Of a stretch of DNA of 64,000 bases, positions 1 to 64,000 are shown piece after piece (positions within the stretch are counted from its first letter, which is position 1; every line of letters starts with the position of its first letter). Both the position numbers and the translations under genes were made by a program. Under the pieces are notes generated by a model that worked only from the letters and a program-made list of their open reading frames with translations, searched no databases and was not told the origin of the DNA. The DNA is from a virus (Duplodnaviria > Heunggongvirae > Uroviricota > Caudoviricetes). The DNA is taken from IMG/VR virus record IMGVR_UViG_3300017650_000009. The stretch is one strand, 5' to 3'.

Positions 1-6
1 TACACT

Positions 7-660
7 TTGGATAAGAACGCTTGGACAATCCAATCTGAGAAGCTCGACGGTCGACATTACTTGTCTCAGTATAAAACGATTGCTGAACGCTTTGAGCGTC
101 GCTATGGCCGTGAATTGACTCCAAAGTATCGTGGTGAGGAAGCTTTCCTCGATGAGTTGCGTTTGCTTTGGAAAGATAAGTTCAAAACGGATATTGCAGA
201 ACAATACTCGACCTTTGTCGAAACCGAAATTGGTAAGCAATTGAAGATGAAGGACATTTGTGTCAACGTGGATAAAAAATTGACATCCACATGGGACGTT
301 GTTACATATGCTTTGCTTATGAATCATAATGTTCAGGTTCATCTTGAGGCTGTTTTTGAATCGCAGGATCTATATGATAAGGCGGACAGAAATCGTGTTC
401 CTAATGAGATGCTTGAACTAAAAGAAATTATTGAAGAAATTTTAGATCCCGCTACTAAGGACCCACAAAGTTTAATTGATACAAATCGTAAGCTTCTGAA
501 TTGCTTGGCCGGTGAAAAAACCGAAGCAGGCATTCCGGTAACCGCTGTTATTAATGACGTTCCTGTTAAGGAAAAGAATGCAGCTTATGACCGTTATGCG
601 GATTTCAAGAAGTCGGTTAAATCGACAGAACCAACTATAATTGGCGGAATCTTCTCCTAA
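7..660 (+). CDS. hypothetical protein; 5' end may extend upstream of the window (TTG at 7, frame open to position 1)
   Basis: ORF track; no recognisable motifs. Confidence 0.3.
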   Translation: MDKNAWTIQSEKLDGRHYLSQYKTIAERFERRYGRELTPKYRGEEAFLDELRLLWKDKFKTDIAEQYSTFVETEIGKQLKMKDICVNVDKKLTSTWDVVTYALLMNHNVQVHLEAVFESQDLYDKADRNRVPNEMLELKEIIEEILDPATKDPQSLIDTNRKLLNCLAGEKTEAGIPVTAVINDVPVKEKNAAYDRYADFKKSVKSTEPTIIGGIFS

Positions 661-671
661 GGATTAAACAG

Positions 672-1712
672 ATGGCGAACATTGTATATGACTCACTGGT
701 ACAAAGTTTATCCGGTTTGAAAAGACGTGGACCTAATAGCTGGTCCAACTTCAACGCCATCTGTTGCATTCACAATGGAGAAACACGCCCTGATAATCGT
801 AACCGAGGTGGACTTATGTTGACCTCGGACGAAACTTGCGTGTACCATTGCTTCAATTGCAAATACAAGGCTTCCTGGAAGCCGGGTGCGCAGCTTTCTC
901 GACGTATGGAGAATCTATTGGAGTGGACATTTATGCCACTTGAGGATCTCAAACGTTTAAAATTTAAAGTATGGCAGCATTGGGCTTCTGCTCGTGAAGG
1001 TATCAAATATGAAGATACCCGAGTAATCAATACTAATTTTTCGTTCAAAGAGGTCCCGTTACCAGAAGGGGCTAAACCATTTTCACATTGGTTGAAACCT
1101 GAAAATTTTGTTGCCGAGTTTACAGATGTGGCTGCATATGTGTTGGATCGTGGTGAGGAAATATTTTCAGATTATGAATACTATTGGTCGCCTTCAAAGG
1201 AATTTTCGATTAATAAGCGTGTAATAATTCCATTCAAATGGGATAATAAAATTGTTGGTTATACTGCTCGTGATATTACAGGCACTTTGAAGAACCGCTA
1301 TTATGGAACAGTTCAACCCAATTTTATATTCAATACTGAATCGATTGATTATGACAACGAATATATATTTGTCACAGAAGGGCCATTTGACGCCATAGCA
1401 ATCAACGGTGTTGCTATGCTCGGTGATAAAATCACTCCAGAACAAGCAGAATGGCTTAACCAAACTGGAAAGAAAATCGTAATTGTTCCGGATCGAGAGA
1501 AGATGGGCGGTAAGCTCGTTGACACCGCGATTCAACAGGGATGGTACGTAAGCTTTCCACGTTGGGGTGATGATATAACTTGGGTTAAGGATCCAGCCGA
1601 GGCGGTCAAAAAACTTGGAAAAATATATACTATGTTGAGCATCATAGATGTTATGTTTAAGGATGCGTTAACAATCAATGTAAGAAGAAGACTCACTTTA
1701 AGGGTACGATAA
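672..1712 (+). CDS. DNA primase, DnaG / T4 gp61-like (Zn-ribbon + TOPRIM)
   Basis: CxxH...CxxC zinc ribbon (CCIHNGE...CFNCKYK); TOPRIM-like FVTEGPFDAIAIN ... IVIVPDREKMGG; lies immediately upstream of the helicase. Confidence 0.65.
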   Translation: MANIVYDSLVQSLSGLKRRGPNSWSNFNAICCIHNGETRPDNRNRGGLMLTSDETCVYHCFNCKYKASWKPGAQLSRRMENLLEWTFMPLEDLKRLKFKVWQHWASAREGIKYEDTRVINTNFSFKEVPLPEGAKPFSHWLKPENFVAEFTDVAAYVLDRGEEIFSDYEYYWSPSKEFSINKRVIIPFKWDNKIVGYTARDITGTLKNRYYGTVQPNFIFNTESIDYDNEYIFVTEGPFDAIAINGVAMLGDKITPEQAEWLNQTGKKIVIVPDREKMGGKLVDTAIQQGWYVSFPRWGDDITWVKDPAEAVKKLGKIYTMLSIIDVMFKDALTINVRRRLTLRVR

Positions 1713-1716
1713 AAAT

Positions 1717-3195
1717 ATGTCCGAGAATACCGAAGTAAAGACCTATAATGAAGACGTCCAGCGCCTATTATTGCAATTTATGATTTCTGACCCCGCAGCA
1801 TTTGCGCGTTCACAGAATATCATTAATCCCAAGTATTGGAACGATAAGCTTCGTAGTTCTTGCCGTTTTATTATGGAGTATTCTGACAAATACAACGTGT
1901 TGCCATCGCCGGAACAGGTAAAAGCAGAAACAGGTCAGGACATTGCATTACTTCCGGATGGTGAAGCTGTCCGTCATAGCGAATGGTATCTCCAAACAGT
2001 TGAAGAATTTTGTCGTCACAAAGCGATGGAACAACTCGTCCTAGATGGTGCAGGACTTGTTGATAAGGGTTTATATTCGGAACTCGAAAGACGTTCCAAA
2101 GAGAATATGCTGATTTCCTTGCAGAAGGATATGGGCACTGATTATTTTGAAAATCCTCTTGAGCGTTTGCATAGGATGCGCGACCGAACTGGTATGACCA
2201 GCACAGGTTGGAAAGACATGGATGCAAAACTTTACGGCGGGATGAACCGAGGCGAACTTACGTTCTTCGCGGGTGGTCCGGGTACGGGTAAGAGTCTGTT
2301 CTTACAGAATCTTGCACTCAATTGGATTCAAATGGGCCTGAATGTCGTATATTTCTCTTTGGAATTGTCGGAAGAACTCGTTGGTTTGCGCTTTGATGCG
2401 ATGATTGCAGAAACTGCAACCAAACAGATTTTCAAGCATATGGATGACACTGCGATGCGAGTCGCAATGGCTTATAAATCCCACAAGTGGGGCAAGCTAC
2501 AAATCAAAAAACTTCCAGAAGCTGGTACAAAGGCTAACGATCTACGTGCGTATTTGAAGGAATATGAAATCCATCACGGATTCAAACCCGATGGTATCCT
2601 AATCGATTATTTGGATCTATTACATCCGAATAGTGGTAAGGTAAGTCCTTCGGATTTGTTCATCAAGGATAAGTACACATCGGAAGAATTACGTGCATTA
2701 GCTAACGAATATAATGTTCTAGCTGCAACGGCTTCCCAGTTGAATCGTGCAAGTATTCAGGAACAAGACTTCGATAACTCTCACATTGCTGGTGGTATTA
2801 GTAAGATCAATACTGCGGATAACGTGATGGGTATTTTTATGAGTCCACAGATGAAGGAGCTAGGTGAGTATCAGATTCAGTTCCTCAAGACACGTTCAAG
2901 TAGTGGGGTTGGTTCTCGAATCAAGCTCAAGTTTAATCTAGAGACACTTAGAATTGTTGATCATGAAGATGGTGACGCGCCAGTAAGTACGAGCCCGCTA
3001 TCCAGTATTCAGAGAGAATTGTCAGCAAGTAAACCATCGATGACTGTCAAGTCAGGTCCCAATACTCCACCGGATAATCCAACTGGTGCACCAGTATCAC
3101 TTGGAACTACTGTTGCAGGTACACAAAAGACAACTCCCGAAGTAGGTTCTCTTAAGGACCGAATGAACATGATGAAAAAGTTCTCAGGCAAGTAA
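1717..3195 (+). CDS. replicative DnaB-family helicase (T4 gp41-like)
   Basis: Walker A GGPGTGKS; Walker B GILIDYLDLL; RecA-like core; N-terminal primase-interaction-like region. Confidence 0.8.
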   Translation: MSENTEVKTYNEDVQRLLLQFMISDPAAFARSQNIINPKYWNDKLRSSCRFIMEYSDKYNVLPSPEQVKAETGQDIALLPDGEAVRHSEWYLQTVEEFCRHKAMEQLVLDGAGLVDKGLYSELERRSKENMLISLQKDMGTDYFENPLERLHRMRDRTGMTSTGWKDMDAKLYGGMNRGELTFFAGGPGTGKSLFLQNLALNWIQMGLNVVYFSLELSEELVGLRFDAMIAETATKQIFKHMDDTAMRVAMAYKSHKWGKLQIKKLPEAGTKANDLRAYLKEYEIHHGFKPDGILIDYLDLLHPNSGKVSPSDLFIKDKYTSEELRALANEYNVLAATASQLNRASIQEQDFDNSHIAGGISKINTADNVMGIFMSPQMKELGEYQIQFLKTRSSSGVGSRIKLKFNLETLRIVDHEDGDAPVSTSPLSSIQRELSASKPSMTVKSGPNTPPDNPTGAPVSLGTTVAGTQKTTPEVGSLKDRMNMMKKFSGK

Positions 3196-3238
3196 TAATC
3201 CCGGTAAACATAAATAGTACAAAATCCGGGAGACCAGC

Positions 3239-3520
3239 ATGGCAGACTACTTGCAAGAACTTAGAGCTTATATAAATCTTACTGATACTCGCTATCAGCA
3301 AGATGAAGCACCTGAGGATCCTTTTGTTGCTGAAAACCATGCAATTGATATTGCTTCCGATGATGATTCTATTATTGAGAGCTTGGAGCTTCTTCGATTT
3401 AAACTTTTGAATGTTCGTTTAACTGAAGGCACTTCCGACTATGCGTTGGGGTACGAAGAAGCTTGTATAAAGGTTGTAGAAATGATCGATGGGATCCTGC
3501 ATTCCCATCGATCACCATAA
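3239..3520 (+). CDS. hypothetical protein
   Basis: ORF track; acidic small protein. Confidence 0.3.
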   Translation: MADYLQELRAYINLTDTRYQQDEAPEDPFVAENHAIDIASDDDSIIESLELLRFKLLNVRLTEGTSDYALGYEEACIKVVEMIDGILHSHRSP

Positions 3521-3535
3521 CAGGCAGTAACTTAA

Positions 3536-3802
3536 ATGAAAAACATGCGTAGCATTATTTCGGAACTGGATCGTTTAGTCCCTGAGCGTGACAAACATCA
3601 AATTATTGAAGCCAGAGCCACTAACGTGATCGCCAGTTGCATTAATGTCATGCAGCTGATAAATGAAACTTTCTCAGATGCGGAAGCCGAAGAGTTAAAC
3701 AAACGTTTACTCGGAGCAATAAAAAATAAAGATGCTTCGAAGTTTAACCGCAAAATTACTGAGATGAAGAAACTTTCAAAGAACGCAAAGCATGACAAAT
3801 AA
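3536..3802 (+). CDS. hypothetical protein
   Basis: ORF track. Confidence 0.3.
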   Translation: MKNMRSIISELDRLVPERDKHQIIEARATNVIASCINVMQLINETFSDAEAEELNKRLLGAIKNKDASKFNRKITEMKKLSKNAKHDK

Positions 3803-4511
3803 CCTGCACAAACACCTAGAGATAATGAGAGAAGCTTCACTCCGCGACATTGCTGCGGCAGCTGGAGACGCTGTGGGTGCTATGGCGGGTAATGATAAGT
3901 CCAAGGGCCGTCAAGATGCCCGTAAACTTAAATCATACTTGACAAAGCAATATAATAAATGGCTTGGTCAAACAGGTAATGAAATTGACGAAGAGTCTCT
4001 AATGACTTTTCTTTCAGCAAAGATTGGATTCACACCCGCAAATATTCGAAAGATTTTCGATAAAGCAAAAGTCAGTGATCCAACACAAATGGAATCCCTA
4101 CAAGAAGATATTAATAAAACAGACGTCGATCGTGTAATGCAGATCGCCGCTGAATTTGCCTTTGCTCATAATTTGGTTAAGCCAACAAATCCGGAGGAAA
4201 CTCCAATGGCTAGCCGAGAAGAACCTCGCCGTGATGGTCGCCGAAGAAATCGCGATGAGGGTTCACCAGATGATATTATCAATAGCTTGCGTAACCGAGT
4301 AGAGAGTAACAAGAATGCCTACAACGTTGACAAGACAGAGCTTGTTGATGCACTGAAACAAACGGGTCTAACCCGAGAATACCTTGGCGACCTCACCGAT
4401 ATAATGGCCAAGGTAAAAGATTACAAAGACATCCAAAAAATGCCCGATCGCAACGAGATTATGAATCAGCTTGCTAAGGTTGGATTTGCTTTCTTCAAGT
4501 CAACACGTTAA
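3792..4511 (+). CDS. hypothetical protein
   Basis: ORF track; ATGA-type overlap with upstream ORF. Confidence 0.4.
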   Translation: MTNNLHKHLEIMREASLRDIAAAAGDAVGAMAGNDKSKGRQDARKLKSYLTKQYNKWLGQTGNEIDEESLMTFLSAKIGFTPANIRKIFDKAKVSDPTQMESLQEDINKTDVDRVMQIAAEFAFAHNLVKPTNPEETPMASREEPRRDGRRRNRDEGSPDDIINSLRNRVESNKNAYNVDKTELVDALKQTGLTREYLGDLTDIMAKVKDYKDIQKMPDRNEIMNQLAKVGFAFFKSTR

Positions 4512-4519
4512 TTGACTTT

Positions 4520-5776
4520 GTGCTCATATCCTGCTTAATTGGGGATATGAGCATCAAACATTTTCACGACCTACCAATCAAAACAATTCGCGCAGCTTTT
4601 GCTGAGTCTTCTACTTGGCTAATTAATGAGAAATATGATGGTAGCTATATTCGTGCAGGTTTGGATGCACTGGGACAGTTTTATACCGCACGTAAAGGGT
4701 TGAAGCCAGTTTACTCATATAGGGACTGGGATCCAAAACCATGGGCCGATGCATTTAGATCCGCACATATTGCGTTAGAGTCGTTTGTTGATCGACTCGA
4801 CAGTATGGGGGTAATCAAACCGGGCGACCATATGGATTTTGAGATTATATATGGTAGGCTTCCCAATACTATTGCGTATCCGCATTATTTGGCAAACACT
4901 CTCATCATGTTTGCCACAAATAATAATGAAATCAAAAACCACACCACAACGCTCATGCATAATGATTTGTTTCTACTTGAACATCCGGGGCTATCCTCGG
5001 AAGGTTCAGTTAAAGTCATGTATGATGAATGGACTACTCATCACGGTAGAAGAAAAACTCGTATAAGAACCAATCGAACATGGACTTTTCTTTTTGCGTA
5101 TGATGTGAAATTCAAACATGATATGATTACCGATGAAGCCATGATTAGTATTCCGGCGTTTTTAGATCGTCATATCAAGTTCATGGGTCAGACCCTAACA
5201 ATCGAACAATTACTTGAGACTAAACTCACAAAGAAGCCAGAATGGCTCATTATTAGTGATAGTGGTTGGAAAACACACAAGCCATACTTGCTTGAACAGA
5301 TTAAGCTTGAACGCTCCAAATATCGTGCTGAATTTGCAATGCTTTGTAACCTCAACACAAGAGTTCTAAAACAGTATTGGGCTAGTTTGCATTCGTGGCG
5401 GCAACGCAAATCATCCGAAATTGAAGGAATTGTTGTCCACTTCAAAGTTGATGGTAACCCCATTATAGCCAAGTTCGTAGACACCGAAACATTCGGGCCA
5501 GCCAATAATTTCTCACATATCGTTCGTTATTGGTTACAGGGTGGGCGCCGTCCAGAACGCCCAAGCTTCCTTTCGCGGACAAAAGATTGGCCAGTTGAAA
5601 AACGTTTGGAACGTTTGGAAGTCCTACGTACCCGTTTTATTGATAATCGTCTAAAACTCACAAAAACGTTTCGTGAAACCGAAGTATCATATTATAATAA
5701 TCAGTTGTTCGAGCGCACTGCTTTGTTATTTGCCGAAATAAAGGAAAAGTTGGAAAATGGGTGGACTGGCGTTTAA
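4520..5776 (+). CDS. ATP-dependent nucleic-acid ligase (covalent nucleotidyltransferase superfamily; motif I resembles T4 Rnl1)
   Basis: Motif I EKYDGS (KxDG; T4 Rnl1 has KEDGS); motif IV-like EGIVVHFK; size 418 aa. Confidence 0.55.
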   Translation: MLISCLIGDMSIKHFHDLPIKTIRAAFAESSTWLINEKYDGSYIRAGLDALGQFYTARKGLKPVYSYRDWDPKPWADAFRSAHIALESFVDRLDSMGVIKPGDHMDFEIIYGRLPNTIAYPHYLANTLIMFATNNNEIKNHTTTLMHNDLFLLEHPGLSSEGSVKVMYDEWTTHHGRRKTRIRTNRTWTFLFAYDVKFKHDMITDEAMISIPAFLDRHIKFMGQTLTIEQLLETKLTKKPEWLIISDSGWKTHKPYLLEQIKLERSKYRAEFAMLCNLNTRVLKQYWASLHSWRQRKSSEIEGIVVHFKVDGNPIIAKFVDTETFGPANNFSHIVRYWLQGGRRPERPSFLSRTKDWPVEKRLERLEVLRTRFIDNRLKLTKTFRETEVSYYNNQLFERTALLFAEIKEKLENGWTGV

Positions 5777-6620
5777 AGATAAAACACGTCGTATTCTACG
5801 TGCGGAAGTGGAGCCAACCATCCGTTGGTTATCCAAAATAACCAATATTGATTATGACTATCTTAGTGAGAATCTTCTGGGGTCGGGAGGGCTTGCCGAA
5901 ACCAGCGGTGACTTGGATATCAATATGTGTCAGGACACGTTTAGCGAAAAGGACAAATTCGCTGATTTACTCGTCGATAGGCTTGGTGCGGATAACGTTA
6001 AAAAGCGCCTATACGTGAATCAAATTTTCACTTGCGTTCCAATCAAGGGCGATTCCAATAACGGGTTCGTTCAAGTTGATTTCATGTTTGGTAATGCAAA
6101 ATGGCAACATTTTTCATATTTTTCTCCTGGAGAGAAATCTGCATATAAGGGATTGTTTCGGACGGAACTTATCAAAGCGGCTGTTGCATTCCAATCTGAT
6201 TGGACTCTTTGGGAAGATGGTGAATTGGTTGCGCGTGTGGGTCCAACGTTCTTCCATGATCGTGGCATTGTTTGGCGGTACAGGCATCGTGCTCCACGAA
6301 AAGATGGAAATGGTCGAGTTCAGACTTTCACTCAACTTACTATGGAAGAATTCTGCAAATTATATCCGAAAGCTCCAAAGGTCTCACGGGAAAACATTGA
6401 TTCCCAAATTGGAACATCAATGTTAATATTCAATACGGTTGAACAGACTGGTGCGTTTTTCAGTTATGAGACATTGAGCCGGGCTCTGAGTAATCATTAT
6501 AATACTACTAACTTTGGTATTATAATGACCATGTTCGAAGAAAGATTAAATAGTCTAAAGGTTGACATACCCGAGGACATTAAGAATGAAATTCTTACAG
6601 CAACTGAGCCCGCATATTGA
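5757..6620 (+). CDS. Pol-beta-fold nucleotidyltransferase-like protein
   Basis: GSGGLAETSGDLDI matches the minimal NTase hG[GS]x9-13DhD motif; start overlaps ligase stop (translationally coupled). Confidence 0.35.
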   Translation: MGGLAFKDKTRRILRAEVEPTIRWLSKITNIDYDYLSENLLGSGGLAETSGDLDINMCQDTFSEKDKFADLLVDRLGADNVKKRLYVNQIFTCVPIKGDSNNGFVQVDFMFGNAKWQHFSYFSPGEKSAYKGLFRTELIKAAVAFQSDWTLWEDGELVARVGPTFFHDRGIVWRYRHRAPRKDGNGRVQTFTQLTMEEFCKLYPKAPKVSRENIDSQIGTSMLIFNTVEQTGAFFSYETLSRALSNHYNTTNFGIIMTMFEERLNSLKVDIPEDIKNEILTATEPAY

Positions 6621-7266
6621 AATACATGATGTAGCTCAAAAAGAACAAATAGACGAATCAAGCGTTATCCGCACCATCGATCAGTTGGGCAAATACACTG
6701 CTCGCGATATTGCGGATTTCGCTTTTCTTCATTTCCTAATCCTCCATTTACTTCAAAATGATTTTGAGAGTGCGCTAGTTGTAAAGGGTCATGCGACTCG
6801 TACCCTACAGATGGGCGGACACTTCAAACGTTTCACATTAATCGGTACGGACTTGTATATGTACCTACATGTGTTACTCGGAGGTACACGCGATCGTTTA
6901 AAGAAGAATCCAGCCAATGAGTTGTTTTGGCGTCAACTAGTCCTATCCGAACGCGAAATAAAAGATTCTCTGCAGAATATGTCCAATGGTCGACGTTTGG
7001 ATTCTACTCAATTTCGATTCCTACAAAAGTTAGAAAAAGACTTACGTGTGGATAATTCCAATTATCGTAGCTGTCGTAGACTGATTTCTGATTGGAATGA
7101 TATAACTACAAATGACCAGAGACTTGTCGTTACACGTTTGCTAATGGCTCTCCGTAGTCGTTGCCCACAAAGTGATTTGCTTGTGCCGCTACAGGATTAT
7201 GCACGTCGTAAACATATGGAACTAAAGTCTGCGAAAAACCCGGAGATTCAAAATGAGAGCAAGTGA
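6562..7266 (+). CDS. hypothetical protein
   Basis: ORF track. Confidence 0.35.
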   Translation: MTYPRTLRMKFLQQLSPHIEIHDVAQKEQIDESSVIRTIDQLGKYTARDIADFAFLHFLILHLLQNDFESALVVKGHATRTLQMGGHFKRFTLIGTDLYMYLHVLLGGTRDRLKKNPANELFWRQLVLSEREIKDSLQNMSNGRRLDSTQFRFLQKLEKDLRVDNSNYRSCRRLISDWNDITTNDQRLVVTRLLMALRSRCPQSDLLVPLQDYARRKHMELKSAKNPEIQNESK

Positions 7267-8149
7267 GCTATATGAGTTATTTGATACAAATTCTGATGTT
7301 GAATGGACTATCGATGACGACGACATGAAGGCTGGTTATTTTGAGTTAAACGGTCAAAAATTCAAAATAGAAATATATGTGAAGGATCCCGAGTTGAATA
7401 CTTGGGGAGTAATATACGGATTCATTGAAAACGGCAATGTTCGTTTGAGTCCATCTGGAGATTCTCCTCGTGATGCGTCAAAAGTCCTCGGAACCGTCAC
7501 TAATGAACTAGCCAAATTCATCAATGAACGTAAACCATCTGCATTGGTATTCAGTGGCGCGAAAGGCTACGGCTTGCATAAGCTCTACACGCTCATGCTT
7601 AGAAATTTGGAAAAGAAAATTCAAACTATTGGTTATCATGTTGAATCAAACGTGGATGGTGAAACATCAAACTTTGCAATCGTAAGCAATAAATTTGATT
7701 CCTACGATGATATTAGTTCTGATCTCCATGAGGCTTTTGATACTGAAGCGCATGTTGATTGGATTGAGCAAGAAGCAGATGGGCAAATTGGTGAATTTGA
7801 AGTAAACGGCGTCAAGTTCCAAATCTCATTTGATTCAGCAAAACCTGGAATATGGAAAGTCTACTACGGTGACATCGATGATGGCCCAGATACTAATTTT
7901 AATCCGAATGGTCGATCTGGTAATTCAGCCGTGAAAGTATTGTCTGTAGTTGTGAATATTATTTTGGATTTCATAATCCAACGTAAACCTCAAATGCTTC
8001 GTTTTTCGGGCAGTAAAGGCGTTGGTCTTGGTGCCCTATATAGTAGAATGGCAAGACATTTGGAACCACAACTAGAAAAACGTGGATACTATATCGAAAA
8101 ACAAGAAACAGGTCGCGATGACTATTTTGCGATTGTTAAGAAGGTGTGA
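7253..8149 (+). CDS. hypothetical protein with internal tandem duplication of a ~140-aa domain
   Basis: Two homologous halves: NGQKFKIEIY...RKPSALVFSGAKGYGLHKLY...GYHVE and NGVKFQISFD...RKPQMLRFSGSKGVGLGALY...GYYIE. Confidence 0.5.
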   Translation: MRASELYELFDTNSDVEWTIDDDDMKAGYFELNGQKFKIEIYVKDPELNTWGVIYGFIENGNVRLSPSGDSPRDASKVLGTVTNELAKFINERKPSALVFSGAKGYGLHKLYTLMLRNLEKKIQTIGYHVESNVDGETSNFAIVSNKFDSYDDISSDLHEAFDTEAHVDWIEQEADGQIGEFEVNGVKFQISFDSAKPGIWKVYYGDIDDGPDTNFNPNGRSGNSAVKVLSVVVNIILDFIIQRKPQMLRFSGSKGVGLGALYSRMARHLEPQLEKRGYYIEKQETGRDDYFAIVKKV

Positions 8150-8150
8150 T

Positions 8151-8339
8151 ATGAGAGCAATTGATATATTAAGTGAATCAGCTCATAAAGAAATTTTCGA
8201 ACATGCAAGCGGTGGAGCTACAGGTGCGGGCAATGTTGCTACCGCAGTGGGCGGTTTAGGAGCAGGATTCGATCCAGAAGGTGATCATGGAATCTATGAA
8301 AAGCCTAAGAAAACAAAAGTTACATTGCTAAGACGATGA
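8151..8339 (+). CDS. small Gly-rich hypothetical protein
   Basis: SD aaggtg + ATG at 8151; the longer track ORF (8082) overlaps the upstream gene. Confidence 0.3.
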   Translation: MRAIDILSESAHKEIFEHASGGATGAGNVATAVGGLGAGFDPEGDHGIYEKPKKTKVTLLRR

Positions 8340-8791
8340 GAGCGTACGAATTAAAAGAGGATTGGCCAGGTCACGAACGTAGTAGGAATATTCCTTTTAC
8401 GGAAAAAGAACTTGAGCAAATCCATCGAATGATAAAGGCATTGGAAGACCGAGGCAGGAACTCACTAAGTGCGAAGGAAATTGGGTTCAAAGGTGAAATG
8501 GATTATGCCGGATTTATGCAGCACGTTGGTTATGAAAAACGTAATGCGGGGTATAAGAAACAAACTCTCCAATTGAATCAAATATATGCCCAAGATCAAG
8601 ATGGTGTTGGAATACGAAATCTAAAAATGGTTCTAGACCATTGGGATACCGCACCTCTACCACAAGTGGTCCTAATGGACAATGGATATTATTGGCTTAT
8701 GGAGGGGCATCATAGACTTGCTTTACAACGTTTAGCTGGAAGAACTGAAATGTTAGTTCTCGTTGATTATAAGAAAAAACGTTCAAAGTAA
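8336..8791 (+). CDS. ParB-like nuclease-domain protein
   Basis: MEGHHRLALQRLAG resembles the ParB/Srx-fold catalytic motif; ATGA overlap with upstream ORF. Confidence 0.45.
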   Translation: MRAYELKEDWPGHERSRNIPFTEKELEQIHRMIKALEDRGRNSLSAKEIGFKGEMDYAGFMQHVGYEKRNAGYKKQTLQLNQIYAQDQDGVGIRNLKMVLDHWDTAPLPQVVLMDNGYYWLMEGHHRLALQRLAGRTEMLVLVDYKKKRSK

Positions 8792-8823
8792 CAGGTTTAT
8801 TATGTCGCTAAATTACTCAAAGG

Positions 8824-8831
8824 TATAAATA
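8824..8831 (+). promoter_or_regulatory. T4-type late promoter core TATAAATA
   Basis: Exact TATAAATA about 34 nt upstream of ATG 8865 with SD taggag. Confidence 0.5.
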
Positions 8832-8864
8832 GTTTTAACACAAACTCTCATAGGAGTATTTAAA

Positions 8865-9281
8865 ATGACTGAAAAAGTTAACGGTGCATCTTTCGCTGGC
8901 CAGGCTCTAACTGGTGGTCTTAATTTCTACAAGATTGTTACCAATCTTGACATCCAGGCAACTGGCGTTCTCAGCGATGAGTCCCAGAAGCGTTTGGACA
9001 AGCTAGTAGAAACTATTTCTCTCCGCGCACAGCCAATCATCATGTCTAAGGTTGCAGTTTCTGTTGCAACTGCTGACGACGTTGCTATTCTTCCAGGTGC
9101 AGCAGTAGGTGACGACATCTACACACTTCGTTTCGCAATCGAGCACAACAAGGCTTGGGAACTAACGAACTCTCCTGATCCTAGCCTTGCTGAATGCCTA
9201 GACGGTATCGAAGGTTTTGTTTATGATATTGCTACCACAGCAGGCAACAACGTTGCTGTTGAGCTAGTAGAAACTCTGTAA
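8865..9281 (+). CDS. abundant late (probably virion) protein, function unknown
   Basis: Late promoter + strong SD + strong intrinsic terminator; 138 aa. Confidence 0.55.
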   Translation: MTEKVNGASFAGQALTGGLNFYKIVTNLDIQATGVLSDESQKRLDKLVETISLRAQPIIMSKVAVSVATADDVAILPGAAVGDDIYTLRFAIEHNKAWELTNSPDPSLAECLDGIEGFVYDIATTAGNNVAVELVETL

Positions 9282-9300
9282 TCCTTCCTCGGAATTACAG

Positions 9301-9331
9301 CAATAAGGGACCCGGAGGATTATAGCAATTC
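9301..9331 (+). terminator. rho-independent terminator
   Basis: cccggag-(13 nt)-ctccggg followed by tttt. Confidence 0.6.
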
Positions 9332-9367
9332 TCCGGGTTTTACTTTGACTGAATTAGGGATAAAAAT

Positions 9368-11017
9368 TTAGGATTTAGATTTACGAACGTAATCTGTTAC
9401 ATCGCGTCCAATACTTTGAACTTCAACGAATTCACCCTGCTCATCATAAATTGCACGATCAATCCAATCAAGCCAACGAGTCTCACCATTGCGGGAAACC
9501 CTATATAAGATACGTTTTACATTTTGTGAGGAATTAATATCATCCAGATGTTGGAATAAACGATTATGATCACGGATATCAACAATATCCGTAAGTGTCA
9601 TTCCGGAATCAATCTTTTCTGCAAAATAATCATAGAATGTTTGGTTCATAAAATTAAGAACCAAATTTTTACCATAACAACAAACAACATCAAAAGTATT
9701 ATCAGTCATTGTTTTATATCGTTCGCGAGACAAATGTAAAAGTTGTTCCACATCCTTAAGATGCGTGATATCACGAATTACTTTAATGCGAACCTTTTCA
9801 TTCTTCCAATCAATCTCACGTTCATTTATGGCAACCTCAACTGGATTCCCACCTTTAGTCCAGAACAACGTCGTGTATGCTTGGTTCGGCGAGTTCTCCA
9901 TGTTAATGAAACGATGACGCTCTAATGGATGAATAAATGCTTCGGCTGACATCTTGCTTATCTCACTATATGAGAATCCTGTCATCTCACCTAAACGTGG
10001 ATTCCAATCCAAAAGACGCTCACCATTATGAATCATCATTGCTTCATTACTGGCTTGACCAAAGACTCTAAAATGTTCTTCAGACTCCAATAGCTCCTCA
10101 CGAGTAATGACAACATCAGTTTCATCTCTTAGAATAACAAGAATGTCTTTACCTTTTTGGATTGCACGTACTTCAAAATACGTAATCGATCCGTTGTTAT
10201 TTTCAACCTTAAGTGACCATGTTTCCAATGGATTATTCGGTGATAAACCCGCACAACCAATCTTGAATGAATCCAACTGAACAGATGTTAAGAATTCTGA
10301 TAAGTTTTTACCAATATGGGATTCCTGGATAATGGTATCAAATGCAGATGGATTGGACACATCCAAAATATTCAATTGTGTATCAATGGTAACCAAAATA
10401 TCCGGAAGAACTTGAATCATTGCATTTTGGTTCTCAAATACTTCAAGGAAACGTTGTTCGTGTTTCACGTTATCCGTAATGTCTTGAACCAAAAGCATAA
10501 CACGTGAAGTACCATCCGAATGGAGAAACTCACTTATTTTGATATTTGGGTAGAATTTTGTGCCATCAGCACGAATACCTCTGATTTCTAAGTTTCCTTG
10601 TTGGACTAACTCAAATGAAGTCAAGTTGTTCTTGTAAACACTTTTGAACTTGTCAATGGAAATCACACCACAATCGGATTCAAATAGATCTGAAAGTTTC
10701 TGGTTAAGTAAGTTAGTCTTGGAATAGCCAAAAATCTTTTCGGCTGAACCATTTGCATTTTCAAGTTTATTGTTGGGTCCAAGCAAGATTAATGCGTCTG
10801 GAATAACAAGACTTGTTGCTTCAATTTGCCTAGTGTAATCGTCGATACGATCACGCAAACTAGTCGTGACAGATTGTGCCATGCTGAGTGTACCAGCAGC
10901 GGCTTCCATAAAATCGCTATAGCTTTGTTTAGCTTTCTCGGTCTGCTCAGTTTCCTTAAGCAGTTTGTGACTTGCTTTTTTGTCCGTTTGCAGGATCTTA
11001 TTTACGAAAGACTTCAT
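9368..11017 (-). CDS. multi-PAS-domain sensor-like protein (N-terminal coiled coil, at least 3 PAS folds, no obvious output domain)
   Basis: Repeated PAS signatures, e.g. GETRWLDWIDRAIYDEQGEFVEVQSIGRDVTD and ...VRIKVIRDITHLKDVEQ. Confidence 0.6.
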   Translation of the reverse strand: MKSFVNKILQTDKKASHKLLKETEQTEKAKQSYSDFMEAAAGTLSMAQSVTTSLRDRIDDYTRQIEATSLVIPDALILLGPNNKLENANGSAEKIFGYSKTNLLNQKLSDLFESDCGVISIDKFKSVYKNNLTSFELVQQGNLEIRGIRADGTKFYPNIKISEFLHSDGTSRVMLLVQDITDNVKHEQRFLEVFENQNAMIQVLPDILVTIDTQLNILDVSNPSAFDTIIQESHIGKNLSEFLTSVQLDSFKIGCAGLSPNNPLETWSLKVENNNGSITYFEVRAIQKGKDILVILRDETDVVITREELLESEEHFRVFGQASNEAMMIHNGERLLDWNPRLGEMTGFSYSEISKMSAEAFIHPLERHRFINMENSPNQAYTTLFWTKGGNPVEVAINEREIDWKNEKVRIKVIRDITHLKDVEQLLHLSRERYKTMTDNTFDVVCCYGKNLVLNFMNQTFYDYFAEKIDSGMTLTDIVDIRDHNRLFQHLDDINSSQNVKRILYRVSRNGETRWLDWIDRAIYDEQGEFVEVQSIGRDVTDYVRKSKS

Positions 11018-11262
11018 TAGAGCTTGCCCTTAATCTCTGCTAGAACGATCTTCAAACTGTTTAGGGCTTCGGTAATCGTAATGTTACCCTTATAATAGTC
11101 CTCAAGAATCTTATCTAGTTTTGCGTCCTTCTTTTCATTTTCCTGCTTTAAGCCGCGACGTTCCCAAATCAACCATCCGATCATAGCCAAAAGAAGAGCA
11201 ATGATTGCTCCTGGACCGCCTTCAATGACAGTCGTGAGCATAATTTTAAAAATTTCTTCCAT
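11017..11262 (-). CDS. small membrane protein; start chosen at MEEIF to avoid the divergent promoter region
   Basis: TM helix GGPGAIIALLLAMIGWLIW; ATGA overlap with the downstream PAS gene. Confidence 0.4.
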   Translation of the reverse strand: MEEIFKIMLTTVIEGGPGAIIALLLAMIGWLIWERRGLKQENEKKDAKLDKILEDYYKGNITITEALNSLKIVLAEIKGKL

Positions 11263-11320
11263 TGGTTCAACCCCGGTTATACGATGCGTACTGAAATATT
11301 TATTGTATATCTGGTACCCA

Positions 11321-11328
11321 TATAAATA
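11321..11328 (+). promoter_or_regulatory. T4-type late promoter core TATAAATA
   Basis: Exact TATAAATA 26 nt upstream of ATG 11354 (SD ggagaag). Confidence 0.5.
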
Positions 11329-11353
11329 GCTTAATAGAGTGGAGAAGTGACAA

Positions 11354-12862
11354 ATGGCCTCATCAGATGAAATTAATGTTGTGGAAATACTTGCTGGGCT
11401 CGGTATTCCTGCTGAACAAGCAAAGCAACTTTCCAATAAAATGAACGGCATTGATTATCTGAATTTGGTAAATGCCTTAGACGACGATTCGAGCGCTGGC
11501 GCATATCAGGCCCAAGTAATTCTCAAAAAGTATGGAATCAATTTGAAGGTACCACAAATGGAAAATAATCGATTGGATACAATCTTTGCTGGCATCCGTG
11601 GTGGTGCAAAGTTTGAAGATGCCGAAGCACAACTAACAACTCATGTTCGCCCAATCAGCGAAATGGATTCTCCAATCGCCGGTCTTCTAGAGGCTAGCGG
11701 ATTCAAGCAATTCGTTAAGATGGCAAATGATGCCGATGCAGAAAAGCTTCGTGATTGGCTAGAAGAACATGATATTGATTACCAAAATAATGACAAATAC
11801 ACCTTTCTTGTGCGACCATCGGATCGTGAACAGACATATCGTTTGAACAAATTTGTAGCGAACTGTCATGGCAAAACGTCCGTAATGGATGATTTAGATC
11901 AGGATAGCACGTTGGCCAATAATGTTCTTAAAAGCCCATTCAAAGGAGAATTTGGGGAAATAATTGCTACTAAGAGTGGTCAGCTACGTATCATTGATGC
12001 CGAACAGGTTACAAATTCTGTGGGTTCACCTGATTGGGTTATGATTGCAAAAAATAGTAAAGGTAAAACTTACAAAGTCCCTTATGACACAGCGAATGCA
12101 GGTCTTTATCGTGGCGGTAAGTTTCAGTTTGATGAACCTGTTGTAGAAGAAAAGAATAAAATGGCAAAAGATCTTCCAAAGAGCCGTAACCCAATTGCAG
12201 CGGGTATGGTTAAGAAAACCGGTGGCGGCGCCCATAATAGTAAAGATCCAGATCGTAAGGATCCATTCTCTCGTAAAGCCAAGCATAAGAATTCCTTTAG
12301 AGAGGAAGTAGAAATCAACGAGGACGATTCCGATCGTATTGATGAAGGAGTATTGGGTATGACAAGAGTCGATCCTATTGACATGAACCGTTTGCGTCAG
12401 CTTGCAGGTATGAAGGCACTCCCTGCGGATGCTGGTATTTCCGAAGCAATCGTAGAAGCTGATCCACTAGAACCAGAAATCGAAGTCGCTGACGATTTCG
12501 ATGATGCAGATTTGGACATGGGTAGTGACTTGGATGCTCCAGTAGATGCCGACGCATTTGGCTCAGACGATGATCTCGGTTTGGATATGGGCGATGATTT
12601 GGGCATGGATGCAGATCCAATGGATATCGGCGGAGTTCCTGGTGATCTTCCACCAGTTGACGACATGATGGGTGGCCTAGACGTTGTACCAACAAATTCC
12701 ATCGCATATGATGAAATTCTAAATAACCTCAATGCAGTACAGGCAACACTGGGTGATGTGAAGCTATCCGAGTATAAGAGTATTTTGGCAAAGCTTGATA
12801 TTCTAGCGGATCAGATCCGTTCCATGGGTCGTGATTATCTCGGTGAAAGACGCCGCAAATGA
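11354..12862 (+). CDS. late protein with highly acidic Asp/Gly-rich low-complexity C-terminal half
   Basis: DLDMGSDLDAPVDADAFGSDDDLGLDMGDDLGMDADPMDIGG. Confidence 0.5.
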   Translation: MASSDEINVVEILAGLGIPAEQAKQLSNKMNGIDYLNLVNALDDDSSAGAYQAQVILKKYGINLKVPQMENNRLDTIFAGIRGGAKFEDAEAQLTTHVRPISEMDSPIAGLLEASGFKQFVKMANDADAEKLRDWLEEHDIDYQNNDKYTFLVRPSDREQTYRLNKFVANCHGKTSVMDDLDQDSTLANNVLKSPFKGEFGEIIATKSGQLRIIDAEQVTNSVGSPDWVMIAKNSKGKTYKVPYDTANAGLYRGGKFQFDEPVVEEKNKMAKDLPKSRNPIAAGMVKKTGGGAHNSKDPDRKDPFSRKAKHKNSFREEVEINEDDSDRIDEGVLGMTRVDPIDMNRLRQLAGMKALPADAGISEAIVEADPLEPEIEVADDFDDADLDMGSDLDAPVDADAFGSDDDLGLDMGDDLGMDADPMDIGGVPGDLPPVDDMMGGLDVVPTNSIAYDEILNNLNAVQATLGDVKLSEYKSILAKLDILADQIRSMGRDYLGERRRK

Positions 12863-13089
12863 GATTTTATGAGATAAAGAGCGGGATTCAAATCCCGCTC
12901 TCTAACGAAGAACTAATACTTGTGGACTATCTTGAGGAAAACCCATCTTTAAGTTCCGATGAACTGGATGAGCGTGGCCTTGAGCTTGCCCGTTTGCTCG
13001 TTTCTCGTGGTGTCTTAAATAGAATAGAAATTGACGACAACAAAGTTGAATTTACTTTAAACCGATTAGAAGACATTTGGAGAGACTAA
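12859..13089 (+). CDS. hypothetical protein
   Basis: ORF track; ATGA overlap. Confidence 0.35.
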   Translation: MRFYEIKSGIQIPLSNEELILVDYLEENPSLSSDELDERGLELARLLVSRGVLNRIEIDDNKVEFTLNRLEDIWRD

Positions 13090-13748
13090 TGAATCATTAT
13101 CCCACAGGCCCCTCAAGTCAAGACGTGAGCGATATGCAACGTCTTATTGACGTGATGAACGGCAAGTCAGATGATGTTCCTATGCATCATCCAGTAGCCG
13201 CTCCCGCAACAACTCATGTACCAGCTACCGACACCCACGCAATGAAAAAGATCCTGGAATCCTTTTACGGTGCTGCCGGGGATGCAATCACTGAAATGGT
13301 TGATAGCTCGGCTTATGATCCACGTTTGAATGAAGCGCTGAACACAAAGCGCACAGATGAAGGTGCAATCATTGGTTCGTGGGAAGTAAGAGTTCATCTT
13401 GTGGAGTCCAGTGGTTCCACTCGTAAAGTATATGATGTATTGCATCCGGGAAGCAAATCGGTTTTGTTTAATAAATTGGTTATCTTCGAAGCAGCACATG
13501 CCATTGTACGATACTTGAATAAGGGTTTGGCTCCCGATCATGTTAAGATCGTTGAGATTGCCGACCTTGAGGAAATGTATCGTCGTAACCGTCAAGATGC
13601 TGTTATTTTTAAAAAGCGTTTTGAACGTTGTTTGGAGCTCAAAGAAGAAGCTGCCGCAGAAGTATTTGAAGCACGCCATCAAAAGGCTCGTGCTCAAGCA
13701 ATTGCGGCAAATGACTCCATTAAGACAATCCTAGACAATATTCGATAA
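13077..13748 (+). CDS. hypothetical protein
   Basis: ORF track. Confidence 0.4.
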   Translation: MERLMNHYPTGPSSQDVSDMQRLIDVMNGKSDDVPMHHPVAAPATTHVPATDTHAMKKILESFYGAAGDAITEMVDSSAYDPRLNEALNTKRTDEGAIIGSWEVRVHLVESSGSTRKVYDVLHPGSKSVLFNKLVIFEAAHAIVRYLNKGLAPDHVKIVEIADLEEMYRRNRQDAVIFKKRFERCLELKEEAAAEVFEARHQKARAQAIAANDSIKTILDNIR

Positions 13749-13785
13749 TAGAGTAATCTGTTGTGTCAGAATAAATAGTTATTAA

Positions 13786-14127
13786 TTGAGGCAACTTCCC
13801 GTAATTGGAAGGAAAACAATGGTTATCAACGAACTAGAAACTAGCGCAGCTTTTAGACTAGCTAAAGTCCTTGATGCTCTTTTCGAGCAACACCAGGTAG
13901 TCTTAGATTTCCTCGCATCTGACTTCGATCAGTTAATGAGAATTTCCGAAGAATGTGCTAGTGTAAAATCTCGTATCGTCGAATCTACTTCCCATAATAC
14001 ATACCACAAAAATGCTGGTTATCAGGAAGCTAGTCTGATACAAGAAGCAATCCAAATCTTTTTAAGCGAGGTTGCTCCTATGCGACTCAACCGTCGCAAG
14101 AAATCAAACACGTCCTCTGGAGCTTAA
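13786..14127 (+). CDS. hypothetical protein
   Basis: ORF track. Confidence 0.35.
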   Translation: MRQLPVIGRKTMVINELETSAAFRLAKVLDALFEQHQVVLDFLASDFDQLMRISEECASVKSRIVESTSHNTYHKNAGYQEASLIQEAIQIFLSEVAPMRLNRRKKSNTSSGA

Positions 14128-14129
14128 CA

Positions 14130-15944
14130 ATGGATAAGAAAGAAAAATTAGAAAAGCTAAAGGCTCTTAAGGAGTCTTACGTAGCCAAGCAGAAGCAATT
14201 GGTTGCAGCTAAGAAACTAGAAGAGTCTCTAAGTGCAACCAACATTGGTGTTCTTCTTGAAGCTGAACTAGAACAAGCCGAAGTTTTGCTTGCTGCAAAG
14301 GATTTCCTTGCGCAGCTCCAGAAGATGGCCGAAGACATTGCAAAAATGCAGGCCGACTCCATCCCACTTAGCGATTCCATGAAGGAAACTTTTGGTCCAG
14401 AAGCTGCTCAGGATTTTGATCAGTCAGTAACTGAGGCTCTTCAGGATGCACTTGCTACGATTCGTGGCGCAAAGGATACAATTTCCAACAGCATTTTGCG
14501 TGCTGAAGGCAAAGAAACAATCGATGCTCCAATTGATAATGACATGGGTGCAGACGATTTTGCTTCTGACGAACTAGACCTTGATGATGCCGAAGATACA
14601 CTTGCTACTGATGATGTAGATGATGTTTTCGGGGGTGCTGATGCATCTGCTGGACCAGTTGATGAACCTTTGGGTCGTGGTTTTAAGGAATCATACAAGA
14701 GCATCGGTAAGAAGCTTTTGGTTAATGAATCCCTCGATTCCCTTGTTAACTGGTTATTTGAAGATGTTGCCGCTACAATGGCTCCTGCACAATTCACGAA
14801 GTTTGCTGGCCAGGTTGCATCTAAGGGTGCACAGGATGCTGAACGTCTAGCTGGTTGGATTGGTTCCCGTAAGTATGGTGCTGGTCTCGGCGCACAGCTT
14901 TCTTCCCCAATGGCTAATCTAGATGACGACATTCTAGATGAATCTGCAATTAAAGAAGGCAAATCCTATCGTCATGATGACGAAGATGAATCCGATATCA
15001 AGAGCAAGAAAAAGGCCGACAACAACAAGCGTGATACAGCAAAGGCAAAGCGCGAAGTCGAAATGACAGAAGGTAAGTCTTACCGTTTCGACGCCGATGA
15101 TGACTATGATATCGAAGATAAGAAAAAGTCAGACAAAGCTCGTCGTGATGCAGCAAAGACAAAGCGTGAAGTTGAAGTCGAAGAAGACGACGATGAAGTT
15201 GAAGCAGTAGCCGAAGGCAAGTCCTATAAGGCGAATGACGAAGACGGCGACTCCAAGGGTCGCAAGAAATCCGATAAGTCTCGCCGTGAAGCTGGTAAAG
15301 CAAAGCGTACGATTGAAGAAGCTGTTCGTTTGATCATCGAGCGTAACATCGCAAAGGGCGGCAAGGGTTTTGCTGCAAAGGCAATTGCTGAGGCTCAGGG
15401 TATGTTCCCAATGGTTGAATCTGATGGTGCATCAATTGCCGAAGCTTTTGAAGCAGCATATGGTATGACACCACAGGCTTACTCAATTAAGAAAGCCCGC
15501 GCAGTAGCTGAAGCAACTAGTTTGAATCAGACTGATCAGAAGAATGCAGCGACTATTATGGCTAATGTTGCTAGTGATTCCGAACGTGATAAGAACTTCT
15601 CCGAGAAGGGTGTTCAGCAGGCTCTCAATAAGATGAAGCCGCAGGAACGCGCTACCGCACAGAAGGTCATCAACAATGCGAAGTCACTGGGTCATCAGGT
15701 TAATAAAGTTGGCGATCTAGTTAATGCAACTCAGAGCGAAATTGATGGCACGATGAAGCCAGCAGGACAGAAGCCTGCAGGCCAGAAAGTTCAAGAGGAT
15801 GTTGATTCTCCAAGTTCCAAGCCTTATTGGTCAACAGCGGATCAGAAGCCAAGCAAGAAGCCTGAACTAGCAAAGCCAGCTGTAAGTAGTGCAAGCGAAA
15901 AGCCACTCTCTGCGGAGAAGGGCAAAGCTAAGATCAAGAAATAA
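14130..15944 (+). CDS. highly charged repeat protein (three tandem ~42-aa EGKSY...KREVE repeats), possibly structural or internal
   Basis: EGKSYRHDDEDESDIKSKKKADNNKRDTAKAKREVE / EGKSYRFDADDDYDIEDKKKSDKARRDAAKTKREVE / EGKSYKANDEDGDSKGRKKSDKSRREAGKAKRTIE. Confidence 0.55.
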   Translation: MDKKEKLEKLKALKESYVAKQKQLVAAKKLEESLSATNIGVLLEAELEQAEVLLAAKDFLAQLQKMAEDIAKMQADSIPLSDSMKETFGPEAAQDFDQSVTEALQDALATIRGAKDTISNSILRAEGKETIDAPIDNDMGADDFASDELDLDDAEDTLATDDVDDVFGGADASAGPVDEPLGRGFKESYKSIGKKLLVNESLDSLVNWLFEDVAATMAPAQFTKFAGQVASKGAQDAERLAGWIGSRKYGAGLGAQLSSPMANLDDDILDESAIKEGKSYRHDDEDESDIKSKKKADNNKRDTAKAKREVEMTEGKSYRFDADDDYDIEDKKKSDKARRDAAKTKREVEVEEDDDEVEAVAEGKSYKANDEDGDSKGRKKSDKSRREAGKAKRTIEEAVRLIIERNIAKGGKGFAAKAIAEAQGMFPMVESDGASIAEAFEAAYGMTPQAYSIKKARAVAEATSLNQTDQKNAATIMANVASDSERDKNFSEKGVQQALNKMKPQERATAQKVINNAKSLGHQVNKVGDLVNATQSEIDGTMKPAGQKPAGQKVQEDVDSPSSKPYWSTADQKPSKKPELAKPAVSSASEKPLSAEKGKAKIKK

Positions 15945-15953
15945 GGTCTAAAG

Positions 15954-16352
15954 ATGAGATTGTCAGAGATAATCGGTAAAGGAGGGGCCAATGGCTCCTC
16001 TTCTATCCTAGAGGGTCAAACGGATAATGCCGTACAAGCGGTTATTAAGAGTGTTTTGATACCGCTAAAATCGCAGAAGGTTGAGAAGATCACAGTCGAT
16101 CAATTGCTCGATAATATCAAAATGGCTCCTCAGCTCAAGGGTATTGATTTTGATCAAAAATACCTGATTGATATACTCGGAAAATCCAGAGTGGTAAGTA
16201 AAGTACAAGCTGATCCTGAAAATGGTGGCGCAATGACCGTGTATATGGATTTTCCAGTAGGTGATCGTCAGATAGATCAAAAACAAGCTGAGCGCGAGAA
16301 AGAAGATATTCGCAAAGCTGCGGTAAAACAGGTTAAGGATAAACTCAAATGA
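15954..16352 (+). CDS. hypothetical protein
   Basis: ORF track. Confidence 0.4.
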   Translation: MRLSEIIGKGGANGSSSILEGQTDNAVQAVIKSVLIPLKSQKVEKITVDQLLDNIKMAPQLKGIDFDQKYLIDILGKSRVVSKVQADPENGGAMTVYMDFPVGDRQIDQKQAEREKEDIRKAAVKQVKDKLK

Positions 16353-17728
16353 GTAGAAGATTGCTTGAAGGTAGAGGCATTGTAGATCACATAGATTTAG
16401 ATGGTCTTGATATTTCCATCGAAGTTGAAGCTGGCGGAACCCGTACAGGAACCAATCATAAGGGTGAACGTTGGGAAAACAAAGTTTCTGCGGCTTACGG
16501 ATATATCAAGGGAACAAATTCTCCTGATGGCGAAGCTCTTGATGTATGGGTTAAAAAGAATCCCAAAGAAGGCAAGCAAGTCTATGTTGTGCATCAGCTT
16601 ACACCAGATGGTTCCAAGTTCGATGAAGACAAAGTAATGCTTGGTTATTCTAGCCGCGATGAAGCAATCAAAGCATTTAAGGCTCACGCATTCAAGCCAA
16701 CAGAAATGTTCGGCGGTTGTTCTGAATTTCAAATGGAACACTTTAAGGTGATTGCGTATGCAGCGCGTAAGAGTTCCGTAATGATTGCATCACAGAAAAT
16801 GTATGATGATTTTGTTGAGCGTAAACTGTTACCACGTGGCATTAAAAGCCCAATTCAGCTTGCGCAAGTTGTTAAGGAAGGTGCAGATATGAATGCATTG
16901 AGAATCACCTATAAGAATCCAATCGTTGTAGAATCGGCATTTGATCTAGCCCTTCGCAACGACATTAACGTTCTTCGTACAAACTTGGAATTAGTATTTG
17001 AGAAGGTAAATGATCTCAGGGAATTCATTAGAGTTATTGATGAAACCCAAGAAGATCGTGCACATTTGGGCGACCTTCATTCGTGTTTACCTGAAAGCAT
17101 GAGTGAAATCACAGAAGCAAATGAAGCAGAAGCTCATTTGATGAGTGAGCCTGATTGCACAGTTGAAGAACCAAAAGAAGATCCAACAAATACGGATAGC
17201 CCATTCACACATACACCAATCGATGGAATTGATGAAATTCTTATTCGTGCGGGCGTGAAACGCGCGGTAGTTGAATCAACTTGGACCCCATTGGTTCATA
17301 AGACACGCGAAGTTGTTAGTGGTATCAACGAATCAACAAACCAAGCTATCGCCCAGTATATGGTTAATTACGCCGTGAAGAAGCAAAGAGCACTCATGGA
17401 GTCCGTTACTGCTTTGGATATTGAGTCGGCTACAAGACGTTTCACAAACACACTGTTGAAGTATCCAAATACACCAGCGAGTAAGATTCTCGAGGCTGTT
17501 GCGGTTCAATTAATGGGCGGAGATATCGCAGCTTTGCGTGAGCATATTGGTGCGCTTACTGGTCTATCAATTGATGAATACGCGAATGCGCTAGTAGTTC
17601 GTGAATGGGCCGGTAACAAGATCTCCAAAGAAATGTTCTCCCGTCTAATCGAATCCACTGATGCAAATTGGAATATCAATTGCCCCGATCGCGGCGAAGC
17701 TTTCAAACGCGCCGTACATTTGGTTTAA
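16349..17728 (+). CDS. protein with N-terminal inorganic-pyrophosphatase-like domain
   Basis: AAYGYIKGTNSPDGEALDVWV versus family I PPase NYGYI..T...DGDPLDVLV. Confidence 0.4.
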   Translation: MSRRLLEGRGIVDHIDLDGLDISIEVEAGGTRTGTNHKGERWENKVSAAYGYIKGTNSPDGEALDVWVKKNPKEGKQVYVVHQLTPDGSKFDEDKVMLGYSSRDEAIKAFKAHAFKPTEMFGGCSEFQMEHFKVIAYAARKSSVMIASQKMYDDFVERKLLPRGIKSPIQLAQVVKEGADMNALRITYKNPIVVESAFDLALRNDINVLRTNLELVFEKVNDLREFIRVIDETQEDRAHLGDLHSCLPESMSEITEANEAEAHLMSEPDCTVEEPKEDPTNTDSPFTHTPIDGIDEILIRAGVKRAVVESTWTPLVHKTREVVSGINESTNQAIAQYMVNYAVKKQRALMESVTALDIESATRRFTNTLLKYPNTPASKILEAVAVQLMGGDIAALREHIGALTGLSIDEYANALVVREWAGNKISKEMFSRLIESTDANWNINCPDRGEAFKRAVHLV

Positions 17729-17736
17729 TATTAATA

Positions 17737-17768
17737 GGAAGAAACATATTTGCGTTTCTTCCTATTTC
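17737..17768 (+). terminator. rho-independent terminator
   Basis: ggaagaaac-atatttgc-gtttcttcc + tattt. Confidence 0.6.
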
Positions 17769-17820
17769 CATATATAATAGCTAAAGTTTTAATTTTATTG
17801 ATTTTTTAAGAATTGAGTTC

Positions 17821-18498
17821 ATGATTATAGATAAAAAATACACCTATGCGCCGCTTGAAAGAGTCACGCATGAAAGTGGTAATCGTTATTATGTTTGCCC
17901 CGAAGGGAATCATTTGAGTTCGGTTACTACAATTCTTAGTGCAACCTCGTATAGTCCGGAACTAGAAGCTTGGCAGAAACGAGTAGGGCTGCAAGAGGCG
18001 GAACGCATTCGTGTAGAAGCTACTGGTCTTGGTTCACTCATGCACACACACTTGGAAAATTACGTGATGGGTGAAGAACGTCCAGGCGGTAATAACATGG
18101 TGCGTGTGATGGCCCGAAACATGGCAGATCAAGTCATCGAAAAAGGTTTGCCGAATGTTGATGAAGTATGGGGCATGGAAGAAATTCTATATATGCCAAA
18201 GAAATACGCAGGCACAACCGATCTAGTAGGCGTTCACCAGGGTAAGCAAGCCATTATGGATTATAAGACTTGTAGGAAGATGAAAAAGAAATCAACCATT
18301 GTTGATTATTCCCTACAGGGTGCCGCGTATGCATTGGCTCATGACGAGCTTCATGGTACAAATATCGAGCGAGTGGTGGTGTTTATGGTCAGTAGAGATT
18401 TGGATTTCCAAGAATATATTTGGGAAGGTGATGAACTAGCCGAGGCCAAAGAACTTTGGAAAACACGTCTCGAAGTATTCTTAAATCTACAGAAATAA
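17821..18498 (+). CDS. RecB-family PD-(D/E)XK nuclease (Cas4/exonuclease-like)
   Basis: D...D-x-K core (TTDLVG ... IMDYKT) and QxxxY motif (LQGAAYALA). Confidence 0.6.
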   Translation: MIIDKKYTYAPLERVTHESGNRYYVCPEGNHLSSVTTILSATSYSPELEAWQKRVGLQEAERIRVEATGLGSLMHTHLENYVMGEERPGGNNMVRVMARNMADQVIEKGLPNVDEVWGMEEILYMPKKYAGTTDLVGVHQGKQAIMDYKTCRKMKKKSTIVDYSLQGAAYALAHDELHGTNIERVVVFMVSRDLDFQEYIWEGDELAEAKELWKTRLEVFLNLQK

Positions 18499-18499
18499 A

Positions 18500-18524
18500 A
18501 AGAGGGGCAATTGCCCCTTTTTTC
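18500..18524. terminator. bidirectional intrinsic terminator
   Basis: aggggcaattgcccct palindrome flanked by A- and T-tracts. Confidence 0.6.
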
Positions 18525-18696
18525 AATCCAGAAATACCGATACGTATGAACATTCCGTTGAGTAACGGACATTCAGAACCTTTCGAGTAAGCCATCGATG
18601 AAACACTTCTTCACCAATGCGAGGGATGGCGGGTAGTTCGACCATATCGCCGCCCTTCTGATCTTGGCCATCGTACCAAATACAAACCTTAACCAT
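18523..18696 (-). CDS. small hypothetical protein (57 aa), translationally coupled
   Basis: Start overlaps upstream stop (TAATG); ends right at the terminator; below the 60-aa track cutoff. Confidence 0.35.
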   Translation of the reverse strand: MVKVCIWYDGQDQKGGDMVELPAIPRIGEEVFHRWLTRKVLNVRYSTECSYVSVFLD

Positions 18697-18911
18697 TATT
18701 CTGCTCCCTCAACTGAAGCTTCCACACCATCGACATCGATATAGCAGAAGCCGCGATCGCCAGACAATGCTGTCTTAATTTCTTCGGCAATCTGATTTGC
18801 ATATGTTTCAGAGCCAATGATAACACGCTCGACGCGCATTTCACTGCCGTAATGAGCATTGATATCATCACCGAACCAGTAAGACTTTACAACGTAAGTT
18901 TCTGTAGCCAT
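18696..18911 (-). CDS. hypothetical protein (start at MATETYV with SD aaggag)
   Basis: ORF track with start adjusted. Confidence 0.4.
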   Translation of the reverse strand: MATETYVVKSYWFGDDINAHYGSEMRVERVIIGSETYANQIAEEIKTALSGDRGFCYIDVDGVEASVEGAE

Positions 18912-18978
18912 GTTCGATCTCCTTTGTTTTGTTATTCCCAATTTAACATGGGAATAGGAGATGTCAACCGGCTAATTC

Positions 18979-19260
18979 CTATTCTGAGTAAGTTTCTTCC
19001 TCAAGTAGGTTCGTAATCCCACGACGGACACGATTGCCACCAACTACAATACCATAATGAATTGCCTGGCGTGTAATCTGAACCATGAAACGATCCGGAT
19101 GAGTTGCACTCAGATCAACACAGAAAGTTGGTTCATCCATCGTGTTATGGGTTAGGCCCAGGGGCCATACACGAGTTCCATCCCAGTGGAATCCATTTGC
19201 ATCAGCGAACTCTTCAATTCGCTTGATATGCTCAACAAGCTTGTCTATCTTCATGTTCAC
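18979..19260 (-). CDS. hypothetical protein
   Basis: ORF track. Confidence 0.4.
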   Translation of the reverse strand: MNMKIDKLVEHIKRIEEFADANGFHWDGTRVWPLGLTHNTMDEPTFCVDLSATHPDRFMVQITRQAIHYGIVVGGNRVRRGITNLLEEETYSE

Positions 19261-19263
19261 TCC

Positions 19264-19515
19264 TTAATCAAAGACAACAGCTTTGAATGGTTCACGGAAC
19301 TGATCTTTATGGGTCTTCCAAGTCGGATCATTAACCCGCCCATAATATGATGGATCATTTTTCGACTGCATAAGTTCCTCATATCGCAGCCAATATCCTG
19401 CGGTGTTCAAGTTAACGGGTTCATAATCACCCGCCGATCCACGACGATGAACTGGAAGATTGGGATCCACAGTCCGTAGAATTTCGATCAAATCCTTAAC
19501 ACGCATATTGGCCAT
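19264..19515 (-). CDS. hypothetical protein
   Basis: ORF track. Confidence 0.4.
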   Translation of the reverse strand: MANMRVKDLIEILRTVDPNLPVHRRGSAGDYEPVNLNTAGYWLRYEELMQSKNDPSYYGRVNDPTWKTHKDQFREPFKAVVFD

Positions 19516-19975
19516 AACTTCCTCCTATGGTTTCGGCCTTTAATTTGAGTTGGGCTTCTGCAACATGTTTACAACGGCGACCACGCTCGCCTGCCACACA
19601 ATTGCATGTCCAATTGAATTTGGATTTCACCACCAAATAAGTGTTACCTTTGGAGCCCGTGATTTCAAATGTGCGATCATCGGCTTTTTCCTCACGCATT
19701 GTTGCGCGGAATGCACCTTCAGTTTGCGCATGAACATCCACTGCCTTGAGAGTTTCCATCGAAACAACTCGAGACAGTTCGATCGTCTTGATTCGCATTT
19801 TCGAATCAGTTGTAAGCAAAGCAAATGAATCCTCGCGTTCCCAATCCTGCGATTCCATTACTTTGCCCACATAGGTGTGGGTGTCGGTTGGCCTTGTGCG
19901 CGCAAACGTGCGGCGATAATCGGCAAAGCTTGTGGTTACACGAACCCATGATCCCACACGAGGCTTTTTCATCAC
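19496..19975 (-). CDS. SWIM zinc-finger protein
   Basis: CNCVAGERGRRCKHV (CxC-x9-CxH). Confidence 0.5.
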   Translation of the reverse strand: MMKKPRVGSWVRVTTSFADYRRTFARTRPTDTHTYVGKVMESQDWEREDSFALLTTDSKMRIKTIELSRVVSMETLKAVDVHAQTEGAFRATMREEKADDRTFEITGSKGNTYLVVKSKFNWTCNCVAGERGRRCKHVAEAQLKLKAETIGGSYGQYAC

Positions 19976-20229
19976 TTTGCTCCCTTGTTTGCGGCTTTCA
20001 ACCGAAGTTGGATCATGCGCTCAGTAGCACGGTTCCATTCGTCGCGATGTGCTTCATCACGGAACAAATATTTGGAACTTTGAGATGCTTTTTCTGCCTG
20101 ATGTTGCTTTAATAATTCCTGGTGCATCTGTTCATGCTTGAGGAAAAATTCCTTTTCTTCCGCGGTCATGTTGTTGAGCAGTCCAGCAATATGCATTTTC
20201 GATCTCCTTGCGCAAGCTTGATCTTGCAT
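19972..20229 (-). CDS. hypothetical protein
   Basis: ORF track. Confidence 0.4.
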   Translation of the reverse strand: MQDQACARRSKMHIAGLLNNMTAEEKEFFLKHEQMHQELLKQHQAEKASQSSKYLFRDEAHRDEWNRATERMIQLRLKAANKGAK

Positions 20230-20273
20230 TCATAGTCCAAATATAGCACCGTTTGGAATCCAGTCAAGCAGAA

Positions 20274-20305
20274 ATAGGAAGAAAAGTTGCCTTTTCTTCC
20301 TATTT
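20274..20305. terminator. bidirectional intrinsic terminator
   Basis: aggaagaaaag-ttgcc-ttttcttcct + ttttatt. Confidence 0.55.
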
Positions 20306-20308
20306 TAT

Positions 20309-20725
20309 TCAAACACCGAAAAACTTACGAACCTCTCTCCAGCTATCAAAAACATGTTCCACACGTCCTTTGGTGAAATCAGTAATCATAGCTTTGCCCG
20401 AATGAAAGTTCTTGAATCCAGAGGATGGACAAATCCAATATTGAACATCGCCCGTTTTAAGATCACAAATGCTGAACGAGTCATACAGATGACCATCAAC
20501 GGGGCAGTTATTTTTGAAGAACACATAACTTTGTTCCGAATCAATAAGCTTTGACTCCGATAGCTGAACCACCTTACGGCCTAAGAATCGTGTCTTGTTG
20601 CGCAGCGAGGTATCACGGCAGAACCAGTCGTACCATCCTGCATCACATTGGACACTCCGGCTTGGATCTTCGAACTCCCCTGCTTCGAATCGCTTAACGA
20701 ATTCGTTGATAGAAATGTTACCCAT
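20309..20725 (-). CDS. hypothetical protein (C-terminus RKFFGV, possibly a distant FKLxFG-family member)
   Basis: ORF track; C-terminal motif. Confidence 0.4.
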   Translation of the reverse strand: MGNISINEFVKRFEAGEFEDPSRSVQCDAGWYDWFCRDTSLRNKTRFLGRKVVQLSESKLIDSEQSYVFFKNNCPVDGHLYDSFSICDLKTGDVQYWICPSSGFKNFHSGKAMITDFTKGRVEHVFDSWREVRKFFGV

Positions 20726-20737
20726 GTTCGATCCTCC

Positions 20738-21171
20738 TTAGATTAGATCACCGAGTTCAGCGTAAGCCTTTGCCTTGTAATGGCTTGCGAGATTCGCGGT
20801 CTGCATGGTGGAGAAGCTCGAGCAGCTAACTTCACGCGCAATGGCTTTCGCATTGGCTTCTTCGAAATTCTCAATGAAGTTGATCAACTTGACGTTAGCC
20901 TCAAGGCTGCTCGATTCAGGGCCAGTGTTTGCGATGAACGAATTCAACACATTCAAGTAATACCGAGCAACATCGTATTTTGCTGCCTGCTCGAAAGTCT
21001 TTTCAGACCAATAGAACACGTCAAGTTTGTTTGGAGATTCTTCGAGTTTCTTGGAGAAACCTGCAAGTTCTGCCTCGGCACGTTCCTTCATGCTTGTGAG
21101 CCGACGGAGGAAGAAATTAAGCTTCTTTGTGGTTTCTTCCGACATACCTGCAATTGCTACGTTTTCCATTT
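20738..21171 (-). CDS. hypothetical protein (start MENVAIAG with SD aggaga)
   Basis: ORF track with start adjusted. Confidence 0.4.
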
Positions 21172-21231
21172 TCGATCTCCTGTTGTGTGTTGTTACAATT
21201 AAATTAGCACAAACAGGAATCCAGTCAACCG

Positions 21232-21654
21232 TTATTTTTCCCATTCAGGAAGAGGAAAAATCAAATCATATGCCCAATTGAAAACCAACGCATATACTAG
21301 GAAAAACATAGAAAAGGAAATATCCATTAGAAATGCTTCAACTAATGTGATTCCCAAATACAAACAAAACATAGGAAGCAAGAAACCCAAAAGGGAAATC
21401 TCATAAGAGATAGCATGTGCTAGACGAAGCTTGGGACTTTTGAGTGTTGTGTTGTATTTCCATTGCATAAGATGGTCGAATCCCCAGTTATACAGGTAAT
21501 TCCAAGTCGTAGCAATGGTTGCACCCATTAATCCGAGTATCCCCATATCAAAGATGGATTGATTAAATGCCCATGCACCAATCGGTGTAACAATGGATAA
21601 CGCAATTATTTCAAAAAGAAATGTATGACGCAGACGATCTGCAACCGAACGCAT
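21232..21654 (-). CDS. polytopic membrane protein
   Basis: Four hydrophobic helices. Confidence 0.4.
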   Translation of the reverse strand: MRSVADRLRHTFLFEIIALSIVTPIGAWAFNQSIFDMGILGLMGATIATTWNYLYNWGFDHLMQWKYNTTLKSPKLRLAHAISYEISLLGFLLPMFCLYLGITLVEAFLMDISFSMFFLVYALVFNWAYDLIFPLPEWEK

Positions 21655-21687
21655 TAGAACCTCACGTGGAAATGGGTTAGGATAATC

Positions 21688-22068
21688 CTAACCCATTGAT
21701 AATTTAATAATCATTACGATTTGTTCGTCATTGAGTACCGAAGTATCCAAATGTTCAAACTCCGTAACAATTCGTTCAAACTTTGCGAAATCAATTCCAT
21801 AGGGAGTTGCCCTATTGCTGATATAATGACGCATTGCAGCCAGTGATATTTCTTCAGGATCCCACTGATCTTCCAAGCCGTAGCATGAACAATGTGAGCC
21901 CCGAAACAAATAGAACCGACCATCCCGAATGAAAATCCCACCAGCAGTGCCTTCATAGGATTCACATTCATATTGCGCATAAAGGAAATGAACTCCCTTT
22001 TGTTCCTCGAGAGGAACGTTGAAGTTTTCAAATACTTCATTTGCATTTGTGAATAAGCCGTAGAACAT
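21688..22068 (-). CDS. hypothetical protein (C-terminus IIKLSMG, FKLxFG-like)
   Basis: ORF track. Confidence 0.4.
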   Translation of the reverse strand: MFYGLFTNANEVFENFNVPLEEQKGVHFLYAQYECESYEGTAGGIFIRDGRFYLFRGSHCSCYGLEDQWDPEEISLAAMRHYISNRATPYGIDFAKFERIVTEFEHLDTSVLNDEQIVMIIKLSMG

Positions 22069-22240
22069 ATTTTTCCTTTTTTATTCAACAGTTTCCACTA
22101 GCTTTGGCCCCACCCGACCGAAGGTGTCGTTGTATCCATTGCACGTTATCCGATACGAAACATCAGTTTGTAATCTAACAAAAACAGGAATATTGTCAAC
22201 CATTGATTTCAAATAAATACTCAGAACATAGGAGTTACCC

Positions 22241-23146
22241 ATGGCTGTTACCCAGATCTCGAGAATCCAAATTCGTAGAGGACCCAAAGATAATCTTCCT
22301 GAGCAATTAGCCGAGGGAGAATTTGGTCTGACTACTGATACGGGCGAATTGTTTGTTGGCGCACCAAATCTTCCATCTTTGGATTATCGTGCCGGTACTG
22401 TATTTCCGTACAAAAATATTAAAATTCTAACTGAGTTTGATGTAGTCCATACGATGCACGATCATATCGTAACTACGGGTCCACTATTGCGAGTGACACA
22501 TCCAGCGCGTGGTCCGAATACAGTTAACACATATACGTTCAAATATACTGGTCCGGTTTTGCCATTGGATAGTTTCGGAAATGCAGTTCAACGAATTGTT
22601 TCTTTAACTGCTAGTGATCCAAATACAGGTGATTTGCGTGGTCGCGTTATCAGCAAGATTACATTCATTCGTGCTTCTGATAACGCACATGTTGTGGTAT
22701 CGAATGACTCGGTAACCATTCGTCATACTCCTGGTGCTTTGACTCCAAATTCAAATGCAATTTTTGGTCTTGATGATGCAAACGTAAAAACTATCACAAA
22801 CGCAGATTCCGTTGAAGTTGAGTTTCTTAATCTTAGTACGATGGTTGAGTTCAACTACACGGATAGTGATTCATTCGTCATGGACTACTCCATGCTATCA
22901 GACGAAGAAGTTAATGGTGTTCGCATTAAGCGTGTTGGTACACTCAAGATCGTAGCTGATGAATATAGCGTTGGAATTCTCGATGAAGGCGTGGATATTA
23001 ATCAGGATCCTGGTACCAACTATATGCGTTTGGTTTTCTCCGGTCACATTAAGAACGGCATCATCACAATCAGTTGTACCAATCTATCTCATTACCCAGT
23101 AAGTGTCACATTCTGTGGTGCACGTTGGAAACACCTTGAGGAATAA
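22241..23146 (+). CDS. tail fiber / baseplate-associated structural protein
   Basis: Immediately upstream of, and coupled to, the tail-collar fiber gene; beta-rich. Confidence 0.45.
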   Translation: MAVTQISRIQIRRGPKDNLPEQLAEGEFGLTTDTGELFVGAPNLPSLDYRAGTVFPYKNIKILTEFDVVHTMHDHIVTTGPLLRVTHPARGPNTVNTYTFKYTGPVLPLDSFGNAVQRIVSLTASDPNTGDLRGRVISKITFIRASDNAHVVVSNDSVTIRHTPGALTPNSNAIFGLDDANVKTITNADSVEVEFLNLSTMVEFNYTDSDSFVMDYSMLSDEEVNGVRIKRVGTLKIVADEYSVGILDEGVDINQDPGTNYMRLVFSGHIKNGIITISCTNLSHYPVSVTFCGARWKHLEE

Positions 23147-23149
23147 AAC

Positions 23150-24424
23150 ATGAGCAAATCAACAGATCTATCAAGTCTGAATAAACAAGTTTCTCAAATT
23201 CACGGTAATGGAGCGGTTGGCATTCCAGCTGGTACCACAAGCCAAAGACCTACTGATACCAACGATGGCTTAATGCGTTGGAACAAAACTACAAAGCTGA
23301 TCGAATATTTTGGTAATGCTCGTTGGAATTCCATATTGGGTGAAACCGAACTAAAAGATGCATTTGTGGAACAAAATAATCCAATCATCCTTGAGGACTT
23401 GAATGCATCGGGTAAAAAACTTACCAATGTCGGTAATCCAACGGATCAGCAAGATGCCGTAACAATCAATTATTTGGAACAAAGATTTGCTGCAGGGACT
23501 GGTATTAATGCGGAAAAGCTTGGTGGCTTCCCTGCATCTTGGTATGCAAGCCAATTCGACCTCGACGACATTAAAGTCATAGTAGATGGTGTTAAGGAAG
23601 ATCTTGATGATCACTTACAAGATCATGATAATCCACACCAAGTCACTAAGGATCAAGTTGGTCTAGATCAAGCCGATAACACATCGGACGTAGACAAACC
23701 ATTGTCCAAAGATATGCTTGCTGCGCTTTATGGTGTACCAAATACAGGCGTTGAACCACTAGCTACGGCAAAGGGTAAAGTTAACCGTTCTGGTGATAAT
23801 ATGGACGGCAATCTCAACATGAATGATAATCATATCCTTGCTGTTGGTAACTTCATTGGTTCCGTGTGGTGGTTTGCATTACCAAATGCACCAGCTGGCT
23901 TCCTAAAAGCGAATGGCGCGGCTGTTAGTCGTACGACATATGCTCGTTTGTTCGCACGTATTGGAACAACCTTTGGCGCAGGAGATGGTTCCACAACATT
24001 CAATCTTCCCGACTTGCGCGGTATGTTCGTTCGAGGTCTAGATGAAGGTCGTGGTATTGACGCACAAGGAGGTCGTGCATTGGGTTCGGTTCAAGCACAT
24101 ACCCTTGCGAGTCACAATCATACGGGTATTGCTGCGGCCAATGGTGGTCATACACATAACGGCACAACATCGAATAGTGGGGCACACTCACACCAAGTAC
24201 CACTAAACGGTTATTCAGATTCTGACCACGCAAACAATCCAACTTTGGGTGCTAATAAAACAACTCGTAATTACATGGCAAGTACAGATGTTTCAGGTGC
24301 ACACCAGCACGCTTTCACTACTGATCTTGCTGGAGCACATACACATGACATAACTCTGAATCCATCTGGTGGGGCTGAAACACGTCCTATAAATATGGCA
24401 TTAGTGCCATGCATTATGTACTAA
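23150..24424 (+). CDS. tail fiber protein with phage tail-collar domain and His-rich HxH distal region
   Basis: FNLPDLRGMFVRG tail-collar signature; HNHTG...HTHNG...HSHQ...HQHAF...HTHD repeats as in T4 gp12/gp37. Confidence 0.75.
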   Translation: MSKSTDLSSLNKQVSQIHGNGAVGIPAGTTSQRPTDTNDGLMRWNKTTKLIEYFGNARWNSILGETELKDAFVEQNNPIILEDLNASGKKLTNVGNPTDQQDAVTINYLEQRFAAGTGINAEKLGGFPASWYASQFDLDDIKVIVDGVKEDLDDHLQDHDNPHQVTKDQVGLDQADNTSDVDKPLSKDMLAALYGVPNTGVEPLATAKGKVNRSGDNMDGNLNMNDNHILAVGNFIGSVWWFALPNAPAGFLKANGAAVSRTTYARLFARIGTTFGAGDGSTTFNLPDLRGMFVRGLDEGRGIDAQGGRALGSVQAHTLASHNHTGIAAANGGHTHNGTTSNSGAHSHQVPLNGYSDSDHANNPTLGANKTTRNYMASTDVSGAHQHAFTTDLAGAHTHDITLNPSGGAETRPINMALVPCIMY

Positions 24425-24457
24425 TGAACACAGGTTAAAACAGAGAATGGTATTACA

Positions 24458-24904
24458 ATGAACCCATTTATGCTTCCCGAGAAAGAACGTATGCTTTCAT
24501 GGAGAGAACTTCGTAACCAAATCCAGGCAGCAAACGATTTAGACACAAAGCTTAACTTACTCCTACAGTGGTGGTCTAAAGCCCCAATATGCCGTTATAG
24601 TATTGATGCTTTTGATTCTAGTGAATGGCCAACACCTTGGGAACTACTTAACGAGAATATGTTTTGTACCAGTGCTATCTCCTATATGATGGCGCAAACA
24701 CTTGCGCTAACCGGATTTGAACCTAGTCGCTTAAAATTGTCATTTATTAAGGGACAAGATGATGAACGTCTAGTACTCGTAGTAGATGAGGAGATCACAC
24801 TAAACTATTCATTCGGAGAGGTTTTTGCGTGGTCTGAAATCCTTAAGGAAGTCAGAGTGAAACATACATTCATGCTAATGGGTGAAAAATACCAAATAAT
24901 TTAA
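24458..24904 (+). CDS. hypothetical protein (possible fiber assembly factor)
   Basis: Position only. Confidence 0.3.
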   Translation: MNPFMLPEKERMLSWRELRNQIQAANDLDTKLNLLLQWWSKAPICRYSIDAFDSSEWPTPWELLNENMFCTSAISYMMAQTLALTGFEPSRLKLSFIKGQDDERLVLVVDEEITLNYSFGEVFAWSEILKEVRVKHTFMLMGEKYQII

Positions 24905-24907
24905 TAG

Positions 24908-24932
24908 AAGCCGCTCGAAAGGGCGGCTTTTT
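24908..24932. terminator. bidirectional intrinsic terminator
   Basis: aagccgctc-gaaa-gggcggctt + ttt. Confidence 0.6.
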
Positions 24933-25152
24933 AACCAAAGACAAGTTTGAAATGTAAAGCAACTTGGGGATCTTTAAACCAGAAATTTTTCCCCACCAAC
25001 GTCCAATTCGGCTCCAATATATCCAACTCGGATATACACCAACGCATTGCCTCTTCTTTCTTTTTCGATCTGACACTCACACAGGGCCATTCATCAAGTA
25101 TTTCATCAACTAATTCCCCAGGTGCTTTATCCAACTGAACGCGAGCCATCAA
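24931..25152 (-). CDS. FKLxFG-family small protein (tandem array member 1)
   Basis: C-terminus VALHFKLVFG. Confidence 0.5.
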   Translation of the reverse strand: MMARVQLDKAPGELVDEILDEWPCVSVRSKKKEEAMRWCISELDILEPNWTLVGKNFWFKDPQVALHFKLVFG

Positions 25153-25367
25153 CCAAACCTCAGTTTGAATTCAAAGGCAATCCTAGCATCTTCGATGAAG
25201 ACAACATCATCAAGTTTGACCCAGCGGAAGTCATTGGCCTTACACTCAGCTATTGCCCAATTCAAACCATCAACAGACTTACGAACAGTCGGGATATGAA
25301 TCTTATGCCATCGAACATATTCTTGTGTTTCTTCATAAGTCATCAAATACGATAATAACCTTGGCAT
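25149..25367 (-). CDS. FKLxFG-family small protein (array member 2)
   Basis: C-terminus IAFEFKLRFG. Confidence 0.5.
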   Translation of the reverse strand: MPRLLSYLMTYEETQEYVRWHKIHIPTVRKSVDGLNWAIAECKANDFRWVKLDDVVFIEDARIAFEFKLRFG

Positions 25368-25600
25368 TAAGCAAACCTCAATTTGAATTCAACAGCAATA
25401 ATGGGATCTTCAATCCAATATGTTCCAAAGAATACTGCCCAATTATAATGTTCGCCACGTTCGTTAAACCAATCAAGAGCTTCACGTGGGTCATGAACTA
25501 GTAGATCAGTCGAAACTATATACCAACTGCTAATGACTTCCATCGGCCGTTCATCAGAACCAATAGTGTTAGTTCTATATGATAATTGAACTTGGGGCAT
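25367..25600 (-). CDS. FKLxFG-family small protein (array member 3)
   Basis: C-terminus IAVEFKLRFA. Confidence 0.5.
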   Translation of the reverse strand: MPQVQLSYRTNTIGSDERPMEVISSWYIVSTDLLVHDPREALDWFNERGEHYNWAVFFGTYWIEDPIIAVEFKLRFA

Positions 25601-25603
25601 ATC

Positions 25604-25816
25604 TCATCCAAATAACATTTTGAACATTATTGCGGCCTGCATCTCTTCAAAGAAAAACTCAACTACATGTGAGTGTCTGACATGATAACGACAATCGAAT
25701 TGCTTTAAAAATGCTGAATATTCCTTCACAGTTATTTCATGCGAATTCAAAACAACGGATGGCCAAATCAACTCATACTCTTTGTCGTAGAATTCCGTTA
25801 TATCCACGCGAATCAT
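25604..25816 (-). CDS. FKLxFG-family small protein (array member 4)
   Basis: C-terminus AAIMFKMLFG. Confidence 0.5.
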   Translation of the reverse strand: MIRVDITEFYDKEYELIWPSVVLNSHEITVKEYSAFLKQFDCRYHVRHSHVVEFFFEEMQAAIMFKMLFG

Positions 25817-26034
25817 GTGAACATCATTTTGAATTGAACTGCGATATCCTTTCGCTCAAAGTAATATGCAGGTTGTGAACCACGGGAAATGAAAAACTTA
25901 CCTATATCACGATTGAAAAAATCGTAGTAGGATTGATCAATTGGCATTCCACTTTGAACATCAATTTTGTGCCAAGACGTTCCGTAGTTGGCCGCTTTAA
26001 AATCATCCCAAAGAACTTGATCCGATTTCATCAT
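25813..26034 (-). CDS. FKLxFG-family small protein (array member 5)
   Basis: C-terminus IAVQFKMMFT. Confidence 0.5.
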   Translation of the reverse strand: MMKSDQVLWDDFKAANYGTSWHKIDVQSGMPIDQSYYDFFNRDIGKFFISRGSQPAYYFERKDIAVQFKMMFT

Positions 26035-26417
26035 TAACCCCCAAATGATAACCTATACGTGAGTGCATCACGTTTGCGCTCGAATGCCAAGAAGGTTCCA
26101 TAGATAGTGAACATGAATCGTCCCTCACATGATTGAAAGAACTCATATAGCTCTGCTATTTTTTGACTTGAGCTATCAGCCACATACGGAACACGAAACA
26201 CAGTCCAACGCAAATACAATTTCTTGTCAGCATATTCGGTTCTCGGTACATGAGTCGGCAAAGCCTCGATTGCACGAACAATTCGATCCCATTCATCGAC
26301 CGTCATCGTGTAATCCGAAACTTCCGGTTGCATGAAAGCCAATCCATTAATGTGCGAATACGCATTTGTCAAAAACATGGTCATGCCACACGTTAACAGG
26401 TTTTGGTACAAAGTCAA
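26034..26417 (-). CDS. FKLxFG-family protein (array member 6; TTG start or internal ATG)
   Basis: C-terminus ALTYRLSFGG. Confidence 0.4.
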   Translation of the reverse strand: MTLYQNLLTCGMTMFLTNAYSHINGLAFMQPEVSDYTMTVDEWDRIVRAIEALPTHVPRTEYADKKLYLRWTVFRVPYVADSSSQKIAELYEFFQSCEGRFMFTIYGTFLAFERKRDALTYRLSFGG

Positions 26418-26420
26418 ACA

Positions 26421-26448
26421 AAAACCCGACCTAAGCCGGGTTTAAGGG
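26421..26448 (-). terminator. intrinsic terminator of the tmRNA transcript
   Basis: Minus strand: aaacccggcttaggtcgggttttt. Confidence 0.6.
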
Positions 26449-26850
26449 ACGTTCTGTTTCCAAGTGTATCGCCCAAAACTCATCTGAGATTAAGCAGCGA
26501 GTGCCATCTCAGCAGAAACATTATCGTTTGCTGCATTTATAAAATCGAACATATATTAGTGTTTTGATTTCTAGCCTATCTCACCGAGGTAATCAAGGCG
26601 TCTGATTGGCTTTCCAGTTACCCAGTCCACACTCAAAACATTAATCGGTCGTATCTTACCGGTAACCTACTCGTACCTTTCGCTGCATAGTCGAAGCCTA
26701 TATCGCCCCCATCATAAACACAAAGCACTCTCCAAAAGCCGATCACTCGTCAATCTTCACAGATTGTCACCTTGTGTTTATGGTGGAGGCGCGGGGAACT
26801 GCCCCCCGGTCCTACACAACTATTGAGTTTGTATCAACAGTTACATGGGT
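26421..26850 (-). ncRNA. ssrA: circularly permuted (two-piece) tmRNA gene. In transcript order: acceptor piece (about 26843-26781, ending with T-arm + CGCCUCC-ACCA); intervening segment (26780-26711); coding piece (26710 to about 26449) with 5' GGGGGCG and tag ORF 26534-26490
   Basis: 5' GGGGGCGAUAUAGGCUUCGACUAUGCAGCGAAAGG (compare E. coli GGGGCUGAUUCUGGAUUCGACGGGAUUUGCGAAACC); acceptor stem GGGGGCG/CGCCUCC with G3.U70; T-arm CGGGG-GGCAGUU-CCCCG then ACCA; ...UAUAAAU GCA GCA AAC GAU AAU GUU UCU GCU GAG AUG GCA CUC GCU GCU UAA, peptide AANDNVSAEMALAA. Confidence 0.75.
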
Positions 26851-26880
26851 ATTTAAGCAGGATCGTCTGTTTTTGTCAAC
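26850..26880 (-). promoter_or_regulatory. sigma70-like promoter for tmRNA (TTGACA-17-TTAAAT)
   Basis: Minus strand: gTTGACAaaaacagacgatcctgcTTAAATAcc. Confidence 0.4.
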
Positions 26881-27042
26881 CACTTATCTCGAATATACTG
26901 GACAAATGTGCAGGAGGCTGAACCCCCATATAGGCAAACGATTGCGACTTGTAAATCCCACCAAAGGATCGCAGACATTCCGACGCCGAAACACACATAC
27001 CCGGCTACCTCTAGACAACGGAGAGCTTTTTCAAAAATTACT

Positions 27043-27492
27043 TTAATCACAACTGGAACTACCTGAATCACTCGAGCTATCAGATGAACTATAACTGGAA
27101 CCGGAATCGTATTGGTTATACGAGCCATAGTTTCCAAACGAATCACCAAAAGATTCGCCGTACGGCTGTGGTGTTTCTTGTACCGTGTTGACGCTGTTAA
27201 GCAAATCCACAGCAAGCCAGTTAGATTGTGTAGCCGAATAGTTTGTATCGTAAGTTGCAGTCATTGAGCGTCTACGGGCTTCTCTGATAGCAGTCCGCTT
27301 TCGATTTCCTCGTTCGGTTTCTTCGTCTTGGAGTCTTGCTTGTCGTTGCAATATAAAAGCACAAAGCACAAATAAAGCACCACCAAACATCAAACTGATA
27401 TTAAAGGTTTGAGCTCCGACTTCGGTAAAATTAGCCACACCATATGCTGACGTGAATACACCAACAAATAACATTAAAAGTCTGAATATCAT
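27043..27492 (-). CDS. membrane protein with Ser/Asp-rich low-complexity C-terminus
   Basis: Two TM helices; YGSYNQYDSGSSYSSSDSSSDSGSSS. Confidence 0.4.
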   Translation of the reverse strand: MIFRLLMLFVGVFTSAYGVANFTEVGAQTFNISLMFGGALFVLCAFILQRQARLQDEETERGNRKRTAIREARRRSMTATYDTNYSATQSNWLAVDLLNSVNTVQETPQPYGESFGDSFGNYGSYNQYDSGSSYSSSDSSSDSGSSSCD

Positions 27493-27541
27493 AGATATGC
27501 CTCCATTGTTTTCTTAGCCATAAACAAATGGAGGCATATTG

Positions 27542-28369
27542 TCAATCATCCTGTTCCGATAGCAATGAGCTGATATCACCAATTGGGAGATCGGGATCAG
27601 CAATATTTTGAGCCGGCGTAGTTACGATTTCACGCATGAATGATTTCAAGCATGGATCTTGAAACTTACGCTTTAGTAGAGCAGCAAGGTTCATTTTCTT
27701 CTGGCGTAACATTGACTTAGCAATGCGATCGGTTTCCTCTTGAATCTTAGTCATAGCTTTGGCAATTTCCGCCATAAGCTTGGCAGTTGCCTGCTCAATA
27801 AGATCCAATACGGGTTGCAAATTATTCTTCATATCAGCGAGTGCTGCCATGATCTCTGCAATTATGTCCTGACCTGCTTGAAGTATTGAACCCATGATAT
27901 CACCGAAAGCCGCGCACGGGTTACTTCCCTGCAACTCACTTACGTTCATGCTAATTTCTTCTTTTACAATATCACTGATTGTTGGGAAATTCGCAAGTAA
28001 GCGATCAGTATGTTCTTTATATTCTTCCATGACCTCTTTTGCTTTTTCGAGATCAGCAATAACGTTGGGAATACTAGTCTGCCATTCATCAACTTCTGAT
28101 GGTGGGCGACTTCGTATTACTTCCTCAAGTAAATCTTGGATCGATCCTGTTACTTCATCAATGTCTGTGCCAACTTGATCCGTCTCACAAGCACGTGGAT
28201 TGATCATCACACCCGAATATGGATTTTGTGTGGGCATTGCACGAACCTGAGCACGAAACTCATCAAGTAGTGCCTCGGATGGTTCACCTTGATCCATAAG
28301 AGAAAAAAGGTCCATCACGTCGGGTGAACGTGATGGATTATATTCGTCACTGGAAAGTATTTCTTTCAT
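27542..28369 (-). CDS. hypothetical acidic protein
   Basis: ORF track. Confidence 0.4.
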   Translation of the reverse strand: MKEILSSDEYNPSRSPDVMDLFSLMDQGEPSEALLDEFRAQVRAMPTQNPYSGVMINPRACETDQVGTDIDEVTGSIQDLLEEVIRSRPPSEVDEWQTSIPNVIADLEKAKEVMEEYKEHTDRLLANFPTISDIVKEEISMNVSELQGSNPCAAFGDIMGSILQAGQDIIAEIMAALADMKNNLQPVLDLIEQATAKLMAEIAKAMTKIQEETDRIAKSMLRQKKMNLAALLKRKFQDPCLKSFMREIVTTPAQNIADPDLPIGDISSLLSEQDD

Positions 28370-28386
28370 GTTAGCTCCCTTGGGAA

Positions 28387-28749
28387 TTAACGACCGCGAC
28401 CTCCACGGCGTCCTACTCCCGATGAAATCTCTGTAGTCTTTGCCATTACTGTTTCTTCACCAACCGCGCTCGCATATTGCGAAGCTGCATCAGAACGTGC
28501 CTTTGTCAGTAATAGGACATTTTTCAAATCAATAGCAAGTGGAACATTTTCCTCTGCACCGAGAACCCATGGCGCAAATGCTACCATACCCTGGTTTCCA
28601 CTATCATCTGGAACCATAACCATCGCAAGAGGATTCTTAATCGTAATGGTTGCGCCCAAATGAGTTACGACACGAGCAAGTATCTCTTCGCCGGTAATAA
28701 GCTTCATTGTTACTACTGAATCGGTATAGTTGGTAGTTTCTACTAGCAT
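28387..28749 (-). CDS. hypothetical protein with RGG-rich tail (possible Sm-like / RNA-binding)
   Basis: C-terminus GVGRRGGRGR; beta-rich core. Confidence 0.35.
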   Translation of the reverse strand: MLVETTNYTDSVVTMKLITGEEILARVVTHLGATITIKNPLAMVMVPDDSGNQGMVAFAPWVLGAEENVPLAIDLKNVLLLTKARSDAASQYASAVGEETVMAKTTEISSGVGRRGGRGR

Positions 28750-28772
28750 GTTTTCCTCTAATATTTAATCCG

Positions 28773-29264
28773 TTATAATCTACGCTGTTTATCCTGAGCA
28801 ACGTATTCAATAAACTCTCGGTCAGTCATCATACCGATAATATCCGAGCTATTCATAATTTCGCCTATTATAGCATGGTCTGGTTTCAAAACTGAATAAT
28901 CAATTTTTATTTCACCACTAGCGGTATCAACAAGAACAAGTTCACCCGGCTCAAGATCATAACTCATTCCCTTTGCTTGTTTGATCAATATGGTTTCTTT
29001 TGTCCAACGATAAACAGGAAAGGTTGGAATCATATTTTGTTTATGGTTCTCTTGCATTTGATCTGCAATGGCTGTAGCTGTAACACTAGCGGTTTTGCCT
29101 CCGCGCTTGGCTAGCTCATGTAGAGCTTTGCGCACCCAAAGAGGCTGACCGCAATTATCTATATCTTCTGGGGACAATTCCGTTATACGATCCAATAGGT
29201 CTTGCTGCGCGGGTTTGCGATTGCAACGCATGAAGAATTCCACGGGTGACATTCCTGATCTCAT
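28773..29264 (-). CDS. hypothetical protein
   Basis: ORF track. Confidence 0.4.
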   Translation of the reverse strand: MRSGMSPVEFFMRCNRKPAQQDLLDRITELSPEDIDNCGQPLWVRKALHELAKRGGKTASVTATAIADQMQENHKQNMIPTFPVYRWTKETILIKQAKGMSYDLEPGELVLVDTASGEIKIDYSVLKPDHAIIGEIMNSSDIIGMMTDREFIEYVAQDKQRRL

Positions 29265-29363
29265 ATTAACCTCCGTTATAAACTAATTTATGCGGGTTAA
29301 ATTTTAATTTTGATTTCCGCATAAGTATGAGTACATAATGAGTAAACCAAATAAGAGGCAATT

Positions 29364-29624
29364 ATGTCACACGATTATATTAATTTGAAATTTTCCATTC
29401 TTCAGTTGGCTGCAACGCATCTGGAACATCATACAGATGTGGAAAAACTTCTAAAGATTGCAAAACAGCTTGAAGATCATATATTTGCAGGTACTGATCT
29501 ATCGGATAAGGTAGACTCCGAAGCTGCAAAACGTGCCGCTTTCCTCGCTTCACTTGATACCACAAGCCATTGCGGTAAAGGTAAAGAAGGTTGCGATGGT
29601 TCTGAAGGAACTTGCACATGCTAA
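29364..29624 (+). CDS. small Cys-rich hypothetical protein
   Basis: C-terminus HCGKGKEGCDGSEGTCTC. Confidence 0.35.
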   Translation: MSHDYINLKFSILQLAATHLEHHTDVEKLLKIAKQLEDHIFAGTDLSDKVDSEAAKRAAFLASLDTTSHCGKGKEGCDGSEGTCTC

Positions 29625-29910
29625 AGCTTATGCCAATGCTTGCTGATTTTTCTGAAATATCTCTCAATACGCATCACACTATTGCTGCGATAGAGGAAGA
29701 AGATACCATTCTGTTTTATAGAGAACAGAGGGACTTCAACAATGATACGCAAGTAGTTTTGGGACCATTCCTAACACTAGAACAAGCAATGTTTGGTATA
29801 AATCCAATTTAAAAGAACAAACACTGGCTCCAAAGGCTGGTGTTTTACTTTGCACTTGCAAATGTTGTTACAGCGTGTAATAGCTTTTGTATTAACCAAC
29901 GGGGGCTACC

Positions 29911-30426
29911 GTGTCGATGTTATTTCACTATGAAACCGCAAATCAAATCAAACGCGAAATGCAAGGGCGTGATGTGTTTGTGCGAATTATCAGGGGAAAG
30001 TTTACTGGTACAATTGCAAAAATCGTAAACATCAATACACCTAGTTTCCGTAAAGTCGAATATGTCATTGATATCGGACAAGCTAAGCCAGTCAAAATCT
30101 GTGGCACACTACTGGAACTGTCTGAGGAAACCAAGATCAATCGTATTTTCGATGCTGATCACATTTATGAGTTTTATGATTTTTGTGGTAGGCAGATCTT
30201 TGTTGGGCAAAATGTCATGGTATCTCTAGTTGGAGAAGCTGGTGGATCAGACATGGTTCTCGGTAAAGTAATCGAGTTACATATCGGGCATGTGCTAGTT
30301 GAACCGATTGGTGTAAATGGTAATTTTGGTAAATCAAAAAACCGTAAAGTGACAGCATCAAACCACTTGATGATTCTTGATGATCAAACATTGAAAAATG
30401 TTATGCTCGCAAAACTTAGCTCATAA
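29911..30426 (+). CDS. hypothetical protein
   Basis: ORF track. Confidence 0.4.
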   Translation: MSMLFHYETANQIKREMQGRDVFVRIIRGKFTGTIAKIVNINTPSFRKVEYVIDIGQAKPVKICGTLLELSEETKINRIFDADHIYEFYDFCGRQIFVGQNVMVSLVGEAGGSDMVLGKVIELHIGHVLVEPIGVNGNFGKSKNRKVTASNHLMILDDQTLKNVMLAKLSS

Positions 30427-30485
30427 TAATTATTGACATTCACGGTAAGCCAAGTTAAGGCTCGAATAAACTTAAGGAGTTTACC

Positions 30486-31115
30486 GTGTTTGCATTTCTT
30501 ATCGCTGACGAATATCTCGTCTTCAGTTGCGCACTAGCCGTGTCTTTGGCTTTTATCGCGCTCGAGTTAGCTGGAACATTTATCGGCTTCTCATTTTTCT
30601 CAGATACCCATGCGGATCATGATTTCGACCTATCCGGTGATAGCTTCTTCGCCAGCATTAGTGCGGGTATGCGTTGGATGGGATTTGGTAAAGTGCCACT
30701 CCTTGCACATTTAATCTTGCTTGCGGGATTGTTTGGTCTTATAGGGATGGTTCTACTCCATATTATCTATGGAGCAACTGGATTATATTTGAGTAACTGG
30801 GCTGCGGTGCCAATTGCTCTTATTGGAACAGTTTTTCTTTCAAATCGTTTTACCGCACTTGTGGTTAAAATCATCCCCACGGATGAAACCAACGCAATCA
30901 GTGTATCGGAACTAGTTGGTTATGAAGCAACTATTAGTGTGGGTAAGGCAACCCATACGATGCCGGCTCCTGCCAACACCGTTGACAAATACGGTACACA
31001 ACATAATTTCATGGTCTGCGCACTTGATGCAGGCACTGAACTAAACGAACGCACAAAGGTACGCCTTGTCAGTCTTACTGATAATGGTTATTTTTATGCA
31101 ACACCTTTGAATTAA
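30486..31115 (+). CDS. NfeD-like membrane protein (partner of SPFH proteins)
   Basis: N-terminal TM helices + C-terminal OB-like beta domain; immediately upstream of flotillin; GTG start after SD aaggag. Confidence 0.5.
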   Translation: MFAFLIADEYLVFSCALAVSLAFIALELAGTFIGFSFFSDTHADHDFDLSGDSFFASISAGMRWMGFGKVPLLAHLILLAGLFGLIGMVLLHIIYGATGLYLSNWAAVPIALIGTVFLSNRFTALVVKIIPTDETNAISVSELVGYEATISVGKATHTMPAPANTVDKYGTQHNFMVCALDAGTELNERTKVRLVSLTDNGYFYATPLN

Positions 31116-31133
31116 CAGAAGGATCTGCCTTTA

Positions 31134-32888
31134 ATGGAAAATATCATCTTTATGGCAATTGTTGCTCTAGTAGCAATTCTAGTCGTTGGCGTTTTTGGTT
31201 TTATCGTTGCTCGGCTTTATAAGCGCGCTTCGAAGGAAACAGCTTTTGTACGTACTGGTGCTGGTGGTCAGAAAGTCGTCAAGGACGGCGGTGCCCTCAT
31301 TATTCCGGTTCTGCATGATACACTTGATATCAATATGCAGACACTCAAGCTGGAAGTTTCTCGTACTGGCCAAGACGCACTTATTACGCATGATCGTATG
31401 CGTACGGATGTTACCGCAACATTCTTCGTTCGTGTCAAGCCGGATAATGATGCAATTGCACAGGCCGCACAGACCCTTGGTCGCCGGACTCAGAACCCAG
31501 ACCTTCTCAAGGCTGTTATTGAAGATAAGTTCATCGATGCTTTGCGTTCGGTTGCTTCTTCGATGGAACTGAAGGACTTGCATGAAAAGCGTTCGGACTT
31601 CGTGCAGAAGGTTAAGACCACTGTTGAAGAAGATCTGAAGACTAATGGTCTCGAACTTGAATCGGTCTCTTTGACTCGTTTGGATCAGACGGATCAGAAG
31701 TTCTTGAATCCAAACAATGCGTTCGATGCTGAAGGTCTCACCAATCTTGCAAAGATCACGCAGGAAAAGGCTCGCGAACGTAACGAAATCGAGCAGACCG
31801 CTCGCGTTGCTATTGAGAAGCGCAACTTCGAAGCGAACCAGGAATCGCTCGCGATCCGCCAGTCTGATGAGTTCGCCCGTCTTGATCAGGAACGTCAGGT
31901 TGAAACTCGCAAGGCCGAGCAGGAAGCTCAGCTTGCCCAGCAGCGCGCCGATCGCAAGCGTGAAGCCGATGTTGCGGCAATCGAAGCTGAAAAGCAAACT
32001 GAACTTGCTCGTACAACGTCAAACCAGGAAACTGCATTGGCTCGCACCGAAGCAAATAAGCGTCAGAAGGAAGCTGAAATTACCGCAAACCAGCAGCTTC
32101 GTATTGCTGAGCAGAACCAACAGATTGCTTTGAACGCTAAGTCTGAGGAAGAATCCAAGTCTCGTGCTATCGCGGATACTGAACGTGCAAATGCTGTTGC
32201 GGCTGCAGAATCGGTTAAGACTGCAGAAGCTGTCGCAACGGCGGAACGTTTGAAGCGCGTTGCGATCATCGAAGCCGAACAGGAAGCTGGCCGCAAGGCT
32301 ACCGAAATTACGGTTCAGGCAAAGGCTGAATTCGAAGCTTCGGATCTTCGTACAAAGGCACGTCTCAAGGACGCCGAAGCACGTGAGCGTGAGCTTACTG
32401 TTGAAGCTGAAGGTAAGCTCAAGATCAACGAAGCTGAAAACTCCTTGAGCCCTGAACAGATTGCACTTCGTCTTCGTACAACTGTTGTGCAGGCACTTCC
32501 TGGTATTCTCGAGCAGATGGTTGCTCCAATGAAGGCAGTCAAGGACGCACGTATCGTTACGATCAACGGTACGGGTGTTGGTGGTGCGGTCGCAGGTGGC
32601 ACTACTGGTTCGAATACTACTTCGGTTCCAGAGCAGCTTACCAATTCGTTGCTCAACTACCGTTCACAGGCCCCACTTGCTGATGCTCTTGGTAAGCTTG
32701 TTGGTATGAACCTCAATGGTTCGCTCAACGATATCATCCCTGATGATCTTCTAAGCGGTGAAGATGGTTTGCTTGCTCCGGTAGCGGCTGTGGCTCAGGT
32801 TGCTGACACAAAGACCAATACCGTACAGAAGGAAGACCAGGAACTGAAGAATATTCAGCACTTGGCTGGTATCGACACTAAGAAGTAA
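31134..32888 (+). CDS. flotillin-like SPFH/band-7 protein (FloT/YqiK-like)
   Basis: N-terminal TM, SPFH core (YKRASKETAFVRTGAGGQKVV...), long Ala/Glu-rich coiled coil with EA repeats. Confidence 0.75.
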   Translation: MENIIFMAIVALVAILVVGVFGFIVARLYKRASKETAFVRTGAGGQKVVKDGGALIIPVLHDTLDINMQTLKLEVSRTGQDALITHDRMRTDVTATFFVRVKPDNDAIAQAAQTLGRRTQNPDLLKAVIEDKFIDALRSVASSMELKDLHEKRSDFVQKVKTTVEEDLKTNGLELESVSLTRLDQTDQKFLNPNNAFDAEGLTNLAKITQEKARERNEIEQTARVAIEKRNFEANQESLAIRQSDEFARLDQERQVETRKAEQEAQLAQQRADRKREADVAAIEAEKQTELARTTSNQETALARTEANKRQKEAEITANQQLRIAEQNQQIALNAKSEEESKSRAIADTERANAVAAAESVKTAEAVATAERLKRVAIIEAEQEAGRKATEITVQAKAEFEASDLRTKARLKDAEARERELTVEAEGKLKINEAENSLSPEQIALRLRTTVVQALPGILEQMVAPMKAVKDARIVTINGTGVGGAVAGGTTGSNTTSVPEQLTNSLLNYRSQAPLADALGKLVGMNLNGSLNDIIPDDLLSGEDGLLAPVAAVAQVADTKTNTVQKEDQELKNIQHLAGIDTKK

Positions 32889-32903
32889 TTCTTAGTTTTA
32901 CGG

Positions 32904-32930
32904 AAAAGGGGACTTCGGTCCCCTTTTTGT
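32904..32930 (+). terminator. rho-independent terminator
   Basis: aaggggac-ttcg-gtcccctt + tttg. Confidence 0.6.
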
Positions 32931-32961
32931 TTGACTTTTTACCAAAACAAAGCTAAAAGGG

Positions 32962-33690
32962 ATGAAATCGAAGGAGATACCTGTGGGTTATATTAAGCAA
33001 AAAGGATTAAAAATGAACCAAGCCATGAACATCATTTATAGCTTGGTTGCCGGCTTTAGTGTCGGGGTATCAATCTTCTTCGGTGTGTTTCTTACATTCG
33101 GTGTGGGCATTGGCCCCTTTATGATTGCAGCTATGGGCGGTGCAATCGGTATGATTCTCACCACTGCTTATGTTTGTGATAAACTCCATAACTTGCAATG
33201 GAATAAAGAACGTAAAGAAAAAGATCTCGCACTAACGTACCAGGAGTTCAATGGACTCGAAGGTCTTTCGGGTGTGGATGTGGAAGCATTCCGAAACACG
33301 ATTCTAGAAGCTCGCAAAAAGCAATCAAAAATCCAATCCATGTATGTGCATTTGCATTTGCAAAAGGATGCCAAAATCATTCTAGCAGCATCAGCTATTG
33401 CAATTTTCATGGGAGAAATTCTAGCGTATGTGAAGAAAGAACCACAGAACTATCGTGCTGTTCACAAATGGCTTGATGTATATGCGGATCAAACAATTAA
33501 CATTTTGGAACAATATGCGGATATTCACGTAGATGCGCGTGATAAGGTTCGTGACAAATTCACCGATACCATTGTGCTGGTTAAAGATAACTTGCAATCG
33601 ACTATGGAATCGCTTACAGATAACACGATTGACAATTTACAAATTGATCTGGAACTTCTTCAGGATCAAATGAAACAGTACACGCGATAA
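32962..33690 (+). CDS. membrane protein (2 TM) with cytoplasmic helical domain
   Basis: Hydrophobic segments near residues 20-70. Confidence 0.4.
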   Translation: MKSKEIPVGYIKQKGLKMNQAMNIIYSLVAGFSVGVSIFFGVFLTFGVGIGPFMIAAMGGAIGMILTTAYVCDKLHNLQWNKERKEKDLALTYQEFNGLEGLSGVDVEAFRNTILEARKKQSKIQSMYVHLHLQKDAKIILAASAIAIFMGEILAYVKKEPQNYRAVHKWLDVYADQTINILEQYADIHVDARDKVRDKFTDTIVLVKDNLQSTMESLTDNTIDNLQIDLELLQDQMKQYTR

Positions 33691-33700
33691 GGAGCACGAA

Positions 33701-34789
33701 ATGAAAGTAACCAAAATCAAAGACACTGAGCTGGATTTGCTACCGATCACAAGTGATCCCAATGGTATCGATTTATCGAAGGTTCCAGCAATCCGTGATG
33801 GTCTTGATATTACGAAAACCAACGATATTATTGGTTTTGGTTCCGGTGCTCAGAAGAAGGTTACCGACATCAGCCGCAAAATGCTTGAAGGCGTGAAGTC
33901 CAAGGATACTGGCGTTGTCGGTGGGCTGCTCGTCGATATGGTTACATCTATGCGTGGCCTTGATTTCGACAAAGTCAAGCCTGGATCAAAGGTTGGATTC
34001 CTCGGCAAGCTTTTGGGTCGTTTGACTCCAGTGGCCAAGTTTATTCAGCAGTACGAGGGTATCTCTTCACACATTTCAGTTGTGGTTGCTGATCTTGAAA
34101 CCAACAAAGTCGCCCTTATGCGCGACGTGAAGGTTCTTGATCGTCTTTATGCGACGACACTTACGTATTTCCATGAACTTGCCGCCTACATTGAAGCGGG
34201 GACACAAAAGCTTGAACAGCTTGATAAAACGGAAATCCCAGCCCTGAAAGCTATAGCTGAAAAGTCCGGGGATATGCTGGATGCACAGAAAGTTCAGGAC
34301 CTTGTTCATGCACGTGATATGCTTGACCGAAAGGTGCACGACCTAAAGCTAACACGCCAAGTCGTCATGCAAAGCCTACCAAGTATTCGCATGGTTCAGC
34401 AGAACGATACTGATTTGATTGAAAAGATCAATTCACAAATCACCAACACCATTCCGGCATGGGAACAGCAATTGGCCCTTGCTGTTGCTATGTGGCGTTC
34501 AGCTGATGCGACAAAAACAACTCGTGCGGTTTCGGATTATTCCAATGAATTGATCAAGCAAAATGCAAAAATGCTGCGCCAGTCAAATGCGGAAGCACGT
34601 ACGGAAATCGAACGTGGCATCTATGATGTTGAAGCAATCAAGGCAGCAAATGAAGAATTGATTGCAGCCATTGGTGAATCCATTGCTATCGCTAATGCAG
34701 GCAAAGAAAAGCGCTTGCAAGCATCAGCAGAACTCATCGAGTGTGAGAATAAGCTTCGTGATGTCTTAGCGAGCGCTTCTACTAATTAA
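33701..34789 (+). CDS. TelA/KlaB-like toxic-anion-resistance family protein (tentative)
   Basis: 362 aa, helical; conserved-looking N-terminal region GFGSGAQKKV...; size and context (with SPFH/NfeD) like Bacillus YceH. Confidence 0.45.
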   Translation: MKVTKIKDTELDLLPITSDPNGIDLSKVPAIRDGLDITKTNDIIGFGSGAQKKVTDISRKMLEGVKSKDTGVVGGLLVDMVTSMRGLDFDKVKPGSKVGFLGKLLGRLTPVAKFIQQYEGISSHISVVVADLETNKVALMRDVKVLDRLYATTLTYFHELAAYIEAGTQKLEQLDKTEIPALKAIAEKSGDMLDAQKVQDLVHARDMLDRKVHDLKLTRQVVMQSLPSIRMVQQNDTDLIEKINSQITNTIPAWEQQLALAVAMWRSADATKTTRAVSDYSNELIKQNAKMLRQSNAEARTEIERGIYDVEAIKAANEELIAAIGESIAIANAGKEKRLQASAELIECENKLRDVLASASTN

Positions 34790-34796
34790 GTTAGTT

Positions 34797-34826
34797 CCTA
34801 AGCCGTGGGATTACCACGGCTTAGGA
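34797..34826. terminator. bidirectional hairpin between convergent genes
   Basis: cctaagccgtgg-gatta-ccacggcttagg. Confidence 0.5.
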
Positions 34827-37800
34827 GTTTTAGGTGGTTCATTCGGATCCGGTGTTGATGGAGGAAGAATAGTACATTCACCAATCGTACGAGCATCCTT
34901 ATATACACAAATCATTGTACCACCACGAGGAGGCAAGAAGCTCTTTCCAACACTAGATAGTGCATCAGTAGTTTTACTTTTAGCTCCCTCAGGCGATTTT
35001 CCAGTTTCAGTATAATGAATCTTAAACGTGCGGATTTTTTCCTCACCCGTATAGATATCGTATGCTCGAGCCTGGAACGTAATAGTTGTTGGGCCCTCAG
35101 GTGGAGTTGTATTGATAGTTCCACCATTACGTTTTTCACGAGCATTGTTAACCATGTCCGGAGACAAGAACGTCAACTCACCCTGGAACCAAGCGTCCGC
35201 AGCTTTTGATATTGGTTGCATATTTTCGTCTTTCTCTCCAGTTTGGAAGAAGAATTTCCATTCATCCATATGCTTGCGAATATCTAGCACACCATATTGT
35301 GCACCCGCCATTGGAACCACCGTGCTATCACGCAGTGGGTTTCTCACTCGACGATCCACATTACCCGATACATATCCAACTGAATCATATTCATCCCAAA
35401 TTTTGGTACTTTTTGGTTTACGAATTTTATCGTTATTGAATAGTTCCCAATTCATATATTCCGGTGTTAGCTTTGGTCTCGAAGCCGCAGCAAATGCACC
35501 ATAATAATCTGTTCCCGGGAATTGAACAATATAATTTCCTAATTGATATGGATCAGTTGATGTTGGTTTAAAATATTGATTTGTAAACATTGCATCTTCA
35601 ACGTTATCCATAGGAGATGTTAGGAACAAATTACCACGCCCACAATTGGCATCTGCATTCATTGCTTTTAGAATACTTGTAGTATAGGTTGTTCCATTCG
35701 GATCACGCTGAGAAATCAAACATTTCGGAGCCGTTAATAGCCAACTAGTACGCTCCTTGCCGGGGGAAACAAATGGATCAAATCTACTATACACTTTTGT
35801 ACCAATGGTATTCATAATGTCAATACGAACATAAAGACGATTGGTATAAAATTTGATAGTGAATTTTTGTTTGAATGGCATCCAAAATTCATTTGGCCCA
35901 ATCCAAGTGAAAGGATCGACATTATAAGCTTCTGTATGTGGGTTTGGTTGTGGAATATATGTTTCGTCAGGCTGTTTAACCCAAACATTATTGGATTCCT
36001 TATCAAAAACCACACGCGGTGGCGGCCAAGGCCATTCCTCTCTTGTATTTTCGATAGCAGGAAGGAAATCATATTCCTTGATAATTGGATCCAATTTACC
36101 ATCCCATGTGCCCTTTTCAGGTGCGAGTTGACCTGCGGCATCACTAATGAAAGTTCCATTAGGTGTTCGATAACAAGTACGTGGATCTCCAGTTGGAGGA
36201 GGAGCATCCCAACCCACAGTTGGCTTACCAACACGAACGCTATAATTATTTGCTACAATCTCACCATAGCTTGCTGGTTGATTAATCTTTGTGTTCTTAT
36301 CATTGTAATAGATGAAATCTTTAAGTTGAGATCCGTTGACTTCAATCGAATCAACACGGATGAAACGACGACTTGCACCCTTCACTTTATAGTTTGTCTG
36401 GACAATACCAATTGTAGTATTTGGACCCAAAGTACCCTCATATGTGAAGATGAATTGCTTTGAACCAACTTGATCAGCTTTAAGTCCATCGAACGATTTC
36501 TTTTCCAATCGTTTATTATCAACAATAAGGGCAAACTCAGGAACTCCGTCATATTCCCAACCAGTAATTTTTGCATAGATTACATTTACATTGGTTTTGA
36601 TATTCGGGACACTAGTTACCACTTGACATGTACCCTCAGGTGGCATGTCGATAATGAATGGAAGGATTTCCCATGTCAACACACCGTCACGCTTTACTGC
36701 CACTACAGTTACTGGTTGCTCAGCATTCGGGACGTGTATGATTTCGCCTTCTTCTTCAGGTTCAGGCAAAGTACGACCTTCAATTTCAGCGAATAGCCCG
36801 CACTTGCCCTTGAGCTGCCATTGACCATCAAACCCCATGACATACGAACATCCAGTAAGCGGGATAACATTATAATTATCATCAACTGGTGGGTGTTCAA
36901 TTGGCTTCAAGTGAACACGAACAATAAGATCACCCAACACACATTTGTTCTTTTGCGTACATACGTCGAACATAACGTGTTCCCAAATCGGAGTCTTATC
37001 TTCCTCACAATGATGAACTAACTTTACACGGCCTGCATTGACATCGGCTTGCGTAAACTGTGGCGGGACAACTTCAATGTGAGGATTGCCGTTTGTAAAC
37101 TCGAGTGTTTTTTCTATATTCCAAGTATATGTAATTTGATCCGGATTTGAACCAAACTCAACGGTATGTTTGAGGTTATCCTCAGTAAGAGTTATCTCCT
37201 CACATTCATTCATCGACGCTGTATTATTAACGACTTCGGGATAAGGCCATTCACGAACCTTAACATCGAAACGACCCCAAGTACATTTGTTGACATTTGC
37301 ACATGCATTGAAGAAAAAGCTAACTAGCTCATCAGGACCTATAAATTGCCCTTCAATGCAAACTTTTCCCTCATCAAGATCTGAATGCGTAAATGTATCT
37401 CCTTCTTTCATTGGTGCGCCATTTAGCTTATAAATGGCTCTGGCTGGAAATTTCTCTGAACCTTTATCAACATGTTCAATAGTGTATGTAATTGGAAAAC
37501 GTTCAAACAATGGATCGGCACGGGGATCAGTAGGTTCTTCACCCTCTGGTGGCAATACCTTAAAATTCAAATTTGTTAAACGAGCATTATTCTGAGATAG
37601 TGCACCAAAACCATATTGAGATTGACCTGCGAACGGTCCACTCAAAGTATAAGTTAGAAGGGTTGAATCATCAAGCTCTGTGCTTCCAAATTGACTACAA
37701 CGCGCTGTAAGGGTATTTCCCTTACGTATGATTTCAACAGCCGTTTCTCCTAAAGATGGCCAAGATTCATTCTTTGTATTGTTATGGTGATTTGGCGCAC

Positions 37801-38689
37801 GGGACGAACCATCAACGACTGTAGACCAAGTTGAACCATTATAGTTGAAAATAAACCAACTTGGATTTCCTAGGTTACCACCATTTGAATTCAAACCACC
37901 AGAACGACCAACACCAATAAAATTTGGTTTTCCGTCGATTTCCACATAAGCGGCGATCATGAAAATCATGTCATCGTCTTTGGCTGTGGAACTCATTACG
38001 CTAGAGAAGCTAAAACGATCCGCGGTAAGCCAACCAACCGCACCAGTCATTTCCTCACTATTGCGAGTCAACAACATTCCTCTGTTGCCCAATTCGGGAT
38101 CATGCATCCAGTAATATGCGGGATCACTTTGTGGTATAGTCTGTCCTAGATCATAAACACGATCACCAGCAAAACGTTTCCAATAAGCAAAATTTTGATT
38201 CTCTGGTGATGGAGCATAGATCGCAGGATCCTGATCAAATCGTTTGATTTCTTCGGAGTCCGAGCTATAAAACAGGTGAGCACGGGAGAAACAAAGTGTT
38301 TCATCTTCCATGATCGTTATTTTTTTGTTGATAATTTCCTTCGGGAAAGGAATACAAAGGATCGTAATACCAAATGTGAAGACACCGTCCTCTGGAATGT
38401 TTGCGGGTGGCAAACAGGTCGAACGAGGGGTTTCAGCAGTTAGGATTTCTGTTTCAGAAATAGGCACAACATACTTGAAACTATCCGACATAATCTCGGC
38501 TTTCAAGTCAACTTTTGTATTTTGGTATTGAAAACGTCCAGCGCCCACATCTTCATGTGTGAAACGTTGGCCTACTTTCATGATTTCGCCATTTAGAAGC
38601 AAATTACCTTTTGTGGGCAATGTTCGCAACTGATATAAACCACGTTCTGCGTAAGCTTCGACGATAATATGTTCGTTCAACAAACTCAT
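34811..38689 (-). CDS. giant structural protein (1292 aa) with CSPG/cadherin-like repeats; probable fiber/baseplate/adhesin
   Basis: Repeats FTHEDVGAGRFQYQN, FTHSDLDEGKVCIEG, FTQADVNAGRVKLVHH. Confidence 0.55.
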   Translation of the reverse strand: MSLLNEHIIVEAYAERGLYQLRTLPTKGNLLLNGEIMKVGQRFTHEDVGAGRFQYQNTKVDLKAEIMSDSFKYVVPISETEILTAETPRSTCLPPANIPEDGVFTFGITILCIPFPKEIINKKITIMEDETLCFSRAHLFYSSDSEEIKRFDQDPAIYAPSPENQNFAYWKRFAGDRVYDLGQTIPQSDPAYYWMHDPELGNRGMLLTRNSEEMTGAVGWLTADRFSFSSVMSSTAKDDDMIFMIAAYVEIDGKPNFIGVGRSGGLNSNGGNLGNPSWFIFNYNGSTWSTVVDGSSRAPNHHNNTKNESWPSLGETAVEIIRKGNTLTARCSQFGSTELDDSTLLTYTLSGPFAGQSQYGFGALSQNNARLTNLNFKVLPPEGEEPTDPRADPLFERFPITYTIEHVDKGSEKFPARAIYKLNGAPMKEGDTFTHSDLDEGKVCIEGQFIGPDELVSFFFNACANVNKCTWGRFDVKVREWPYPEVVNNTASMNECEEITLTEDNLKHTVEFGSNPDQITYTWNIEKTLEFTNGNPHIEVVPPQFTQADVNAGRVKLVHHCEEDKTPIWEHVMFDVCTQKNKCVLGDLIVRVHLKPIEHPPVDDNYNVIPLTGCSYVMGFDGQWQLKGKCGLFAEIEGRTLPEPEEEGEIIHVPNAEQPVTVVAVKRDGVLTWEILPFIIDMPPEGTCQVVTSVPNIKTNVNVIYAKITGWEYDGVPEFALIVDNKRLEKKSFDGLKADQVGSKQFIFTYEGTLGPNTTIGIVQTNYKVKGASRRFIRVDSIEVNGSQLKDFIYYNDKNTKINQPASYGEIVANNYSVRVGKPTVGWDAPPPTGDPRTCYRTPNGTFISDAAGQLAPEKGTWDGKLDPIIKEYDFLPAIENTREEWPWPPPRVVFDKESNNVWVKQPDETYIPQPNPHTEAYNVDPFTWIGPNEFWMPFKQKFTIKFYTNRLYVRIDIMNTIGTKVYSRFDPFVSPGKERTSWLLTAPKCLISQRDPNGTTYTTSILKAMNADANCGRGNLFLTSPMDNVEDAMFTNQYFKPTSTDPYQLGNYIVQFPGTDYYGAFAAASRPKLTPEYMNWELFNNDKIRKPKSTKIWDEYDSVGYVSGNVDRRVRNPLRDSTVVPMAGAQYGVLDIRKHMDEWKFFFQTGEKDENMQPISKAADAWFQGELTFLSPDMVNNAREKRNGGTINTTPPEGPTTITFQARAYDIYTGEEKIRTFKIHYTETGKSPEGAKSKTTDALSSVGKSFLPPRGGTMICVYKDARTIGECTILPPSTPDPNEPPKTPKPW

Positions 38690-39852
38690 AGGATTTGAGT
38701 CTCCGATTGTAAGCCAGCACTATTGGTCCCCGTTTGTGTTGTAATCAAAGCGTATCTACGTGTAGCGCTAAGACCGGTTACCGGATCAATGGCTGTGACC
38801 GTGAACAAATAGCGTCCCGGCTCTATTGGAAGCTTCCATGGTTGTGTACCAGCTTGTGATAACGGAATACGATATTGCGTACCCACATATCCTATGCTAG
38901 AAACAGCAACACCAGTAGGCAACCCGCCATCCCAATAAAACTGCTCGTGCAAATTCTTATACTGTATTAATTTATCAAATCCCAAACCACGTTCCGGATC
39001 ATCCAGCGGCGCACCATCAGCAATCGCATAGTTGGACCAATCAATAATGCCAGTACTCGGCGTGCTTGCGTTTCGTGGTGATATATCGGATCCACCTCTA
39101 AGAGACCACAATGCATTTGGTTTGTTTGTTTGGAATGTCCAAGTGAATACTGAATCGATGCGTGCATAGATTACGTTATCACCAATTTGTTTGAAATCCG
39201 CATGAATCTCAACATCAATAACTGTAGGTCCAACACATTGATTTGTTTTTGTGCAAACCATCAAACTAATTGTATCCCATGCAGGGGCCATTCCAGTAGC
39301 AACATAACGAATTGAGTTAGAGTTTACATCTGCTTGGGTGAACATAGTAGTCTTCTTACCACGTAGGCTCAAATAACCATTCGTGAGTGGGGTATTCAAT
39401 TTATAGATAAGATCGTTTGGACTAACACCATCTAGTTCCGCATGTATTACAGTATTATCCAAAACCGTAGACTTCTCCTCAACCACATTGATTTTGTTCT
39501 CAATTAGTGTGATCGTAGGAGGTGTCATTTTATTAATGCGGATCGAAAACTCAAATATTCCATCCTCAGGAACTTCAATATCACGATCAGGCAAGCATGT
39601 ATTATAGGAATCAGCCGTTATATTTCCAAGTCCATACTTGTATAGGTTATATTTGAAGGAATCCTCTAGAAACTCAACATTGTCGGGTACTTTGGTCGTA
39701 CTTACGAATTTGATTTGCTCATCGAAAATATCCTGTTGTGAAAATTTAGATCCCACTTGTAGTCGGGTTTTACCCTTAACAAGATAACCATATTGGGGCA
39801 ACGTGAGGAGCTTAAAAAGCCCCTCCGTCGGAATCATAGGATTAACAACCAT
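38686..39852 (-). CDS. structural protein (388 aa) with CSPG/cadherin-like repeats
   Basis: FSQQDIFDEQIKFVST, FTQADVNSNSIRYVATG; ATGA overlap with neighbours. Confidence 0.5.
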   Translation of the reverse strand: MVVNPMIPTEGLFKLLTLPQYGYLVKGKTRLQVGSKFSQQDIFDEQIKFVSTTKVPDNVEFLEDSFKYNLYKYGLGNITADSYNTCLPDRDIEVPEDGIFEFSIRINKMTPPTITLIENKINVVEEKSTVLDNTVIHAELDGVSPNDLIYKLNTPLTNGYLSLRGKKTTMFTQADVNSNSIRYVATGMAPAWDTISLMVCTKTNQCVGPTVIDVEIHADFKQIGDNVIYARIDSVFTWTFQTNKPNALWSLRGGSDISPRNASTPSTGIIDWSNYAIADGAPLDDPERGLGFDKLIQYKNLHEQFYWDGGLPTGVAVSSIGYVGTQYRIPLSQAGTQPWKLPIEPGRYLFTVTAIDPVTGLSATRRYALITTQTGTNSAGLQSETQIL

Positions 39853-39853
39853 A

Positions 39854-42800
39854 TTAACCCTCCTTTGTGCGGAAGTCTACGTTCCATACAGCCGGAGTAG
39901 GACCTACAGCACAATTCTCAGTTACTAGGATGTTAACGTATTGGCTTGTTAGTCCAGTATTGAATGTATATTCTAGTTCACCCGCAGTATTTGAACGGCA
40001 ACCCGAATTTACATGCACTGTACGATTTTGATCCTGAACAAAGATACTAGCATAACCAATATCAACTTTGAACTTGAGAACCATAGTCGAACCTGGCTTC
40101 TTCAAGAAAATAGTCTTCGATGCTTTGTTTGTAACTGGATCAGTATCACTTGGGCTGATAACTTCGCCTTCTTCCCAGTTGTCTGTTTCACCTGGAGTTT
40201 CGGCATCGTCTGGGTTAGGATCATCGACGTTTGCGTAATCCATATCAACATCACACATCTGCAAGTAATCATATGTAATTGCACGAGTTTCTAGCTCAAA
40301 TAGTACAAGCTGAGTCTGGAAACAAATCCAAGGTGGGTTGTTCACTTGTGTGAATTTAATATCGAATGTGCCTGAACCTGAGAAAGGTATTGAGTTAACC
40401 TCAAAATCAAAAGAATCAGGATCCGTACGATACGTGATACTAGTGTATGTGATTACGTTCGCATAGATGTCAGCAAGGGTAAATGTATCACCTTCATTGA
40501 GCACTACGCCGTTACGCTCGAGTACACCACGAGAAACACCACGAGTAATTGTGAAAATCATATCTTCACGATTAAAACTCGTACGCAAGTTCAACACGTT
40601 GAGTGACACACCTGTGATTGCTCGTTTGGTACAAGGCGGAACAACTAGACCCTTGTTGACCAACTCTGGCGGTGGTGGTGGAATAATACGAATTGGGAAT
40701 GTTTCCAAAGGCAACACATTTCCACCTGCATCTGTGAGCGAGAAGTCAAAGGAGTCCAAAAGTGCTCCTTCTTCTGTTTCACAATACGATAGGAAACCAA
40801 ATCTAATATCCTGATACGTGAATACATCGCCTTCCTTCAGTGGCACATCCTTTAGAGAAAGTGTACCATAAAGAGGAAGTTTGAGTATCTGTAACTTCAA
40901 TTGATCATCTGTGGATTCACGATCATTGATATAGATATTTGAGCCAGTAATTTGCTTACAAGTTAGCTCGCCTAGCACCAATTCGTTCATTACCAATTCA
41001 GGCGGACGATCCGTCATGATAAGTTCAATAAGGAAGTTATCCGTAATCTTTTCAATTCCATCAGTAACTTCAAAAGTAAAGAAATCAGTGCTCTGAACCA
41101 TTTGGTCCGGATCAGGAACATATGTTAGGCGTCCACTATTGATATCTTCTTGTGTTAGCTTTGTGCCAATTTCAATCTCAACAGTTCCCAACATAAGCTT
41201 ACCAACTTTTGGTAAAGAACGGATTGTATAAACCAGTTCAGCGTCGGTAGTAACGGAACCACTTGTAGCCAACAACAATGAGTTATCGATGGTTCCAGTT
41301 TCAGATTGCTCAACGACTAGTTTTTCGTTTTTCAATTCGAGTCCAGGAAGGAAAAACACATGGAATTCAATTTCTCTAGCACAGAATCCATTTGTCACCG
41401 ATAGCTCAAATACATCCTCTTCTGGAGTGTCACGTTCGTGTTGGTATGAGAGTAACATCAACAGGATATCATTACTTGTGAATGTTTCATCACGGCCAAT
41501 ACGTTTGCCATCGACTTTGAGATATCCAAAATTAGGAGTTTTGGTTACCGTAAACACGAACTCACTAGGATCAACACCTTCATTGTATGCGAGCAAATTA
41601 AGCTCAGTGATAGCCTTTTCCTTGGTGAAACTCATTGTGATTGGATTATAAATGATTTCAGGGCAAAGCAATGGTGGTGGTGGAAAAATAAACAACATCG
41701 CACCAGCAATACGGGACGAAAATTCATCATACATTACAAAGTGGACATAATCATTTACTACGTTTCGGTCGGTGACTTCGGCCACATAACGGAACGTATT
41801 GAGCTGCCAATCAGGTTGGTTGAATTTCTGCCCAACAAACGCCGGCTCACCATTGATATAGAATGTACCATATAGTGGTAGCTCGGTAATTTCCAACCAT
41901 GCATCCTCAAGTGGACCATCATCATCTGTAAAATTTACGTCTTCGACATCGAAGTTTACTTCACCATTTCGTGGTGGAGAATGTGGTTTATTAACTGTCA
42001 AATACGGAGGTTTATTATTCTCGTTCGTAATAACAATACCAGCGCCTTTACGTACTTCATTCATTTCGTCTCGAACAATGAATTCAAAACCATCAGTCCA
42101 AGGTGTGTGAACAGTACAATCATGTGTATATGTGAGTTTTGAGTCCAATACATCCTGATATGTAAACTTGTCACCGATTTTAACCGGTTTGCCATCCAAT
42201 AATAGTTCACCATGTGTGGGCAATACTGTAACTTCAATTTCGAGTTTATCTGGCTTCAAACCCTCTGGGTCACGAATGTAAATGTTTTCTTCAGTGAACA
42301 CACCGGATTCGCAACGTTCAACTTCCAAAATAACAGTATCAACAATTGGAGGTTCATTTGGAACTAGTTCCAATATGTATTTGAAGTCAGTTACGGTAGA
42401 AGTTTCACGAGTGTGATACGCATCCATAATAATTTCATCGAATGGTGTCTTTGAGCAATCATGTGTGAAACTTAGGCGACCAGCAGTAATATCAGCTAGA
42501 ACCCATGTATCTCCGACTTTCATTGGAGAATTATTCTTCTTTAAGATACCATGCAATGGAAGTTTCTTCAGAACAAAAGTAATTGGTTCATCTGGATCAT
42601 CTTCATCAACGGCCCATAGCGAATCCTGAGAGAATATTAATTCCTCACACTGCTTGATTTTACGTGGAGAGCCCTGGATCTGAATCAGTTTATCAACAAG
42701 ACGAATACGAATTTCAAGTGTATAAACGGGTGCCTTATCCTCCGGTTCACCAACTACAACACCAGACCAGTTATTCTTCGCATCACGTACTTTGAATACC

Positions 42801-43432
42801 AAATAGTCGAGTTCTTCCTCACGACTACCATTATGTCGGTATTCTAATCGACCTTTATCAATATCATCTTGTGTGAATTCGGTGCCAGGACCAATGCGCT
42901 TGCCCTTCAAGTAGATATCACCGAATTGTGGCCATGCTTGCACTCGCATAAAGATCGCACTTGGAGGGTCCTTAATATCGGTGAAGTGGATATTAACGTT
43001 TCCAATAACTTTATTTTCACTAATACCAACGTAAAGCGGAAGTGTACCACCTTCTGGTGCTCGATCGGGAAAGTTATATCGAATAGTGAGAGTAACGTTT
43101 ACTGGGCGGCTACTCGGATCATTTAGATCCTGAATTACTAGGTTTACCTTAATATACTCTTTAGTGACGTTAGACGGATCAGCAACGTAACGAATAACAC
43201 CGGAATTGATTTCAGCTTGTGTGAAAACAACTGGCTGTAATGTCGTAGTATTTCGTACAAAATGTCCAATGTCTGGATCCAAACTTCTCATCGTATATTG
43301 GATTTTATTGGGTGCACCATTACCACCAGTCGGCAACGTAGATACCGCATTCAAGTTTATTTGTGTTATAGGAGTGTTTGTTGCGGGGTTAATACCCAGC
43401 TCTTTAACCGTCACATTTGAGTTAATTGCCAT
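39854..43432 (-). CDS. giant structural protein (1192 aa) with about 9 CSPG/cadherin-like repeats
   Basis: Periodic x-GD-x-F-T-x-x-D-[IL]-x-x-G-x-[LI]-x-Y-x-H motifs about 100 aa apart. Confidence 0.55.
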   Translation of the reverse strand: MAINSNVTVKELGINPATNTPITQINLNAVSTLPTGGNGAPNKIQYTMRSLDPDIGHFVRNTTTLQPVVFTQAEINSGVIRYVADPSNVTKEYIKVNLVIQDLNDPSSRPVNVTLTIRYNFPDRAPEGGTLPLYVGISENKVIGNVNIHFTDIKDPPSAIFMRVQAWPQFGDIYLKGKRIGPGTEFTQDDIDKGRLEYRHNGSREEELDYLVFKVRDAKNNWSGVVVGEPEDKAPVYTLEIRIRLVDKLIQIQGSPRKIKQCEELIFSQDSLWAVDEDDPDEPITFVLKKLPLHGILKKNNSPMKVGDTWVLADITAGRLSFTHDCSKTPFDEIIMDAYHTRETSTVTDFKYILELVPNEPPIVDTVILEVERCESGVFTEENIYIRDPEGLKPDKLEIEVTVLPTHGELLLDGKPVKIGDKFTYQDVLDSKLTYTHDCTVHTPWTDGFEFIVRDEMNEVRKGAGIVITNENNKPPYLTVNKPHSPPRNGEVNFDVEDVNFTDDDGPLEDAWLEITELPLYGTFYINGEPAFVGQKFNQPDWQLNTFRYVAEVTDRNVVNDYVHFVMYDEFSSRIAGAMLFIFPPPPLLCPEIIYNPITMSFTKEKAITELNLLAYNEGVDPSEFVFTVTKTPNFGYLKVDGKRIGRDETFTSNDILLMLLSYQHERDTPEEDVFELSVTNGFCAREIEFHVFFLPGLELKNEKLVVEQSETGTIDNSLLLATSGSVTTDAELVYTIRSLPKVGKLMLGTVEIEIGTKLTQEDINSGRLTYVPDPDQMVQSTDFFTFEVTDGIEKITDNFLIELIMTDRPPELVMNELVLGELTCKQITGSNIYINDRESTDDQLKLQILKLPLYGTLSLKDVPLKEGDVFTYQDIRFGFLSYCETEEGALLDSFDFSLTDAGGNVLPLETFPIRIIPPPPPELVNKGLVVPPCTKRAITGVSLNVLNLRTSFNREDMIFTITRGVSRGVLERNGVVLNEGDTFTLADIYANVITYTSITYRTDPDSFDFEVNSIPFSGSGTFDIKFTQVNNPPWICFQTQLVLFELETRAITYDYLQMCDVDMDYANVDDPNPDDAETPGETDNWEEGEVISPSDTDPVTNKASKTIFLKKPGSTMVLKFKVDIGYASIFVQDQNRTVHVNSGCRSNTAGELEYTFNTGLTSQYVNILVTENCAVGPTPAVWNVDFRTKEG

Positions 43433-43539
43433 GTTTTTTGATTACTCCAAGGAAGCGCTTTTTCTTCCTATTTATGTTGTTTTGGACTTGACATTTTTTG
43501 CTTTCCTGTTACGTTTGTAGAAACAATGGAGAAGATCGT

Positions 43540-45132
43540 ATGTGGACAACAGACCTTAAACAGATTCACAAATTGTTCGACGATGCAGGATTTGAGATCC
43601 GGATCGTTGGTGGTGCTGTCCGCGATCATCTTTTGGGTCTTGAGCCCAACGACATCGATCTTTGCACTGATGCAACTCCAGATGAAATGATTACACTGGC
43701 CGAAACAAACAGTATCAAAGTTATCCCAACTGGTCTACAGCATGGTACGGTTACATTTGTAATCAATGGCGAACCCTATGAGATCACAACTTTGCGAATC
43801 GACGTTGAAACAGATGGTCGTCACGCAGAAGTTGCGTTCACTCGTAGCTTTGAAGAAGATGCTTTGCGCCGGGATTTCACGTTCAACGCTATGAGTTATG
43901 ATATTCATGGTGTTGTGCATGATTACTTCGATGGTCAAGTCGATCTGAAACGCAATGTTGTTCGATTCGTCGGAGATGCCGAAGCACGTATCCGTGAGGA
44001 TTACCTACGTGTATTGAGGTGGTTCCGGTTTTACTCGCGTATGGGTTCGAGTGAACGAACTATGGAAGACGTTGATCTTCTTCGTTTGTTTGGTGAAGAT
44101 TGGATTCAATCGGGTATGGATAAACTCAGTGGTGAGCGCATATGGTCCGAACTGAAAAAGATTTTATCAACCACAAACATGCGACAGGCCGCAATCGATT
44201 TGATTCAAACAGGAATGCTCGAAACAGTCCTGGGTCTTAGTATGACTCAATCCGAACGTGATATGTTCGTTACGCCGTCTTACGAATCATACTCGGTGAT
44301 TTGGAGTATAGAGGAGATTCTGAAATCCGATTTTGGTCATTTCCCACAATTTGTGGAACTTGCTCCAATTACAGTCATTGCACGATTTCTTGCTTCGTTC
44401 ACACCCGAAGAAGCAAACGCGGTAATTGATCGTTTGCGTATGTCTGCATCGGAAGCCAAAGCAATGCGCGAAATGCGCGATTACATGTTGATTGAACTTA
44501 CCGCGGGAAGTGAAACTGCTCGTCTCGATCTCATTTCCGGATTGACACGTACTTCACTTACATATTGGGTTCACTACGCGAGCTCCAAAGGCGTTGATAT
44601 GCATTTGGCTTTGTTTGCTGCGCTAACTTCACCAAATATGTTTCAGCCACGCGATGTTAGTGAAATGATCCGCTCAGTGTTTAAGCCAAACGGCGAAGTC
44701 GAGATGTCGGAAATTGAACCATTTACAATAACGGGCAAGGATCTGATTGAGCTCGGTTTGAAACCTGGTCCAATGTTCTCCAAGATCATTGAGATGGCAC
44801 GATGGAAATGGTACTCAAGCTCATGTAGTATGGACCGTGGACGGCAGCGTACTTGGGTTTCCAAACTGATCGCGGATGCACCCGAGCCGCATGTGTTGGT
44901 CAAACACCTCTATAGTTGTTTCCAAAGTGAACTCGATTTCAATAAGGGAATGGATCATTATGATATCCAACTTCATACCATCGAATGGGCAACTAAGCTA
45001 CCAAAGGGGTTTCATGCAGTTATCGAGGATCGCAAATCCCGTGATGATTGTCGCATGTTTGTATTGTGTCCGACTAAAGCTGCGGCGGTTACGCTCAAAC
45101 TAGAGGACGAATATATGCATGACGCAAAGTAA
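43540..45132 (+). CDS. cca: CCA-adding tRNA nucleotidyltransferase (class II Pol-beta NTase) with C-terminal extension
   Basis: RIVGGAVRDHLLGLEPNDIDLCTDATP head motif; SD ggagaag + ATG 43540 (track ORF starts earlier at 43498). Confidence 0.75.
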   Translation: MWTTDLKQIHKLFDDAGFEIRIVGGAVRDHLLGLEPNDIDLCTDATPDEMITLAETNSIKVIPTGLQHGTVTFVINGEPYEITTLRIDVETDGRHAEVAFTRSFEEDALRRDFTFNAMSYDIHGVVHDYFDGQVDLKRNVVRFVGDAEARIREDYLRVLRWFRFYSRMGSSERTMEDVDLLRLFGEDWIQSGMDKLSGERIWSELKKILSTTNMRQAAIDLIQTGMLETVLGLSMTQSERDMFVTPSYESYSVIWSIEEILKSDFGHFPQFVELAPITVIARFLASFTPEEANAVIDRLRMSASEAKAMREMRDYMLIELTAGSETARLDLISGLTRTSLTYWVHYASSKGVDMHLALFAALTSPNMFQPRDVSEMIRSVFKPNGEVEMSEIEPFTITGKDLIELGLKPGPMFSKIIEMARWKWYSSSCSMDRGRQRTWVSKLIADAPEPHVLVKHLYSCFQSELDFNKGMDHYDIQLHTIEWATKLPKGFHAVIEDRKSRDDCRMFVLCPTKAAAVTLKLEDEYMHDAK

Positions 45133-45135
45133 TTT

Positions 45136-45170
45136 TACAGCGGTCGCCGATCTTCGGCGGTCGCAGCTTT
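45136..45170 (+). terminator. GC-rich hairpin terminator after cca gene
   Basis: cggtcgccga-tct-tcggcggtcg then gcagcttt. Confidence 0.45.
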
Positions 45171-45323
45171 GTCATCAATATTTTGATTTTTCTAGTTGGT
45201 ATACCAATGAACCTAACGAGAAAAAGGTATCCAATACTTACGTGCTTGACATGGCATTGAAACGGTTTCTTGCTGATTTTACGAAATATGACTTTGACAC
45301 CAAAACGGGTGTATTATTAGTTT

Positions 45324-45749
45324 TTGATAAGTTACTTGCAATTGCTTTACGACTGGAATTTGGAGATGAAATTCGTTTCACAAGGACCGTATAATAGCGT
45401 CCATTTTTCTGCAGAACGATCACCGCAATATTATGATGCAAAAAATTTGCATATAGTGGTGTCTTGTTTCGAAGAAGAAGAAAATAAACAACCTAATTTG
45501 AATCGAGACAAGTGTTTCACCTATCTTGCTCGTAGTATCAATGATATGCAGGAAGAATTGCTTTCAAGCGATTTGAGAGATGTTCTAGATCATAAACATG
45601 GTAAATCCATACCGCATCCATACTCGATCGAGCATGAAGCTTATCGAAATAGGGATATATATTTGGCTAAAACCGTTTTGAGCATTGTTACTCGAATCAT
45701 CATTCATGATCCTCTTTTAATGGTACATCTTAAACTCATATATGGTTGA
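45324..45749 (+). CDS. FKLxFG-family protein (exact start uncertain)
   Basis: C-terminus LMVHLKLIYG. Confidence 0.35.
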   Translation: MISYLQLLYDWNLEMKFVSQGPYNSVHFSAERSPQYYDAKNLHIVVSCFEEEENKQPNLNRDKCFTYLARSINDMQEELLSSDLRDVLDHKHGKSIPHPYSIEHEAYRNRDIYLAKTVLSIVTRIIIHDPLLMVHLKLIYG

Positions 45750-45779
45750 CATTTTGGTTGCCCATGCTATATCCGATAT

Positions 45780-46310
45780 ATGGAACAGACATCTTTTTAT
45801 CATCCGCGCTTGAACGCGCATAAAGCCATCGGCGTAGACATTGATTCTACACTGATCGAGGGTCCTTGCAGCTTTTACCTTCAGCGGTGGGTCCAACAAT
45901 ATCACAAAGATATTGAGTTGCACTTGGTCACATTCCGTGTTGAGGATGACTTCGACGCAATTGAGCGTGACATCGGTACATATGGGATGCAACTCGATAT
46001 GTTTCATGGCGTTCATGGCATTCCGCTTGATGTGGCTAATGATTTCTACAAGCTCACAGCTAAAGTCGGCATGAAGGGTCAGGTTAACGAAGCAAAGTGG
46101 AAACGCACACTTGCTTATCACAACACGAGTGAGGAGCAATATGAATCCACATCCACTATGGTCAAAAAGTGGAAAGGGCTCAAATGCCGAGAGCTTGGGC
46201 TTACTGCGCTCATCGATGATCTCGAAGATATGGTTGTTCCAGGTTGCCTCGAACACGGCATTGAATGGATTAATGCCCTAACCCTGACCAAGGACTATTA
46301 TGGAAAATAG
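45780..46310 (+). CDS. HAD-superfamily phosphatase-like protein
   Basis: Motif I DIDSTL (DxDxT) near N-terminus. Confidence 0.45.
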   Translation: MEQTSFYHPRLNAHKAIGVDIDSTLIEGPCSFYLQRWVQQYHKDIELHLVTFRVEDDFDAIERDIGTYGMQLDMFHGVHGIPLDVANDFYKLTAKVGMKGQVNEAKWKRTLAYHNTSEEQYESTSTMVKKWKGLKCRELGLTALIDDLEDMVVPGCLEHGIEWINALTLTKDYYGK

Positions 46311-46548
46311 AATTATCCCCGTAGATGAACTACCTGAGGATCTTGTAATCGAGGATTATGGCATCGTTGACATTCGGTGCTACGGGGGTTCACCTGTTGA
46401 GATAAACGGTCCCATTTATGAGTTGATTCCTGAAGTTACGGAATGGCTCAAAGAGAATTGCCCAAATAGCTTTTTTCATGAGGAAGAGTTTGAGCTGCGC
46501 TTGCATTCGGATCATGATGCTATGATGTTTAAGTTGAGGTGGCTATGA
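46300..46548 (+). CDS. FKLxFG-family small protein
   Basis: C-terminus AMMFKLRWL. Confidence 0.45.
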   Translation: MENRIIPVDELPEDLVIEDYGIVDIRCYGGSPVEINGPIYELIPEVTEWLKENCPNSFFHEEEFELRLHSDHDAMMFKLRWL

Positions 46549-46844
46549 GCCTAATTGATATTGATAACTCGGATATCCTAAACAAGTTGTTTGTGATTCC
46601 GTGGGACGAGTTTAGTTTCTTCGGAACACCAGATGATGTTCCATTTATTGATCATGTTATGGCTAGACTTGAACTTGTCGAGTATCAATCTGATTTTAAA
46701 CAATGGCTTGAAGAAAACAATATGGTAGGAATAAAGCGTAGGTTTTATCTTGAAGAAGTATCGCCAAACAATTTCATGATTCATGTGGAGTTTGCATCGG
46801 ATTCAGAAGCAAACTCCATGCTGTTTAAGTTAACTTGGCTCTAA
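46539..46844 (+). CDS. FKLxFG-family small protein
   Basis: C-terminus SMLFKLTWL. Confidence 0.45.
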   Translation: MAMSLIDIDNSDILNKLFVIPWDEFSFFGTPDDVPFIDHVMARLELVEYQSDFKQWLEENNMVGIKRRFYLEEVSPNNFMIHVEFASDSEANSMLFKLTWL

Positions 46845-47159
46845 TTACTTGGGGCGGTAATCCGTTGGGAACATATCATCGGGATCCGTCCTGCAAAGCC
46901 CACACATTCCATCATGCTCATCACGTTCGGCTTCATCAACGATTTGTATTAAATCATAAACAAATATTGTGAATGCTTGGTTGATCGAAGTAGCAACTTG
47001 TGACGCAATAGCTTGGTTCATCATACGCATGGCGTTATCGATATCGTAGTTTCCACTAGAATACCCACCATTCATATAAGAGCTTGAATATGATTTACCC
47101 GCCAACATTCGAAGTCTGTTACGCATGACATCGGCATCAATTACTTTTTTCTTAGCCAT
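46845..47159 (-). CDS. hypothetical protein
   Basis: ORF track. Confidence 0.4.
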   Translation of the reverse strand: MAKKKVIDADVMRNRLRMLAGKSYSSSYMNGGYSSGNYDIDNAMRMMNQAIASQVATSINQAFTIFVYDLIQIVDEAERDEHDGMCGLCRTDPDDMFPTDYRPK

Positions 47160-47533
47160 AAAATCCAGGCTCCACCTTCATTAAGTTTTTTAATTTTACG
47201 AATTTTCGGATGAAGCGTTGCCCATGTCTCAAACTCTTGAGATATTTGTCCGCTCTTACCCGTAATATGTGTGATCTTCTTATAACCCAAAAGATCAGCT
47301 TGTTCAATATGTTGGAGAATCTCTGCATGTGCTTGCTGAAGAGTCATGTGATGCAAGTCAAGCTTGGGAGAGAAACTAATGTCGCGAACAGGCAACCGAC
47401 GCACACGATGCACGGGTGGATTTAGGTTTGGTGTTGAGAAACACGATGTACTTGACATCGCCTCGTCCCAAAGTGTCTGTTCCTCTTTTGTAAGTTTTCT
47501 CATTTCAATTTTGACTCTTAACCCTATTATCAC
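47141..47533 (-). CDS. Smr-domain protein
   Basis: KLDLHHMTLQQA ... KITHITGKSG resembles Smr LDLHG...HGKG. Confidence 0.5.
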   Translation of the reverse strand: MIIGLRVKIEMRKLTKEEQTLWDEAMSSTSCFSTPNLNPPVHRVRRLPVRDISFSPKLDLHHMTLQQAHAEILQHIEQADLLGYKKITHITGKSGQISQEFETWATLHPKIRKIKKLNEGGAWILWLRKK

Positions 47534-47584
47534 GTATAACTACATGGACGGCTCATAATAGTCAATTTTTTAGGAGTATTTTTT

Positions 47585-48034
47585 ATGTATGTAAGCACCA
47601 AAACATATGGACACGAAATCGGTCTATCATGTGCTTTCCGTCAGTGGCGCGCTGATTCTCATTGCCGTTTTATTCACGGTTACGCGCTGAAGATTCATTT
47701 GGAATTCGAAGCTGATGAGCTCGATGCTCGTAATTGGGTTGTTGATTTTGGATCCCTTAAGAGTTTCAAGCAGATGCTTGAAGATACATTCGACCATAAG
47801 CTTCTAGTAGCGGAGGATGATCCGGAACTAGAAACCCTTAAGGCGCTTCAGGACAAGGGTCTTGCCGAGGTTGTTGTTTTGCCTAAGGCTGGTTGCGAAG
47901 CGTTTGCTGAGTATGTCTTTGGTGCTGCCGAGACATGGATTGCGTCGAATGGTTATGCACCACGTGTTCGTATGCGCCGTGTTGAAGTACATGAGCATGG
48001 TGCAAATAGCGCTGCTTACGTTCCTACCCGTTAA
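47585..48034 (+). CDS. queD: 6-carboxytetrahydropterin synthase / PTPS-family protein
   Basis: CRFIHGY (CxxxHGH-like) and DFGSLKSFK...DHKLL match QueD/PTPS. Confidence 0.65.
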   Translation: MYVSTKTYGHEIGLSCAFRQWRADSHCRFIHGYALKIHLEFEADELDARNWVVDFGSLKSFKQMLEDTFDHKLLVAEDDPELETLKALQDKGLAEVVVLPKAGCEAFAEYVFGAAETWIASNGYAPRVRMRRVEVHEHGANSAAYVPTR

Positions 48035-48663
48035 GAACGTTGCTCAACTTCTACAACTTGGTCCCCGAACATCAATTTGAGGACCAAGACTTCGTTTAGT
48101 TTATCAACATAAACGAATGTATCTCTGATAACACCTTCGGGACAAATCGGAGTAACACTGTTTGAGAACTTTCTACAAACAAGCTTATGATGTAGACCTA
48201 GCTCCAATAGCTGGTCTACATTTTCTTTTTCCGTACCCCAATCCCGTTGCTTCATCTTGATGCGAAACATAAACTCGTCAAAGAACTTCCCCTTGCGGTT
48301 AGTCTTCGGCATTGGCTTTGACCATGAATCCTTATGCGTTTGAATCACGCTGTTTACGTAAAAAGATGAATGATTCGTTAGGAACCAACGAATGATACTT
48401 GGTTCATTACCATATATGTGAAAATCATAAGTGCTTCGATTCGCAATGATGTTTGCGCCAAGTGAATCAAGCTTATCATGAAGCCGTTGCTTTAGATCAT
48501 CAAAACGAATCCATGAATCTGGTGTTGGACTTACTGAAATGCGAAATCCATATTTGTTGAAGAAACGTGGACGATGACGTACTTCACTAGCCGATGAGTC
48601 AAGGATATCACTATCAACTAGCGCCCGGATTGCTCGTTCCATACGTTGTTCATAAGTCCACAT
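48031..48663 (-). CDS. FKLxFG-family protein, longer member (start at MWTYEQ with SD gaaggag)
   Basis: C-terminal VLVLKLMFGDQ; start adjusted from the track to remove overlap with 48775 gene. Confidence 0.4.
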   Translation of the reverse strand: MWTYEQRMERAIRALVDSDILDSSASEVRHRPRFFNKYGFRISVSPTPDSWIRFDDLKQRLHDKLDSLGANIIANRSTYDFHIYGNEPSIIRWFLTNHSSFYVNSVIQTHKDSWSKPMPKTNRKGKFFDEFMFRIKMKQRDWGTEKENVDQLLELGLHHKLVCRKFSNSVTPICPEGVIRDTFVYVDKLNEVLVLKLMFGDQVVEVEQRS

Positions 48664-48774
48664 TTGATTCTCCTTCAGCTTCATATTTAACATGAATAGC
48701 AAATCCATACAAGGATAAAGGTTGACTTTGGATAGTGCTTTGTTAAAACATCTATAACCAATAAGGAGAGAATT

Positions 48775-49275
48775 GTGAATTGCATTCCGAAAGCTCGTAT
48801 TTCCGTTTATGATGATGCATCGCGCCGGGAAACCGAAACAATAGCATTTCGTAGTGCGAGCATTCAGTTTATCAAGGAATGCAAGGAGTATCATGGTCAG
48901 GAGAAAACTTCCAATCTTATTAACAAGTTGGGAGAAGTCTTGGGACGTGAATGGTCCGCACAAGTGATTTTCGATCTACTAACGGAAGAAGAAACTAACG
49001 TTGTAACTATTCGGTTTACCGCGTTTTCAACGGAAAATGCGATCCCCAAGATTAAAGCTCTCCGATCTGCTGCTGAAATATCCTTAAAGGAAGCAAAAGA
49101 TCTTATAGAGGATTTGCATGACAAGTTAGCCGCAATTATATTTGAATGCCAACGTAAAGGTGTGAGTTTACCTCGTGCACATTTCTTGCCATTCATCGAG
49201 TTGCGAGTTAAAATGGAAGATCGTAACGACGCCTTAGCGGCACTTAGGTATTGTAATGGACTTTTTATAATATGA
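48775..49275 (+). CDS. protein with ribosomal L7/L12 C-terminal-domain-like region
   Basis: VVTIRFTAFSTENAIPKIKALRSAAEISLKEAKDLIEDL versus L12 CTD [24 protein letters not shown]; GTG start with SD aaggagag. Confidence 0.45.
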   Translation: MNCIPKARISVYDDASRRETETIAFRSASIQFIKECKEYHGQEKTSNLINKLGEVLGREWSAQVIFDLLTEEETNVVTIRFTAFSTENAIPKIKALRSAAEISLKEAKDLIEDLHDKLAAIIFECQRKGVSLPRAHFLPFIELRVKMEDRNDALAALRYCNGLFII

Positions 49276-49502
49276 GTATTTTGAATGATGTACGAGCTCG
49301 AATCGCTGAGCTCGGTGGTAGTGAACTAGCCACGAAAGAGGATATGCCTGCACTCCAAGAACTTTGGGAGAAGATGCAGGAACTTCGTGTCGAAATGTAT
49401 GAAGTGAAAAAGAAAGCTGCCGAGGACGCGGCTGCACCATATATGGAAGCAATTGCTGAAATCGAGAAACGTTATGCGTTTCTCCTTAGGATGACTAGTT
49501 AA
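49272..49502 (+). CDS. hypothetical coiled-coil protein
   Basis: ORF track. Confidence 0.35.
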   Translation: MSILNDVRARIAELGGSELATKEDMPALQELWEKMQELRVEMYEVKKKAAEDAAAPYMEAIAEIEKRYAFLLRMTS

Positions 49503-50044
49503 TGACAACTCAACCCGCCAAAGCTCTTAGCACTATCATGCGTGGTTATGTTCGCTTGTTTAATCAAGTGACATACTATCGAAATAATGTCATATTGCCT
49601 TGGCGGGGCGATAACAAACAAATTGATTTGGCTGTGATTCATACATGGCCAATTAGTGAGAAAAATTATGAAAATTATTTGAGTTCAAATCCCAAAGAGA
49701 TCGATTGGAAACACTTTGTCAGCAAGACTCTTGTCACATATATGCAACAGAACCCCGATTGTACGCTGGGCTCATATATGATGGTATTGTTTCCACGAGC
49801 AATAAATTTTGCTATGCCATTTGAAAATGGAGAGACGTTTTATAATGTACGAGCGAAACTTGCCACAAAATTAGAAGTGGCTGGTATTCGTATCCCAAGC
49901 AATAAAGGGCCATTTGCTACTCCATCACACCGTTTAACGTTGTCCGATGAAGTACATCGATTGATCATCGATATGTTTCAAGACATTTCGGATGGTGCAA
50001 AGATAGAATCCGAACTAATTAACCTTCGCTTTAGACTTTCATAG
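49502..50044 (+). CDS. hypothetical protein (C-terminus LINLRFRLS, possible distant family member)
   Basis: ORF track. Confidence 0.4.
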   Translation: MTTQPAKALSTIMRGYVRLFNQVTYYRNNVILPWRGDNKQIDLAVIHTWPISEKNYENYLSSNPKEIDWKHFVSKTLVTYMQQNPDCTLGSYMMVLFPRAINFAMPFENGETFYNVRAKLATKLEVAGIRIPSNKGPFATPSHRLTLSDEVHRLIIDMFQDISDGAKIESELINLRFRLS

Positions 50045-50052
50045 GAGAACTT

Positions 50053-51372
50053 ATGTCTTATACTGAAAATAAAGCCATCAACATTCCAAAGTCACATTAT
50101 GTGGGATTCAAGAGTTCTGGTGGCACAGTTCCACTAGGATTCATGACACCGGATGGTACAGACAAAGCTGCGGCAAAGCGTAAATCCACAGTCGATAATT
50201 GGGCTCGTGGTTATTATTATGGTAATAGAGAACGCCCAAAGGAAATTCCTGCATCAGTGCTTGAGAATAAACCAATGGTTGGGTTCAAGTTGGGTCGCAA
50301 TATTTCGGGTGGCGGTTCGGGCTGGAATTCACGTCATGATAAGTGGCGTATCCAGGATCCACGTGGTTTCGAACTTGAAATCAATTCAGGCAACCTCGAA
50401 GAAATCATTCGTTTGAGCACTTTGGAGAATGGTGAAATTCTCGAACCATGCATTTGGGCTCGTTTGGGCGCTGAAAACATTTTGCTTCCAACAGCATCGG
50501 ATGCATACAAAAATGCAACAGCAAACACCGTTCGCAATAACACAACTGGGTCAGTTCGAGATCTAGTACCGGGCTGTAAAGCTACTTTGAAGAATGGTAC
50601 TGAAATTCGATTTATCGGTCGCGTGTATGTTTATGGTTTGAAGAAGTACGTGAAGACCGAGGATTATTCTCGTCAACTTGATTTGCAGACTATTTTCTAT
50701 CCCAAGACTACGTATTTTGCATTCTATGAGTTTGATAAGAATGGCAATCAATCAAAGACGATCAACTTGAAGAAGTCGATTGTTGTCTCGTATATCGACA
50801 CGGAAGAAACCACACCCATCGAAAAGATGTGTGAGATTGCGAACCGGTCGGTTGTTGCTGGTGATCATATCTATACCTCAGGTAATGATCTTGCCGATGT
50901 TCGTATTCTAGCGTTGCTTCCAACGTACGACGTTGATCCAGTTAGTATCGACCGCAAGCTTGTTAGCCGTGGTGGTGTACTTGAGAATCACGAGCGTATA
51001 GCTGCAAATAAAACCAACGACGCTCATCCCGAATATTATACGATCGTTCACGTAGGTGGCCAGGGTGTTTGGGCAAAGGCATATTCTCGTGCCGAACATA
51101 AAAGCCCTTCAACGGCAAAACTTTCGGAACTATTTGTGCCACACTATTCATACCAGGTAGACGAAGAAGAACTTACAAAGAACTTCCGTCCATGTTTGGT
51201 GTATAAGACGGTACAAACGAATTCGTGGTACTCTTCGAGGAATCATCGTCAAACAGTTACCATCGATTTCACTAATGGCTCGGGTAATGATCTTGAATTC
51301 TTTAGTCTGATCTACACGATTACGTTAAAGAATGGCGTTACGTACGATATCGATTTTTCCAGTTTATACTAG
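50053..51372 (+). CDS. hypothetical protein
   Basis: ORF track; SD aggaga. Confidence 0.45.
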   Translation: MSYTENKAINIPKSHYVGFKSSGGTVPLGFMTPDGTDKAAAKRKSTVDNWARGYYYGNRERPKEIPASVLENKPMVGFKLGRNISGGGSGWNSRHDKWRIQDPRGFELEINSGNLEEIIRLSTLENGEILEPCIWARLGAENILLPTASDAYKNATANTVRNNTTGSVRDLVPGCKATLKNGTEIRFIGRVYVYGLKKYVKTEDYSRQLDLQTIFYPKTTYFAFYEFDKNGNQSKTINLKKSIVVSYIDTEETTPIEKMCEIANRSVVAGDHIYTSGNDLADVRILALLPTYDVDPVSIDRKLVSRGGVLENHERIAANKTNDAHPEYYTIVHVGGQGVWAKAYSRAEHKSPSTAKLSELFVPHYSYQVDEEELTKNFRPCLVYKTVQTNSWYSSRNHRQTVTIDFTNGSGNDLEFFSLIYTITLKNGVTYDIDFSSLY

Positions 51373-51396
51373 AACGTCCAAATTACAGTCAAGGAA

Positions 51397-51425
51397 AAGC
51401 CCCAAGTTTTTGCTTGGGGCTTTTT
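51397..51425. terminator. bidirectional intrinsic terminator between convergent genes
   Basis: aaagccccaag-ttttt-gcttggggcttt + tt. Confidence 0.6.
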
Positions 51426-51431
51426 AGTATC

Positions 51432-52784
51432 TTAATCGAACTTTAGTTTCCCAAGCTCCACAACTTCTTTCCTGTATATGGATTTTAGCTTCTTAGGATC
51501 AGCCAACGTACTGGTGTATTCGGCAATATTATCCTCAAGACGCTTGATATTCTCCAACACACTAGCATAAGCATCCTGCGCCCAACGATACGAAGGCAAG
51601 CTTACAATGCGATCTAGCTGAGAAGCATCCAATAGAATACCACTAGTAATTGCCTTGACTGCATCAGTTATCTCAGCCTTGTTCGCCATAGTACTGAGTT
51701 TGCTTGGAAGCTTTTTATCGAAACAAATCTTAACAGCGCGCCAATAGTTGAGTGCGTATTCGTCCTCTGCTTTCATATATTCGTATCGTGTGGTGTACCA
51801 CTTAAGGCGCCAATCAACAAATGACTTTACAACATCCTCTGCGCAATCATATTGCTTGATCGTACTGTTATTCCAATCCACTACAACGATACGTTCTGAC
51901 TTCTTCTGACGTAACTTGAGGAAATCAATAGCCTTTGTTTCGTCCCATTTTGCAACAGAACCTCGCGCCATTTTAATCTTAATATCGATGGTCTTAGTCG
52001 AACTATCTGTGTAAGAGTTGATCTTTCCATCGTCCTCAAGTGAGTTTAGGCGTTCTTTAAACTTAGCTAGACTCAGATCAACAGGCAATTCAGTAACATG
52101 CAAGGTAGAGGAATCAATAACCGCAACACGTCCAGTAAACTCCCAGGAATTTTCCTCCAAATGCTTAACTTGCACTTGATAACGCGCATAATCGGGAACC
52201 AAACGCTTGATTTCTTTTCCATCAATTGCTGCGAGTGTTGCTTCAACTAGGCTATTGAAGTTACGACGTAGAATCTCCGTAGACCAACCAACCGCAATAC
52301 CCGATACACCATTGAGCAAAACAGTCGGAATCAATGGAAGGAAATGTACGGGTTCCTTTACCGAACCATCATAGTTGTCCTTTAGCGGGACAATATCAAG
52401 ATCAGTGAGCATGAGATTCTGCAGGACTGAGCCTCTACGAACATACGTATAACGAGGAGCACCAATACCCTCCACTGGGGCAGTTCGTGTACCAAAAGCA
52501 CCAATGCCATTGAGCAGCGGGATATTATTAACGAACGGAGCCGCAAGCATACTGACAGCGCCGGCCGCGCTTGCATCACCATGCAGGTACAAACCAGACT
52601 GAATCATTTCACCAGCAAGTGAAACGGTTTTAACCTTTTCTGATTTATTACGGATTAGCCAAAGAGCTTTACGTTGTGCGTCCTTGAGACCGTCATGAAC
52701 CTTTGGGATTGCTCGGTTCTCACAAACGTAAATGGAATATTCGCGTGAAGTATCTAGGATATAATCTGAACTATTTTGAGCCAT
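51432..52784 (-). CDS. type II DNA topoisomerase, GyrA-like cleavage subunit (T4 gp52-like)
   Basis: HDGLKDAQRKALWLI (GyrA DGLKPVHRR motif); RYTYV active-site Tyr region. Confidence 0.75.
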   Translation of the reverse strand: MAQNSSDYILDTSREYSIYVCENRAIPKVHDGLKDAQRKALWLIRNKSEKVKTVSLAGEMIQSGLYLHGDASAAGAVSMLAAPFVNNIPLLNGIGAFGTRTAPVEGIGAPRYTYVRRGSVLQNLMLTDLDIVPLKDNYDGSVKEPVHFLPLIPTVLLNGVSGIAVGWSTEILRRNFNSLVEATLAAIDGKEIKRLVPDYARYQVQVKHLEENSWEFTGRVAVIDSSTLHVTELPVDLSLAKFKERLNSLEDDGKINSYTDSSTKTIDIKIKMARGSVAKWDETKAIDFLKLRQKKSERIVVVDWNNSTIKQYDCAEDVVKSFVDWRLKWYTTRYEYMKAEDEYALNYWRAVKICFDKKLPSKLSTMANKAEITDAVKAITSGILLDASQLDRIVSLPSYRWAQDAYASVLENIKRLEDNIAEYTSTLADPKKLKSIYRKEVVELGKLKFD

Positions 52785-53011
52785 TATTGAGCCTTATTAT
52801 TTTTTATTTTTTAATTATGGGTTTTAACACCGAAACTATTTACAACATGAGCTTAAATCGGATAGCTTCTTGTTTTGTCTCAAATAACAAATAGAATCCA
52901 CCATCATCTATATACCAAGTAATTATTTTGGGCTCGATATTCAATTCAACACAAACTTCAAAAACTCTAGCTTCGTCATATTTGGTCAAATCCAAATAAA
53001 GCTTGTATCCT

Positions 53012-53263
53012 TTAGCCATTGAAGTTCAATCGGAACATCATTGCGTCTTGCTTCTTACTGAACCAACACTTGACCTCGTAATGCTTGAATGCACCGTATG
53101 AGTCTTCGAATTTGATAATCTCGTACCATACTGTACCGACGCAATACTGCTTGACCCAATCAACTAGTTCTTGTTCATCCCATGTTGAGTAATTCACACG
53201 ATTCACAAACTTGAATTTGGATTCCTTAGGAACTGATCCGCTAATACGAACTGCTTTACTCAT
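53012..53263 (-). CDS. FKLxFG-family small protein
   Basis: C-terminus AMMFRLNFNG. Confidence 0.45.
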   Translation of the reverse strand: MSKAVRISGSVPKESKFKFVNRVNYSTWDEQELVDWVKQYCVGTVWYEIIKFEDSYGAFKHYEVKCWFSKKQDAMMFRLNFNG

Positions 53264-53264
53264 G

Positions 53265-53738
53265 TTATTCCCTTATAAGTTTAACTCGAACGAGGTCTCT
53301 ATTCCCTTGATCCGTAATGAGAAAAATCGTGTTGTGCCTATATATGAACGCATATGATTCTGGTGCCAGATTCAAATCTTCAGTCACGATATTATAGATT
53401 TCGGCAAACTCATCTGTATTCAGAGCAAGATAAGACATACCAAATAGCTCAGGCACCATAAGATGAGCAAACTTTTTTACTATTGCCTCGTAATCGGATT
53501 TTTGATCGTCATACATGCATGACAAGCGTATATGAAGGGAATCCATCCCTTCAAGCTCTATATCATCGGGGTCATATATGGAATCAGATCCTCGTCCAGC
53601 AAACTCATATCCGACATTTTTTGAATCCATATATAAGGCAAACAAAAACAAATATGTATTTGGGGTCGTATTCTGATTCAAATCCTTATACGACCCCAAA
53701 AAGTTTGCATCCTTTAGATTCTGGCCTGATATTCTCAT
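53265..53738 (-). CDS. hypothetical protein
   Basis: ORF track; SD aaggagac. Confidence 0.4.
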   Translation of the reverse strand: MRISGQNLKDANFLGSYKDLNQNTTPNTYLFLFALYMDSKNVGYEFAGRGSDSIYDPDDIELEGMDSLHIRLSCMYDDQKSDYEAIVKKFAHLMVPELFGMSYLALNTDEFAEIYNIVTEDLNLAPESYAFIYRHNTIFLITDQGNRDLVRVKLIRE

Positions 53739-53749
53739 TTTGTCTCCTT

Positions 53750-53779
53750 AGGGGTATTTGACCCCTTGGGGTCAAATAC
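53750..53779. other. perfect 30-bp palindromic hairpin at intercistronic junction (no T-tract)
   Basis: ggggtatttgacccc-ttg-gggtcaaatacc; overlaps stop of topo subunit and precedes SD of next gene. Confidence 0.5.
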
Positions 53780-55652
53780 CAATCCAATCTTTTCTGTCGT
53801 CTGAACGACCATTGTTAAAGATCAAGTCCAAGGATTCCTTCATATTGCCATCATCGACGAATCCATAAAGTGCTGGATTATCCAACGAATATTGCCAGTC
53901 ATCCTCGGTAAGCGTTCCAAGACCCTTAGCACGAGTAATAGACCAACCGCTATATTCTTTTGGATCAAAATCCATATAGTTGTCAGAGTACCAGTATTTG
54001 CGTGTTTTGCCCTTCTCCGCAATGATGAATGGAGTCTTGAAAATATTAATAAACGCTGGTAGCTTTGGATCAAAAAGTTCTGGCCAATATGTGTGGAAGA
54101 AATTAATCAAAAGTGCGCCAATATTAAGACCATCCGGATCCATATCGTGCGCAATGTAAACGGAACCATAACGTAGCTCATCACGAACAGCTTTACGACC
54201 CAATACTAGACCCAAACTATTCATGATATCAGCGAGTGCTTTATTCGCAATAACAGTCTTCAGATCTTCACCATTGACGTTTAGAACCTTACCACGCAAC
54301 CCCAAGCCGCCATGGATTTTTGGATCACGAACTGACCCCATACCCGAGATAGCAGATTCACCTTCGGCCAAAAATAGTATGCACTTGGTACGATCGTTGC
54401 CGTTTGCATCCATTAGACCAGCCACTTTACTACGAGAAAGCTTCTTTGCTGCCTTTGCAATATCAGCAGCATCTTTCTTCATAGTGCGTTCGGAACAACG
54501 CTTATAGATTTCTTCAATCCATTCTTTGTTCTTTCGGATAACATCCTTGTATAGTTCAGGATCCTCAAGTGCCTTTGTAACGACCTTGGATACTTCTTCG
54601 TTAATCAAGCGAGTCTTTGACTGCGAATCGAAGTTGGGACCATGCATATTTGTGATGTTATAGATGAGAACACCCTCAGTGACATCACTACGGTTTGGAC
54701 TCAACTTACGACGCTTGCTTTCCTTCTCCAATGCATTCAATAGATTACGATAGAAATCACGTCGGAATGTTTCAATATGAACACCGCCGTTGAAAGCTGG
54801 AATATTATTGACTAGTGTATGGAAATGTTCACCATCATTGATAAAATTCGGAACTAGCCAGAAACGTGTACGGAAGTTGTCTTGTTTGATTTCCAAATTA
54901 ATCGGTTTGATCTTCTCAAACATGGTTTGTTCTGGACGCGGCTTTACTCGGATTTGTGTACCATTGAAATACACCTTAATCAACGAGTTAGCAATCGCAA
55001 TCTCTGTAATACGATCACGAACAAACTCAACTGGCAAAGTAGTATCCGAAAATACCTTCTTGCTTAGTTTGAATGTAACCTTGGTTCCAGTCTTTCCACT
55101 TGTAACATCGATGATCTTTGGTTCACTCGCAACTAGTTCCTCACCAAGTGCTTCATTACCCTCTGTGAAACTCTGGGTGAATTTCTTACCATTGCGATGA
55201 ATCACAAGCTTGAAATATTCGGAACAAAAGTTAACGCCGGCAGCACCAATACCATTCGTGCCAGCTACCTCACCACGTTCTTCGAAATTACGACCTGCAC
55301 GAGCATGAGACAAAGCCAATGTTGCAGCATGAACTTGATGATCATCGTCCCAATCGATTGGAATACCGCGACCATTGTCCTCAACTGACATTTCGCGAGT
55401 TTCAGGATCATATGTTACGTCAAGACGATTACCATGACCATGGCCGACTACTTCATCCAAGCTGTTATCGATGATTTCACGGAAGGCCGTATAAACTGCT
55501 GGAACCCATTTATAGGAGCGAGGTTCTGGTTTAGTTCCGTCATATGCGATGACTGTCTGTTCATGCAAGGCGCGTGAACCAAAATACATTTCAGTCTTTA
55601 ATCGAACGTGTGAATAATCGGTGAGTTTCTTAATTGATTTTTCAGATGCCAT
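53772..55652 (-). CDS. type II DNA topoisomerase, GyrB-like ATPase/TOPRIM subunit (T4 gp39+gp60-like)
   Basis: HVRLKTEMYFGS, EIIDNSLDE, DNGRGIP (GHKL ATPase); LAEGESA TOPRIM motif. Confidence 0.8.
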   Translation of the reverse strand: MASEKSIKKLTDYSHVRLKTEMYFGSRALHEQTVIAYDGTKPEPRSYKWVPAVYTAFREIIDNSLDEVVGHGHGNRLDVTYDPETREMSVEDNGRGIPIDWDDDHQVHAATLALSHARAGRNFEERGEVAGTNGIGAAGVNFCSEYFKLVIHRNGKKFTQSFTEGNEALGEELVASEPKIIDVTSGKTGTKVTFKLSKKVFSDTTLPVEFVRDRITEIAIANSLIKVYFNGTQIRVKPRPEQTMFEKIKPINLEIKQDNFRTRFWLVPNFINDGEHFHTLVNNIPAFNGGVHIETFRRDFYRNLLNALEKESKRRKLSPNRSDVTEGVLIYNITNMHGPNFDSQSKTRLINEEVSKVVTKALEDPELYKDVIRKNKEWIEEIYKRCSERTMKKDAADIAKAAKKLSRSKVAGLMDANGNDRTKCILFLAEGESAISGMGSVRDPKIHGGLGLRGKVLNVNGEDLKTVIANKALADIMNSLGLVLGRKAVRDELRYGSVYIAHDMDPDGLNIGALLINFFHTYWPELFDPKLPAFINIFKTPFIIAEKGKTRKYWYSDNYMDFDPKEYSGWSITRAKGLGTLTEDDWQYSLDNPALYGFVDDGNMKESLDLIFNNGRSDDRKDWIGI

Positions 55653-55764
55653 TTTGAATCCAATATTTTTTCTTAAATTTACTAAATTGTTGAGCCAATT
55701 GTCAATTTTCTAGGTGCCAAGAGAAACCCACTAATGAGTTCCACATAATAATTTATGCCTGTGT

Positions 55765-55793
55765 TGACAATCAATATATTTTCCGCTACATTG
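55765..55793 (+). promoter_or_regulatory. sigma70-like (early) promoter TTGACA-17-TACATT
   Basis: gtgTTGACAatcaatatattttccgcTACATTggg upstream of 55811. Confidence 0.4.
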
Positions 55794-55810
55794 GGCAAAA
55801 GGAGTAACCC

Positions 55811-56179
55811 ATGTCTTATATTGCATATGAGCTAGATGAAGTATCAAGAAACAAGCTTTTGGCGATCTTTCCACCAAAGTTTGCTGATTTCATTGGGCAC
55901 CATGTGACTTGGGCATTTGGTGTGGGCTCAGATGTTCCATTGCCGCCGGTTACTGACATTCGTGTTATCGGATATCTCAGCGACGATTCGCTTGAGTGTC
56001 TCGTGGTTGAGGTTGGAGGAACACATGTACGCGAAGATGGTCGAACATACCACATCACTTGGTCGCTTGATCGTGACAAAGGTCGAAAGCCTGCGGAATC
56101 AAATTTTCTTCTTGGTGCTTCTACTTTCTCTAGGATTTCACCTGTGGAGATTCATGCAATCCCCAAGCATTTTAAGTGA
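55811..56179 (+). CDS. 2H phosphoesterase superfamily protein (LigT/CPDase/Acb1-like)
   Basis: Two H-x-T-x motifs: HHVTWAF and YHITWSL. Confidence 0.55.
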   Translation: MSYIAYELDEVSRNKLLAIFPPKFADFIGHHVTWAFGVGSDVPLPPVTDIRVIGYLSDDSLECLVVEVGGTHVREDGRTYHITWSLDRDKGRKPAESNFLLGASTFSRISPVEIHAIPKHFK

Positions 56180-56604
56180 GACTAATGAATAACATTGATA
56201 TGACTGTGGTAACATACCCGGATTACCATTTGGAGCCGGGAGCCCACAATATTGTTGTAACTGGTGGGCATAAAGATCGGCAGCAAATACAAGATTTAAT
56301 TGGTGAGCTTTGGCCCTCCAAAGTCGCAGTTTATCATCTAGAGAATCCGAGTATTCCCAATGTGAATTCCAAAATTGCTCACGCATTCACGTATATGAGT
56401 TTGTCTCATACTCAGATTATTTTGATTGAGCAAACCTCTTCCCTTCTAACCAATATGCTTCCTATTTGCAAAAATGCGTTCATCATTATTGTTGACGATC
56501 AGGCGTTAGAATATGTGACCTGTTCTTTAAACTTGACATATCCGGGTCGCCTGTTTTTTAATATAGAAGACGCGGTTAAAGCTGCAATTTTGGCTACCAA
56601 ATAA
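56176..56604 (+). CDS. hypothetical protein
   Basis: ATGA overlap with upstream gene. Confidence 0.4.
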   Translation: MRLMNNIDMTVVTYPDYHLEPGAHNIVVTGGHKDRQQIQDLIGELWPSKVAVYHLENPSIPNVNSKIAHAFTYMSLSHTQIILIEQTSSLLTNMLPICKNAFIIIVDDQALEYVTCSLNLTYPGRLFFNIEDAVKAAILATK

Positions 56605-56637
56605 ATATCATAATAACATCAATAGGAAGCATCATAG

Positions 56638-57882
56638 ATGGCCAACAAAGAACTCACTTGCTCGTTTTGCGAAAAGAGCCAACATGAAGTTAAAAAACTG
56701 ATTGCTGGCCCAGACGTTTACATTTGCGATGGTTGCGCAATTCTCTGTTATGAGATTCTGGATGAAAAGCCAGGTGCAGAACTAAGTGTGTCGGATGATA
56801 CACCTACACCACGTAAGATTAAGGAATTCCTCGATCAATACGTTATTGGTCAAGATGACGCAAAAATGGTTTTTGCAGTTGCAGTTAATGCTCATTATAA
56901 GCGACTCGAAAATCCAATTGTTGATGGAGTTGAACTTGAGAAATCCAACATTTTGTTGCTCGGTCCAACAGGATCAGGTAAAACGCTTATTGCAAAGAGT
57001 ATTGCACGTATGCTTGATGTACCTTTCACGATTGCCGACGCGACGAGCCTGACGGAAGCCGGTTATGTCGGTGATGATGTTGAATCTATCATTAGCCGGT
57101 TGATAGCATCAGCAGAAGGTGATGTGAAGAAAGCCGAACGTGGAATCATCTACTTGGATGAAATCGACAAGAAAGCAAAGAAATCCGAAAATATGAGTAT
57201 TACTCGCGATGTTTCCGGTGAAGGTGTTCAGCAGGCTCTTTTGAAGATCATCGAAGGTTCCGAAGTTCGTGTTCCTGCACAAGGTGGACGTAAAAATCCT
57301 TCGCAGGAAATGCTAACAGTTGATACATCAAATATCCTGTTCATCGTCGGTGGCGCGTTTGTTGGCCTTGAGGCAATCATTGATAAGCGCGTGAATAACA
57401 ACGATAATAGCATTGGTTTCGGTGCAAAGCCAAAGAAGTCTGGAAAACTAGCATATGATGGTTCCCTACTAAAGCAAGTTGAACCAGAGGATCTTGCCAA
57501 ATACGGTATTATTCCGGAACTCATCGGTCGACTCAGTACAATTACGTATCTCGAGGAGCTTAACGCGGAACAGTTGATCCGCGTCCTCACTGAACCTAAG
57601 AACGCGATTACACGCCAATATGAAAAGCTATTTAAGCTGGAAAAGGTCGAACTTACGTTCGAACCAGAAGCTCTTCAATTTGTTGCGGAAACTGCAATTG
57701 CTCGTAAAGTGGGTGCTCGTGGTCTTCGTAGTGTTATCGAGCGTAAGTTGACAAAACTACAGTATGAGCTACCTGAACTAGCAGCGGATGGTGTAACAAA
57801 GATCTCTTTGAACCGTGAGTTCTTCGAGCTTGACACTGCGCCTACCCTAGTGTATGAATCAAAAAAGACCGGTTCTAATTGA
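56638..57882 (+). CDS. clpX: ClpX ATP-dependent protease ATPase subunit
   Basis: N-terminal zinc-binding [11 protein letters not shown]...[10 protein letters not shown]; Walker [12 protein letters not shown]; full-length 414 aa. Confidence 0.85.
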
Positions 57883-57917
57883 TCCGGTCGACCGCAAATA
57901 TAAAGGAGAATTTTTCG

Positions 57918-58439
57918 GTGAATCTCACACATGATGTGAACAATAAGATCCGTGCTAAAGAAGTGCGTGTAATCGATAACAACGGCGAACAGATTGGCGT
58001 GCTTGCGTTAGCTGATGCCCAGAAACTTGCTGATGAATGTGATCTTGATCTAGTAGTGATCAATCCAAAGTCAGCTCCACCAATTGCCCGTATTGTCGAT
58101 TATGGCAAGTTCAAGTACGAGCTTGTTCGTAGTGAGAAGGAACGCAAGAAAAAGTCTCGCGAAAACATCATCGATGTTAAGGAAGTTCAGCTTCGTCCAG
58201 TCACGGACACACACGATGTTGAGATCAAAGCCAAGCGCGCCAAGTCATTCCTCGAGGATGGTGACAAAGTGAAGGTGGTAGTCCGTTTCAAGGGTCGTGA
58301 GCTATCCCATCGCGAAATGGGTCAAAAGATCATCGATAGTTTTTGCGTCCTTGTGGGCGAAGAAAACTATAAAGTTGATTCTCCAGTACAGATGTCTGGT
58401 CGTCAGATGTCTATGATTCTTAGCCCTAACCGCAAGTAA
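57918..58439 (+). CDS. infC: translation initiation factor IF-3 (start GTG 57918 after SD aaggag; alternatively TTG 57879)
   Basis: INNKIRAKEVRVIDNNGEQIGV...DLDLVVINPKSAPPIARIVDYGKFKYE...KEVQLRP...VVRFKGRELSHREMGQKII matches IF3 N- and C-domains. Confidence 0.8.
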   Translation: MNLTHDVNNKIRAKEVRVIDNNGEQIGVLALADAQKLADECDLDLVVINPKSAPPIARIVDYGKFKYELVRSEKERKKKSRENIIDVKEVQLRPVTDTHDVEIKAKRAKSFLEDGDKVKVVVRFKGRELSHREMGQKIIDSFCVLVGEENYKVDSPVQMSGRQMSMILSPNRK

Positions 58440-58448
58440 GAGGGAATT

Positions 58449-58637
58449 ATGAAACAGTGTGATGTGACTGCAACTCAAACTGGGCGTACAGTTCGTGCAG
58501 ATATCATGAGTCAAACTGACAAATCAATTAAAGTTGCTCTTGTCGGTACAAACATCACACTGGTTCTTTCTCGAACAGACGTACGTCGTCCATATGTGGG
58601 AAATAAAAATGGACTTGAATTCACGACGAAAGGCTAA
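58449..58637 (+). CDS. small hypothetical protein
   Basis: ORF track. Confidence 0.3.
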   Translation: MKQCDVTATQTGRTVRADIMSQTDKSIKVALVGTNITLVLSRTDVRRPYVGNKNGLEFTTKG

Positions 58638-58970
58638 AGAAGCTTCCCGCACTTTAGCTATGTTCAAAAAAGAAAAACTGATAAAAATCAAAACTAATAT
58701 TTTTATGGGTCAGCCAGTGGCATGGCGCACAACATCTGCTAGAGTCAAAAACAGCCACAAGAAAAAAGTAAAAAAATATCGCCCACTTTCAACTATCGCA
58801 ACAGCGGAAGTAAAACGACTCCTGCATACGATGGGCAGAACGCCTAAACCCCCCAATAATCAAAAGCAATCAAATCTTATGAAATATGCAGTCAATAATT
58901 TGATTATCCATAATCTGGATTAATCTAGGTTGACATCATTCCTGTTTATGCTACAACGGTATAAACAGGA

Positions 58971-59564
58971 ATGGGATACGATATGAAAAAGTTTCAGGAA
59001 TTTTGCAAAATCGAAAACACCACAAGCTATAACGAATTCATTCGTGCTTGTGTTCGTGCAAAATGGCCTTCTGATGCACAAAAAGAATGGTGGTATACCA
59101 AACTCAGCAACAGTCGTCGCCTGAAATTGCTTCAAGTTTCTGAAGCACAAAATCATCATTGCTGCTACTGCGGGGTTAAAACCTGGCATCCCAGCTATAA
59201 TGAAATTGGATCGAGAAAGACACTCGCAACGCTCGAGCACGTTAAGTGCCGTGCACATGGTGGGACAGATTCAAATATGAATCTGGCAATGGCTTGCCAC
59301 AGTTGCAATAATCTGCGCGCCGATCATGACGCAGATTGGTTCTACGACATATCACAGATGCCCGGTTCAACCCACGCTAATATGCGGTTAGCATTGGGTA
59401 TGACTCCTATGGTTGAGCGTCAGCGGAGCGAAGAGAAGCTAGCCGCGTCGGCTGCTCGACATAACGCCATGGTGTTAACGTTAGGTTGGTATTTCCTTGT
59501 TGACAATCATGCTAGTGATAGTATAGATGATTTCCTGAATATGGAAATGTTGGAGGCGGCTTAA
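58971..59564 (+). CDS. HNH endonuclease
   Basis: HHCCYCGVKTW...LEHVKCRAHGGTDSNMNLAMACHSCNNLRAD. Confidence 0.7.
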   Translation: MGYDMKKFQEFCKIENTTSYNEFIRACVRAKWPSDAQKEWWYTKLSNSRRLKLLQVSEAQNHHCCYCGVKTWHPSYNEIGSRKTLATLEHVKCRAHGGTDSNMNLAMACHSCNNLRADHDADWFYDISQMPGSTHANMRLALGMTPMVERQRSEEKLAASAARHNAMVLTLGWYFLVDNHASDSIDDFLNMEMLEAA

Positions 59565-60658
59565 TGGCACTGGGTGAAGTTTTCAATATTGTTGGTTCAC
59601 TCTATCCGAAGCTGCTTTCGGATTTCGAAAGTCTGCAAGATTCACTTGTTGAGCACCTCGACATTAAACCATTTATGACTGTTGTTGGAAAACATCAAGG
59701 TGATCTTGATCTCAGAAAGAATGTTGAATTCTTCGAGGTGTTCGTAAGTATTCCTTCACTGGTTGTCAATGAGCAGAAGTTCATTGGAAAATCCATAGTT
59801 GGTCATTTCGGTAACCTTGTTTATACGTTTGCAGGCGAAGAATCACCACGCGAATTATACGAGGTCAAAGTTTGTCCCAAATGTAACTGCGAAAAAGAAC
59901 GATTCTTTGCGTTCGAAGATTCAAATGCATCAGTTAATATCCAATGCAACACTTGTATGCGTTGGGATAAAGGTTTAAGCCAAATTGTCGATGAAGCTTT
60001 GTTCTTCCCATCCAAACTTCGTTCGTTCAATGAAGTTCGTAACCCTCGTACAAAACGGGACGCAACCATGCTATGTATGGATCTTATGCGGTTCTCGGCA
60101 CGAATTATAGCACGGGATGGTTGGATTAGTCGTCAGGAATCTATACGAACTGGCAACGAACCAACTGCAGATACAATCCGTAATTTGATGTGGGGGGATC
60201 CGGAAAAATCGAAGAAATATCCGGAAACTCCCGAAACAATCAAACTGGCTCAAGACGCATTTGACTGGGCAAGATCAATGACTGGTAATTCAGATTGGAT
60301 CGCAAAGATTCATGAAATCACACAACGTGATATTGTTGAACCAAGTCTGAGTGGAATGATATCAAGTATCATCGGAGTTTATTCGATGAAGGCTAGACTT
60401 ACTGCGCCGGATAACGATACTCACTTTGGTACAGTCGGTGACCGTGTCGAACAAACCATGCTGTTGCAAGTTGAAAAAGCTTCTATGTATGGTTGGAAAT
60501 ATTTTTGCATGAATGATGATGGGCAGGCTGTCATTTTTTATACCCAGCATAAAATCAAATATAAGCCGGGCGATACCATTGTTGTTTCAGGAAAAATCAA
60601 AGCTCACATAGTTGAGCGCAATCATAACATAACAGTTCTAAACTACGTGAAAGTGTAA
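59564..60658 (+). CDS. hypothetical protein with CxxC...CxxC zinc-binding motif
   Basis: CPKCNC ... CNTC. Confidence 0.45.
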   Translation: MALGEVFNIVGSLYPKLLSDFESLQDSLVEHLDIKPFMTVVGKHQGDLDLRKNVEFFEVFVSIPSLVVNEQKFIGKSIVGHFGNLVYTFAGEESPRELYEVKVCPKCNCEKERFFAFEDSNASVNIQCNTCMRWDKGLSQIVDEALFFPSKLRSFNEVRNPRTKRDATMLCMDLMRFSARIIARDGWISRQESIRTGNEPTADTIRNLMWGDPEKSKKYPETPETIKLAQDAFDWARSMTGNSDWIAKIHEITQRDIVEPSLSGMISSIIGVYSMKARLTAPDNDTHFGTVGDRVEQTMLLQVEKASMYGWKYFCMNDDGQAVIFYTQHKIKYKPGDTIVVSGKIKAHIVERNHNITVLNYVKV

Positions 60659-60659
60659 A

Positions 60660-60959
60660 ATGAAACCACGCCATGTTGTGATTATCGGTTCCGAAGGTGA
60701 AACACTCGCGTTGATTCGTGCAATCGCTGCTCACCCTATGAGCCGTGATATTGATGTAAAAGTTATTGATTCTGATAATGCAGGACAATTTATTAACTTT
60801 CACGAGCATGAAAAACAATTCTACGATTTTGATCCAATCGGTTGGCTAATTACGGATGACGTATATCGGAAACAGCCGAAAGGTCCTGGTTCAGCTAAAA
60901 AGCCAGATTTCCTTGTGGAGAAGTATGCTCAAATTCGTAGCCCTAGAGGTCGAAGATAA
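60660..60959 (+). CDS. hypothetical protein
   Basis: ORF track. Confidence 0.4.
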   Translation: MKPRHVVIIGSEGETLALIRAIAAHPMSRDIDVKVIDSDNAGQFINFHEHEKQFYDFDPIGWLITDDVYRKQPKGPGSAKKPDFLVEKYAQIRSPRGRR

Positions 60960-61012
60960 CATTTGACAAACTTTGGATTCCTATTATAACGGGCACAACA
61001 AAGGAGATCGAT

Positions 61013-61363
61013 ATGGTTAAGAAAAAGAAACTCTCATTTGAAGATCGATTGCATCAGCTTGCTGTGGCTTTCGGCATTGAGAAGCCGCAGATTAATCCAC
61101 GTATGGTAACCGAGGTCGAAGTGGATTGGACAAAAGTCGACACACCATTCGTATATGCGCTAGTCACCGATACTTTGCTGGAACTGGGCAAGGAATTCAA
61201 ACAATACGGCAAGCCAAATGTCCTGATCGATCGCAAAGTGGAAGTTGCGCTGAATAACTTCCGTTTGTATTCGGAGGAATTTGCAATTCTGTTTGCACGG
61301 CAGCTTTCGTTTTTTGGAATAGAAATAAAAAATCCAACAATAGTGTATTATTACTTGGATTAA
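61013..61363 (+). CDS. hypothetical protein
   Basis: SD aaggagatcgat + ATG. Confidence 0.4.
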   Translation: MVKKKKLSFEDRLHQLAVAFGIEKPQINPRMVTEVEVDWTKVDTPFVYALVTDTLLELGKEFKQYGKPNVLIDRKVEVALNNFRLYSEEFAILFARQLSFFGIEIKNPTIVYYYLD

Positions 61364-61383
61364 TAAAGGGAGCAATGCTCCCT

Positions 61384-63222
61384 TTAAATTGGTTTATATG
61401 TAAGCATTATCTTTATTTCACCTGTGGTGCTACCCACGGTGAAGAATGTTTTAGAAACCATGTTAGCAATTGCTATTTTTCGCAATGAAGTCAAGCTATC
61501 AAAAGCTGCAAACCCTTTTGTTTGGTTTCCAATCCAATAGCTAGACATCGTTGTGTTTCCAGAAGTACCGTTTTCGACATAATACATATACGTACAATCA
61601 ATATATTCAACTGGACGGGTTAAATTAATCAGTAGCGTTTTTGGGGAACCCGCTGGTATCGTTGGTTGGAATGTAGAAAGTGTCGCGATTGTTGGTGAAT
61701 TGTTAGCTGATTCAATTGAATATGTTGTCATTGGTCCATTAACAAAATTCACTTTAATCCATAAAATTTGAACTTCATTAGTATTATATGAACCAAACGA
61801 TAAACCATTGCCTGCTGGATTTACGACAATTGCACGACCTGATTGCCCGGAATAAGTTGCTGGGGTGTCAGTTAATTTCAAAAAAGTATCCGCTCCCGGC
61901 GTAGCAGCCTTGAATTCCAAAGCAGTACCAGAAGCATTTACACCAACAATTTTATTGCCTTGCCCCAAAAGCGTTGAAGGTGCATCAATTAGATCGGTAA
62001 ATTTGGCAATGTTAGTCGGATTCCCCCATTTAAAATCATAATCTGCATTGGAATTCTTCACCAAGATCTGATTTGTTGTACCAGCTTTCGGTAAACCTAT
62101 ACCAGGGTCACCTTTTTCTCCATCTTGACCATTAATGCCGTTTGATCCATTGATACCAGGGTCACCTTTTTCACCTCGTTCACCACGGTCTCCCTGGTCA
62201 CCCTTTAGCCCTTGGATGCCTTGAAGCCCTTGTTCGCCTCGATCACCCTTTTCGCCCTTTTCACCGCGCGGACCAACATTGCCTTCTGGACCCTCCGGTC
62301 CAGAAACACCGACGATGGGACCCAAATCGCGCCAAATACCTCCTGGTTCATAACGTACAAGATGACCACCCATATCGCCATTAAGAGCCGCAGGCAATGA
62401 TTGATCAGCTCTATCATCACCTTCTGCAATTACTAGGTAATTCCATTCCACATCTGCGGCTTCAATACGAGCAATTGTAGCTTCATCAAAAATTCCATAT
62501 TCATCAGGGATAATGGTAGCGCCTAACTCACCTCGTAACCCACGAGGTCCTGTTGCACCATCTAATCCGTTTGTTCCGTCTTTGCCATCGATGCCGTCGC
62601 GTCCATCTGTTCCCGGATCTCCTTTATCACCTTTTTCGCCTTTGTCACCTGTAGATCCAGCTTCACCTTTAATCGAGTAAAGCCAATCCTGTTCTGTTCC
62701 GATGAATCCATTATCCAAAGCAATTTCATATGCTGATTTGCCAGTAAATGCCAATTTACTCACATATAAGCCATCATCCACTATAGTAATCGCATTATCT
62801 GGATCAGCTGACAATAAAACATTAGCTGTTAATGGACTATCTAGAATACCTGAACCAGATAGCTGTATAGTTGAACTTGAATTAGTCCGCAAAACCGATG
62901 AACCGTTATATGCAATTTCGATTGTTTCTGCATTTTGTATCAGGGTGATATTCTCACCGCCAATTAATGTTTTAAAATAAAAATTATTTTCCCTACGGCT
63001 ATTATAAACTGGTAAGCCTGTTCCTATATTAATAAGATTTATACCAACGGGTAGGGGCGATACATCCGTCGGACTTGCAGGCATTGGGGTATCTGTTCCA
63101 GGAGTTCCAGGATTTCTACGTTTGGAGATATCATTTGGATCACTAATCCCGCCTTGAGTTCCTGGAAGTGGAAATAACTCTCCAGTTCCATATTGGATCC
63201 CATACTTGTCAAAAGAACTCAT
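61384..63222 (-). CDS. collagen-like-repeat tail fiber protein
   Basis: Two G-x-y triple-helix blocks (GDKGEKGDKGDPGTDGRDGIDGKDG...; GPEGPEGNVGPRGEKGEKGDRGEQGLQGIQGLKGDQGDRGERGEKGDPG...). Confidence 0.7.
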   Translation of the reverse strand: MSSFDKYGIQYGTGELFPLPGTQGGISDPNDISKRRNPGTPGTDTPMPASPTDVSPLPVGINLINIGTGLPVYNSRRENNFYFKTLIGGENITLIQNAETIEIAYNGSSVLRTNSSSTIQLSGSGILDSPLTANVLLSADPDNAITIVDDGLYVSKLAFTGKSAYEIALDNGFIGTEQDWLYSIKGEAGSTGDKGEKGDKGDPGTDGRDGIDGKDGTNGLDGATGPRGLRGELGATIIPDEYGIFDEATIARIEAADVEWNYLVIAEGDDRADQSLPAALNGDMGGHLVRYEPGGIWRDLGPIVGVSGPEGPEGNVGPRGEKGEKGDRGEQGLQGIQGLKGDQGDRGERGEKGDPGINGSNGINGQDGEKGDPGIGLPKAGTTNQILVKNSNADYDFKWGNPTNIAKFTDLIDAPSTLLGQGNKIVGVNASGTALEFKAATPGADTFLKLTDTPATYSGQSGRAIVVNPAGNGLSFGSYNTNEVQILWIKVNFVNGPMTTYSIESANNSPTIATLSTFQPTIPAGSPKTLLINLTRPVEYIDCTYMYYVENGTSGNTTMSSYWIGNQTKGFAAFDSLTSLRKIAIANMVSKTFFTVGSTTGEIKIMLTYKPI

Positions 63223-63299
63223 TTTAAGACTCCATTATTTTTCAGTTATTTAGCTGTTAAAAATTTATTACCGTTAACATATACTATTTGACAACTCTG

Positions 63300-63680
63300 G
63301 TTCCGATAAAGTATTGTATGAGGAATCAGAGTGTGTCATCACGAACAGCGAACTCGGACTAAGACGGGCGCGATGAGCCGGTGCACTCCCGGCGAAAGGA
63401 ACGAAGTCATACCCGGCCCCATGCAAAAGGACTCCCGGGATATGTGGACCGCCTAAAAGAGTCGCCCCACTGATGGTGGTGAGAGAATGATCAGTGATAT
63501 CCTTATGATGTTTAGGAACACTGGAGCACAACATGGTAGTCTCGTGAGGCTTTGTTGTGTAGAGCGCGTCCGGCAGGATAGCGCAACCGTATGTGGCGAA
63601 AGCCAGGATGACCGGGAGTTGTAGGTAAATGCATACCGCCTATTTGATATCCCGTTATCGAGAACGTGAGCACTCGTAGA
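63300..63680. other. ORF-poor, locally GC-rich, stem-loop-dense region; candidate structured RNA of unknown class
   Basis: No credible ORF; hairpins gccgg-tgcactc-ccggc, tggc-GAAA-gcca (GNRA), gcgc-(13)-gcgc; candidate promoter TTGACA-18-TATTGT at 63286. Confidence 0.3.
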
Positions 63681-63687
63681 ATGCTTT

Positions 63688-63762
63688 AGTATCATCCCCC
63701 TATTTGTTTATAACAGCGCAAGCATTTTTGCTTTGTACTTTATTCTGTTATGAACAAATGGG
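63688..63762. repeat. 22-bp imperfect inverted repeat around a 30-nt AT-rich loop
   Basis: atccccctatttgtttataacag ... ctgttatgaacaaatgggggga. Confidence 0.5.
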
Positions 63763-64000
63763 GGGATAAAGAACATCGCATCTGTAGAATACCTAATAAA
63801 TCTTAACATATTTCTACTCGATCTACCAATCAAATCACCCACACAATCTCTCCTACCAAATAACCCATAGAGATCTGACACACAGCTCTGAACATACCTT
63901 GACATATATGTGGGAATCTTGATATGGAAAAGCCCCAGTATGACTACCAGGGCTATGACTTTACCAATACCAATGTATCAGACACTCGCGTATTCGATTC

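Follow-up and report, generated by a model that had tools for sequence, protein, structure and literature searches.

Bacterial flotillins of the YqiK type are encoded with an NfeD-type partner, and the pair can belong to a longer CesT/Tir-PspA-YqiJ-flotillin operon (PMC11237479); deletion of E. coli yqiK gives no obvious stress phenotype (PMC2636767). A second bacterial pair, xpaC-telA, is part of the B. subtilis sigmaW regulon (PMC3498285) and is up-regulated in daptomycin-resistant E. faecium (PMC6811118). In Listeria the pair (lmo1966-1967) is induced by bacteriocin, and disruption of telA leads to higher nisin sensitivity (PMC12791056). TelA alone is already known in jumbo phages (PMC7824862), and the 2021 survey that covers them does not mention flotillin or SPFH. 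For phages 44RR, Aeh1, RB43 and X1, SPFH ORFs have been recorded solely in Pfam tables, at weak E-values of 1e-5 to 1e-6 (PMC1524935, PMC13384950). Our full-text literature search returned only such annotation-level mentions and no paper describing a phage flotillin system, in line with a preliminary description of the DNA studied here.

We analysed a 64,000-nt stretch of phage DNA (the window) in which four ORFs, all on the + strand, occupy positions 30486-34789, exactly as first described. All four proteins matched Pfam profiles above the curated thresholds, and the original NfeD-like, flotillin/SPFH and TelA domain calls hold. On these matches we take the genes to be a phage-borne cassette of bacterial membrane-stress gene families, comprising a flotillin with an NfeD-type partner and an XpaC-TelA pair.

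The first gene (yqiJ, 30486-31115) starts with GTG, 6 nt after an AAGGAG RBS (30474-30479, + strand), and encodes a 209-aa short NfeD protein of the YqiJ/YuaF type (YqiJ_N, 2.2e-15; YqiJ_OB, 1e-9) with three TM segments by hydropathy and a C-terminal OB fold (residues 142-203). The second (31134-32888) encodes a 584-aa YqiK-type flotillin (Band_7, 1.1e-18; Flot, 1.4e-29), in which an N-terminal TM segment (~5-27) is followed by the SPFH domain (39-187), an Ala/Glu-rich helical region (191-420), the Flot domain (409-525) and a phage-specific tail (526-584). The helical region, with 20% Ala and 17% Glu, is the long EA coiled coil noted earlier. The family profile matches the human flotillin-1 structures 9bq2/9l3g at 2e-6, and alignment showed that all residues invariant in the family are retained; the nearest bacterial flotillins found by tblastn are 43-49% identical. 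Close to the C-terminus is the sequence ELKNIQHLAGI (residues 570-580; codons at 32841-32873, + strand; family consensus E-x-[LI]-Q-[KRH]-L-A-G-I). This ELQxLAGI motif was present in 12 of 12 cassette flotillins and in 0 of 90 other bacterial or viral flotillins, and it also occurred in 67 of the 120 top database homologues of the flotillin. It is a lineage-specific C-terminal motif of cassette flotillins.

The third product had been described as a membrane protein with two TM segments. Hydropathy agrees, placing both at the N-terminus before a cytoplasmic helical domain, and the protein can now be assigned to the XpaC family (PF10112; Halogen_Hydrol, 1.7e-15). Its most likely start is GTG 32983 (235 aa, 32983-33690), because AAGGAG (32971-32976, + strand) lies 6 nt upstream and 235-aa genes are called on identical contigs; the alternative ATG at 32962 would give 242 aa (32962-33690). 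After a 10-nt gap follows telA (33701-34789), encoding a 362-aa TelA/YaaN family protein (TelA, 1.2e-101, 340 bits against a cut-off of 30; PHROG 5890, 2e-52). TelA has no TM segments and is predicted to be soluble; an AlphaFold2 model (pLDDT 71.9) is an elongated bundle with three very long helices. Residues invariant in the TelA family are retained in the alignment, and named bacterial homologues reach about 54% identity.

The locus was initially presented as one module. The four genes are indeed conserved together, but their regulatory signals point to two bicistronic units, yqiJ-flot and xpaC-telA, each separately promoted and terminated, and not to one operon. Upstream of yqiJ, sequence inspection gave a perfect -35 (TTGACA, 30433-30438), a 17-nt spacer and a -10 element (whole site 30433-30461, + strand); given the poor -10, this is a candidate promoter only. 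Of 10 cassette loci, 9 have a T[TA]GAC[AT] hexamer ahead of yqiJ. Between flot and xpaC lies a canonical intrinsic terminator with an 11-bp GC-rich stem, a TTCG loop and a T-run (32903-32928, + strand), as had been proposed, and each of the 10 distinct cassette loci has a hairpin with a T-run at this position, though the stems differ in sequence. Directly downstream is a putative sigma70-like promoter for xpaC-telA (TTGACT, 17 nt, TAAAAG; 32931-32959, + strand). Its motif, T[TA]GAC[AT]-16/17 nt-TAnnnn, precedes xpaC in 11 of 11 cassette loci, and each 140-nt region contains a single copy of the hexamer, where 0.13 would be expected. In the window itself both -10 elements, TAAGGC for yqiJ and TAAAAG for xpaC, are weak. 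Across the window, 6 of 17 T[TA]GAC[AT]-16..18-TAnnnT sites are intergenic, though intergenic DNA makes up only 6.4% of it (binomial, ~5e-4), and one of these intergenic sites precedes the topoisomerase gene. After telA, where a terminator had also been suggested, a 13-bp hairpin (34796-34826) lies between telA and a convergent 1292-aa gene on the - strand, whose stop codon it overlaps; only GTTTT follows on the + strand, and this weak T-tract kept the hairpin from being called in a simple terminator scan. Comparable hairpins with T-runs follow telA in five loci (L013, L015, L017, L027 and L028).

The cassette is phage-borne, as first stated. Its neighbours include genes for a tail-fibre-like protein, CCA-adding enzyme, topoisomerase II and DnaB, in a synteny shared with an isolated phage, Sinorhizobium phage Phosso. 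A TelA protein identical to that of the window is encoded on a 434,884-bp contig, and with the 469-kb Phosso the topoisomerase II gene shares 86% identity. The genome is that of a jumbo phage, at least 435 kb in size, nearest to Phosso and then to Atu_ph07. It had been called T4-like, and T4-type replication genes are present, yet the phage is not T4-like in the classical sense. Besides the window and Phosso, UViG/metagenome contigs between 435,856 and 480,938 bp in length have the order YqiJ-Flot-XpaC-TelA, with a GC content of 47-57% and in different surroundings; every occurrence of the cassette that we found was on a phage contig of 435-481 kb or on a fragment of one. Phosso alone among 50,697 phage records has all four genes, in agreement with the earlier view of the combination as unusual. 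The cassette flotillins form one clade in an NJ tree (bootstrap 114/200, 57%). The cassette is confined to one lineage of jumbo phages (~470 kb), which keeps it. Between phage copies dN/dS was 0.10-0.15 for yqiJ, 0.08-0.18 for the flotillin gene, 0.075-0.18 for xpaC and 0.05-0.14 for telA; all four genes are under purifying selection.

We then compared bacterial neighbourhoods. The cassette arrangement was found in 0 of the 80 closest bacterial flotillin loci, which had PspA-YqiJ-flotillin (40), often with a CesT/Tir-like gene in front, YqiJ-flotillin (38) or, in four Sphingomonadaceae, TelA-TM-YqiJ-flotillin. Where the closest bacterial relatives of TelA have a partner, it is XpaC, encoded directly upstream, and two large bacterial genomes link XpaC-TelA to an SPFH (Band_7_1) gene. 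One 376-kb phage contig carries XpaC-TelA and YqiJ-Flot unlinked. The Sphingomonadaceae, the two large bacterial genomes and the 376-kb contig thus bring SPFH and TelA together independently of the cassette. In some giant-phage contigs, such as L022 (469,617 bp), YqiJ-Flot is accompanied by PspA.

Because the cassette is fixed in the whole lineage and did not turn up in this form in bacteria, phages that carry it probably look after the membrane of the infected cell. More specifically, we tentatively favour, at a little short of an even chance, an early-expressed membrane-integrity (envelope-stress) module derived from two bacterial gene pairs that were joined and then kept by the lineage. Each unit has its own sigma70-like promoter and terminator, and judging from these motifs both would probably be transcribed early by unmodified host RNA polymerase. 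The flotillin would be held in the host inner membrane by its single N-terminal helix and, by homology, would assemble into large SPFH scaffolds on the cytoplasmic face, accompanied by the 3-TM, OB-fold YqiJ as partner. In the second unit XpaC would serve as a 2-TM anchor and TelA as a soluble protein shaped like an elongated helical bundle, and the two presumably interact; in bacteria, membrane-damaging agents induce this pair, which gives protection against them. The flotillin ELQxLAGI motif may dock the XpaC-TelA pair onto the scaffold. Together, the products could keep the membrane sealed and energised through the extended cycle needed to replicate a ~0.45-Mb genome, a phase in which the host itself may have lost the capacity for a Psp/sigmaW-type response. 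The roles first suggested for the locus were reorganisation of host membrane microdomains, superinfection exclusion and control of lysis timing; our evidence leans towards membrane integrity, though these roles may also apply.

TelA, XpaC and the flotillin scaffold might instead form a sub-membrane layer that blocks DNA entry by later phages. Iyer et al. 2021 (PMC7824862) proposed superinfection exclusion or inter-phage competition of this kind for jumbo-phage TelA and Ter components; 166 phage records contain a TelA homologue, and early-type promoters and a predicted inner-membrane location would fit. We nevertheless consider it unlikely: no cassette component matched PADLOC defence models, the flotillin/YqiJ half comes from operons tied to PspA membrane repair, and the experiments on bacterial xpaC-telA dealt with membrane-damaging antibiotics rather than the entry of phages (PMC6811118, PMC12791056). 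The membrane-integrity reading also has a specialised form, in which the cassette repairs or buffers lesions made by pore-forming or depolarising TM effectors of host abortive infection so that the phage finishes its cycle; it draws on the same evidence. The cassette contains homologues of PspA partners and of genes for nisin/daptomycin tolerance, which hints at protection against pore formers, and YqiJ-Flot with PspA or XpaC-TelA in several giant-phage contigs suggests repeated selection for membrane repair in big phages. The argument is purely inferential, no known anti-defence family was matched by the cassette, and we regard this version as distinctly unlikely.

It is very doubtful that the cassette controls lysis timing or serves as an assembly scaffold, with flotillin microdomains organising holins or membrane-bound assembly and TelA/XpaC as accessories, or acts in a related 'kil'-type host takeover. 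TelA relatives are part of a host-lethal determinant in the RK2 kilA-telA-telB operon, and SPFH proteins are general membrane scaffolds. Overexpression of YqiK alters E. coli cell morphology (PMC2636767). The cassette also abuts three convergent cadherin-like, tail-fibre-like genes, an arrangement kept in Phosso, and such virion/adhesin-like neighbours leave room for a structural or assembly role. Other lineage members, however, have different flanks (RNR, glutaredoxin and two-component genes upstream; SNase/NADAR downstream), so the lineage does not conserve a link to structural genes. The genes adjoining the cassette include no recognisable holin or endolysin, and the cassette promoters are host-type-like and not T4-late TATAAATA motifs, although TATAAATA occurs elsewhere in the window. 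That the genes are functionless cargo newly captured from a host might be suggested by bacterial homologues about 43-54% identical, but is effectively refuted by dN/dS of 0.05-0.18 in all four genes, retention across the lineage at 24-60% protein identity and 42-57% GC, conserved regulatory elements and the motif common to the flotillins.

The preliminary description compared the locus to NfeD-flotillin and YceG-YceH; the former stands, as yqiJ-yqiK, but xpaC-telA(yaaN) appears the better second comparator because the 2-TM protein belongs to the XpaC family, the usual operon partner of TelA/YaaN. Like yqiJ-yqiK of E. coli and yuaF-floT of B. subtilis (PMC2636767, PMC11237479), the first unit encodes a 3-TM, OB-fold protein and then a TM-SPFH-coiled coil-Flot protein. 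It differs in being phage-encoded, in having an XpaC-TelA unit after the flotillin and no PspA or CesT/Tir gene in the cassette or the rest of the window, and in a ~45-aa flotillin tail ending in ELQxLAGI, absent in 80 of 80 bacterial loci. Against the NCBIfam model for B. subtilis FloT the flotillin scores 57 bits, below the cut-off of 700, and so is not an equivalog of that protein. The second unit shares with bacterial xpaC-telA (yaaN) operons (PMC3498285, PMC6811118, PMC12791056) the order PF10112-PF05816 and the 10-nt gap, but is joined to yqiJ-flotillin. In the two bacterial genomes with XpaC-TelA beside an SPFH gene, the latter is downstream and of another subfamily (Band_7_1 + GYF_2, YdjI-like), and the gene order in the four Sphingomonadaceae is unlike that of the cassette.

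Among phages, the SPFH/Band 7 ORFs of T4-like phages 44RR, Aeh1 and RB43 (PMC1524935) and of Xanthomonas phage X1 (PMC13384950) likewise encode an SPFH domain, but they are small, fall short of a full-length flotillin with its Flot domain and have no reported NfeD, XpaC or TelA partners; tblastn with the window flotillin recovered none of them. Group 2.2 Rak2-like jumbo phages such as GAP32, CBB and BF (> 350 kb; PMC7824862) carry stand-alone TelA/Ter genes. Identity to the window is 46% for their topoisomerase II and only 23-24% for their TelA proteins, and XpaC, YqiJ and SPFH neighbours are not recognisable beside GAP32 telA. Phosso (PV764938.1, genes 491-494) shares with the window the four-gene cassette as well as the convergent genes downstream of it (~1300, 389 and ~1190 aa). 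Protein identity to the window is 86% for topoisomerase II, 61% for flotillin, 55% for TelA, 34% for YqiJ and 30% for XpaC, without nucleotide-level similarity and with a GC content of 50% against 42-45%; its GenBank annotation names SPFH and TelA and lists YqiJ and XpaC as 'hypothetical protein'. The cassette is a new combination of known parts, and Phosso, as an isolated phage that carries it, makes the membrane-integrity reading directly testable.

The four plus-strand genes that the preliminary description placed at 30486-34789 were recovered as open reading frames at exactly those coordinates, and its NfeD, flotillin and TelA domain calls held, with all matches above the Pfam cut-offs. 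The first gene (30486-31115, plus strand) encodes a 209-aa short NfeD protein of the YqiJ/YuaF type that matches YqiJ_N (57.3 bits, cut-off 23) and YqiJ_OB (38.7 bits, cut-off 25.4). Hydropathy and Pfam together place three TM segments ahead of a C-terminal OB-fold domain, and the YqiJ OB fold is equivalent to that of NfeD (PMC2636767). PDB sequence searches matched YqiJ to no solved structure. The flotillin gene (31134-32888, plus strand) starts 18 nt after the yqiJ stop, with its NfeD-type partner directly upstream. Its 584-aa product combines one hydrophobic segment within residues 1-31 as an N-terminal anchor (Kyte-Doolittle maximum 3.09), an SPFH/Band 7 domain (PF01145, 68.3 bits, cut-off 23.6) and a C-terminal Flot domain (PF15975, 103 bits, cut-off 27). 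The long EA-repeat coiled coil attributed to it is also present, with 20% Ala, 17% Glu and no Pro across residues 191-420. Assignment to the B. subtilis FloT equivalog (NCBIfam NF058507) was rejected, the score being 57 bits where 700 is required, and by sequence the protein is a YqiK-type flotillin and not a FloT orthologue. A PDB search with the single flotillin sequence returned nothing; the family profile matched the SPFH domain of human flotillin-1 (9bq2, 9l3g) at 2e-6, with matches limited to the SPFH domains of flotillin-1 and stomatin. By homology, the flotillin would be expected to assemble into large oligomeric membrane scaffolds or microdomains.

The third gene (32962/32983-33690, plus strand) belongs to the XpaC family (PF10112 'Halogen_Hydrol', 57.9 bits, cut-off 29.8). 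Its start is most likely the GTG at 32983, since AAGGAG lies 6 nt upstream and the gene is called as 235 aa on identical contigs. Hydropathy puts two TM segments near residues 14-35 and 40-65, both N-terminal. After a 10-nt gap xpaC is followed directly by telA (33701-34789, plus strand), whose 362-aa product matches the TelA/YaaN family over its full length (PF05816, 340.6 bits, cut-off 30; profile positions 1-331 of 332). TelA is the sole cassette protein recognised by PHROGs (PHROG 5890 'tellurite resistance', 2e-52). It has no TM segment by hydropathy, its AlphaFold2 model is all-helical with three very long helices (pLDDT 71.9), and PDB sequence searches matched it to no solved structure. 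Given that model and the absence of a solved match, we considered and set aside TelA as a structural analogue of the PspA/Vipp1/ESCRT-III fold; a functional analogy to PspA would be drawn from gene neighbourhoods. None of the four cassette proteins matched a PADLOC-DB 2.0 defence model at E <= 0.1, and no Ter-domain Pfam match was found among the immediate neighbours and the 64 kb covered of this genome of at least 435 kb.

The genes are co-directional, as described, but what had been presented as a single module is two bicistronic units, yqiJ-flot and xpaC-telA, each with a promoter-like site and a hairpin. Terminators had been proposed after the flotillin gene and after telA. The first proved to be a canonical intrinsic terminator immediately downstream of the flotillin stop codon (32903-32928, plus strand); the second is a 13-bp hairpin with a weak T-tract (34796-34826) that overlaps the stop codon of a convergent 1292-aa gene. 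The corresponding regions were compared across all distinct copies of the cassette that were found. A strong GC-rich hairpin with a T-run follows the flotillin gene in 10 of 10 distinct copies, and because the stems differ between copies it is the structure rather than the sequence that is conserved. Ten to 25 nt past this hairpin, all 11 copies (including L110, a 481-kb phage contig) carry T[TA]GAC[AT] and, after 16 or 17 nt, TAnnnn, a sigma70-like candidate promoter for xpaC-telA; the T[TA]GAC[AT] hexamer occurs exactly once per 140-nt region against 0.13 expected. Upstream of yqiJ a TTGACA-type hexamer was present in 9 of 10 loci, with a less clear -10. Sites of the promoter motif in the window are enriched between genes (6 of 17 are intergenic, against 6.4% of the window as a whole), and one of them precedes the topoisomerase gene. 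A strict regular expression (TAnnnT as -10) does not call the window cassette's own promoters because their -10 elements end in C or G, and the putative assignment draws on conservation across loci. The sigma70-like motifs suggest that the cassette is probably expressed early and by the host RNA polymerase. T4-late-like TATAAATA motifs were found elsewhere in the window. Two intergenic copies, at 8824 and 11321 (plus strand), lie 25-33 nt upstream of ORF starts and are candidate T4-type late promoters, unlike the TTGACA-type motifs of the cassette.

The genome had been taken for that of a lytic T4-like phage. It is instead a jumbo phage of the Phosso/Atu_ph07 lineage, as indicated by the topoisomerase II, which is 86% identical to that of Sinorhizobium phage Phosso (469 kb), 60% to that of Atu_ph07 (490 kb) and 46% to those of Rak2-like jumbo phages, and by an identical TelA on a 434,884-bp contig. 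Identical cassettes, flanks included, were recovered from three more independent data sets. The topoisomerase is a T4-type large subunit, and further genes in the window specify a DnaB-type helicase, a CCA-adding enzyme and several tail-fibre-like proteins. Three consecutive large minus-strand genes (34811-43432; 1292, 388 and 1192 aa) converge on the cassette and have cadherin-like domains and weak tail-fibre/virion-protein PHROG matches; Phosso has this trio after its cassette too (1307, 389 and ~1190 aa). At 22241-24424 (plus strand), a 301-aa ORF with a weak match to Mtd_N, the N-terminal domain of the tropism determinant of Bordetella phage, precedes a 424-aa Collar/tail-fibre protein. 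Six tandem small ORFs at 24931-26384 (minus strand; 72, 72, 77, 70, 73 and 116 aa) abut or overlap by a few bases and have a common C-terminal F-K-[LM]-x-F-[GA] motif, pointing to an array of tandem paralogues; no Pfam matches are recorded for them on an identical contig.

A nucleotide search with the cassette found no match in 50,697 phage records; its relatives are detectable at the protein level only. In the INPHARED collection, Phosso alone has flotillin, YqiJ, XpaC and a close TelA, which bears out the earlier remark that the module is unusual. The Phosso annotation names two of the four genes, and by Pfam the two 'hypothetical protein' entries are YqiJ and XpaC. The cassette was also found on IMG/VR and metagenome contigs of 435,856, 462,455, 465,259, 468,011, 480,347 and 480,938 bp and on fragments (47-57% GC, flanks partly different), and eight contig sizes common to the flotillin and TelA match lists show co-residence on further contigs. 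A 958-kb contig with a cassette flotillin, suspected to be bacterial, is probably a concatemer, since the record retrieved was the 480,938-bp phage-like contig. In one sub-lineage, a PAS-histidine kinase/response-regulator hybrid and a separate small response regulator lie 1-4 kb upstream of the cassette (L005, 3535-6650, on a 468-kb phage contig; L110, 5176-8324); the window has no equivalent. A phage two-component system beside envelope-stress genes might regulate them.

Our neighbourhood sample comprised the 80 closest bacterial flotillin loci (one genome per species), four bacterial TelA loci and 27 viral loci. The 18 viral flotillin loci divide into nine full cassettes, three PspA-YqiJ-flotillin, four YqiJ-flotillin alone and two truncated. 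Several non-cassette contigs have PHROG matches in their flanks that speak for a phage origin; one (L025) may be non-phage. On a single 375,937-bp phage contig (IMG/VR UViG 3300026302_000005; loci L026 and L121), YqiJ-flotillin and XpaC-TelA lie ~35 kb apart and the flotillin is without the tail motif described below; this is an unlinked state of the two units. A different contig of giant-phage size (L022; IMG/VR UViG 3300028840_006907, 469,617 bp, 34% GC) has, at 6156-11409, YqiJ-flotillin and, ~2 kb downstream of it, a PspA/IM30 gene (Pfam 1.3e-17). A tblastn search with the phage-contig PspA returned nothing from the 50,697 phage records, Phosso included, and a PspA HMM built from bacterial loci found nothing in the window or any cassette locus.

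In a neighbour-joining tree of 102 sequences, the 12 cassette flotillins group as a single clade (bootstrap 114/200). They have an extra C-terminal tail of ~45 aa ending in E-x-[LI]-Q-[KRH]-L-A-G-I, a motif present in 12 of 12 cassette flotillins against none of 90 others, and in 67 of the 120 best database homologues. For moderately diverged phage pairs, each of the four genes has dN/dS within 0.05-0.18. When the window is compared with Phosso, the membrane-embedded partners are the most diverged (YqiJ 34% and XpaC 30% identity), followed by TelA (55%), flotillin (61%) and the topoisomerase (86%).

Among the 80 bacterial flotillin loci, 40 have PspA-YqiJ-flotillin and 38 YqiJ-flotillin alone. 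The former frequently include a CesT/Tir-like gene, where trustworthy matches are those with coordinates distinct from PspA because the HMM was contaminated by a fused PspA ORF. They correspond to the CesT/Tir-PspA-YqiJ-flotillin operon class (Ravi et al, 2024; PMC11237479). Phage-type XpaC-TelA occurs in none of the 80. That the two halves are never linked in bacteria was nevertheless rejected, since TelA is linked to flotillin in four of the 80; there the gene order, the subfamily and the membrane partner all differ. These four Sphingomonadaceae have FdhD-TelA-[~240-aa TM protein]-YqiJ-flotillin; the TelA is of a divergent subfamily, scored at ~1e-5 by an HMM from phage-type sequences and confirmed as genuine by Pfam and a broadened HMM, and its membrane partner is not PF10112. 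Two of the four close bacterial TelA homologues stand alone, and two lie in operons of the form XpaC-TelA-SPFH(Band_7_1+GYF_2)-X. Among the loci examined, only phages had the YqiJ-Flot-XpaC-TelA arrangement, and the differing bacterial and phage arrangements indicate that SPFH-TelA linkage arose several times independently.

The best-supported reading is that the cassette is a phage-encoded membrane-integrity module. The flotillin/NfeD scaffold would sit against the cytoplasmic side of the host's inner membrane, accompanied by an XpaC-anchored TelA effector, and the two, probably expressed early, would hold the membrane intact and energised through a long infection. This reading draws on the Psp linkage of the flotillin half, the conserved regulatory layout, purifying selection and the roles of the bacterial homologues, which include sigmaW regulon membership (PMC3498285), a tie to daptomycin resistance (PMC6811118), and bacteriocin response and nisin sensitivity (PMC12791056). 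The low dN/dS and the conserved layout exclude functionless cargo. Superinfection exclusion, which has been proposed for phage TelA (PMC7824862), is a candidate alternative function, as are counter-defence against membrane-targeting abortive infection and a part in lysis timing or assembly scaffolding.

A further reading, which we regard as unlikely, is that a lineage of ~470-kb jumbo phages has built its own membrane-repair machine. Here the phage-specific C-terminal ELQxLAGI peptide would dock the flotillin/NfeD scaffold to an XpaC-TelA effector pair, which would stand where the homologous bacterial operons have PspA. The machine, switched on early from host-type promoters, would keep the infected cell sealed, whether against pore formers of abortive infection, against superinfecting phages or against premature lysis. 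If true, this would add a new class to the counter-defence or host-maintenance functions of phages and would make TelA an SPFH-recruited membrane-repair effector.

As membrane proteins, flotillins, NfeD proteins, XpaC and TelA occur widely in bacteria, and what they do is still poorly understood; TelA has been labelled 'tellurite resistance' for decades without a mechanism. The cassette is valuable chiefly for its comparative evidence of joint action by flotillin/NfeD and XpaC/TelA. One conserved phage cassette under purifying selection with a private flotillin tail motif is strong evidence of this kind. The independent bacterial TelA-SPFH linkages add to it, as does the finding that the same scaffold genes have either PspA or XpaC-TelA beside them. 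The imported cellular functions of giant phages also gain a membrane-maintenance module, and the cassette is experimentally tractable because Phosso, which infects Sinorhizobium meliloti, is in culture.

At the level of annotation, TelA in jumbo phages (PMC7824862) and SPFH ORFs in T4-like phages (PMC1524935, PMC13384950) were already known. In our literature search, neither a phage flotillin-NfeD pair nor a phage XpaC nor the four-gene cassette was described; the preliminary description, which was aware of no described phage flotillin system, agrees with this, as only annotation-level SPFH ORFs came to light. The cassette differs from the Psp-type operon of PMC11237479 in that no PspA/IM30 gene adjoins its yqiJ-flotillin pair. 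The bacterial XpaC-TelA-SPFH operons (L008, 5034-9453, and L113, 4044-8474, in 5.1-Mb and 7.6-Mb genomes) encode XpaC, TelA, an SPFH protein (Band_7_1 + Band_7 + GYF_2) and a ~380-aa protein with zinc-ribbon matches in L008. They resemble B. subtilis pspA-ydjGHI, with XpaC-TelA standing where PspA would be. Set beside these systems, the cassette combines known parts in a new way and does not amount to a system of a new kind.

Follow-up and report, generated by a model that had tools for sequence, protein, structure and literature searches.

What do three adjacent genes encoding CSPG repeats contribute to a tailed phage? Such repeats otherwise typify extracellular-matrix proteins of animals, namely CSPG4, FRAS1 and FREM. 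The window analysed here, a 64,000-nt stretch from the genome of an uncultured jumbo phage (Caudoviricetes; IMG/VR record IMGVR_UViG_3300017650_000009), carries three such genes, designated A, B and C. We address the identity of the repeats, the architecture and distribution of the proteins and, by weighing several alternatives, their probable role.

Gene organisation and repeat family

An earlier note on this DNA had described minus-strand open reading frames of 1292, 388 and 1192 aa, and these are present at exactly those lengths and positions (Table 1); the term 'giant' used there is generous for two proteins of ~1200-1300 aa and one of only 388 aa. Translational coupling of all three genes by ATGA overlaps had also been proposed. 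This holds for B and C, which overlap by 4 nt (ATGA), but not for A and B, which are separated by a 1-nt spacer (TAA-t-ATG). In relatives, the B/C overlap is 4 nt in Sinorhizobium phage Phosso and the metagenomic contigs L005 and L006, and 1 nt in Agrobacterium phage Atu_ph07.

The Pfam family PF16184 (Cadherin_3; gathering threshold 25.5 bits) scored above threshold in A (296.5 bits), B (61.5 bits) and C (31.9 bits), with nine, two and two matching stretches, respectively, so that Pfam supports 13 repeats. An HMM iterated on A, B, C and their Phosso orthologues delimits 9+2+3 repeats, in agreement with the earlier count of about 14. The repeat units of ~100-115 aa lie in tandem, with a period of ~111 aa over the nine contiguous units of A. 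PF16184 also matches 10/10 A orthologues and all of the 13 B orthologues found, and in every C orthologue the match falls in the region of C 1-130. When a profile of the 14 repeats was compared with the PDB, human CSPG4 (7ml7_B, E=1.7e-6) was the sole significant match, and outside phages the top relatives of A were fish FREM1 proteins (E=1e-38 to 1e-27), whose alignment spans 83% of A. The repeats of A, B and C belong to the CSPG/Cadherin_3 type and are homologues of the CSPG4/NG2 and FREM1 repeats, and the earlier assignment to the repeats of NG2 and FRAS1 is thus supported by the Pfam, CSPG4 structure and FREM1 matches. Membership of another beta-sandwich family had been named as the competing outcome; the next family, Big_9, reached only E=0.87.

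The hallmark motif proposed earlier has zero matches in A, B and C when taken as a literal pattern, but the three example strings quoted with it all occur in the proteins, and a relaxed core, G..[FLW][TSN]..[DE][ILV], is matched five, one and two times in A, B and C, respectively, whereas fewer than 0.1 matches per protein would be expected. In the AF2 model of B, the repeats are predicted to form cadherin-like sandwiches (pLDDT about 80-95), for which Foldseek returned protocadherins, RET cadherin-like domains and a CSPG4 fragment (7n8x_B; TM 0.55, rmsd 5.3 Å). An assignment to the classical cadherin repeat was rejected, as PF00028 has no match at E≤1 in A, B or C. The inter-repeat Ca2+ motifs DxND[NDE] and [LIV]D[RFY]E are absent from all three proteins, and D-x-D strings are isolated and lie away from repeat boundaries.

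Table 1. Features of the A-B-C locus in window coordinates, with the evidence or remarks belonging to each
Feature	Position	Strand	Evidence or remarks
Gene A, 1192 aa	39854..43432	-	ORF; Pfam Cadherin_3 E=6.9e-90
Nine contiguous CSPG/Cadherin_3 repeats, A 1-1031	40340..43432	-	own HMM, repeat alignment, CSPG4 match
Truncated start of tenth repeat, A 1031-1063, NNPPWICFQTQLVLFELETRAITYDYLQMCDVD	40244..40342	-	highly conserved in orthologues
Acidic linker, then ~90-aa C-terminal domain, A 1064-1192	39857..40243	-	C1145, C1174, W1183 conserved
Gene B, 388 aa	38686..39852	-	ORF; Pfam Cadherin_3 E=8.4e-17
Variant CSPG repeat, B 1-112	39517..39852	-	HMM positions 33-91; first ~30 model positions missing
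Full CSPG repeat, B 113-220	39193..39516	-	CxxxxxC hairpin C200/C206; pLDDT about 82-95
C-terminal domain, B 221-388	38689..39192	-	AF2 partial; residues 253-339 pLDDT <50
Gene C, 1292 aa	34811..38689	-	ORF; Pfam Cadherin_3 E=1.4e-7
Variant N-terminal CSPG repeat, C 1-130	38300..38689	-	paralogous to B N-terminus
Predicted ConA-like/L-type-lectin jelly roll, C 131-406	37472..38299	-	PHROG, AF2, Foldseek, tblastn
One partial and one full CSPG repeat, C 407-600	36890..37471	-	AF2 pLDDT about 62-85
Cys-containing linker domain, then hypervariable CBM60-like module (~700-800), C 601-800	36290..36889	-	AF2 pLDDT about 50-68
Orphan C-terminal region, C 801-1292	34814..36289	-	AF2 pLDDT <50
T4-late-promoter-like box, CATAAATA	43469..43476	-	36 nt upstream of gene A ATG
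Gene A 5' leader	43445..43469	-	hairpin AGGAAG-n8-CTTCCT 43450-43469, then GGAG ribosome-binding site 43445-43448

Architecture of the three proteins

The repeats of A lie approximately at residues 1-120, 121-246, 247-358, 359-476, 477-588, 589-696, 697-808, 809-919 and 920-1031, and the apparent linkers between them are the last strand of each repeat. Nine repeats are found in 10/10 A orthologues, a count unchanged down to ~32% identity, which points to a structure of defined length. The stub of a tenth repeat has invariant columns at P1033, P1034, W1035, C1037, C1060 and D1061-D1063, and the following stretch, A 1064-1192, has no sequence match in Pfam, NCBIfam or the PDB. One A repeat is matched by PHROG 22884 ('virion structural protein', E=5e-16), and a weak match was found to the structural protein g080 of Cellulophaga phage phi14:2.

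Judged by its sequence, B is a short paralogue of C, consisting of a variant N-terminal repeat, a full repeat and a C-terminal domain. Its N-terminus is 37% identical to C 1-130 (E=1.6e-15), B 342-385 resembles C 1197-1240 (E=0.003), and a conserved Ig-like segment (~1197-1280 of C) is common to the C-terminus of B. The variant repeat of B carries a Cys-containing insertion (TCLP..PEDGIFxF) and folds as its own unit in the AF2 model (pLDDT about 80-91; mean for the whole of B 70.8). The extreme C-terminal tail of B (G.S..GL.SES..L) is strongly conserved.

In C, the variant repeat is followed by the predicted jelly roll, which carries a DDD motif (C 238-240) invariant within the orthologue family. 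This region matches PHROG 21285 ('virion structural', E=1.5e-9), PHROG 33406 ('tail fiber', E=1.1e-7) and, by tblastn, a 'putative tail fiber protein' of PaBG (E=6e-5), and it is the only part common to proteins annotated as tail fibres (PHROG, BFVD and tblastn). Most of C 193-383 was modelled at pLDDT 64-88 (mean about 78). Foldseek matches of the C model in the PDB were SraP (4m00), VIP36, ERGIC-53, thrombospondin/COMP and PL7 lyases, all at probability 1.0, but the lectin assignment derives from a whole-protein model averaging pLDDT 50 and from jelly-roll superpositions with TM about 0.45 and rmsd 8-10 Å, which counts against a sugar-binding reading. In the repeats of C 407-600, CxxxxxC hairpins occur at 463/469 and 577/583, and the pair 496/561 occupies the same relative positions as the cysteine pairs of A repeats 3, 4 and 8. 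Nearly invariant cysteine pairs at equivalent repeat positions would be consistent with disulfide-stabilised repeats.

Further downstream, PF16841 (CBM60; gathering threshold 28.2 bits) scored 33.5 bits in the C orthologue P0002 and, below the cut-off, 26.8 and 22.9 bits in P0004 and P0005, respectively. The window's own C has no CBM60 match at E≤1, though the region aligns positionally with those of the orthologues; their 'DRNL' segment reads 'SRRF' in this protein, and C 681-840, which runs about 40 aa past the end of C 601-800 and has pairwise identities of 0.18-0.28, shows lower conservation than any other region except part of the C-terminal half. A phmmer search with C 801-1292 against 1.84 billion representatives returned 13 proteins only, namely the orthologues and a few partial or weak matches.

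The tail-fibre annotations of the jelly-roll relatives, together with hypervariable and swappable C modules of a kind typical of receptor-binding proteins, would fit a role of A, B and C as primary, essential receptor-binding tail fibres that are attached to the baseplate and set the host range. We consider this role improbable, because none of the expected trimerisation modules (collagen, coiled-coil, beta-helix, Collar or intramolecular chaperone) was found by Pfam in A, B or C, the AF2 models of B and C are all-beta strings of monomeric sandwiches, and the orthologues are scarce in, or missing from, Atu_ph07 virions (see below). Moreover, fibre proteins of conventional type are encoded elsewhere in the window, namely one with Mtd_N, one with a Collar domain and one with collagen repeats.

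Distribution and gene neighbourhood

The A-B-C module is kept, in this order, in a small clade of phages of ~340-490 kb that includes Atu_ph07 and Phosso. The rarity in phages suggested earlier was confirmed, since among 50,697 phage records only these two carry relatives and IMG/VR yields a single matching contig; among 185,579 genomes of bacteria and archaea, no pattern match encodes a relative. The orthologues are gp20, gp21 and gp22 in Atu_ph07 (35%, 33% and 27-32% identity to A, B and C, respectively) and XYS97654, XYS97653 and XYS97652 in Phosso (47% for A and 37% for C). The annotation of gp20 as a 'putative internalin' was rejected, as Pfam finds no LRR family in A or in nine metagenomic orthologues.

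Repeat numbers of 9/2/3 are conserved across the clade, with two detected repeats instead of three in Atu_ph07 gp22, and the repeat layout of A and B in Atu_ph07 and Phosso is the same as in the window. In contrast to the window's C, gp22 has 888 aa and lacks both the jelly-roll and the CBM60-like module. These sugar-binding-type modules have been gained or lost within the clade, which fits swappable specificity modules.

The module is flanked by a gene for a CCA-adding enzyme on one side and a TelA/SPFH membrane-protein cluster on the other. Phosso, metagenomic contigs and Atu_ph07 agree with the window in gene order, in having a B/C overlap and in flanking genes (the last, in Atu_ph07, on the CCA-adding enzyme side). 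The retention of TelA, flotillin-like SPFH and YqiJ-like neighbours in the window phage, Phosso and contigs L003-L006 could point to an intracellular action of A, B and C during infection, perhaps as a scaffold or a structure associated with the envelope that works with this membrane module. Such a role is very unlikely in our view: the neighbours are convergently transcribed and hence do not share an operon with it, Atu_ph07 has the module without an adjoining TelA/SPFH cluster, and the CSPG repeats, lectin- and CBM-type modules and cysteine pairs point to an extracellular role.

Upstream region and expression

The box upstream of gene A (Table 1) has counterparts in relatives, where the A orthologues of Phosso, Atu_ph07, L005 and L006 are preceded by an ATAAATA box at -36 to -40. 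Within the window, seven of the nine NATAAATA sites precede an ORF start by 21-41 nt, compared with a background rate of 9.6% (P about 2e-6). As a NATAAATA box also precedes a ClpX-like gene, it is not a specific marker of structural genes. From the T4-like box and the gp55-like sigma factor encoded by Atu_ph07, we infer late expression of the module. The hairpin in the gene A leader was flagged as terminator-like on the plus strand.

Possible virion association

Virions of Atu_ph07 were previously analysed by ESI-MS/MS (PMC6102473, Table S5). A single unique peptide (1.1% coverage) was assigned to gp20, below that paper's own stated criterion; gp21 passed the criterion with three peptides (10.5% coverage), and gp22, the C orthologue, is not listed in the table (PMC6102473, Table S5). 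The particles had been purified with PEG only (PMC6102473). In electron micrographs, Atu_ph07 displays 'hairy' whiskers and capsid-associated hairs.

These data also bear on a different role, in which the proteins would act outside the virion: they would accumulate in the cell, be freed at lysis and bind exopolysaccharide or surface glycans, masking receptors on lysed-cell debris, remodelling the matrix or serving as decoys, and the virion MS signal would be carry-over. Such lysis-released binders would be compatible with the very low MS support for a 127-kDa protein, the absence of gp22 and the PEG-only particles. The Atu_ph07 module also lies outside that phage's three main structural gene clusters, which counts against a virion location, and neither a virion-anchoring domain nor, on inspection of the N-termini, a readable signal peptide was recognised in A, B or C, the latter being compatible with release by lysis only. 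However, the strictly fixed repeat number fits a structural component better, the PHROG and BFVD searches link the proteins to annotated virion and tail-fibre proteins, gp21 meets the MS criterion, and the late-type promoter box upstream of A is conserved. Taken together, we regard release at lysis as unlikely, and judge the role suggested earlier, virion fibres or whiskers that bind polysaccharide, to be plausible for A, B and C, with indirect support from the predicted jelly roll and CBM60-like region of C, the late-promoter-like box and the weak virion detection of gp20 and gp21.

Proposed role and comparison with known systems

With slightly better than even confidence, we interpret A-B-C as a conserved, late-expressed module of Atu_ph07-like jumbo phages that encodes non-enzymatic, bead-on-a-string CSPG-repeat proteins resembling adhesins and forming accessory fibres. 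We propose the following hypothetical sequence of events, with a division of labour among the three proteins, in which (i) A, B and C would be made in the cytoplasm without signal peptides; (ii) a small number of copies would be built into each virion as thin accessory fibres (whiskers or 'hairs'); (iii) A would provide a stalk of fixed length, its nine repeats spanning roughly 40 nm if extended; (iv) B and C, which have N- and C-terminal modules in common, would be produced by translational coupling; (v) C would display the lectin-type jelly roll and the hypervariable CBM60-like module, allowing reversible binding of surface or matrix polysaccharide; and (vi) this binding would keep a large, slowly diffusing particle near its host before the true tail fibres engage.

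A bolder hypothesis, which we advance as speculative and rather doubtful, is that A, B and C co-assemble via their common terminal modules into the 'hairy whiskers' of Atu_ph07-type jumbo phages, as monomeric or heteromeric, disulfide-stapled structures of fixed length with swappable lectin/CBM heads. If this is true, CSPG repeats would for the first time be recognised as the building material of a virion appendage, and the hairs of jumbo phages would gain their first gene assignment.

The repeat type is rare in phages, while the lectin/adhesin design itself is familiar. T4 Hoc and kindred Ig-like decorations are non-essential, virion-exposed strings of beta-sandwich domains that adhere weakly to glycans. 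The accessory fibres proposed here would resemble Hoc and other Ig-like, FN3 or Big_2 decorations in both their domain strings and a weak glycan adherence. In contrast to Hoc, they belong to another repeat family, are far longer, comprise three gene products and have a putative virion location; a Pfam search of A, B and C found nothing resembling Hoc or the capsid-binding domain of that protein. The ligand-binding region of Staphylococcus aureus SraP is an L-lectin module borne on cadherin-like modules. SraP (4M00), the top Foldseek PDB match for the C model, is a surface adhesin in which a lectin-type jelly roll is joined to cadherin-like beta-sandwich stalk modules, a design that C may share. 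Unlike C, it is a sortase-anchored, serine-rich bacterial protein, and with a sequence identity of ~9% the resemblance is at the fold level only. A further kinship is with CSPG4/NG2, FRAS1, FREM1 and bacterial giant adhesins, which contain the same repeat family in tandem units of ~100-115 aa and with which the A, B and C repeats have the hallmark G-x-x-F-T-Q-x-D-I-x-x-G-x-[LIV]-x-Y in common. In contrast to the metazoan proteins, the phage-encoded array comes without a signal peptide, transmembrane segment, LamG, Calx-beta or other partner domains, is split over three polypeptides at 9/2/3 and carries conserved cysteine pairs in several of its repeats.

Results

Repeat architecture and fold

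The proteins of A, B and C, three neighbouring minus-strand genes, belong firmly to the CSPG/Cadherin_3 family. Both this family and a total of about 14 repeats had been proposed in an earlier note and were borne out: Pfam assigned all three proteins to PF16184 (Cadherin_3, CSPG repeat), with E=6.9e-90 over nine stretches of A, E=8.4e-17 over two stretches of B and E=1.4e-7 over two stretches of C, and an HMM iterated on the window proteins and the orthologues of Sinorhizobium phage Phosso delimited 14 repeats (9+2+3). The repeats of A abut one another with a period of ~111 aa, and residues 1031-1063 represent the initial ~33 residues of a tenth. The ORF coordinates in that note proved exact and its example strings all occur in the proteins; its motif never matched when searched literally (0 hits) and is retained as no more than a loose consensus, of which a relaxed core matched 8 times (<0.1 expected per protein). 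The rest of the window contains neither additional CSPG-repeat ORFs nor paralogues of the domains that A, B and C carry besides the repeats.

By Pfam, the next beta-sandwich family, Big_9, reached only E=0.87, so the repeats are not better explained by another family. Among all PDB sequences, the sole significant match of the 14-repeat profile was human CSPG4 (7ml7_B, E=1.7e-6); A, B and C as single-sequence queries matched no PDB sequence, and NCBIfam gave no match to the three proteins. The best matches of A outside its phage orthologues among 5.8 billion proteins were fish FREM1 sequences (E=1e-38 to 1e-27, 22% identity across 83% of A). AlphaFold2 modelled both B repeats as beta-sandwiches (13 sequences, mean pLDDT 70.8; about 80-95 in the repeats), and Foldseek searches with them retrieved protocadherins, RET cadherin-like domains and the CSPG4 fragment 7n8x_B (TM 0.55). 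The repeats are not classical cadherins, since Pfam detected no PF00028 match and the calcium-binding motifs DxNDN and LDRE are absent from A, B and C.

ATGA overlaps had been claimed at the gene junctions; this holds for B/C, whereas A and B are separated by a 1-nt spacer (TAA-t-ATG). A programmed frameshift fusing B-C or A-B was rejected, as inspection revealed no slippery heptamer at either junction, and plain termination-reinitiation coupling is the simpler account.

Cysteine pairs recur at matching places in repeats 3, 4 and 8 of A (262/326, 374/439, 825/884) and in C repeat 3 (496/561), and CxxxxxC hairpins occur at C 463/469 and 577/583 and at B 200/206, all of them invariant or nearly so across orthologues. 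These pairs and hairpins are probably disulfides, and the pattern would fit disulfide-stabilised extracellular proteins; on inspection, none of the three proteins has a signal peptide-like N-terminus.

Further modules of B and C

Both termini of B have paralogous counterparts in C, with 37% identity between B 1-112 and the N-terminus of C (E=1.6e-15) and a resemblance of B 342-385 to C 1197-1240 (E=0.003). Each opens with a variant repeat without approximately the first 30 model positions. Strand donation from the truncated tenth repeat of A to these N-terminally truncated repeats is unneeded for B, because its N-terminal module folds alone in AlphaFold2 (pLDDT about 80-91). Neither the ~130 C-terminal residues of A nor the ~170 of B matched a Pfam or NCBIfam family. 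B 375-388 (window 38689-38730, minus strand; tail G.S..GL.SES..L) is among the best-conserved stretches of the B family, and this extreme C-terminal tail could be a docking peptide.

The predicted jelly roll of C (131-406) matches PHROG families labelled 'virion structural protein' and 'tail fiber protein', as well as a protein of PaBG named 'putative tail fiber protein' (E=6e-5). The AlphaFold2 model of C 94-1292, built from 7 sequences only, has a mean pLDDT of 50, with a confident jelly-roll region (mostly 64-88). Foldseek searches of the PDB with this model ranked first the ligand-binding region of SraP (4m00), which consists of L-lectin and cadherin-like modules, followed by the L-type lectins VIP36 and ERGIC-53 and then, in this order, thrombospondin/COMP C-terminal domains, cadherin ectodomains and PL7 lyases. 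Against BFVD, gp22, the C orthologue of Agrobacterium phage Atu_ph07, came first, ahead of PaBG, PBS1 and CP21 proteins labelled structural or collagen-like.

Residues ~700-800 of C align with a segment scoring as CBM60 in orthologues (33.5 bits in orthologue P0002; cut-off 28.2 bits), and CBM60 gave no score in the window's own C. Pairwise identity in this segment is 0.18-0.28, the lowest in the family except for one stretch of the C-terminal half. A phmmer search of C 588-1292 against 1.84 billion representatives retrieved nothing beyond the orthologous family and a handful of weak or incomplete matches. AlphaFold2 fails in the orphan region C 801-1292 and left C 913-1292 unmodelled.

Distribution and genomic context

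The 8.6-kb region had no DNA-level match among 50,697 phage records, and at the protein level only two of these phages matched, Phosso (469 kb; A 47%, C 37% identity) and Atu_ph07 (490 kb; A 35%, C about 29%). Both keep the A-B-C order, divergent from the gene for the CCA-adding enzyme. In metagenomic relatives, whose contigs reach 340-480 kb, the gene order, the B/C overlap and the TelA/SPFH/YqiJ neighbours are all kept, and identical A, B and C proteins are encoded on one 434,884-bp contig. The families are small (A ~10, B 13 and C 7 members); alignments of A orthologues matched one contig in IMG/VR and no bacterial or archaeal genome in GTDB. The sole other phage hint of CSPG repeats was the structural protein g080 of Cellulophaga phage phi14:2, and we found nothing relevant in the literature on CSPG repeats in phages or on Polybotosvirus.

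The repeat number of 9/2/3 is invariant in every close orthologue, which gives the module the look of a fixed-length structure and not of an adhesin array that grows and shrinks. Atu_ph07 gp22 is without the jelly-roll and CBM60-like modules, which therefore behave as swappable accessories. GenBank entries for the orthologues already exist, under the names hypothetical protein or 'internalin'; the 'putative internalin' label of the Atu_ph07 A orthologue is unsupported, as Pfam detected no LRR family in A or its orthologues.

A membrane-associated cluster (30486-34789, plus strand) is convergent with gene C. The cluster recurs in Phosso as well as in the metagenomic relatives, yet it was not found next to the module of Atu_ph07, and we regard it as very improbable that A, B and C act inside the cell with this adjoining membrane module. 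The tmRNA of the window scored 73.2 bits as alpha_tmRNA (cut-off 50) and 90.4 bits as tmRNA_permuted (cut-off 47) in Rfam; its alphaproteobacterial type points to an alphaproteobacterial host, in accord with the Agrobacterium and Sinorhizobium phage relatives.

Of the nine NATAAATA sites in the window, seven are followed by an ORF start at a distance of 21-41 nt, against a background rate of 9.6% (P about 2e-6). Downstream of these boxes lie the Mtd_N/Collar tail-fibre gene pair, the CSPG module, a ClpX-like gene and several uncharacterised ORFs. In four other phages, the A orthologue is preceded by an ATAAATA box (-36 to -40) within diverged flanks. On the model of T4 late promoters, and in view of the gp55-like sigma factor encoded by Atu_ph07, the module would be transcribed late; as a box also precedes the ClpX-like gene, it is not specific for structural genes. 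Scans for sigma-70 promoters and terminators around the module gave no excess, with counts at or below the shuffled expectation.

Features of the window
Feature	Position	Strand	Remarks
Toprim primase-like protein and DnaB-like helicase	672-3195	+	clade-typical cargo
ORF-preceding NATAAATA boxes, T4-late-promoter-like	3209, 8824, 11321, 13770, 22212, 56600	+	
ORF-preceding NATAAATA box; CATAAATA, T4-late-promoter-like	43476-43469	-	36 nt upstream of A start
Multi-PAS protein, 549 aa	9368-11017	-	PAS_9, E=5.8e-23
Inorganic pyrophosphatase-domain protein	16349-17728	+	clade-typical cargo
Mtd_N-domain protein	22241-23146	+	conventional fibre-type gene
Phage tail Collar-domain protein	23150-24424	+	conventional fibre-type gene
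Permuted two-piece tmRNA, alphaproteobacterial type	26443-26917	-	ARAGORN, tag peptide AANDNVSAEMALAA
YqiJ-like protein	30486-31115	+	membrane-associated cluster
SPFH/flotillin-like protein	31134-32888	+	membrane-associated cluster
Halogen_Hydrol-family protein	32962-33690	+	membrane-associated cluster
TelA	33701-34789	+	membrane-associated cluster, E=1e-101
Gene C	34811-38689	-	ORF, 1292 aa
Gene B	38686-39852	-	ORF, 388 aa
Gene A	39854-43432	-	ORF, 1192 aa
CCA-adding enzyme / poly(A) polymerase family protein, 544 aa	43498-45132	+	divergent from A, position kept in all relatives
Topoisomerase II subunits, GyrB-like and ParC/GyrA-like	51432-55652	-	clade-typical cargo
ClpX-like AAA+ ATPase with zinc finger	56638-57882	+	clade-typical cargo
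Collagen triple-helix repeat protein, 612 aa	61384-63222	-	conventional fibre-type gene

Discussion

The evidence from virions comes from Atu_ph07, whose particles bear 'hairy' whiskers that are mainly capsid-associated (PMC6102473). ESI-MS/MS of its virions recorded three peptides (10.5% coverage) for gp21, the B orthologue, and one unique peptide (1.11% coverage) for gp20, the A orthologue; gp22 is missing from the table (PMC6102473 Table S5). The study included proteins with >5% coverage or >1 peptide, of which gp20 falls short, and the particles for MS had been purified with PEG only (PMC6102473). Release of A, B and C at lysis, outside the virion, appears unlikely. That they are the primary tail fibres is less probable still: although the predicted jelly roll of C has its tail-fibre matches, the window encodes Mtd_N, Collar and collagen-repeat proteins of its own, with which A, B and C have no domains in common.

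We give slightly better than an even chance to the proposal that A, B and C are accessory adhesion fibres, associated with the virion at low copy number. In this hypothetical arrangement, A would form a nine-repeat stalk, B and C would be translationally coupled partners with common terminal modules, and the lectin-type and CBM-type modules of C would bind polysaccharide reversibly.

If A, B and C are hairs of the kind seen on the jumbo phage Atu_ph07, they would provide a genetic handle on how huge, slowly diffusing virions find their hosts in soil and the rhizosphere, and would take the CSPG repeat from the animal matrix onto virus particles. For adsorption engineering in biocontrol phages for Agrobacterium and relatives, the swappable lectin and CBM modules of C would then be candidates. 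Should the proteins not be virion-associated, the outcome would be a correct domain annotation for three hypothetical proteins; the work also corrects the 'putative internalin' label in the databases.

Beta-sandwich repeats combined with carbohydrate-binding modules on a phage are a well-known design. The closest functional analogues include phage Ig-like decorations such as Hoc and the SraP-type bacterial adhesins, to which the likeness lies in a lectin carried on a cadherin-like stalk.

Follow-up and report, generated by a model that had tools for sequence, protein, structure and literature searches.

In gammaproteobacteria, the removal of blocking phosphates is carried out by the HD domain of the CCA-adding enzyme. 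In ASFV, a Pol X together with a ligase acts on DNA, and bacterial LigD POL/LIG patches gaps with ribonucleotides and seals 3'-ribo nicks. A PolX-ligase fusion found in Phaeocystis globosa virus (PgV) is a further DNA-repair precedent (PMC5537341). RlaP nucleotidyltransferases, which are located beside RNA ligases, add 1-2 NMPs to damaged RNA (PMC12776372). RNA-repair kits of jumbo phages are already in the literature (Iyer et al. 2021), and those of jumbo groups 2/3 include Rnl1/Rnl2/RtcB ligases, PNK-HAD or SAK-HAD proteins, 2H proteins, RlaP and CCA enzymes (PMC7824862).

The DNA analyzed here (64,000 nucleotides, referred to as the window) comes from the genome of a T4-like jumbo phage of ~435 kb, whose host is an alphaproteobacterium. 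In the initial annotation, five open reading frames and a tmRNA of the window were combined into one coordinated toolkit of the T4 Pnkp/Rnl1 type, directed against host anticodon or CCA-end nucleases. All five reading frames were located at the positions given there (Table 1). The motifs reported for them are real and are kept across the homologs of each family, indicating that they are conserved family features and not chance strings.

Table 1. Position and supporting evidence of the features in the 64,000-nucleotide window.
Feature	Position	Strand	Evidence or detail
Toprim primase (672-1712) and DnaB-like helicase (1717-3195)	672-3195	+	Toprim_2 3.2e-4; DnaB_C 6.3e-20
Ligase-like covalent nucleotidyltransferase, 409 aa (P0001)	4547-5776	+	Orphan family; motifs I, III, IV, V
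Pol-β-superfamily nucleotidyltransferase, 287 aa; family X-like core, C-terminal helical domain	5757-6620	+	
Permuted two-piece alphaproteobacterial tmRNA, tag AANDNVSAEMALAA, CCA encoded	26399-26917	-	ARAGORN, Rfam
Class II CCA-adding tRNA nucleotidyltransferase, 530 aa	43540-45132	+	Pfam, PHROG, PDB, NCBIfam
Two small ORFs between the CCA and HAD genes	45119-45749	+	91 aa (45119-45394); ~127-141 aa (end 45749)
Orphan HAD-superfamily phosphatase-like protein, 176 aa	45780-46310	+	Four motifs invariant in 6 homologs
Smr-domain protein, directly downstream of the CCA-HAD array	47141-47533	-	Pfam Smr 5.2e-7
Candidate minimal 2H phosphoesterase, 122 aa	55811-56179	+	Two invariant H-x-T motifs

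In a toolkit of this kind, 2',3'-cyclic phosphates would be opened by the 2H protein and the 3'-phosphate taken off by the HAD protein; the nucleotidyltransferase would, like RlaP, replace lost nucleotides, sealing of the cleaved tRNA would fall to the ligase (Rnl), and 3' ends would be rebuilt by the CCA enzyme. It is in line with the repertoires of jumbo groups 2/3, with the RlaP precedent, with the bona fide Rnl and 2H-SAK protein encoded by Phosso, the closest relative, and with the CCA already encoded in phage tRNAs. However, the genes are dispersed units and not a cluster. The ligase-like and nucleotidyltransferase genes occupy 4.5-6.6 kb; the tmRNA is found at 26.4 kb, CCA and HAD lie at 43.5-46.3 kb, and the position of the 2H-like gene is 55.8 kb. 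Over this spread of 52 kb, only CCA and HAD are close neighbors. No kinase domain, no PNK-like P-loop and no 5' kinase was found in the window. Together with the results for the individual proteins given below, these observations make the single toolkit unlikely. In the preferred reading, the genes fall into three separate units (CCA-HAD, ligase-like/nucleotidyltransferase and 2H-like) and not into one toolkit. The CCA enzyme, its linkage to HAD and the general theme of tRNA and translation upkeep were retained from the initial proposal; a minimal nucleotidyltransferase as the partner of the ligase, the Pnkp kinship and the 5' kinase were not, and the 2H assignment stands at the level of its motifs. 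Three units, with repair of CCA ends in one and a fill-and-seal pair in another, give the best explanation of the data as a whole, which is judged to have about an even chance of being correct. Its new element is the pair of a ligase-like and a Pol X-like protein, jumbo-phage RNA-repair kits being known before. We infer all substrates discussed below from folds, motifs, gene linkages and fusions, which are themselves observed.

The CCA-adding enzyme proved genuine, and its sequence places it in class II, of the eukaryote/alphaproteobacterial type. Its reading frame opens at TTG 43498, the 530 residues being counted from the ATG. Profile searches, suggested in the initial annotation as a check, recovered Pfam PolyA_pol (PF01743, 3.9e-32, residues 20-142), in addition to PolyA_pol_RNAbd (1e-5) and PHROG 2244 'tRNA nucleotidyltransferase' (1.1e-61). 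The best PDB matches were human TRNT1 (4x4w, 1.2e-59; 1ou5, 1e-58), and the match to poly(A) polymerase reached 1e-21 as against 1e-59 for CCA enzymes, the latter extending over residues 2-224. Motif A (GGAVRD, DIDL), motif B (RRDFTFNAM) and motif D (EDYLRVLR; EDYLRVLRWFRFY) are aligned with those of TRNT1. Motifs B (RRD) and D (EDxxR) hold the nucleotide-selection residues that separate CCA enzymes from poly(A) polymerases. Addition of C, C and A to tRNA 3' ends is the predicted activity. The head motifs and the body/tail region are thus shared with TRNT1 and the PHROG 2244 enzymes, from which the phage protein differs by a C-terminal extension of ~85 aa, also found in Phosso and not in Atu_ph07, and by scores under the NCBIfam equivalog cut-offs. 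The top NCBIfam match was the CCA tRNA nucleotidyltransferase model NF009814, at 189.7 bits where 290 are required, and the protein is a divergent member. The multifunctional CCA addition/repair protein of the E. coli type was rejected as an assignment (NF008137, 85.7 bits; cut-off 451), and no HD domain was present among the Pfam matches. In contrast to the E. coli enzyme with its HD phosphohydrolase domain, the phage enzyme is linked to a separate HAD gene.

The HAD-like protein contains D20-x-D22-x-T24, T51, K132/K135 and D146-D147, invariant in all 6 known members of its family, so that each of the four HAD motifs (DxDx(T/V), S/T, K and DD/DxxxD) was found. These motifs are shared with the phosphatase domain of T4 Pnkp, PNK-HAD and the 'Swiss-army-knife' HADs, and like the RNA-repair HADs of jumbo phages (PMC7824862) the protein is small and standalone; it adjoins a tRNA 3'-end enzyme. 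No match was obtained in Pfam, PHROG, NCBIfam or PDB sequences. A T4 Pnkp-type 3'-phosphatase was rejected, since the HHalign alignment covers 14 residues, at motif I, with 2% probability and no kinase domain is present; the proposed kinship with polynucleotide phosphatases could not be detected past motif I, which also speaks against the toolkit. The Phosso ortholog carries the depositor label 'polynucleotide kinase'.

The position of HAD downstream of CCA on the same strand was confirmed in 5/5 related contexts. In the window the two genes are 648 bp apart, and the two small ORFs inside this gap gave no family match in Pfam or PHROG. The number of such filler ORFs is 0, 2, 2, 5 and 5 in the different contexts, with constant gene order, and in Atu_ph07 the HAD gene abuts CCA directly with a stop/start overlap. 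No convincing terminator was found between CCA and HAD in the window, and the array headed by the CCA enzyme (43540-46844, + strand), HAD included, is probably co-transcribed. The flanks are syntenic in all contexts, with a cadherin-like giant gene upstream and Smr and PTPS genes downstream (Smr in Phosso, L028 and L029). Since this synteny lies within one phage lineage, the CCA-HAD linkage could be due to shared ancestry.

The tmRNA is real (Rfam RF04321, 90.4 bits; RF01849, 73.2 bits), and the CCA is genomically encoded in 8/8 sampled tRNA genes of Phosso. As the CCA is already present in these tRNA genes and in the tmRNA, de novo maturation would not be required and 3'-end maintenance or repair is favored, making upkeep or repair of 3' ends the more likely role of the CCA-HAD pair. 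In such a role the CCA enzyme would rebuild CCA ends trimmed by exonucleases or defence nucleases, and the HAD protein would strip a blocking 2'/3'-phosphate to expose the 3'-OH, the step assigned to the HD domain in gammaproteobacterial CCA enzymes and missing from this one. Alternatively, the CCA enzyme may serve the maturation or 3'-end turnover of phage tRNAs and tmRNA under limiting host CCA activity, with an inherited HAD neighbor acting as a nucleotide or small-molecule phosphatase; HAD could be, for instance, a nucleotidase shaping nucleotide pools. In agreement with this alternative, the relatives carry 33-66 tRNAs each (PMC11242549), the flanking synteny allows for ancestry, the HAD protein matches no polynucleotide phosphatase profile and another HAD-type 'phosphatase' is encoded in Phosso. 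Against it, besides the encoded CCA, the CCA and HAD anchors persist while the spacer ORFs vary from 0 to 5, down to the overlap in Atu_ph07, and the ortholog in Phosso was labelled as polynucleotide kinase/phosphatase-type. On balance ordinary tRNA supply is possible though rather improbable, and 3'-end upkeep or repair is preferred. The relatives also encode a peptidyl-tRNA hydrolase, a canonical PF09414 RNA ligase and a 2H-SAK protein (PMC11242549 and this analysis), and investment of the lineage in the upkeep of tRNA and translation is supported.

The third unit consists of the 122-aa protein proposed as a 2H phosphoesterase. Its H31-V-T33 and H81-I-T83-W-S85 motifs are invariant in 29 homologs, and the protein matches PHROG 36523, of unknown function (4e-32). 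The two H-x-T/S motifs are shared with LigT/ThpR, the tRNA ligase CPD and 2H-SAK, and the size is near to the 124 positions of Pfam 2H-SAK; in contrast to these families, no profile or HH support was obtained, and the motifs are 50 residues apart. That the protein is not a 2H phosphoesterase, its HxT motifs being part of a small, unrelated fold with another function, is a serious possibility, falling somewhat short of an even chance. It is suggested by the absence of 2H matches in Pfam and in the PDB-sequence and HHalign comparisons, by the short distance between the motifs, and by the neighborhoods in distant phages, which are uninformative or replication-related (clamp loader), no RNA-related neighbors being found in SCTP-2 or RsoM2USA. 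The invariance of both motifs argues for a 2H protein, as do a faint match of 4/29 members to tRNA_lig_CPD, a 2H family (E = 0.12), and the existence of 2H domains as small as 2H-SAK. The protein is retained as a candidate on its motifs, a status counted against the toolkit.

The reading frame of the ligase-like protein (4520-5776) opens at GTG 4520, and the database gene model starts at ATG 4547. The residues K29-x-D31-G32, E99, E293-G294 and K309 do not vary among 38 homologs, and with these motifs and the ligase nucleotidyltransferase fold the protein is a member of the covalent nucleotidyltransferase superfamily. To our knowledge, an OB domain is present in all characterised DNA ligases. 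In the structural model of the phage protein, the Arg-rich C-terminal residues 316-403 form a helical domain with one hairpin and no OB barrel. No DNA_ligase Pfam match was obtained, and the class of ATP-dependent DNA ligases was rejected because, as modelled, the OB domain with motif VI is missing after the nucleotidyltransferase domain. The assignment as Rnl1-like was not upheld either, as similarity to Rnl1 was no greater than to DNA ligases and neither specific similarity nor the C-terminal tRNA-specificity domain of the Rnl1 family was found. Motifs I, III, IV and V are shared with ligases of the Rnl2/Rnl5 type (T4 Rnl2, NgrRnl, REL1; PF09414), and as in Rnl2 a helical domain and no OB domain follows the nucleotidyltransferase domain. 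Within the family, 23/38 members match PF09414, with E-values down to 3.6e-6, the window protein not being one of them, and weak DUF6267 matches were also seen. The absence of OB and the weak PF09414 matches would suit the tRNA toolkit; a similarity to Rnl1 no greater than that to DNA ligases would not, nor would the lack of significant similarity between the family profile and the canonical PF09414 ligase of Phosso.

The gene that follows had been described as a minimal nucleotidyltransferase. Its product is an enzyme of 287 aa, which in structure comes closest to family X DNA polymerases. The residues G42-S43, G51-D52-x-D54 and D108 are invariant or nearly so in 13 and 66 homologs, providing the hG[GS] motif, the [DE]x[DE] pair and the third carboxylate of the Pol β superfamily. 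The palm and thumb core is structurally closest to Pol β/λ/μ/ASFV PolX, in a comparison from whose library RlaP structures were possibly absent. At the profile level, DNA_pol_B_palm was matched weakly by 1/66 members (E = 0.028) and the Pol β PDB profile at E~1, so that membership of family X was not found by profile. The protein begins at the palm, without the N-terminal 8-kDa and fingers domains, and template-directed filling of DNA gaps would be a putative activity. RlaP was rejected (0/66 members matching PF10127; HHalign to T4 NrdC.11 at 0.2% probability), and both this result and the polymerase-like fold count against the toolkit. The family comprises ~466 clusters at 50% identity and has no Pfam model.

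In 14/14 loci the two genes adjoin, the stop of one overlapping the start of the other, and the nucleotidyltransferase gene adjoins the ligase-like gene in 16/16 loci, a genomic association with a polynucleotide ligase of the kind known for RlaP. Primase and DnaB genes head the conserved block in which the pair is found, the gene order being preserved in 16/16 loci, even where identity falls to 28%; such a replication context is a further argument against the toolkit. In addition, a ligase-nucleotidyltransferase fusion (P0125) matched the ligase profile at 99.7% probability (E = 1.6e-26), a second fusion (P0166) joins HAD, nucleotidyltransferase and DUF6267, and DUF6267 genes adjoin a distant nucleotidyltransferase homolog. 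The P0166 fusion, with its HAD, nucleotidyltransferase and ligase-like domains, may be counted in favor of the toolkit.

The pair (4547-6620) is best read as a translationally coupled, break-repairing fill-and-seal unit in a primase-DnaB operon, in which the nucleotidyltransferase would extend a 3'-OH by the nucleotide(s) that are missing, while adenylylation of the 5'-phosphate and sealing of the break would fall to the ligase. The Pol X-like partner and the primase-helicase context make fill-and-seal of DNA no less likely than tRNA repair, and the substrate would more probably be phage DNA, with gaps or nicks possibly filled by ribonucleotides, than tRNA. Counted toward an RNA substrate are the missing OB domain, the weak PF09414 'RNA_ligase' matches, the known Rnl and RlaP pairing (PMC12776372, PMC7824862) and a canonical DNA ligase encoded elsewhere in Phosso.

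Compared with ASFV Pol X plus ligase and the PgV fusion, the phage ligase is OB-less and not NAD-ligase-like, the ligase is N-terminal in the fusions related to the pair, and the nucleotidyltransferase carries ~100 aa more, in the form of a helical domain. ASFV and PgV use their enzymes in DNA base-excision repair; in the phage, neither an AP endonuclease nor a lyase domain was observed, and the DNA substrate is predicted. With RlaP and its RNA ligases (T4 NrdC.11; Pseudomonas RtcB-RlaP-RtcA) the pair shares an N-terminal catalytic and a C-terminal helical domain and the ligase coupling (PMC12776372), whereas there is no sequence kinship (PF10127, T4 NrdC.11), family X DNA polymerases are closest in fold and the operon is one of replication and not of RNA repair.

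In a bolder and doubtful extension, the pair would represent a widespread, previously unrecognised phage fill-and-seal system, in which gaps in phage DNA might be patched with ribonucleotides and the 3'-ribo nicks sealed, after the fashion of bacterial LigD POL/LIG. Its ligase partners would be the orphan ligase-like family or DUF6267. Ribonucleotide patching, if true, would reconcile a DNA-polymerase-like partner with an RNA-ligase-like architecture. It is equally doubtful that these are the first bacteriophage family X-like polymerases, acting with an OB-less RNA-ligase-like sealer within a primase-helicase operon.

A functional CCA-HAD linkage would amount to the bacterial 'CCA addition/repair' enzyme divided between two genes, and would point to host attack on tRNA 3' ends in jumbo-phage infection. 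The ligase-like/Pol X-like pair is the weightier finding, being shared by a large group of giant phages and fused in other lineages. If its substrate is DNA, the phage replication and repair repertoire might gain polymerases of the family X type and a ligase without OB domain; if it is RNA, the pair might be a second, RlaP-independent nucleotide-restoring RNA-repair pair. With either substrate, it would help to annotate hundreds of 'hypothetical' phage genes and may yield new ligase or polymerase reagents.

The locus gave no close DNA match to sequenced phages by megablast, and its proteins were identical to genes of a 434,884-bp metagenomic contig. In the initial annotation a CCA-adding enzyme, a HAD phosphatase, an Rnl1-like ligase, a minimal nucleotidyltransferase (NTase), a 2H phosphoesterase and the tmRNA were taken together as one T4-like toolkit for tRNA repair. 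All five open reading frames are present, and the sequence motifs described in them are invariant across the homologs of each protein. The genes, however, are spread over 52 kb, with only the CCA and HAD genes as neighbours, and the 64-kb window contained no homolog of T4-type Pnkp, Rnl1 or gp30 and no PNK-like P-loop. Orthologs of the canonical Rnl, the 2H-SAK protein and the second phosphatase of Phosso (PV764938.1), the closest sequenced relative, were also absent from the window, and these functions may be encoded elsewhere in the 435-kb genome. In Phosso, gene 111 is a canonical PF09414 RNA ligase, and gene 101 is the 2H-SAK protein, labelled "RNA ligase" in its annotation. With dispersed genes and parts missing from the window the single toolkit is not supported; the underlying observations and the identity of the CCA enzyme stand, and care of tRNA 3′ ends is plausible, but the labels "Rnl1-like ligase" and "minimal NTase" are not supported either.

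Features of the locus and its surroundings
Feature	Position	Strand	Remarks
Ligase-like protein	4547-5776		
NTase	5757-6620		
DUF6934 protein, 298 aa	7253-8149	+	apparent internal tandem duplication
PAS-domain protein, 549 aa	9368-11017	-	PAS_9 5.8e-23, 3 stretches
tmRNA, two-piece (permuted), alphaproteobacterial	26399-26917	-	tag peptide AANDNVSAEMALAA; "not identified" in ARAGORN
Giant repeat protein, 1292 aa	34811-38689	-	upstream of CCA gene
Giant repeat protein, 1192 aa	39854-43432	-	upstream of CCA gene
CCA-adding enzyme	43540-45132		
HAD-like protein	45780-46310		
Smr-domain protein	47141-47533	-	with 46845-47159 (-)
6-Pyruvoyl-tetrahydropterin synthase, QueD-like	47585-48034	+	PF01242 1.3e-19; adjoins Smr gene
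Topoisomerase II/IV-like subunit	51432-52784	-	
Topoisomerase II/IV-like subunit	53772-55652	-	
2H-like protein, 122 aa	55811-56179		
142-aa ORF	56176-56604	+	overlaps stop codon of 2H-like gene
ClpX-like ATPase	56638-57882	+	next after 142-aa ORF

The CCA-adding enzyme had been correctly identified. The protein matched Pfam PolyA_pol (3.9e-32) and PHROG 2244 (1.1e-61), and its best relative among solved structures was human mitochondrial TRNT1 (1.2e-59), to which motifs A, B and D could be aligned; the match to poly(A) polymerases was far weaker (1e-21). It is divergent, scoring under the NCBIfam equivalog cut-offs, and by sequence it is assigned to the class II tRNA nucleotidyltransferases. 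No HD domain was found in this protein, and the direct scans gave no HAD or ligase family match for the other products. The last 85 or so residues (~445–530) form a C-terminal extension for which no homology could be detected. The enzymes of Phosso (522 aa) and of the related contexts L028 (530 aa) and L029 (503 aa) share it; that of phage Atu_ph07 (421 aa), the one genome in which the HAD gene directly abuts the CCA gene, lacks it. Relatives of this phage carry 33–66 tRNA genes (PMC11242549), and none was found by a tRNA scan of the 64-kb window. Since all eight sampled Phosso tRNA genes, as well as the tmRNA gene of the window itself, encode their own 3′-CCA, the enzyme would not be needed for de novo maturation. 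E. coli Cca rebuilds damaged CCA ends, and by analogy this is the likely job of the phage enzyme.

For the ligase-like, HAD-like, 2H-like and NTase families, sequence and profile searches of the PDB returned chance-level matches only, and HHalign comparison of the family profiles with T4 Pnkp, Rnl1, gp30 and NrdC.11/RlaP (PF10127, the RNA-ligase-associated NTase), ThpR, and Phosso Rnl and 2H-SAK aligned single motifs or nothing. The HAD-like family comprises six members, all within this phage lineage, in which the motifs DxDxT/T/K/DD are invariant. The protein matched no curated family in Pfam, PHROG or NCBIfam; only motif I aligned with authentic T4 Pnkp, and no relationship was detected by HHalign to the HAD domain of the multidomain protein P0166. 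The depositors labelled the Phosso ortholog "polynucleotide kinase", a label whose basis was not reproduced in a relaxed PHROG scan of the family.

In all five contexts examined the HAD gene follows the CCA gene in the same orientation, with two small ORFs between them in the window and in L028, five in Phosso and L029, and none in Atu_ph07, where the CCA stop and the HAD start overlap; no convincing terminator was found between the two genes in the window. The HAD-like protein would act as a 3′-end-healing phosphatase, leaving a 3′-OH for CCA addition. In gammaproteobacteria the CCA enzyme performs this 3′-end healing with its own HD domain, whereas here a separate, linked HAD gene is proposed to do so. 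Since synteny extends to the flanking genes, simple inheritance of the gene order has to be taken seriously as another explanation of the linkage. Whether kept for end healing or by descent, the conserved linkage of a CCA gene with an orphan HAD gene is new.

In the 122-aa family two HxT motifs are invariant (29 sequences), and these, with nothing else, support the 2H assignment; a minimal 2H enzyme is the somewhat favoured reading. The protein matched PHROG 36523, a family without assigned function, and among the 2H Pfam models only faint tRNA_lig_CPD matches were obtained (4 of 29 members, E = 0.12). HHalign of its profile against E. coli ThpR and Phosso 2H-SAK detected no similarity, and the gene contexts in the distant phages SCTP-2 and RsoM2USA gave no functional hint. 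The 2H-like gene and the 142-aa ORF may be co-translated, as judged from their arrangement.

The type of the tmRNA points to an alphaproteobacterial host. In the window, as well as in Phosso, L028 and L029, the CCA-HAD array is directly followed by an Smr-domain gene. Where ribosomes collide, Smr nucleases such as E. coli SmrB cut the mRNA, a step that precedes rescue by tmRNA, and the presence of Smr, tmRNA and CCA enzyme in one phage hints at manipulation of ribosome rescue. The 6-pyruvoyl-tetrahydropterin synthase gene, syntenic in relatives, suggests that tRNA or phage DNA is modified with a 7-deazaguanine (queuosine/preQ0-type). Phosso in addition carries translation genes (a histidyl-tRNA synthetase fragment, peptidyl-tRNA hydrolase, IF-1 and peptide deformylase) and NAD-related genes (NAD kinase, NMN transporter and NMN adenylyltransferase). 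The two giant repeat proteins, an ortholog of which matches Cadherin_3 in L028/L029 and is annotated as "putative internalin" in Atu_ph07, are likely to be fibres or adhesins of the virion. In the DUF6934 protein the segment ELYELFDTNSDVEWTIDDDDMKAGYFELNGQKFKIEIYV... is repeated as DLHEAFDTEAHVDWIEQEADGQIGEFEVNGVKFQISFDS....

The ligase-like protein had no match in direct Pfam, PHROG and NCBIfam scans, and its profile was unrelated by HHalign to the canonical PF09414 RNA ligase of Phosso. The motifs KxDG/E/EG/K are invariant in the 38 sequences of its family. Comparison of its model with solved structures placed Pmar-Lig DNA ligase (10.1), Naegleria Rnl5 (NgrRnl, 10.0), REL1 (9.8), ASFV DNA ligase (9.5), Chlorella virus ligase (9.4) and T4 Rnl2 (9.4) ahead of T4 Rnl1 (8.1), which ranked 21st, behind DNA ligases and other RNA ligases, so that the Rnl1-like label is not retained. 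No OB domain was found in the model or the family alignment; the C-terminal region is predicted to be helical and bears the extremely conserved motif GGRRPxRPSFLSRTKDWP. The protein is a real member of the ligase superfamily that is neither a classical DNA ligase nor Rnl1-like. A role as replicative DNA ligase was rejected, as a canonical 675-aa DNA ligase adjoins the DNA polymerase of Phosso.

The NTase motifs GS...DxD...D are invariant or nearly so in alignments of 13 and 66 sequences, and an exhaustive search yielded 466 representative clusters of the family, which is without a Pfam model. The window protein had no match in direct Pfam, PHROG and NCBIfam scans, and the family showed no similarity to RlaP/T4 NrdC.11 by HHalign. 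By two methods the AlphaFold model (pLDDT 96) of what had been called a minimal NTase is nearest to DNA polymerases of family X; the top 50 Foldseek matches were all Pol β, λ or μ. Consistent with this fold, the sequence aligns weakly to the Pol β palm. No phage enzyme of family X is listed in a review of the DNA polymerases of phages (PMC8775771).

The NTase start overlaps the stop codon of the ligase-like gene in 14 of 14 loci, and the block orf217-primase-DnaB-s88-up239-ligase-NTase is collinear in 16 of 16, down to 28% NTase identity. Some family members are fusions of about 700 aa whose N-terminal half belongs to the same ligase-like family (P0125 against the ligase profile: 99.7% probability, E = 1.6e-26); P0166 (1144 aa) combines an HxGH nucleotidyltransferase, a HAD phosphatase, the NTase and a DUF6267 ligase-like domain, and a distant standalone NTase adjoins DUF6267 genes. 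Overlap, collinearity, fusions and DUF6267 neighbours together indicate that the ligase-NTase coupling is functional, not accidental. No mention of DUF6267 was found in the literature searched. Two further multidomain proteins join the NTase domain to a Thoeris-inhibitor Tad3 domain and DUF5661 (P0133) or to a GNAT acetyltransferase (P0161). Just past the block, on the opposite strand, lies the PAS gene; Phosso and the distant contig L024 have a PAS gene at the same position. For a phage, a sensor-type protein there is unusual.

The mechanism favoured for the pair is fill-and-seal break repair, and the evidence on its substrate is split. The Pol X-like fold of the NTase and the replication-operon context argue for DNA, and ASFV, with its Pol X and ligase, is a precedent. 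Another is the PgV PolX-ligase fusion in base excision repair (PMC5537341). We give a DNA-associated substrate, ribonucleotide-patch variant included, an even chance, and leave a small share for a substrate that is neither DNA nor RNA. RNA, which we consider rather doubtful, would accord with the lack of an OB domain, the affinity of the ligase-like protein to PF09414, the Rnl+RlaP pairs known in RNA repair (PMC12776372; PMC7824862) and the canonical DNA ligase that Phosso already has. The HAD domain fused to the pair in P0166 fits either substrate, because 3′-phosphatases of the PNKP type act in RNA repair as well as in the repair of DNA strand breaks.

RNA-repair kits, containing Rnl1/Rnl2/RtcB, PNK-HAD or SAK-HAD, 2H, RlaP and CCA enzymes, are recurrent in jumbo phages of groups 2 and 3 (Iyer et al. 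2021, PMC7824862), Atu_ph07 being assigned there to the T4-like group 2.2. The toolkit idea as such has thus been described before, and the CCA enzyme adds one more ordinary member to a known kind of phage gene. The main new element is the pair formed by an orphan, OB-less ligase and a Pol X-like NTase within the replication block.

Follow-up and report, generated by a model that had tools for sequence, protein, structure and literature searches.

A minimal 2H phosphoesterase from a jumbo phage and its predicted kinship with CNPase-type cyclic phosphodiesterases

The 2H phosphoesterase gene and its surroundings

The window is the whole stretch of viral DNA analysed here, 64,000 nucleotides (64 kb) in length. 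The following features were placed at the locus and on its minus-strand flank.

55811..56179, plus strand: 2H phosphoesterase gene, ATG to TGA, 122 aa (the end coordinate includes the TGA stop)
55799..55804, plus strand: Shine-Dalgarno sequence AAGGAG, read from the sequence, 6 nt before the ATG of the 2H gene
55764..55792, plus strand: sigma-70-like promoter match, TTGACA-17-TACATT, 10/12 match (weak evidence)
55898..55912, plus strand: first catalytic motif, H30-H31-V32-T33-W34, with H31 and T33 as the HxT, at the start of strand 31-36
56051..56065, plus strand: second catalytic motif, H81-I82-T83-W84-S85, at the start of strand 81-86
53772..55652, minus strand: T4-type topoisomerase II large subunit, flanking the 2H gene
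51432..52784, minus strand: topoisomerase IV subunit A-like gene, on the flanking side of the 2H gene

A longer N terminus of the 2H protein is impossible because an in-frame TAA lies 6 nt upstream of the ATG. The GC content of the gene resembles that of its neighbours. Downstream, the plus strand carries a 142-aa open reading frame (ORF) and then genes for homologs of ClpX and IF-3 and for an HNH protein.

Among sequenced relatives, the closest is Phosso, a 469-kb Sinorhizobium jumbo phage with 78% nucleotide identity in the topoisomerase gene. The gene order topoisomerase (minus), 2H (plus), small ORF where present, ClpX and IF-3 is common to the window, Phosso and the 490-kb Agrobacterium phage Atu_ph07, whose 2H ortholog AUZ94815.1 is 40% identical and lies in the same synteny. 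A protein identical to the window 2H protein was also found on metagenomic contigs, the longest of 434,884 bp. The similarity to Phosso, the shared gene order and the presence of the identical protein on large contigs place the window in an Atu_ph07-like jumbo phage.

The first-pass annotation had placed the gene behind an early-type promoter. The sigma-70-like match itself stands at 10 of 12 positions, but it is not enriched relative to shuffled sequences and is not conserved in Phosso or Atu_ph07. Within the same intergenic region, the 20-mer CACATAATAATTTATGCCTG (55742-55761, plus strand) is identical in the corresponding region of Phosso, and a minus-strand TTGACA (TGTCAA, about 55700-55705) is kept in all three phages. 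Both elements could serve to regulate the topoisomerase and 2H genes, which are transcribed divergently.

The 142-aa ORF (56176-56604, plus strand) begins with a GTG that overlaps the 2H stop codon (GTGA). It had no match in Pfam, NCBIfam or PADLOC; counterparts were found in Phosso (143 aa) and in locus L007 (140 aa), while related IMG/VR contigs carry an AdoMet decarboxylase and a TM protein in its place and Atu_ph07 lacks it. With no family, replacement in related contigs and absence from Atu_ph07, this ORF was rejected as a partner of the 2H protein. The ClpX homolog (56638-57882, plus strand) has a C4 zinc finger and overlaps by 4 nt the adjacent gene for the IF-3 homolog (57879-58439, plus strand), a full-length translation initiation factor.

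Two features elsewhere in the window were also recorded. A permuted, two-piece tmRNA of the alphaproteobacterial type lies at 26443-26917 (minus strand), with Rfam scores of 90.4 bits for RF04321 and 73.2 bits for RF01849 and the ARAGORN tag peptide AANDNVSAEMALAA. Collagen triple-helix repeats (PF01391, 1e-22) occur in a 612-aa protein encoded at 61384-63222 (minus strand), which may have a connection with the hair-like fibres that Atu_ph07 is reported to bear.

Catalytic motifs, family and predicted fold

The first-pass annotation had recognised a 122-residue protein with two H-x-T motifs (HVTW, residues 31-34; HITW, residues 81-84) and had ascribed it to the 2H phosphoesterase fold. Both statements were confirmed. 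H31, T33, H81, T83 and S85 are invariant in alignments of 32 and 60 sequences; across 187 sequences, conservation is 100% at H31, T33, H81 and S85 and 99% at T83. R74, S97, N98, G54, G70 and D76 are at least 90% conserved in the family. Shuffling of the protein produced two HxT motifs in 2.7% of shuffles and two H[VIL]TW motifs in 0 of 100,000.

AlphaFold2 modelling with a 32-sequence alignment gave a mean pLDDT of 96.6 and a pTM of 0.89, with a pLDDT above 90 at 121 of the 122 residues. The model has the topology beta-alpha-beta-beta / beta-beta-alpha-beta-beta, and each HxT motif begins a beta strand. As modelled, the protein shares the bilobed alpha+beta architecture of the 2H superfamily, with pseudo-twofold symmetry and motifs on the central beta strands, and each lobe carries one of two H-x-T/S-x motifs conserved across homologs. 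On this model, the 2H fold of the window protein is established, and it is close to certain that the protein is a 2H phosphoesterase with an intact active site.

No match to the protein was found in Pfam, NCBIfam or PADLOC, even at E<=10. The HMM of PHROG 36523, a family annotated as 'unknown function', matched residues 2-105 (E 4e-32). A first search recovered 36 homologs with identities of 42-100%. When 1.84 billion representatives were searched with a profile, 1,519 clusters were identified at E<=1e-3, and a broader profile (A3) identified 5,924 clusters among 5.8 billion proteins, giving a family of about 1,500 clusters when grouped at 50% identity and of 5,900 or more at 90%. The 120 matches listed from the broader profile were all short, without a Pfam domain, and 'hypothetical' or unnamed; this list comprises solo, unannotated proteins only and is not a census of fusions. 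The family is present in the genomes of at least 397 bacterial species, mostly Sphingomonadales and Azospirillum. Tblastn searches of 50,697 GenBank phage records with the window protein and a divergent marine member found four phages only: Phosso, Salicola phage SCTP-2, Atu_ph07 and Ralstonia phage RsoM2USA, all of them jumbo phages of 344-490 kb. A subgroup of about 200 aa (P0038, P0199, P0209, P0242, P0256 and others) has an N-terminal, helical-looking extension of about 70 aa that begins MRAEEF and has no Pfam match.

A Foldseek search of the PDB was uninformative for the 2H model. In the structural ranking, the best solved structure was the mouse CNPase catalytic domain (2xmi), at 10.9 over 114 residues (2.5 A, 14% identity). 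It was followed by Acb1 7t27 (7.7), the BCSR5 PDE 9q2y (6.9), the Deinococcus CPDase (6.8), Pyrococcus LigT (6.5), the plant Appr>p CPDase (6.2), E. coli-type ThpR (6.1), MHV ns2 (6.0), VP3 (5.6) and, at 5.0-5.2, ASCC1, AKAP18, Atu0111, YjcG, the penguinpox cGAMP PDE and Usb1. Among predicted viral structures, E values below 1e-3 were obtained only for a 771-aa protein of Cafeteria roenbergensis virus and a 765-aa 'RNA ligase' of Marseillevirus LCMAC202 (E 5.4e-4, TMq 0.66, 21% identity to the 2H model). The next matches were a Sylvanvirus protein, a 738-aa Homavirus protein and a 797-aa Tupanvirus 'T4 1 superfamily RNA ligase'; viral models named Acb1 gave E values of 0.03-0.1 and TMq of 0.43-0.45. 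Trl1-like RNA ligases of about 800 aa have a C-terminal 2H cyclic phosphodiesterase (CPD) domain and, because of this architecture, the giant-virus matches presumably fall in that domain. Judged on the predicted structure, the nearest branch is the CNPase/CPD type and not Acb1.

The window protein is about half the size of CNPase (122 versus about 215 aa), stands alone, and is matched by neither the Pfam CNPase models (PF05881 and relatives) nor any other Pfam 2H model at E<=10. The first-pass annotation had also offered a LigT-like 2',3'-cyclic phosphodiesterase. Cyclic phosphodiesterase chemistry is indeed favoured, but the LigT/ThpR models PF02834 and PF13563, like those of NCBIfam, left the protein unmatched at E<=10, and CNPase is the nearer fold. 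Further, the 2070-aa metagenomic polyvalent protein P0147 has a PF13563 LigT-type domain at residues 167-304, a 2H domain of the window family at residues 1013-1135, and a GNAT domain. The presence of both 2H types in one protein implies that they are not redundant and have different specificities.

An alternative reading, also raised in the first-pass annotation, is that of an Acb1-like immune-evasion phosphodiesterase, which would cleave cyclic di- or trinucleotides or other oligonucleotide messengers (CBASS, type III CRISPR or Panoptes-type) early in infection. Acb1 is the second-best solved structure, the window protein is small and acidic like T4 Acb1 (pI 6.0 versus 5.1; family median 6.1, mildly acidic), and the promoter match is compatible with early expression. 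However, CNPase is clearly the better structural match, and no sequence homology was detected to T4 Acb1 or to any solved Acb1. Alignment of the family profile with T4 Acb1 (gene 57B from NC_000866) by hhalign gave a probability of 0.5% and an E value of 0.11, covering only 18 columns around HITWS/HITLS, and neither phmmer nor a profile search, run against every PDB chain sequence, recovered any 2H protein, Acb1 and CNPase included. Activity in Acb1 and PDE-9 depends in part on a short, flexible lid at the C or N terminus (Doherty et al. 2025, bioRxiv 10.1101/2025.08.21.671373). No terminal lid of this kind is present in the window protein, in which the model is ordered over residues 3-121 of 122 and an N-terminal extension is excluded by the upstream stop. 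Membership of Acb1 was rejected on these three defining features: absence of sequence homology, absence of a lid, and a nearest fold other than Acb1. The comparison with Acb1 and LigT that the first-pass annotation had proposed thus placed both in the structural ranking, each of them below CNPase.

The earlier survey of phage 2H enzymes bears on this reading in two ways. It lists AUZ94815.1, the ortholog from Atu_ph07, among its 75 phage 2H PDE candidates (Suppl. Table 1), although this protein is outside the 16 enzymes that were purified. It also reports that two structural groups of phage 2H PDEs cleaved 0 of 18 cyclic or oligonucleotide messengers (Doherty et al. 2025). The first observation speaks for an Acb1-like function and the second against it. 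Since tblastn finds only four isolated phages in the 50,697 phage records, no family member is detectable among the GenBank-derived purified enzymes of that study. A full-text literature search found no experimental characterisation of the family.

Gene neighbours and fusion partners

To describe the genomic context, ORFs were called in 78 IMG/VR loci and 80 bacterial loci, neighbours were clustered, and cluster representatives were annotated with Pfam. The phage set comprised 63 non-identical loci, including five GenBank or window loci, in 48 lineages at 70% identity. The commonest phage neighbour was a HAD phosphatase of about 170 aa with a DxDGV motif, which resembles 5'(3')-deoxyribonucleotidases (NT5C-like; PF06941, 22-24.7 bits, just below the cut-off). 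A HAD gene was found within six genes of the 2H gene in 29 of the 63 phage loci (21 lineages) and was directly adjacent on the same strand in 18 phage lineages, in either order, the stop and start codons overlapping or abutting in most cases.

A same-strand cassette was also observed, with the order RlaP, c34, calcineurin-like phosphoesterase, c6, HAD, 2H and T4-type Rnl1. Its terminal members are RlaP (PF10127, an 'RNA repair pathway' nucleotidyltransferase) and T4-type RNA ligase 1 (PF09511 and PF20819). The cassette is complete from RlaP to Rnl1 in L063, L034, L066 and L071, lacks RlaP in the stretch fetched for L033, and lacks Rnl1 in L082 and L035. RlaP was present in 5 lineages and Rnl1 in 5 of the 48. 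Another set of phage loci has the order dCMP deaminase, NrdA, NrdB, glutaredoxin, 2H and HAD, and topoisomerase genes recur near phage 2H genes. Because of this recurrence, the topoisomerase gene next to the 2H gene in the window is read as old synteny. The NrdAB, glutaredoxin, dCMP deaminase and topoisomerase neighbours are ordinary T4-like synteny and make up much of the neighbourhood signal.

In the window phage group, the 2H gene sits by itself, with topoisomerase genes on one side and the ClpX/IF-3 genes on the other. HMMs of the neighbour clusters (HAD, metallophosphoesterase, Rnl1, RlaP, c34, c6, AdoMetDC, TM protein and AAA) had no match in the 64-kb window. Phosso and Atu_ph07 each have a HAD homolog more than 100 kb from the 2H gene in an unrelated neighbourhood; that of Phosso lies at 121568-122038, and that of Atu_ph07 is gp301, annotated as a 5'-3' deoxyribonucleotidase, and has a NUDIX gene two genes away.

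In bacteria, the HAD gene was directly 3' of the 2H gene in 33 of the 80 loci (7 of 17 lineages), with gaps mostly of -4 to +5 nt, and the phage HAD HMM matched all 33 bacterial HADs at E<=5e-27. As read from the sequences, a Mur ligase gene stands on one side of the sphingomonad 2H-HAD pair and a histidine kinase/response regulator pair on the other, a setting that resembles core chromosome more than a mobile element. In Azospirillum-type loci (L087, L089, L094, L096, L103, L132, L144 and L152), the 2H gene follows a gene for a conserved protein of about 540 aa (g19), often preceded by one of about 370 aa (g20); g19 and g20 had no Pfam match, and these loci had no adjacent HAD gene.

Eighteen of the best 150 representatives were multidomain proteins, with the following partners.

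ART-PolyVal: P0043, P0062, P0093, P0169
NUDIX: P0053, P0043, P0045
GNAT: P0040, P0045, P0093, P0147
MuF: P0176
ParB-N: P0046 (weak match, below the Pfam cut-off)
cREC 'cyclic-phosphate processing' domain, N-terminal to the 2H domain: P0052, P0062 (about 30 and 110 residues upstream)
P-loop kinase (AAA_33): P0105

Among named PDB entries, the P0105 kinase is best matched by polynucleotide kinases (PNKs; mammalian PNKP, 3e-7); it also matches, at 4e-5, PDB entries named 'Metallophosphoesterase', which we take to be the C. thermocellum Pnkp kinase domain. Fusions of the 2H-HAD, 2H-Rnl1 or similar kinds were absent from the 295 collected proteins.

Family members within ART-PolyVal, MuF, NUDIX and GNAT polyvalent proteins resemble the 2H domains of polyvalent proteins described, together with solo phage versions, by Iyer et al. 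2017 (PMC5512222). That study found no RNA-ligase linkage and proposed an RNase role or the degradation of nucleotide signals. If the window clade is the one aligned in 2017, the Rnl1/RlaP cassette and the PNK fusion run against the statement that 2H domains of this type are never with RNA ligases. It is very probable that the clade has been seen before by computation.

These associations also weigh on the Acb1-like reading. Relatives within ART-PolyVal, MuF, ParB-N and GNAT polyvalent proteins, which are typical of injected anti-defence proteins (PMC5512222), show that many members of the family are deployed in conflicts. In contrast to Acb1 (T4 57B; FBB1 Acb1, 7T27) and BCSR5 PDE-9 (9Q2Y), the window family has HAD, Rnl1, RlaP and PNK partners and chromosomal homologs in bacteria, and both the links to RNA ligase, RlaP and polynucleotide kinase and the conserved chromosomal 2H-HAD pair beside the Mur ligase gene in Sphingomonadales argue against messenger cleavage. 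We therefore regard an Acb1-like function as unlikely, though it is the strongest of the rival readings.

The NUDIX and ART-PolyVal fusions listed above would also fit an enzyme that processes cyclic phosphates derived from NAD+ or ADP-ribose, acting with Nudix on Appr>p from KptA/Tpt1 or sirtuin-type 2'-phosphotransferases or on another ADPr-linked signal. Appr>p is ADP-ribose 1'',2''-cyclic phosphate. Sirtuin-2H-Nudix-cREC-PIN neighbourhoods of jumbo phages, with proposed ADPr>P processing, have been described (Iyer et al. 2022, PMC9503650), and the NUDIX gene near the Atu_ph07 HAD homolog points the same way. However, no KptA, sirtuin or Nudix was found among the recurrent 2H neighbours of the 63 phage and 80 bacterial loci, or beside the 2H gene in the window, and the dominant partner is a HAD phosphatase rather than Nudix. 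Such a role is very improbable.

The least probable of the readings is a transesterifying RNase or 2'-5' phosphodiesterase of the Usb1, coronavirus ns2 or rotavirus VP3 type, which would trim RNA 3' ends or degrade 2'-5' oligoadenylates. These three enzymes rank structurally below CNPase, Acb1 and LigT; fusion to PNK and linkage to HAD and Rnl1 speak for the healing of ends, not their generation; and the context held no evidence specifically favouring this role.

Proposed activity and significance

The defining features of the CNPase/Trl1-CPD type, closest fold together with association with a polynucleotide kinase or RNA ligase, were both found for the window family. On the modelled structure and this context, the best explanation, to which we give slightly better than an even chance, is that the window protein is a lid-less, minimal (122 aa) 2H enzyme acting as a 2',3'-cyclic phosphodiesterase. 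Three independent lines of evidence favour hydrolysis of 2',3'-cyclic phosphates and point in the same direction: the nearest folds, CNPase and giant-virus proteins (some of them called RNA ligase); a phosphomonoesterase as conserved partner; and the links to polynucleotide kinase, cREC, RlaP and Rnl1. In the jumbo-phage group 2.2 to which Atu_ph07 was assigned, the 2H proteins were described as 2',3'-cyclic phosphate specialists (Iyer et al. 2021, PMC7824862).

We infer the substrate, product and biological role as follows. Like CNPase and the tRNA ligase CPD domain, the enzyme would hydrolyse a 2',3'-cyclic phosphate and leave a phosphomonoester. Metal-independent RNases would be the likely source of its substrates, whether these are RNA ends or nucleotides. 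The monophosphate would then be removed, in many relatives, by the adjacent NT5C-like HAD phosphatase, after which the Rnl1 RNA ligase of some phages would reseal the RNA. The PNK fusion and the ligase cassette favour an RNA-end substrate, while the NT5C-like HAD partner, the nucleotide-metabolism neighbours and the mildly acidic pI favour a small molecule; the pI of the family also argues weakly against binding of long RNA. Between the two roles, we lean modestly toward healing or clean-up of RNA ends after nuclease attack over clearance or salvage of 2',3'-cNMPs.

Several observations count against the cyclic-phosphodiesterase reading. The window has no linked HAD, Rnl1, RlaP or metallophosphoesterase, and the ligase cassette occurs in 5 of 48 lineages; many relatives are domains of polyvalent anti-defence proteins (ART, NUDIX, GNAT, MuF and ParB-N); and the 2H domains of polyvalent type showed no linkage to RNA ligases in the study of Iyer et al. 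2017. A further hypothesis accommodates both the HAD partner and a counter-defence setting: the clade and its HAD partner would form a two-step system, phosphodiesterase followed by phosphomonoesterase, by which phages and injected polyvalent proteins destroy a cyclic-phosphate stress or immune signal outside current test panels. Candidate signals would be 2',3'-cNMPs or short RNA>p fragments from defence RNases or TIR-type enzymes. We consider this distinctly unlikely; if true, it would explain the 2H PDE groups that were inactive on all 18 messengers (Doherty et al. 2025).

The window gene, for which a 2',3'-cyclic phosphodiesterase is the preferred reading, belongs to a large, uncurated clade already touched by earlier computational surveys. 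The present analysis adds to these surveys a relationship that is CNPase/CPD-like, with Acb1 membership rejected on the features tested; a 2H-HAD module conserved between phages and alphaproteobacteria; and RNA-ligase, RlaP and PNK linkages that run against the earlier no-ligase statement. The family is very large, extends over phages, polyvalent proteins and alphaproteobacterial chromosomes, and has neither a Pfam model nor a functional name. With four jumbo phages as its only isolated carriers, the window gene and its Phosso and Atu_ph07 orthologs are tractable entry points, and the conserved 2H-HAD gene pair offers a directly testable two-step pathway. A resolved substrate would serve one currently 'orphan' branch of phage 2H enzymes, and the outcome, end healing or signal degradation, would show whether an anti-CBASS function is the right default reading of small viral 2H enzymes.
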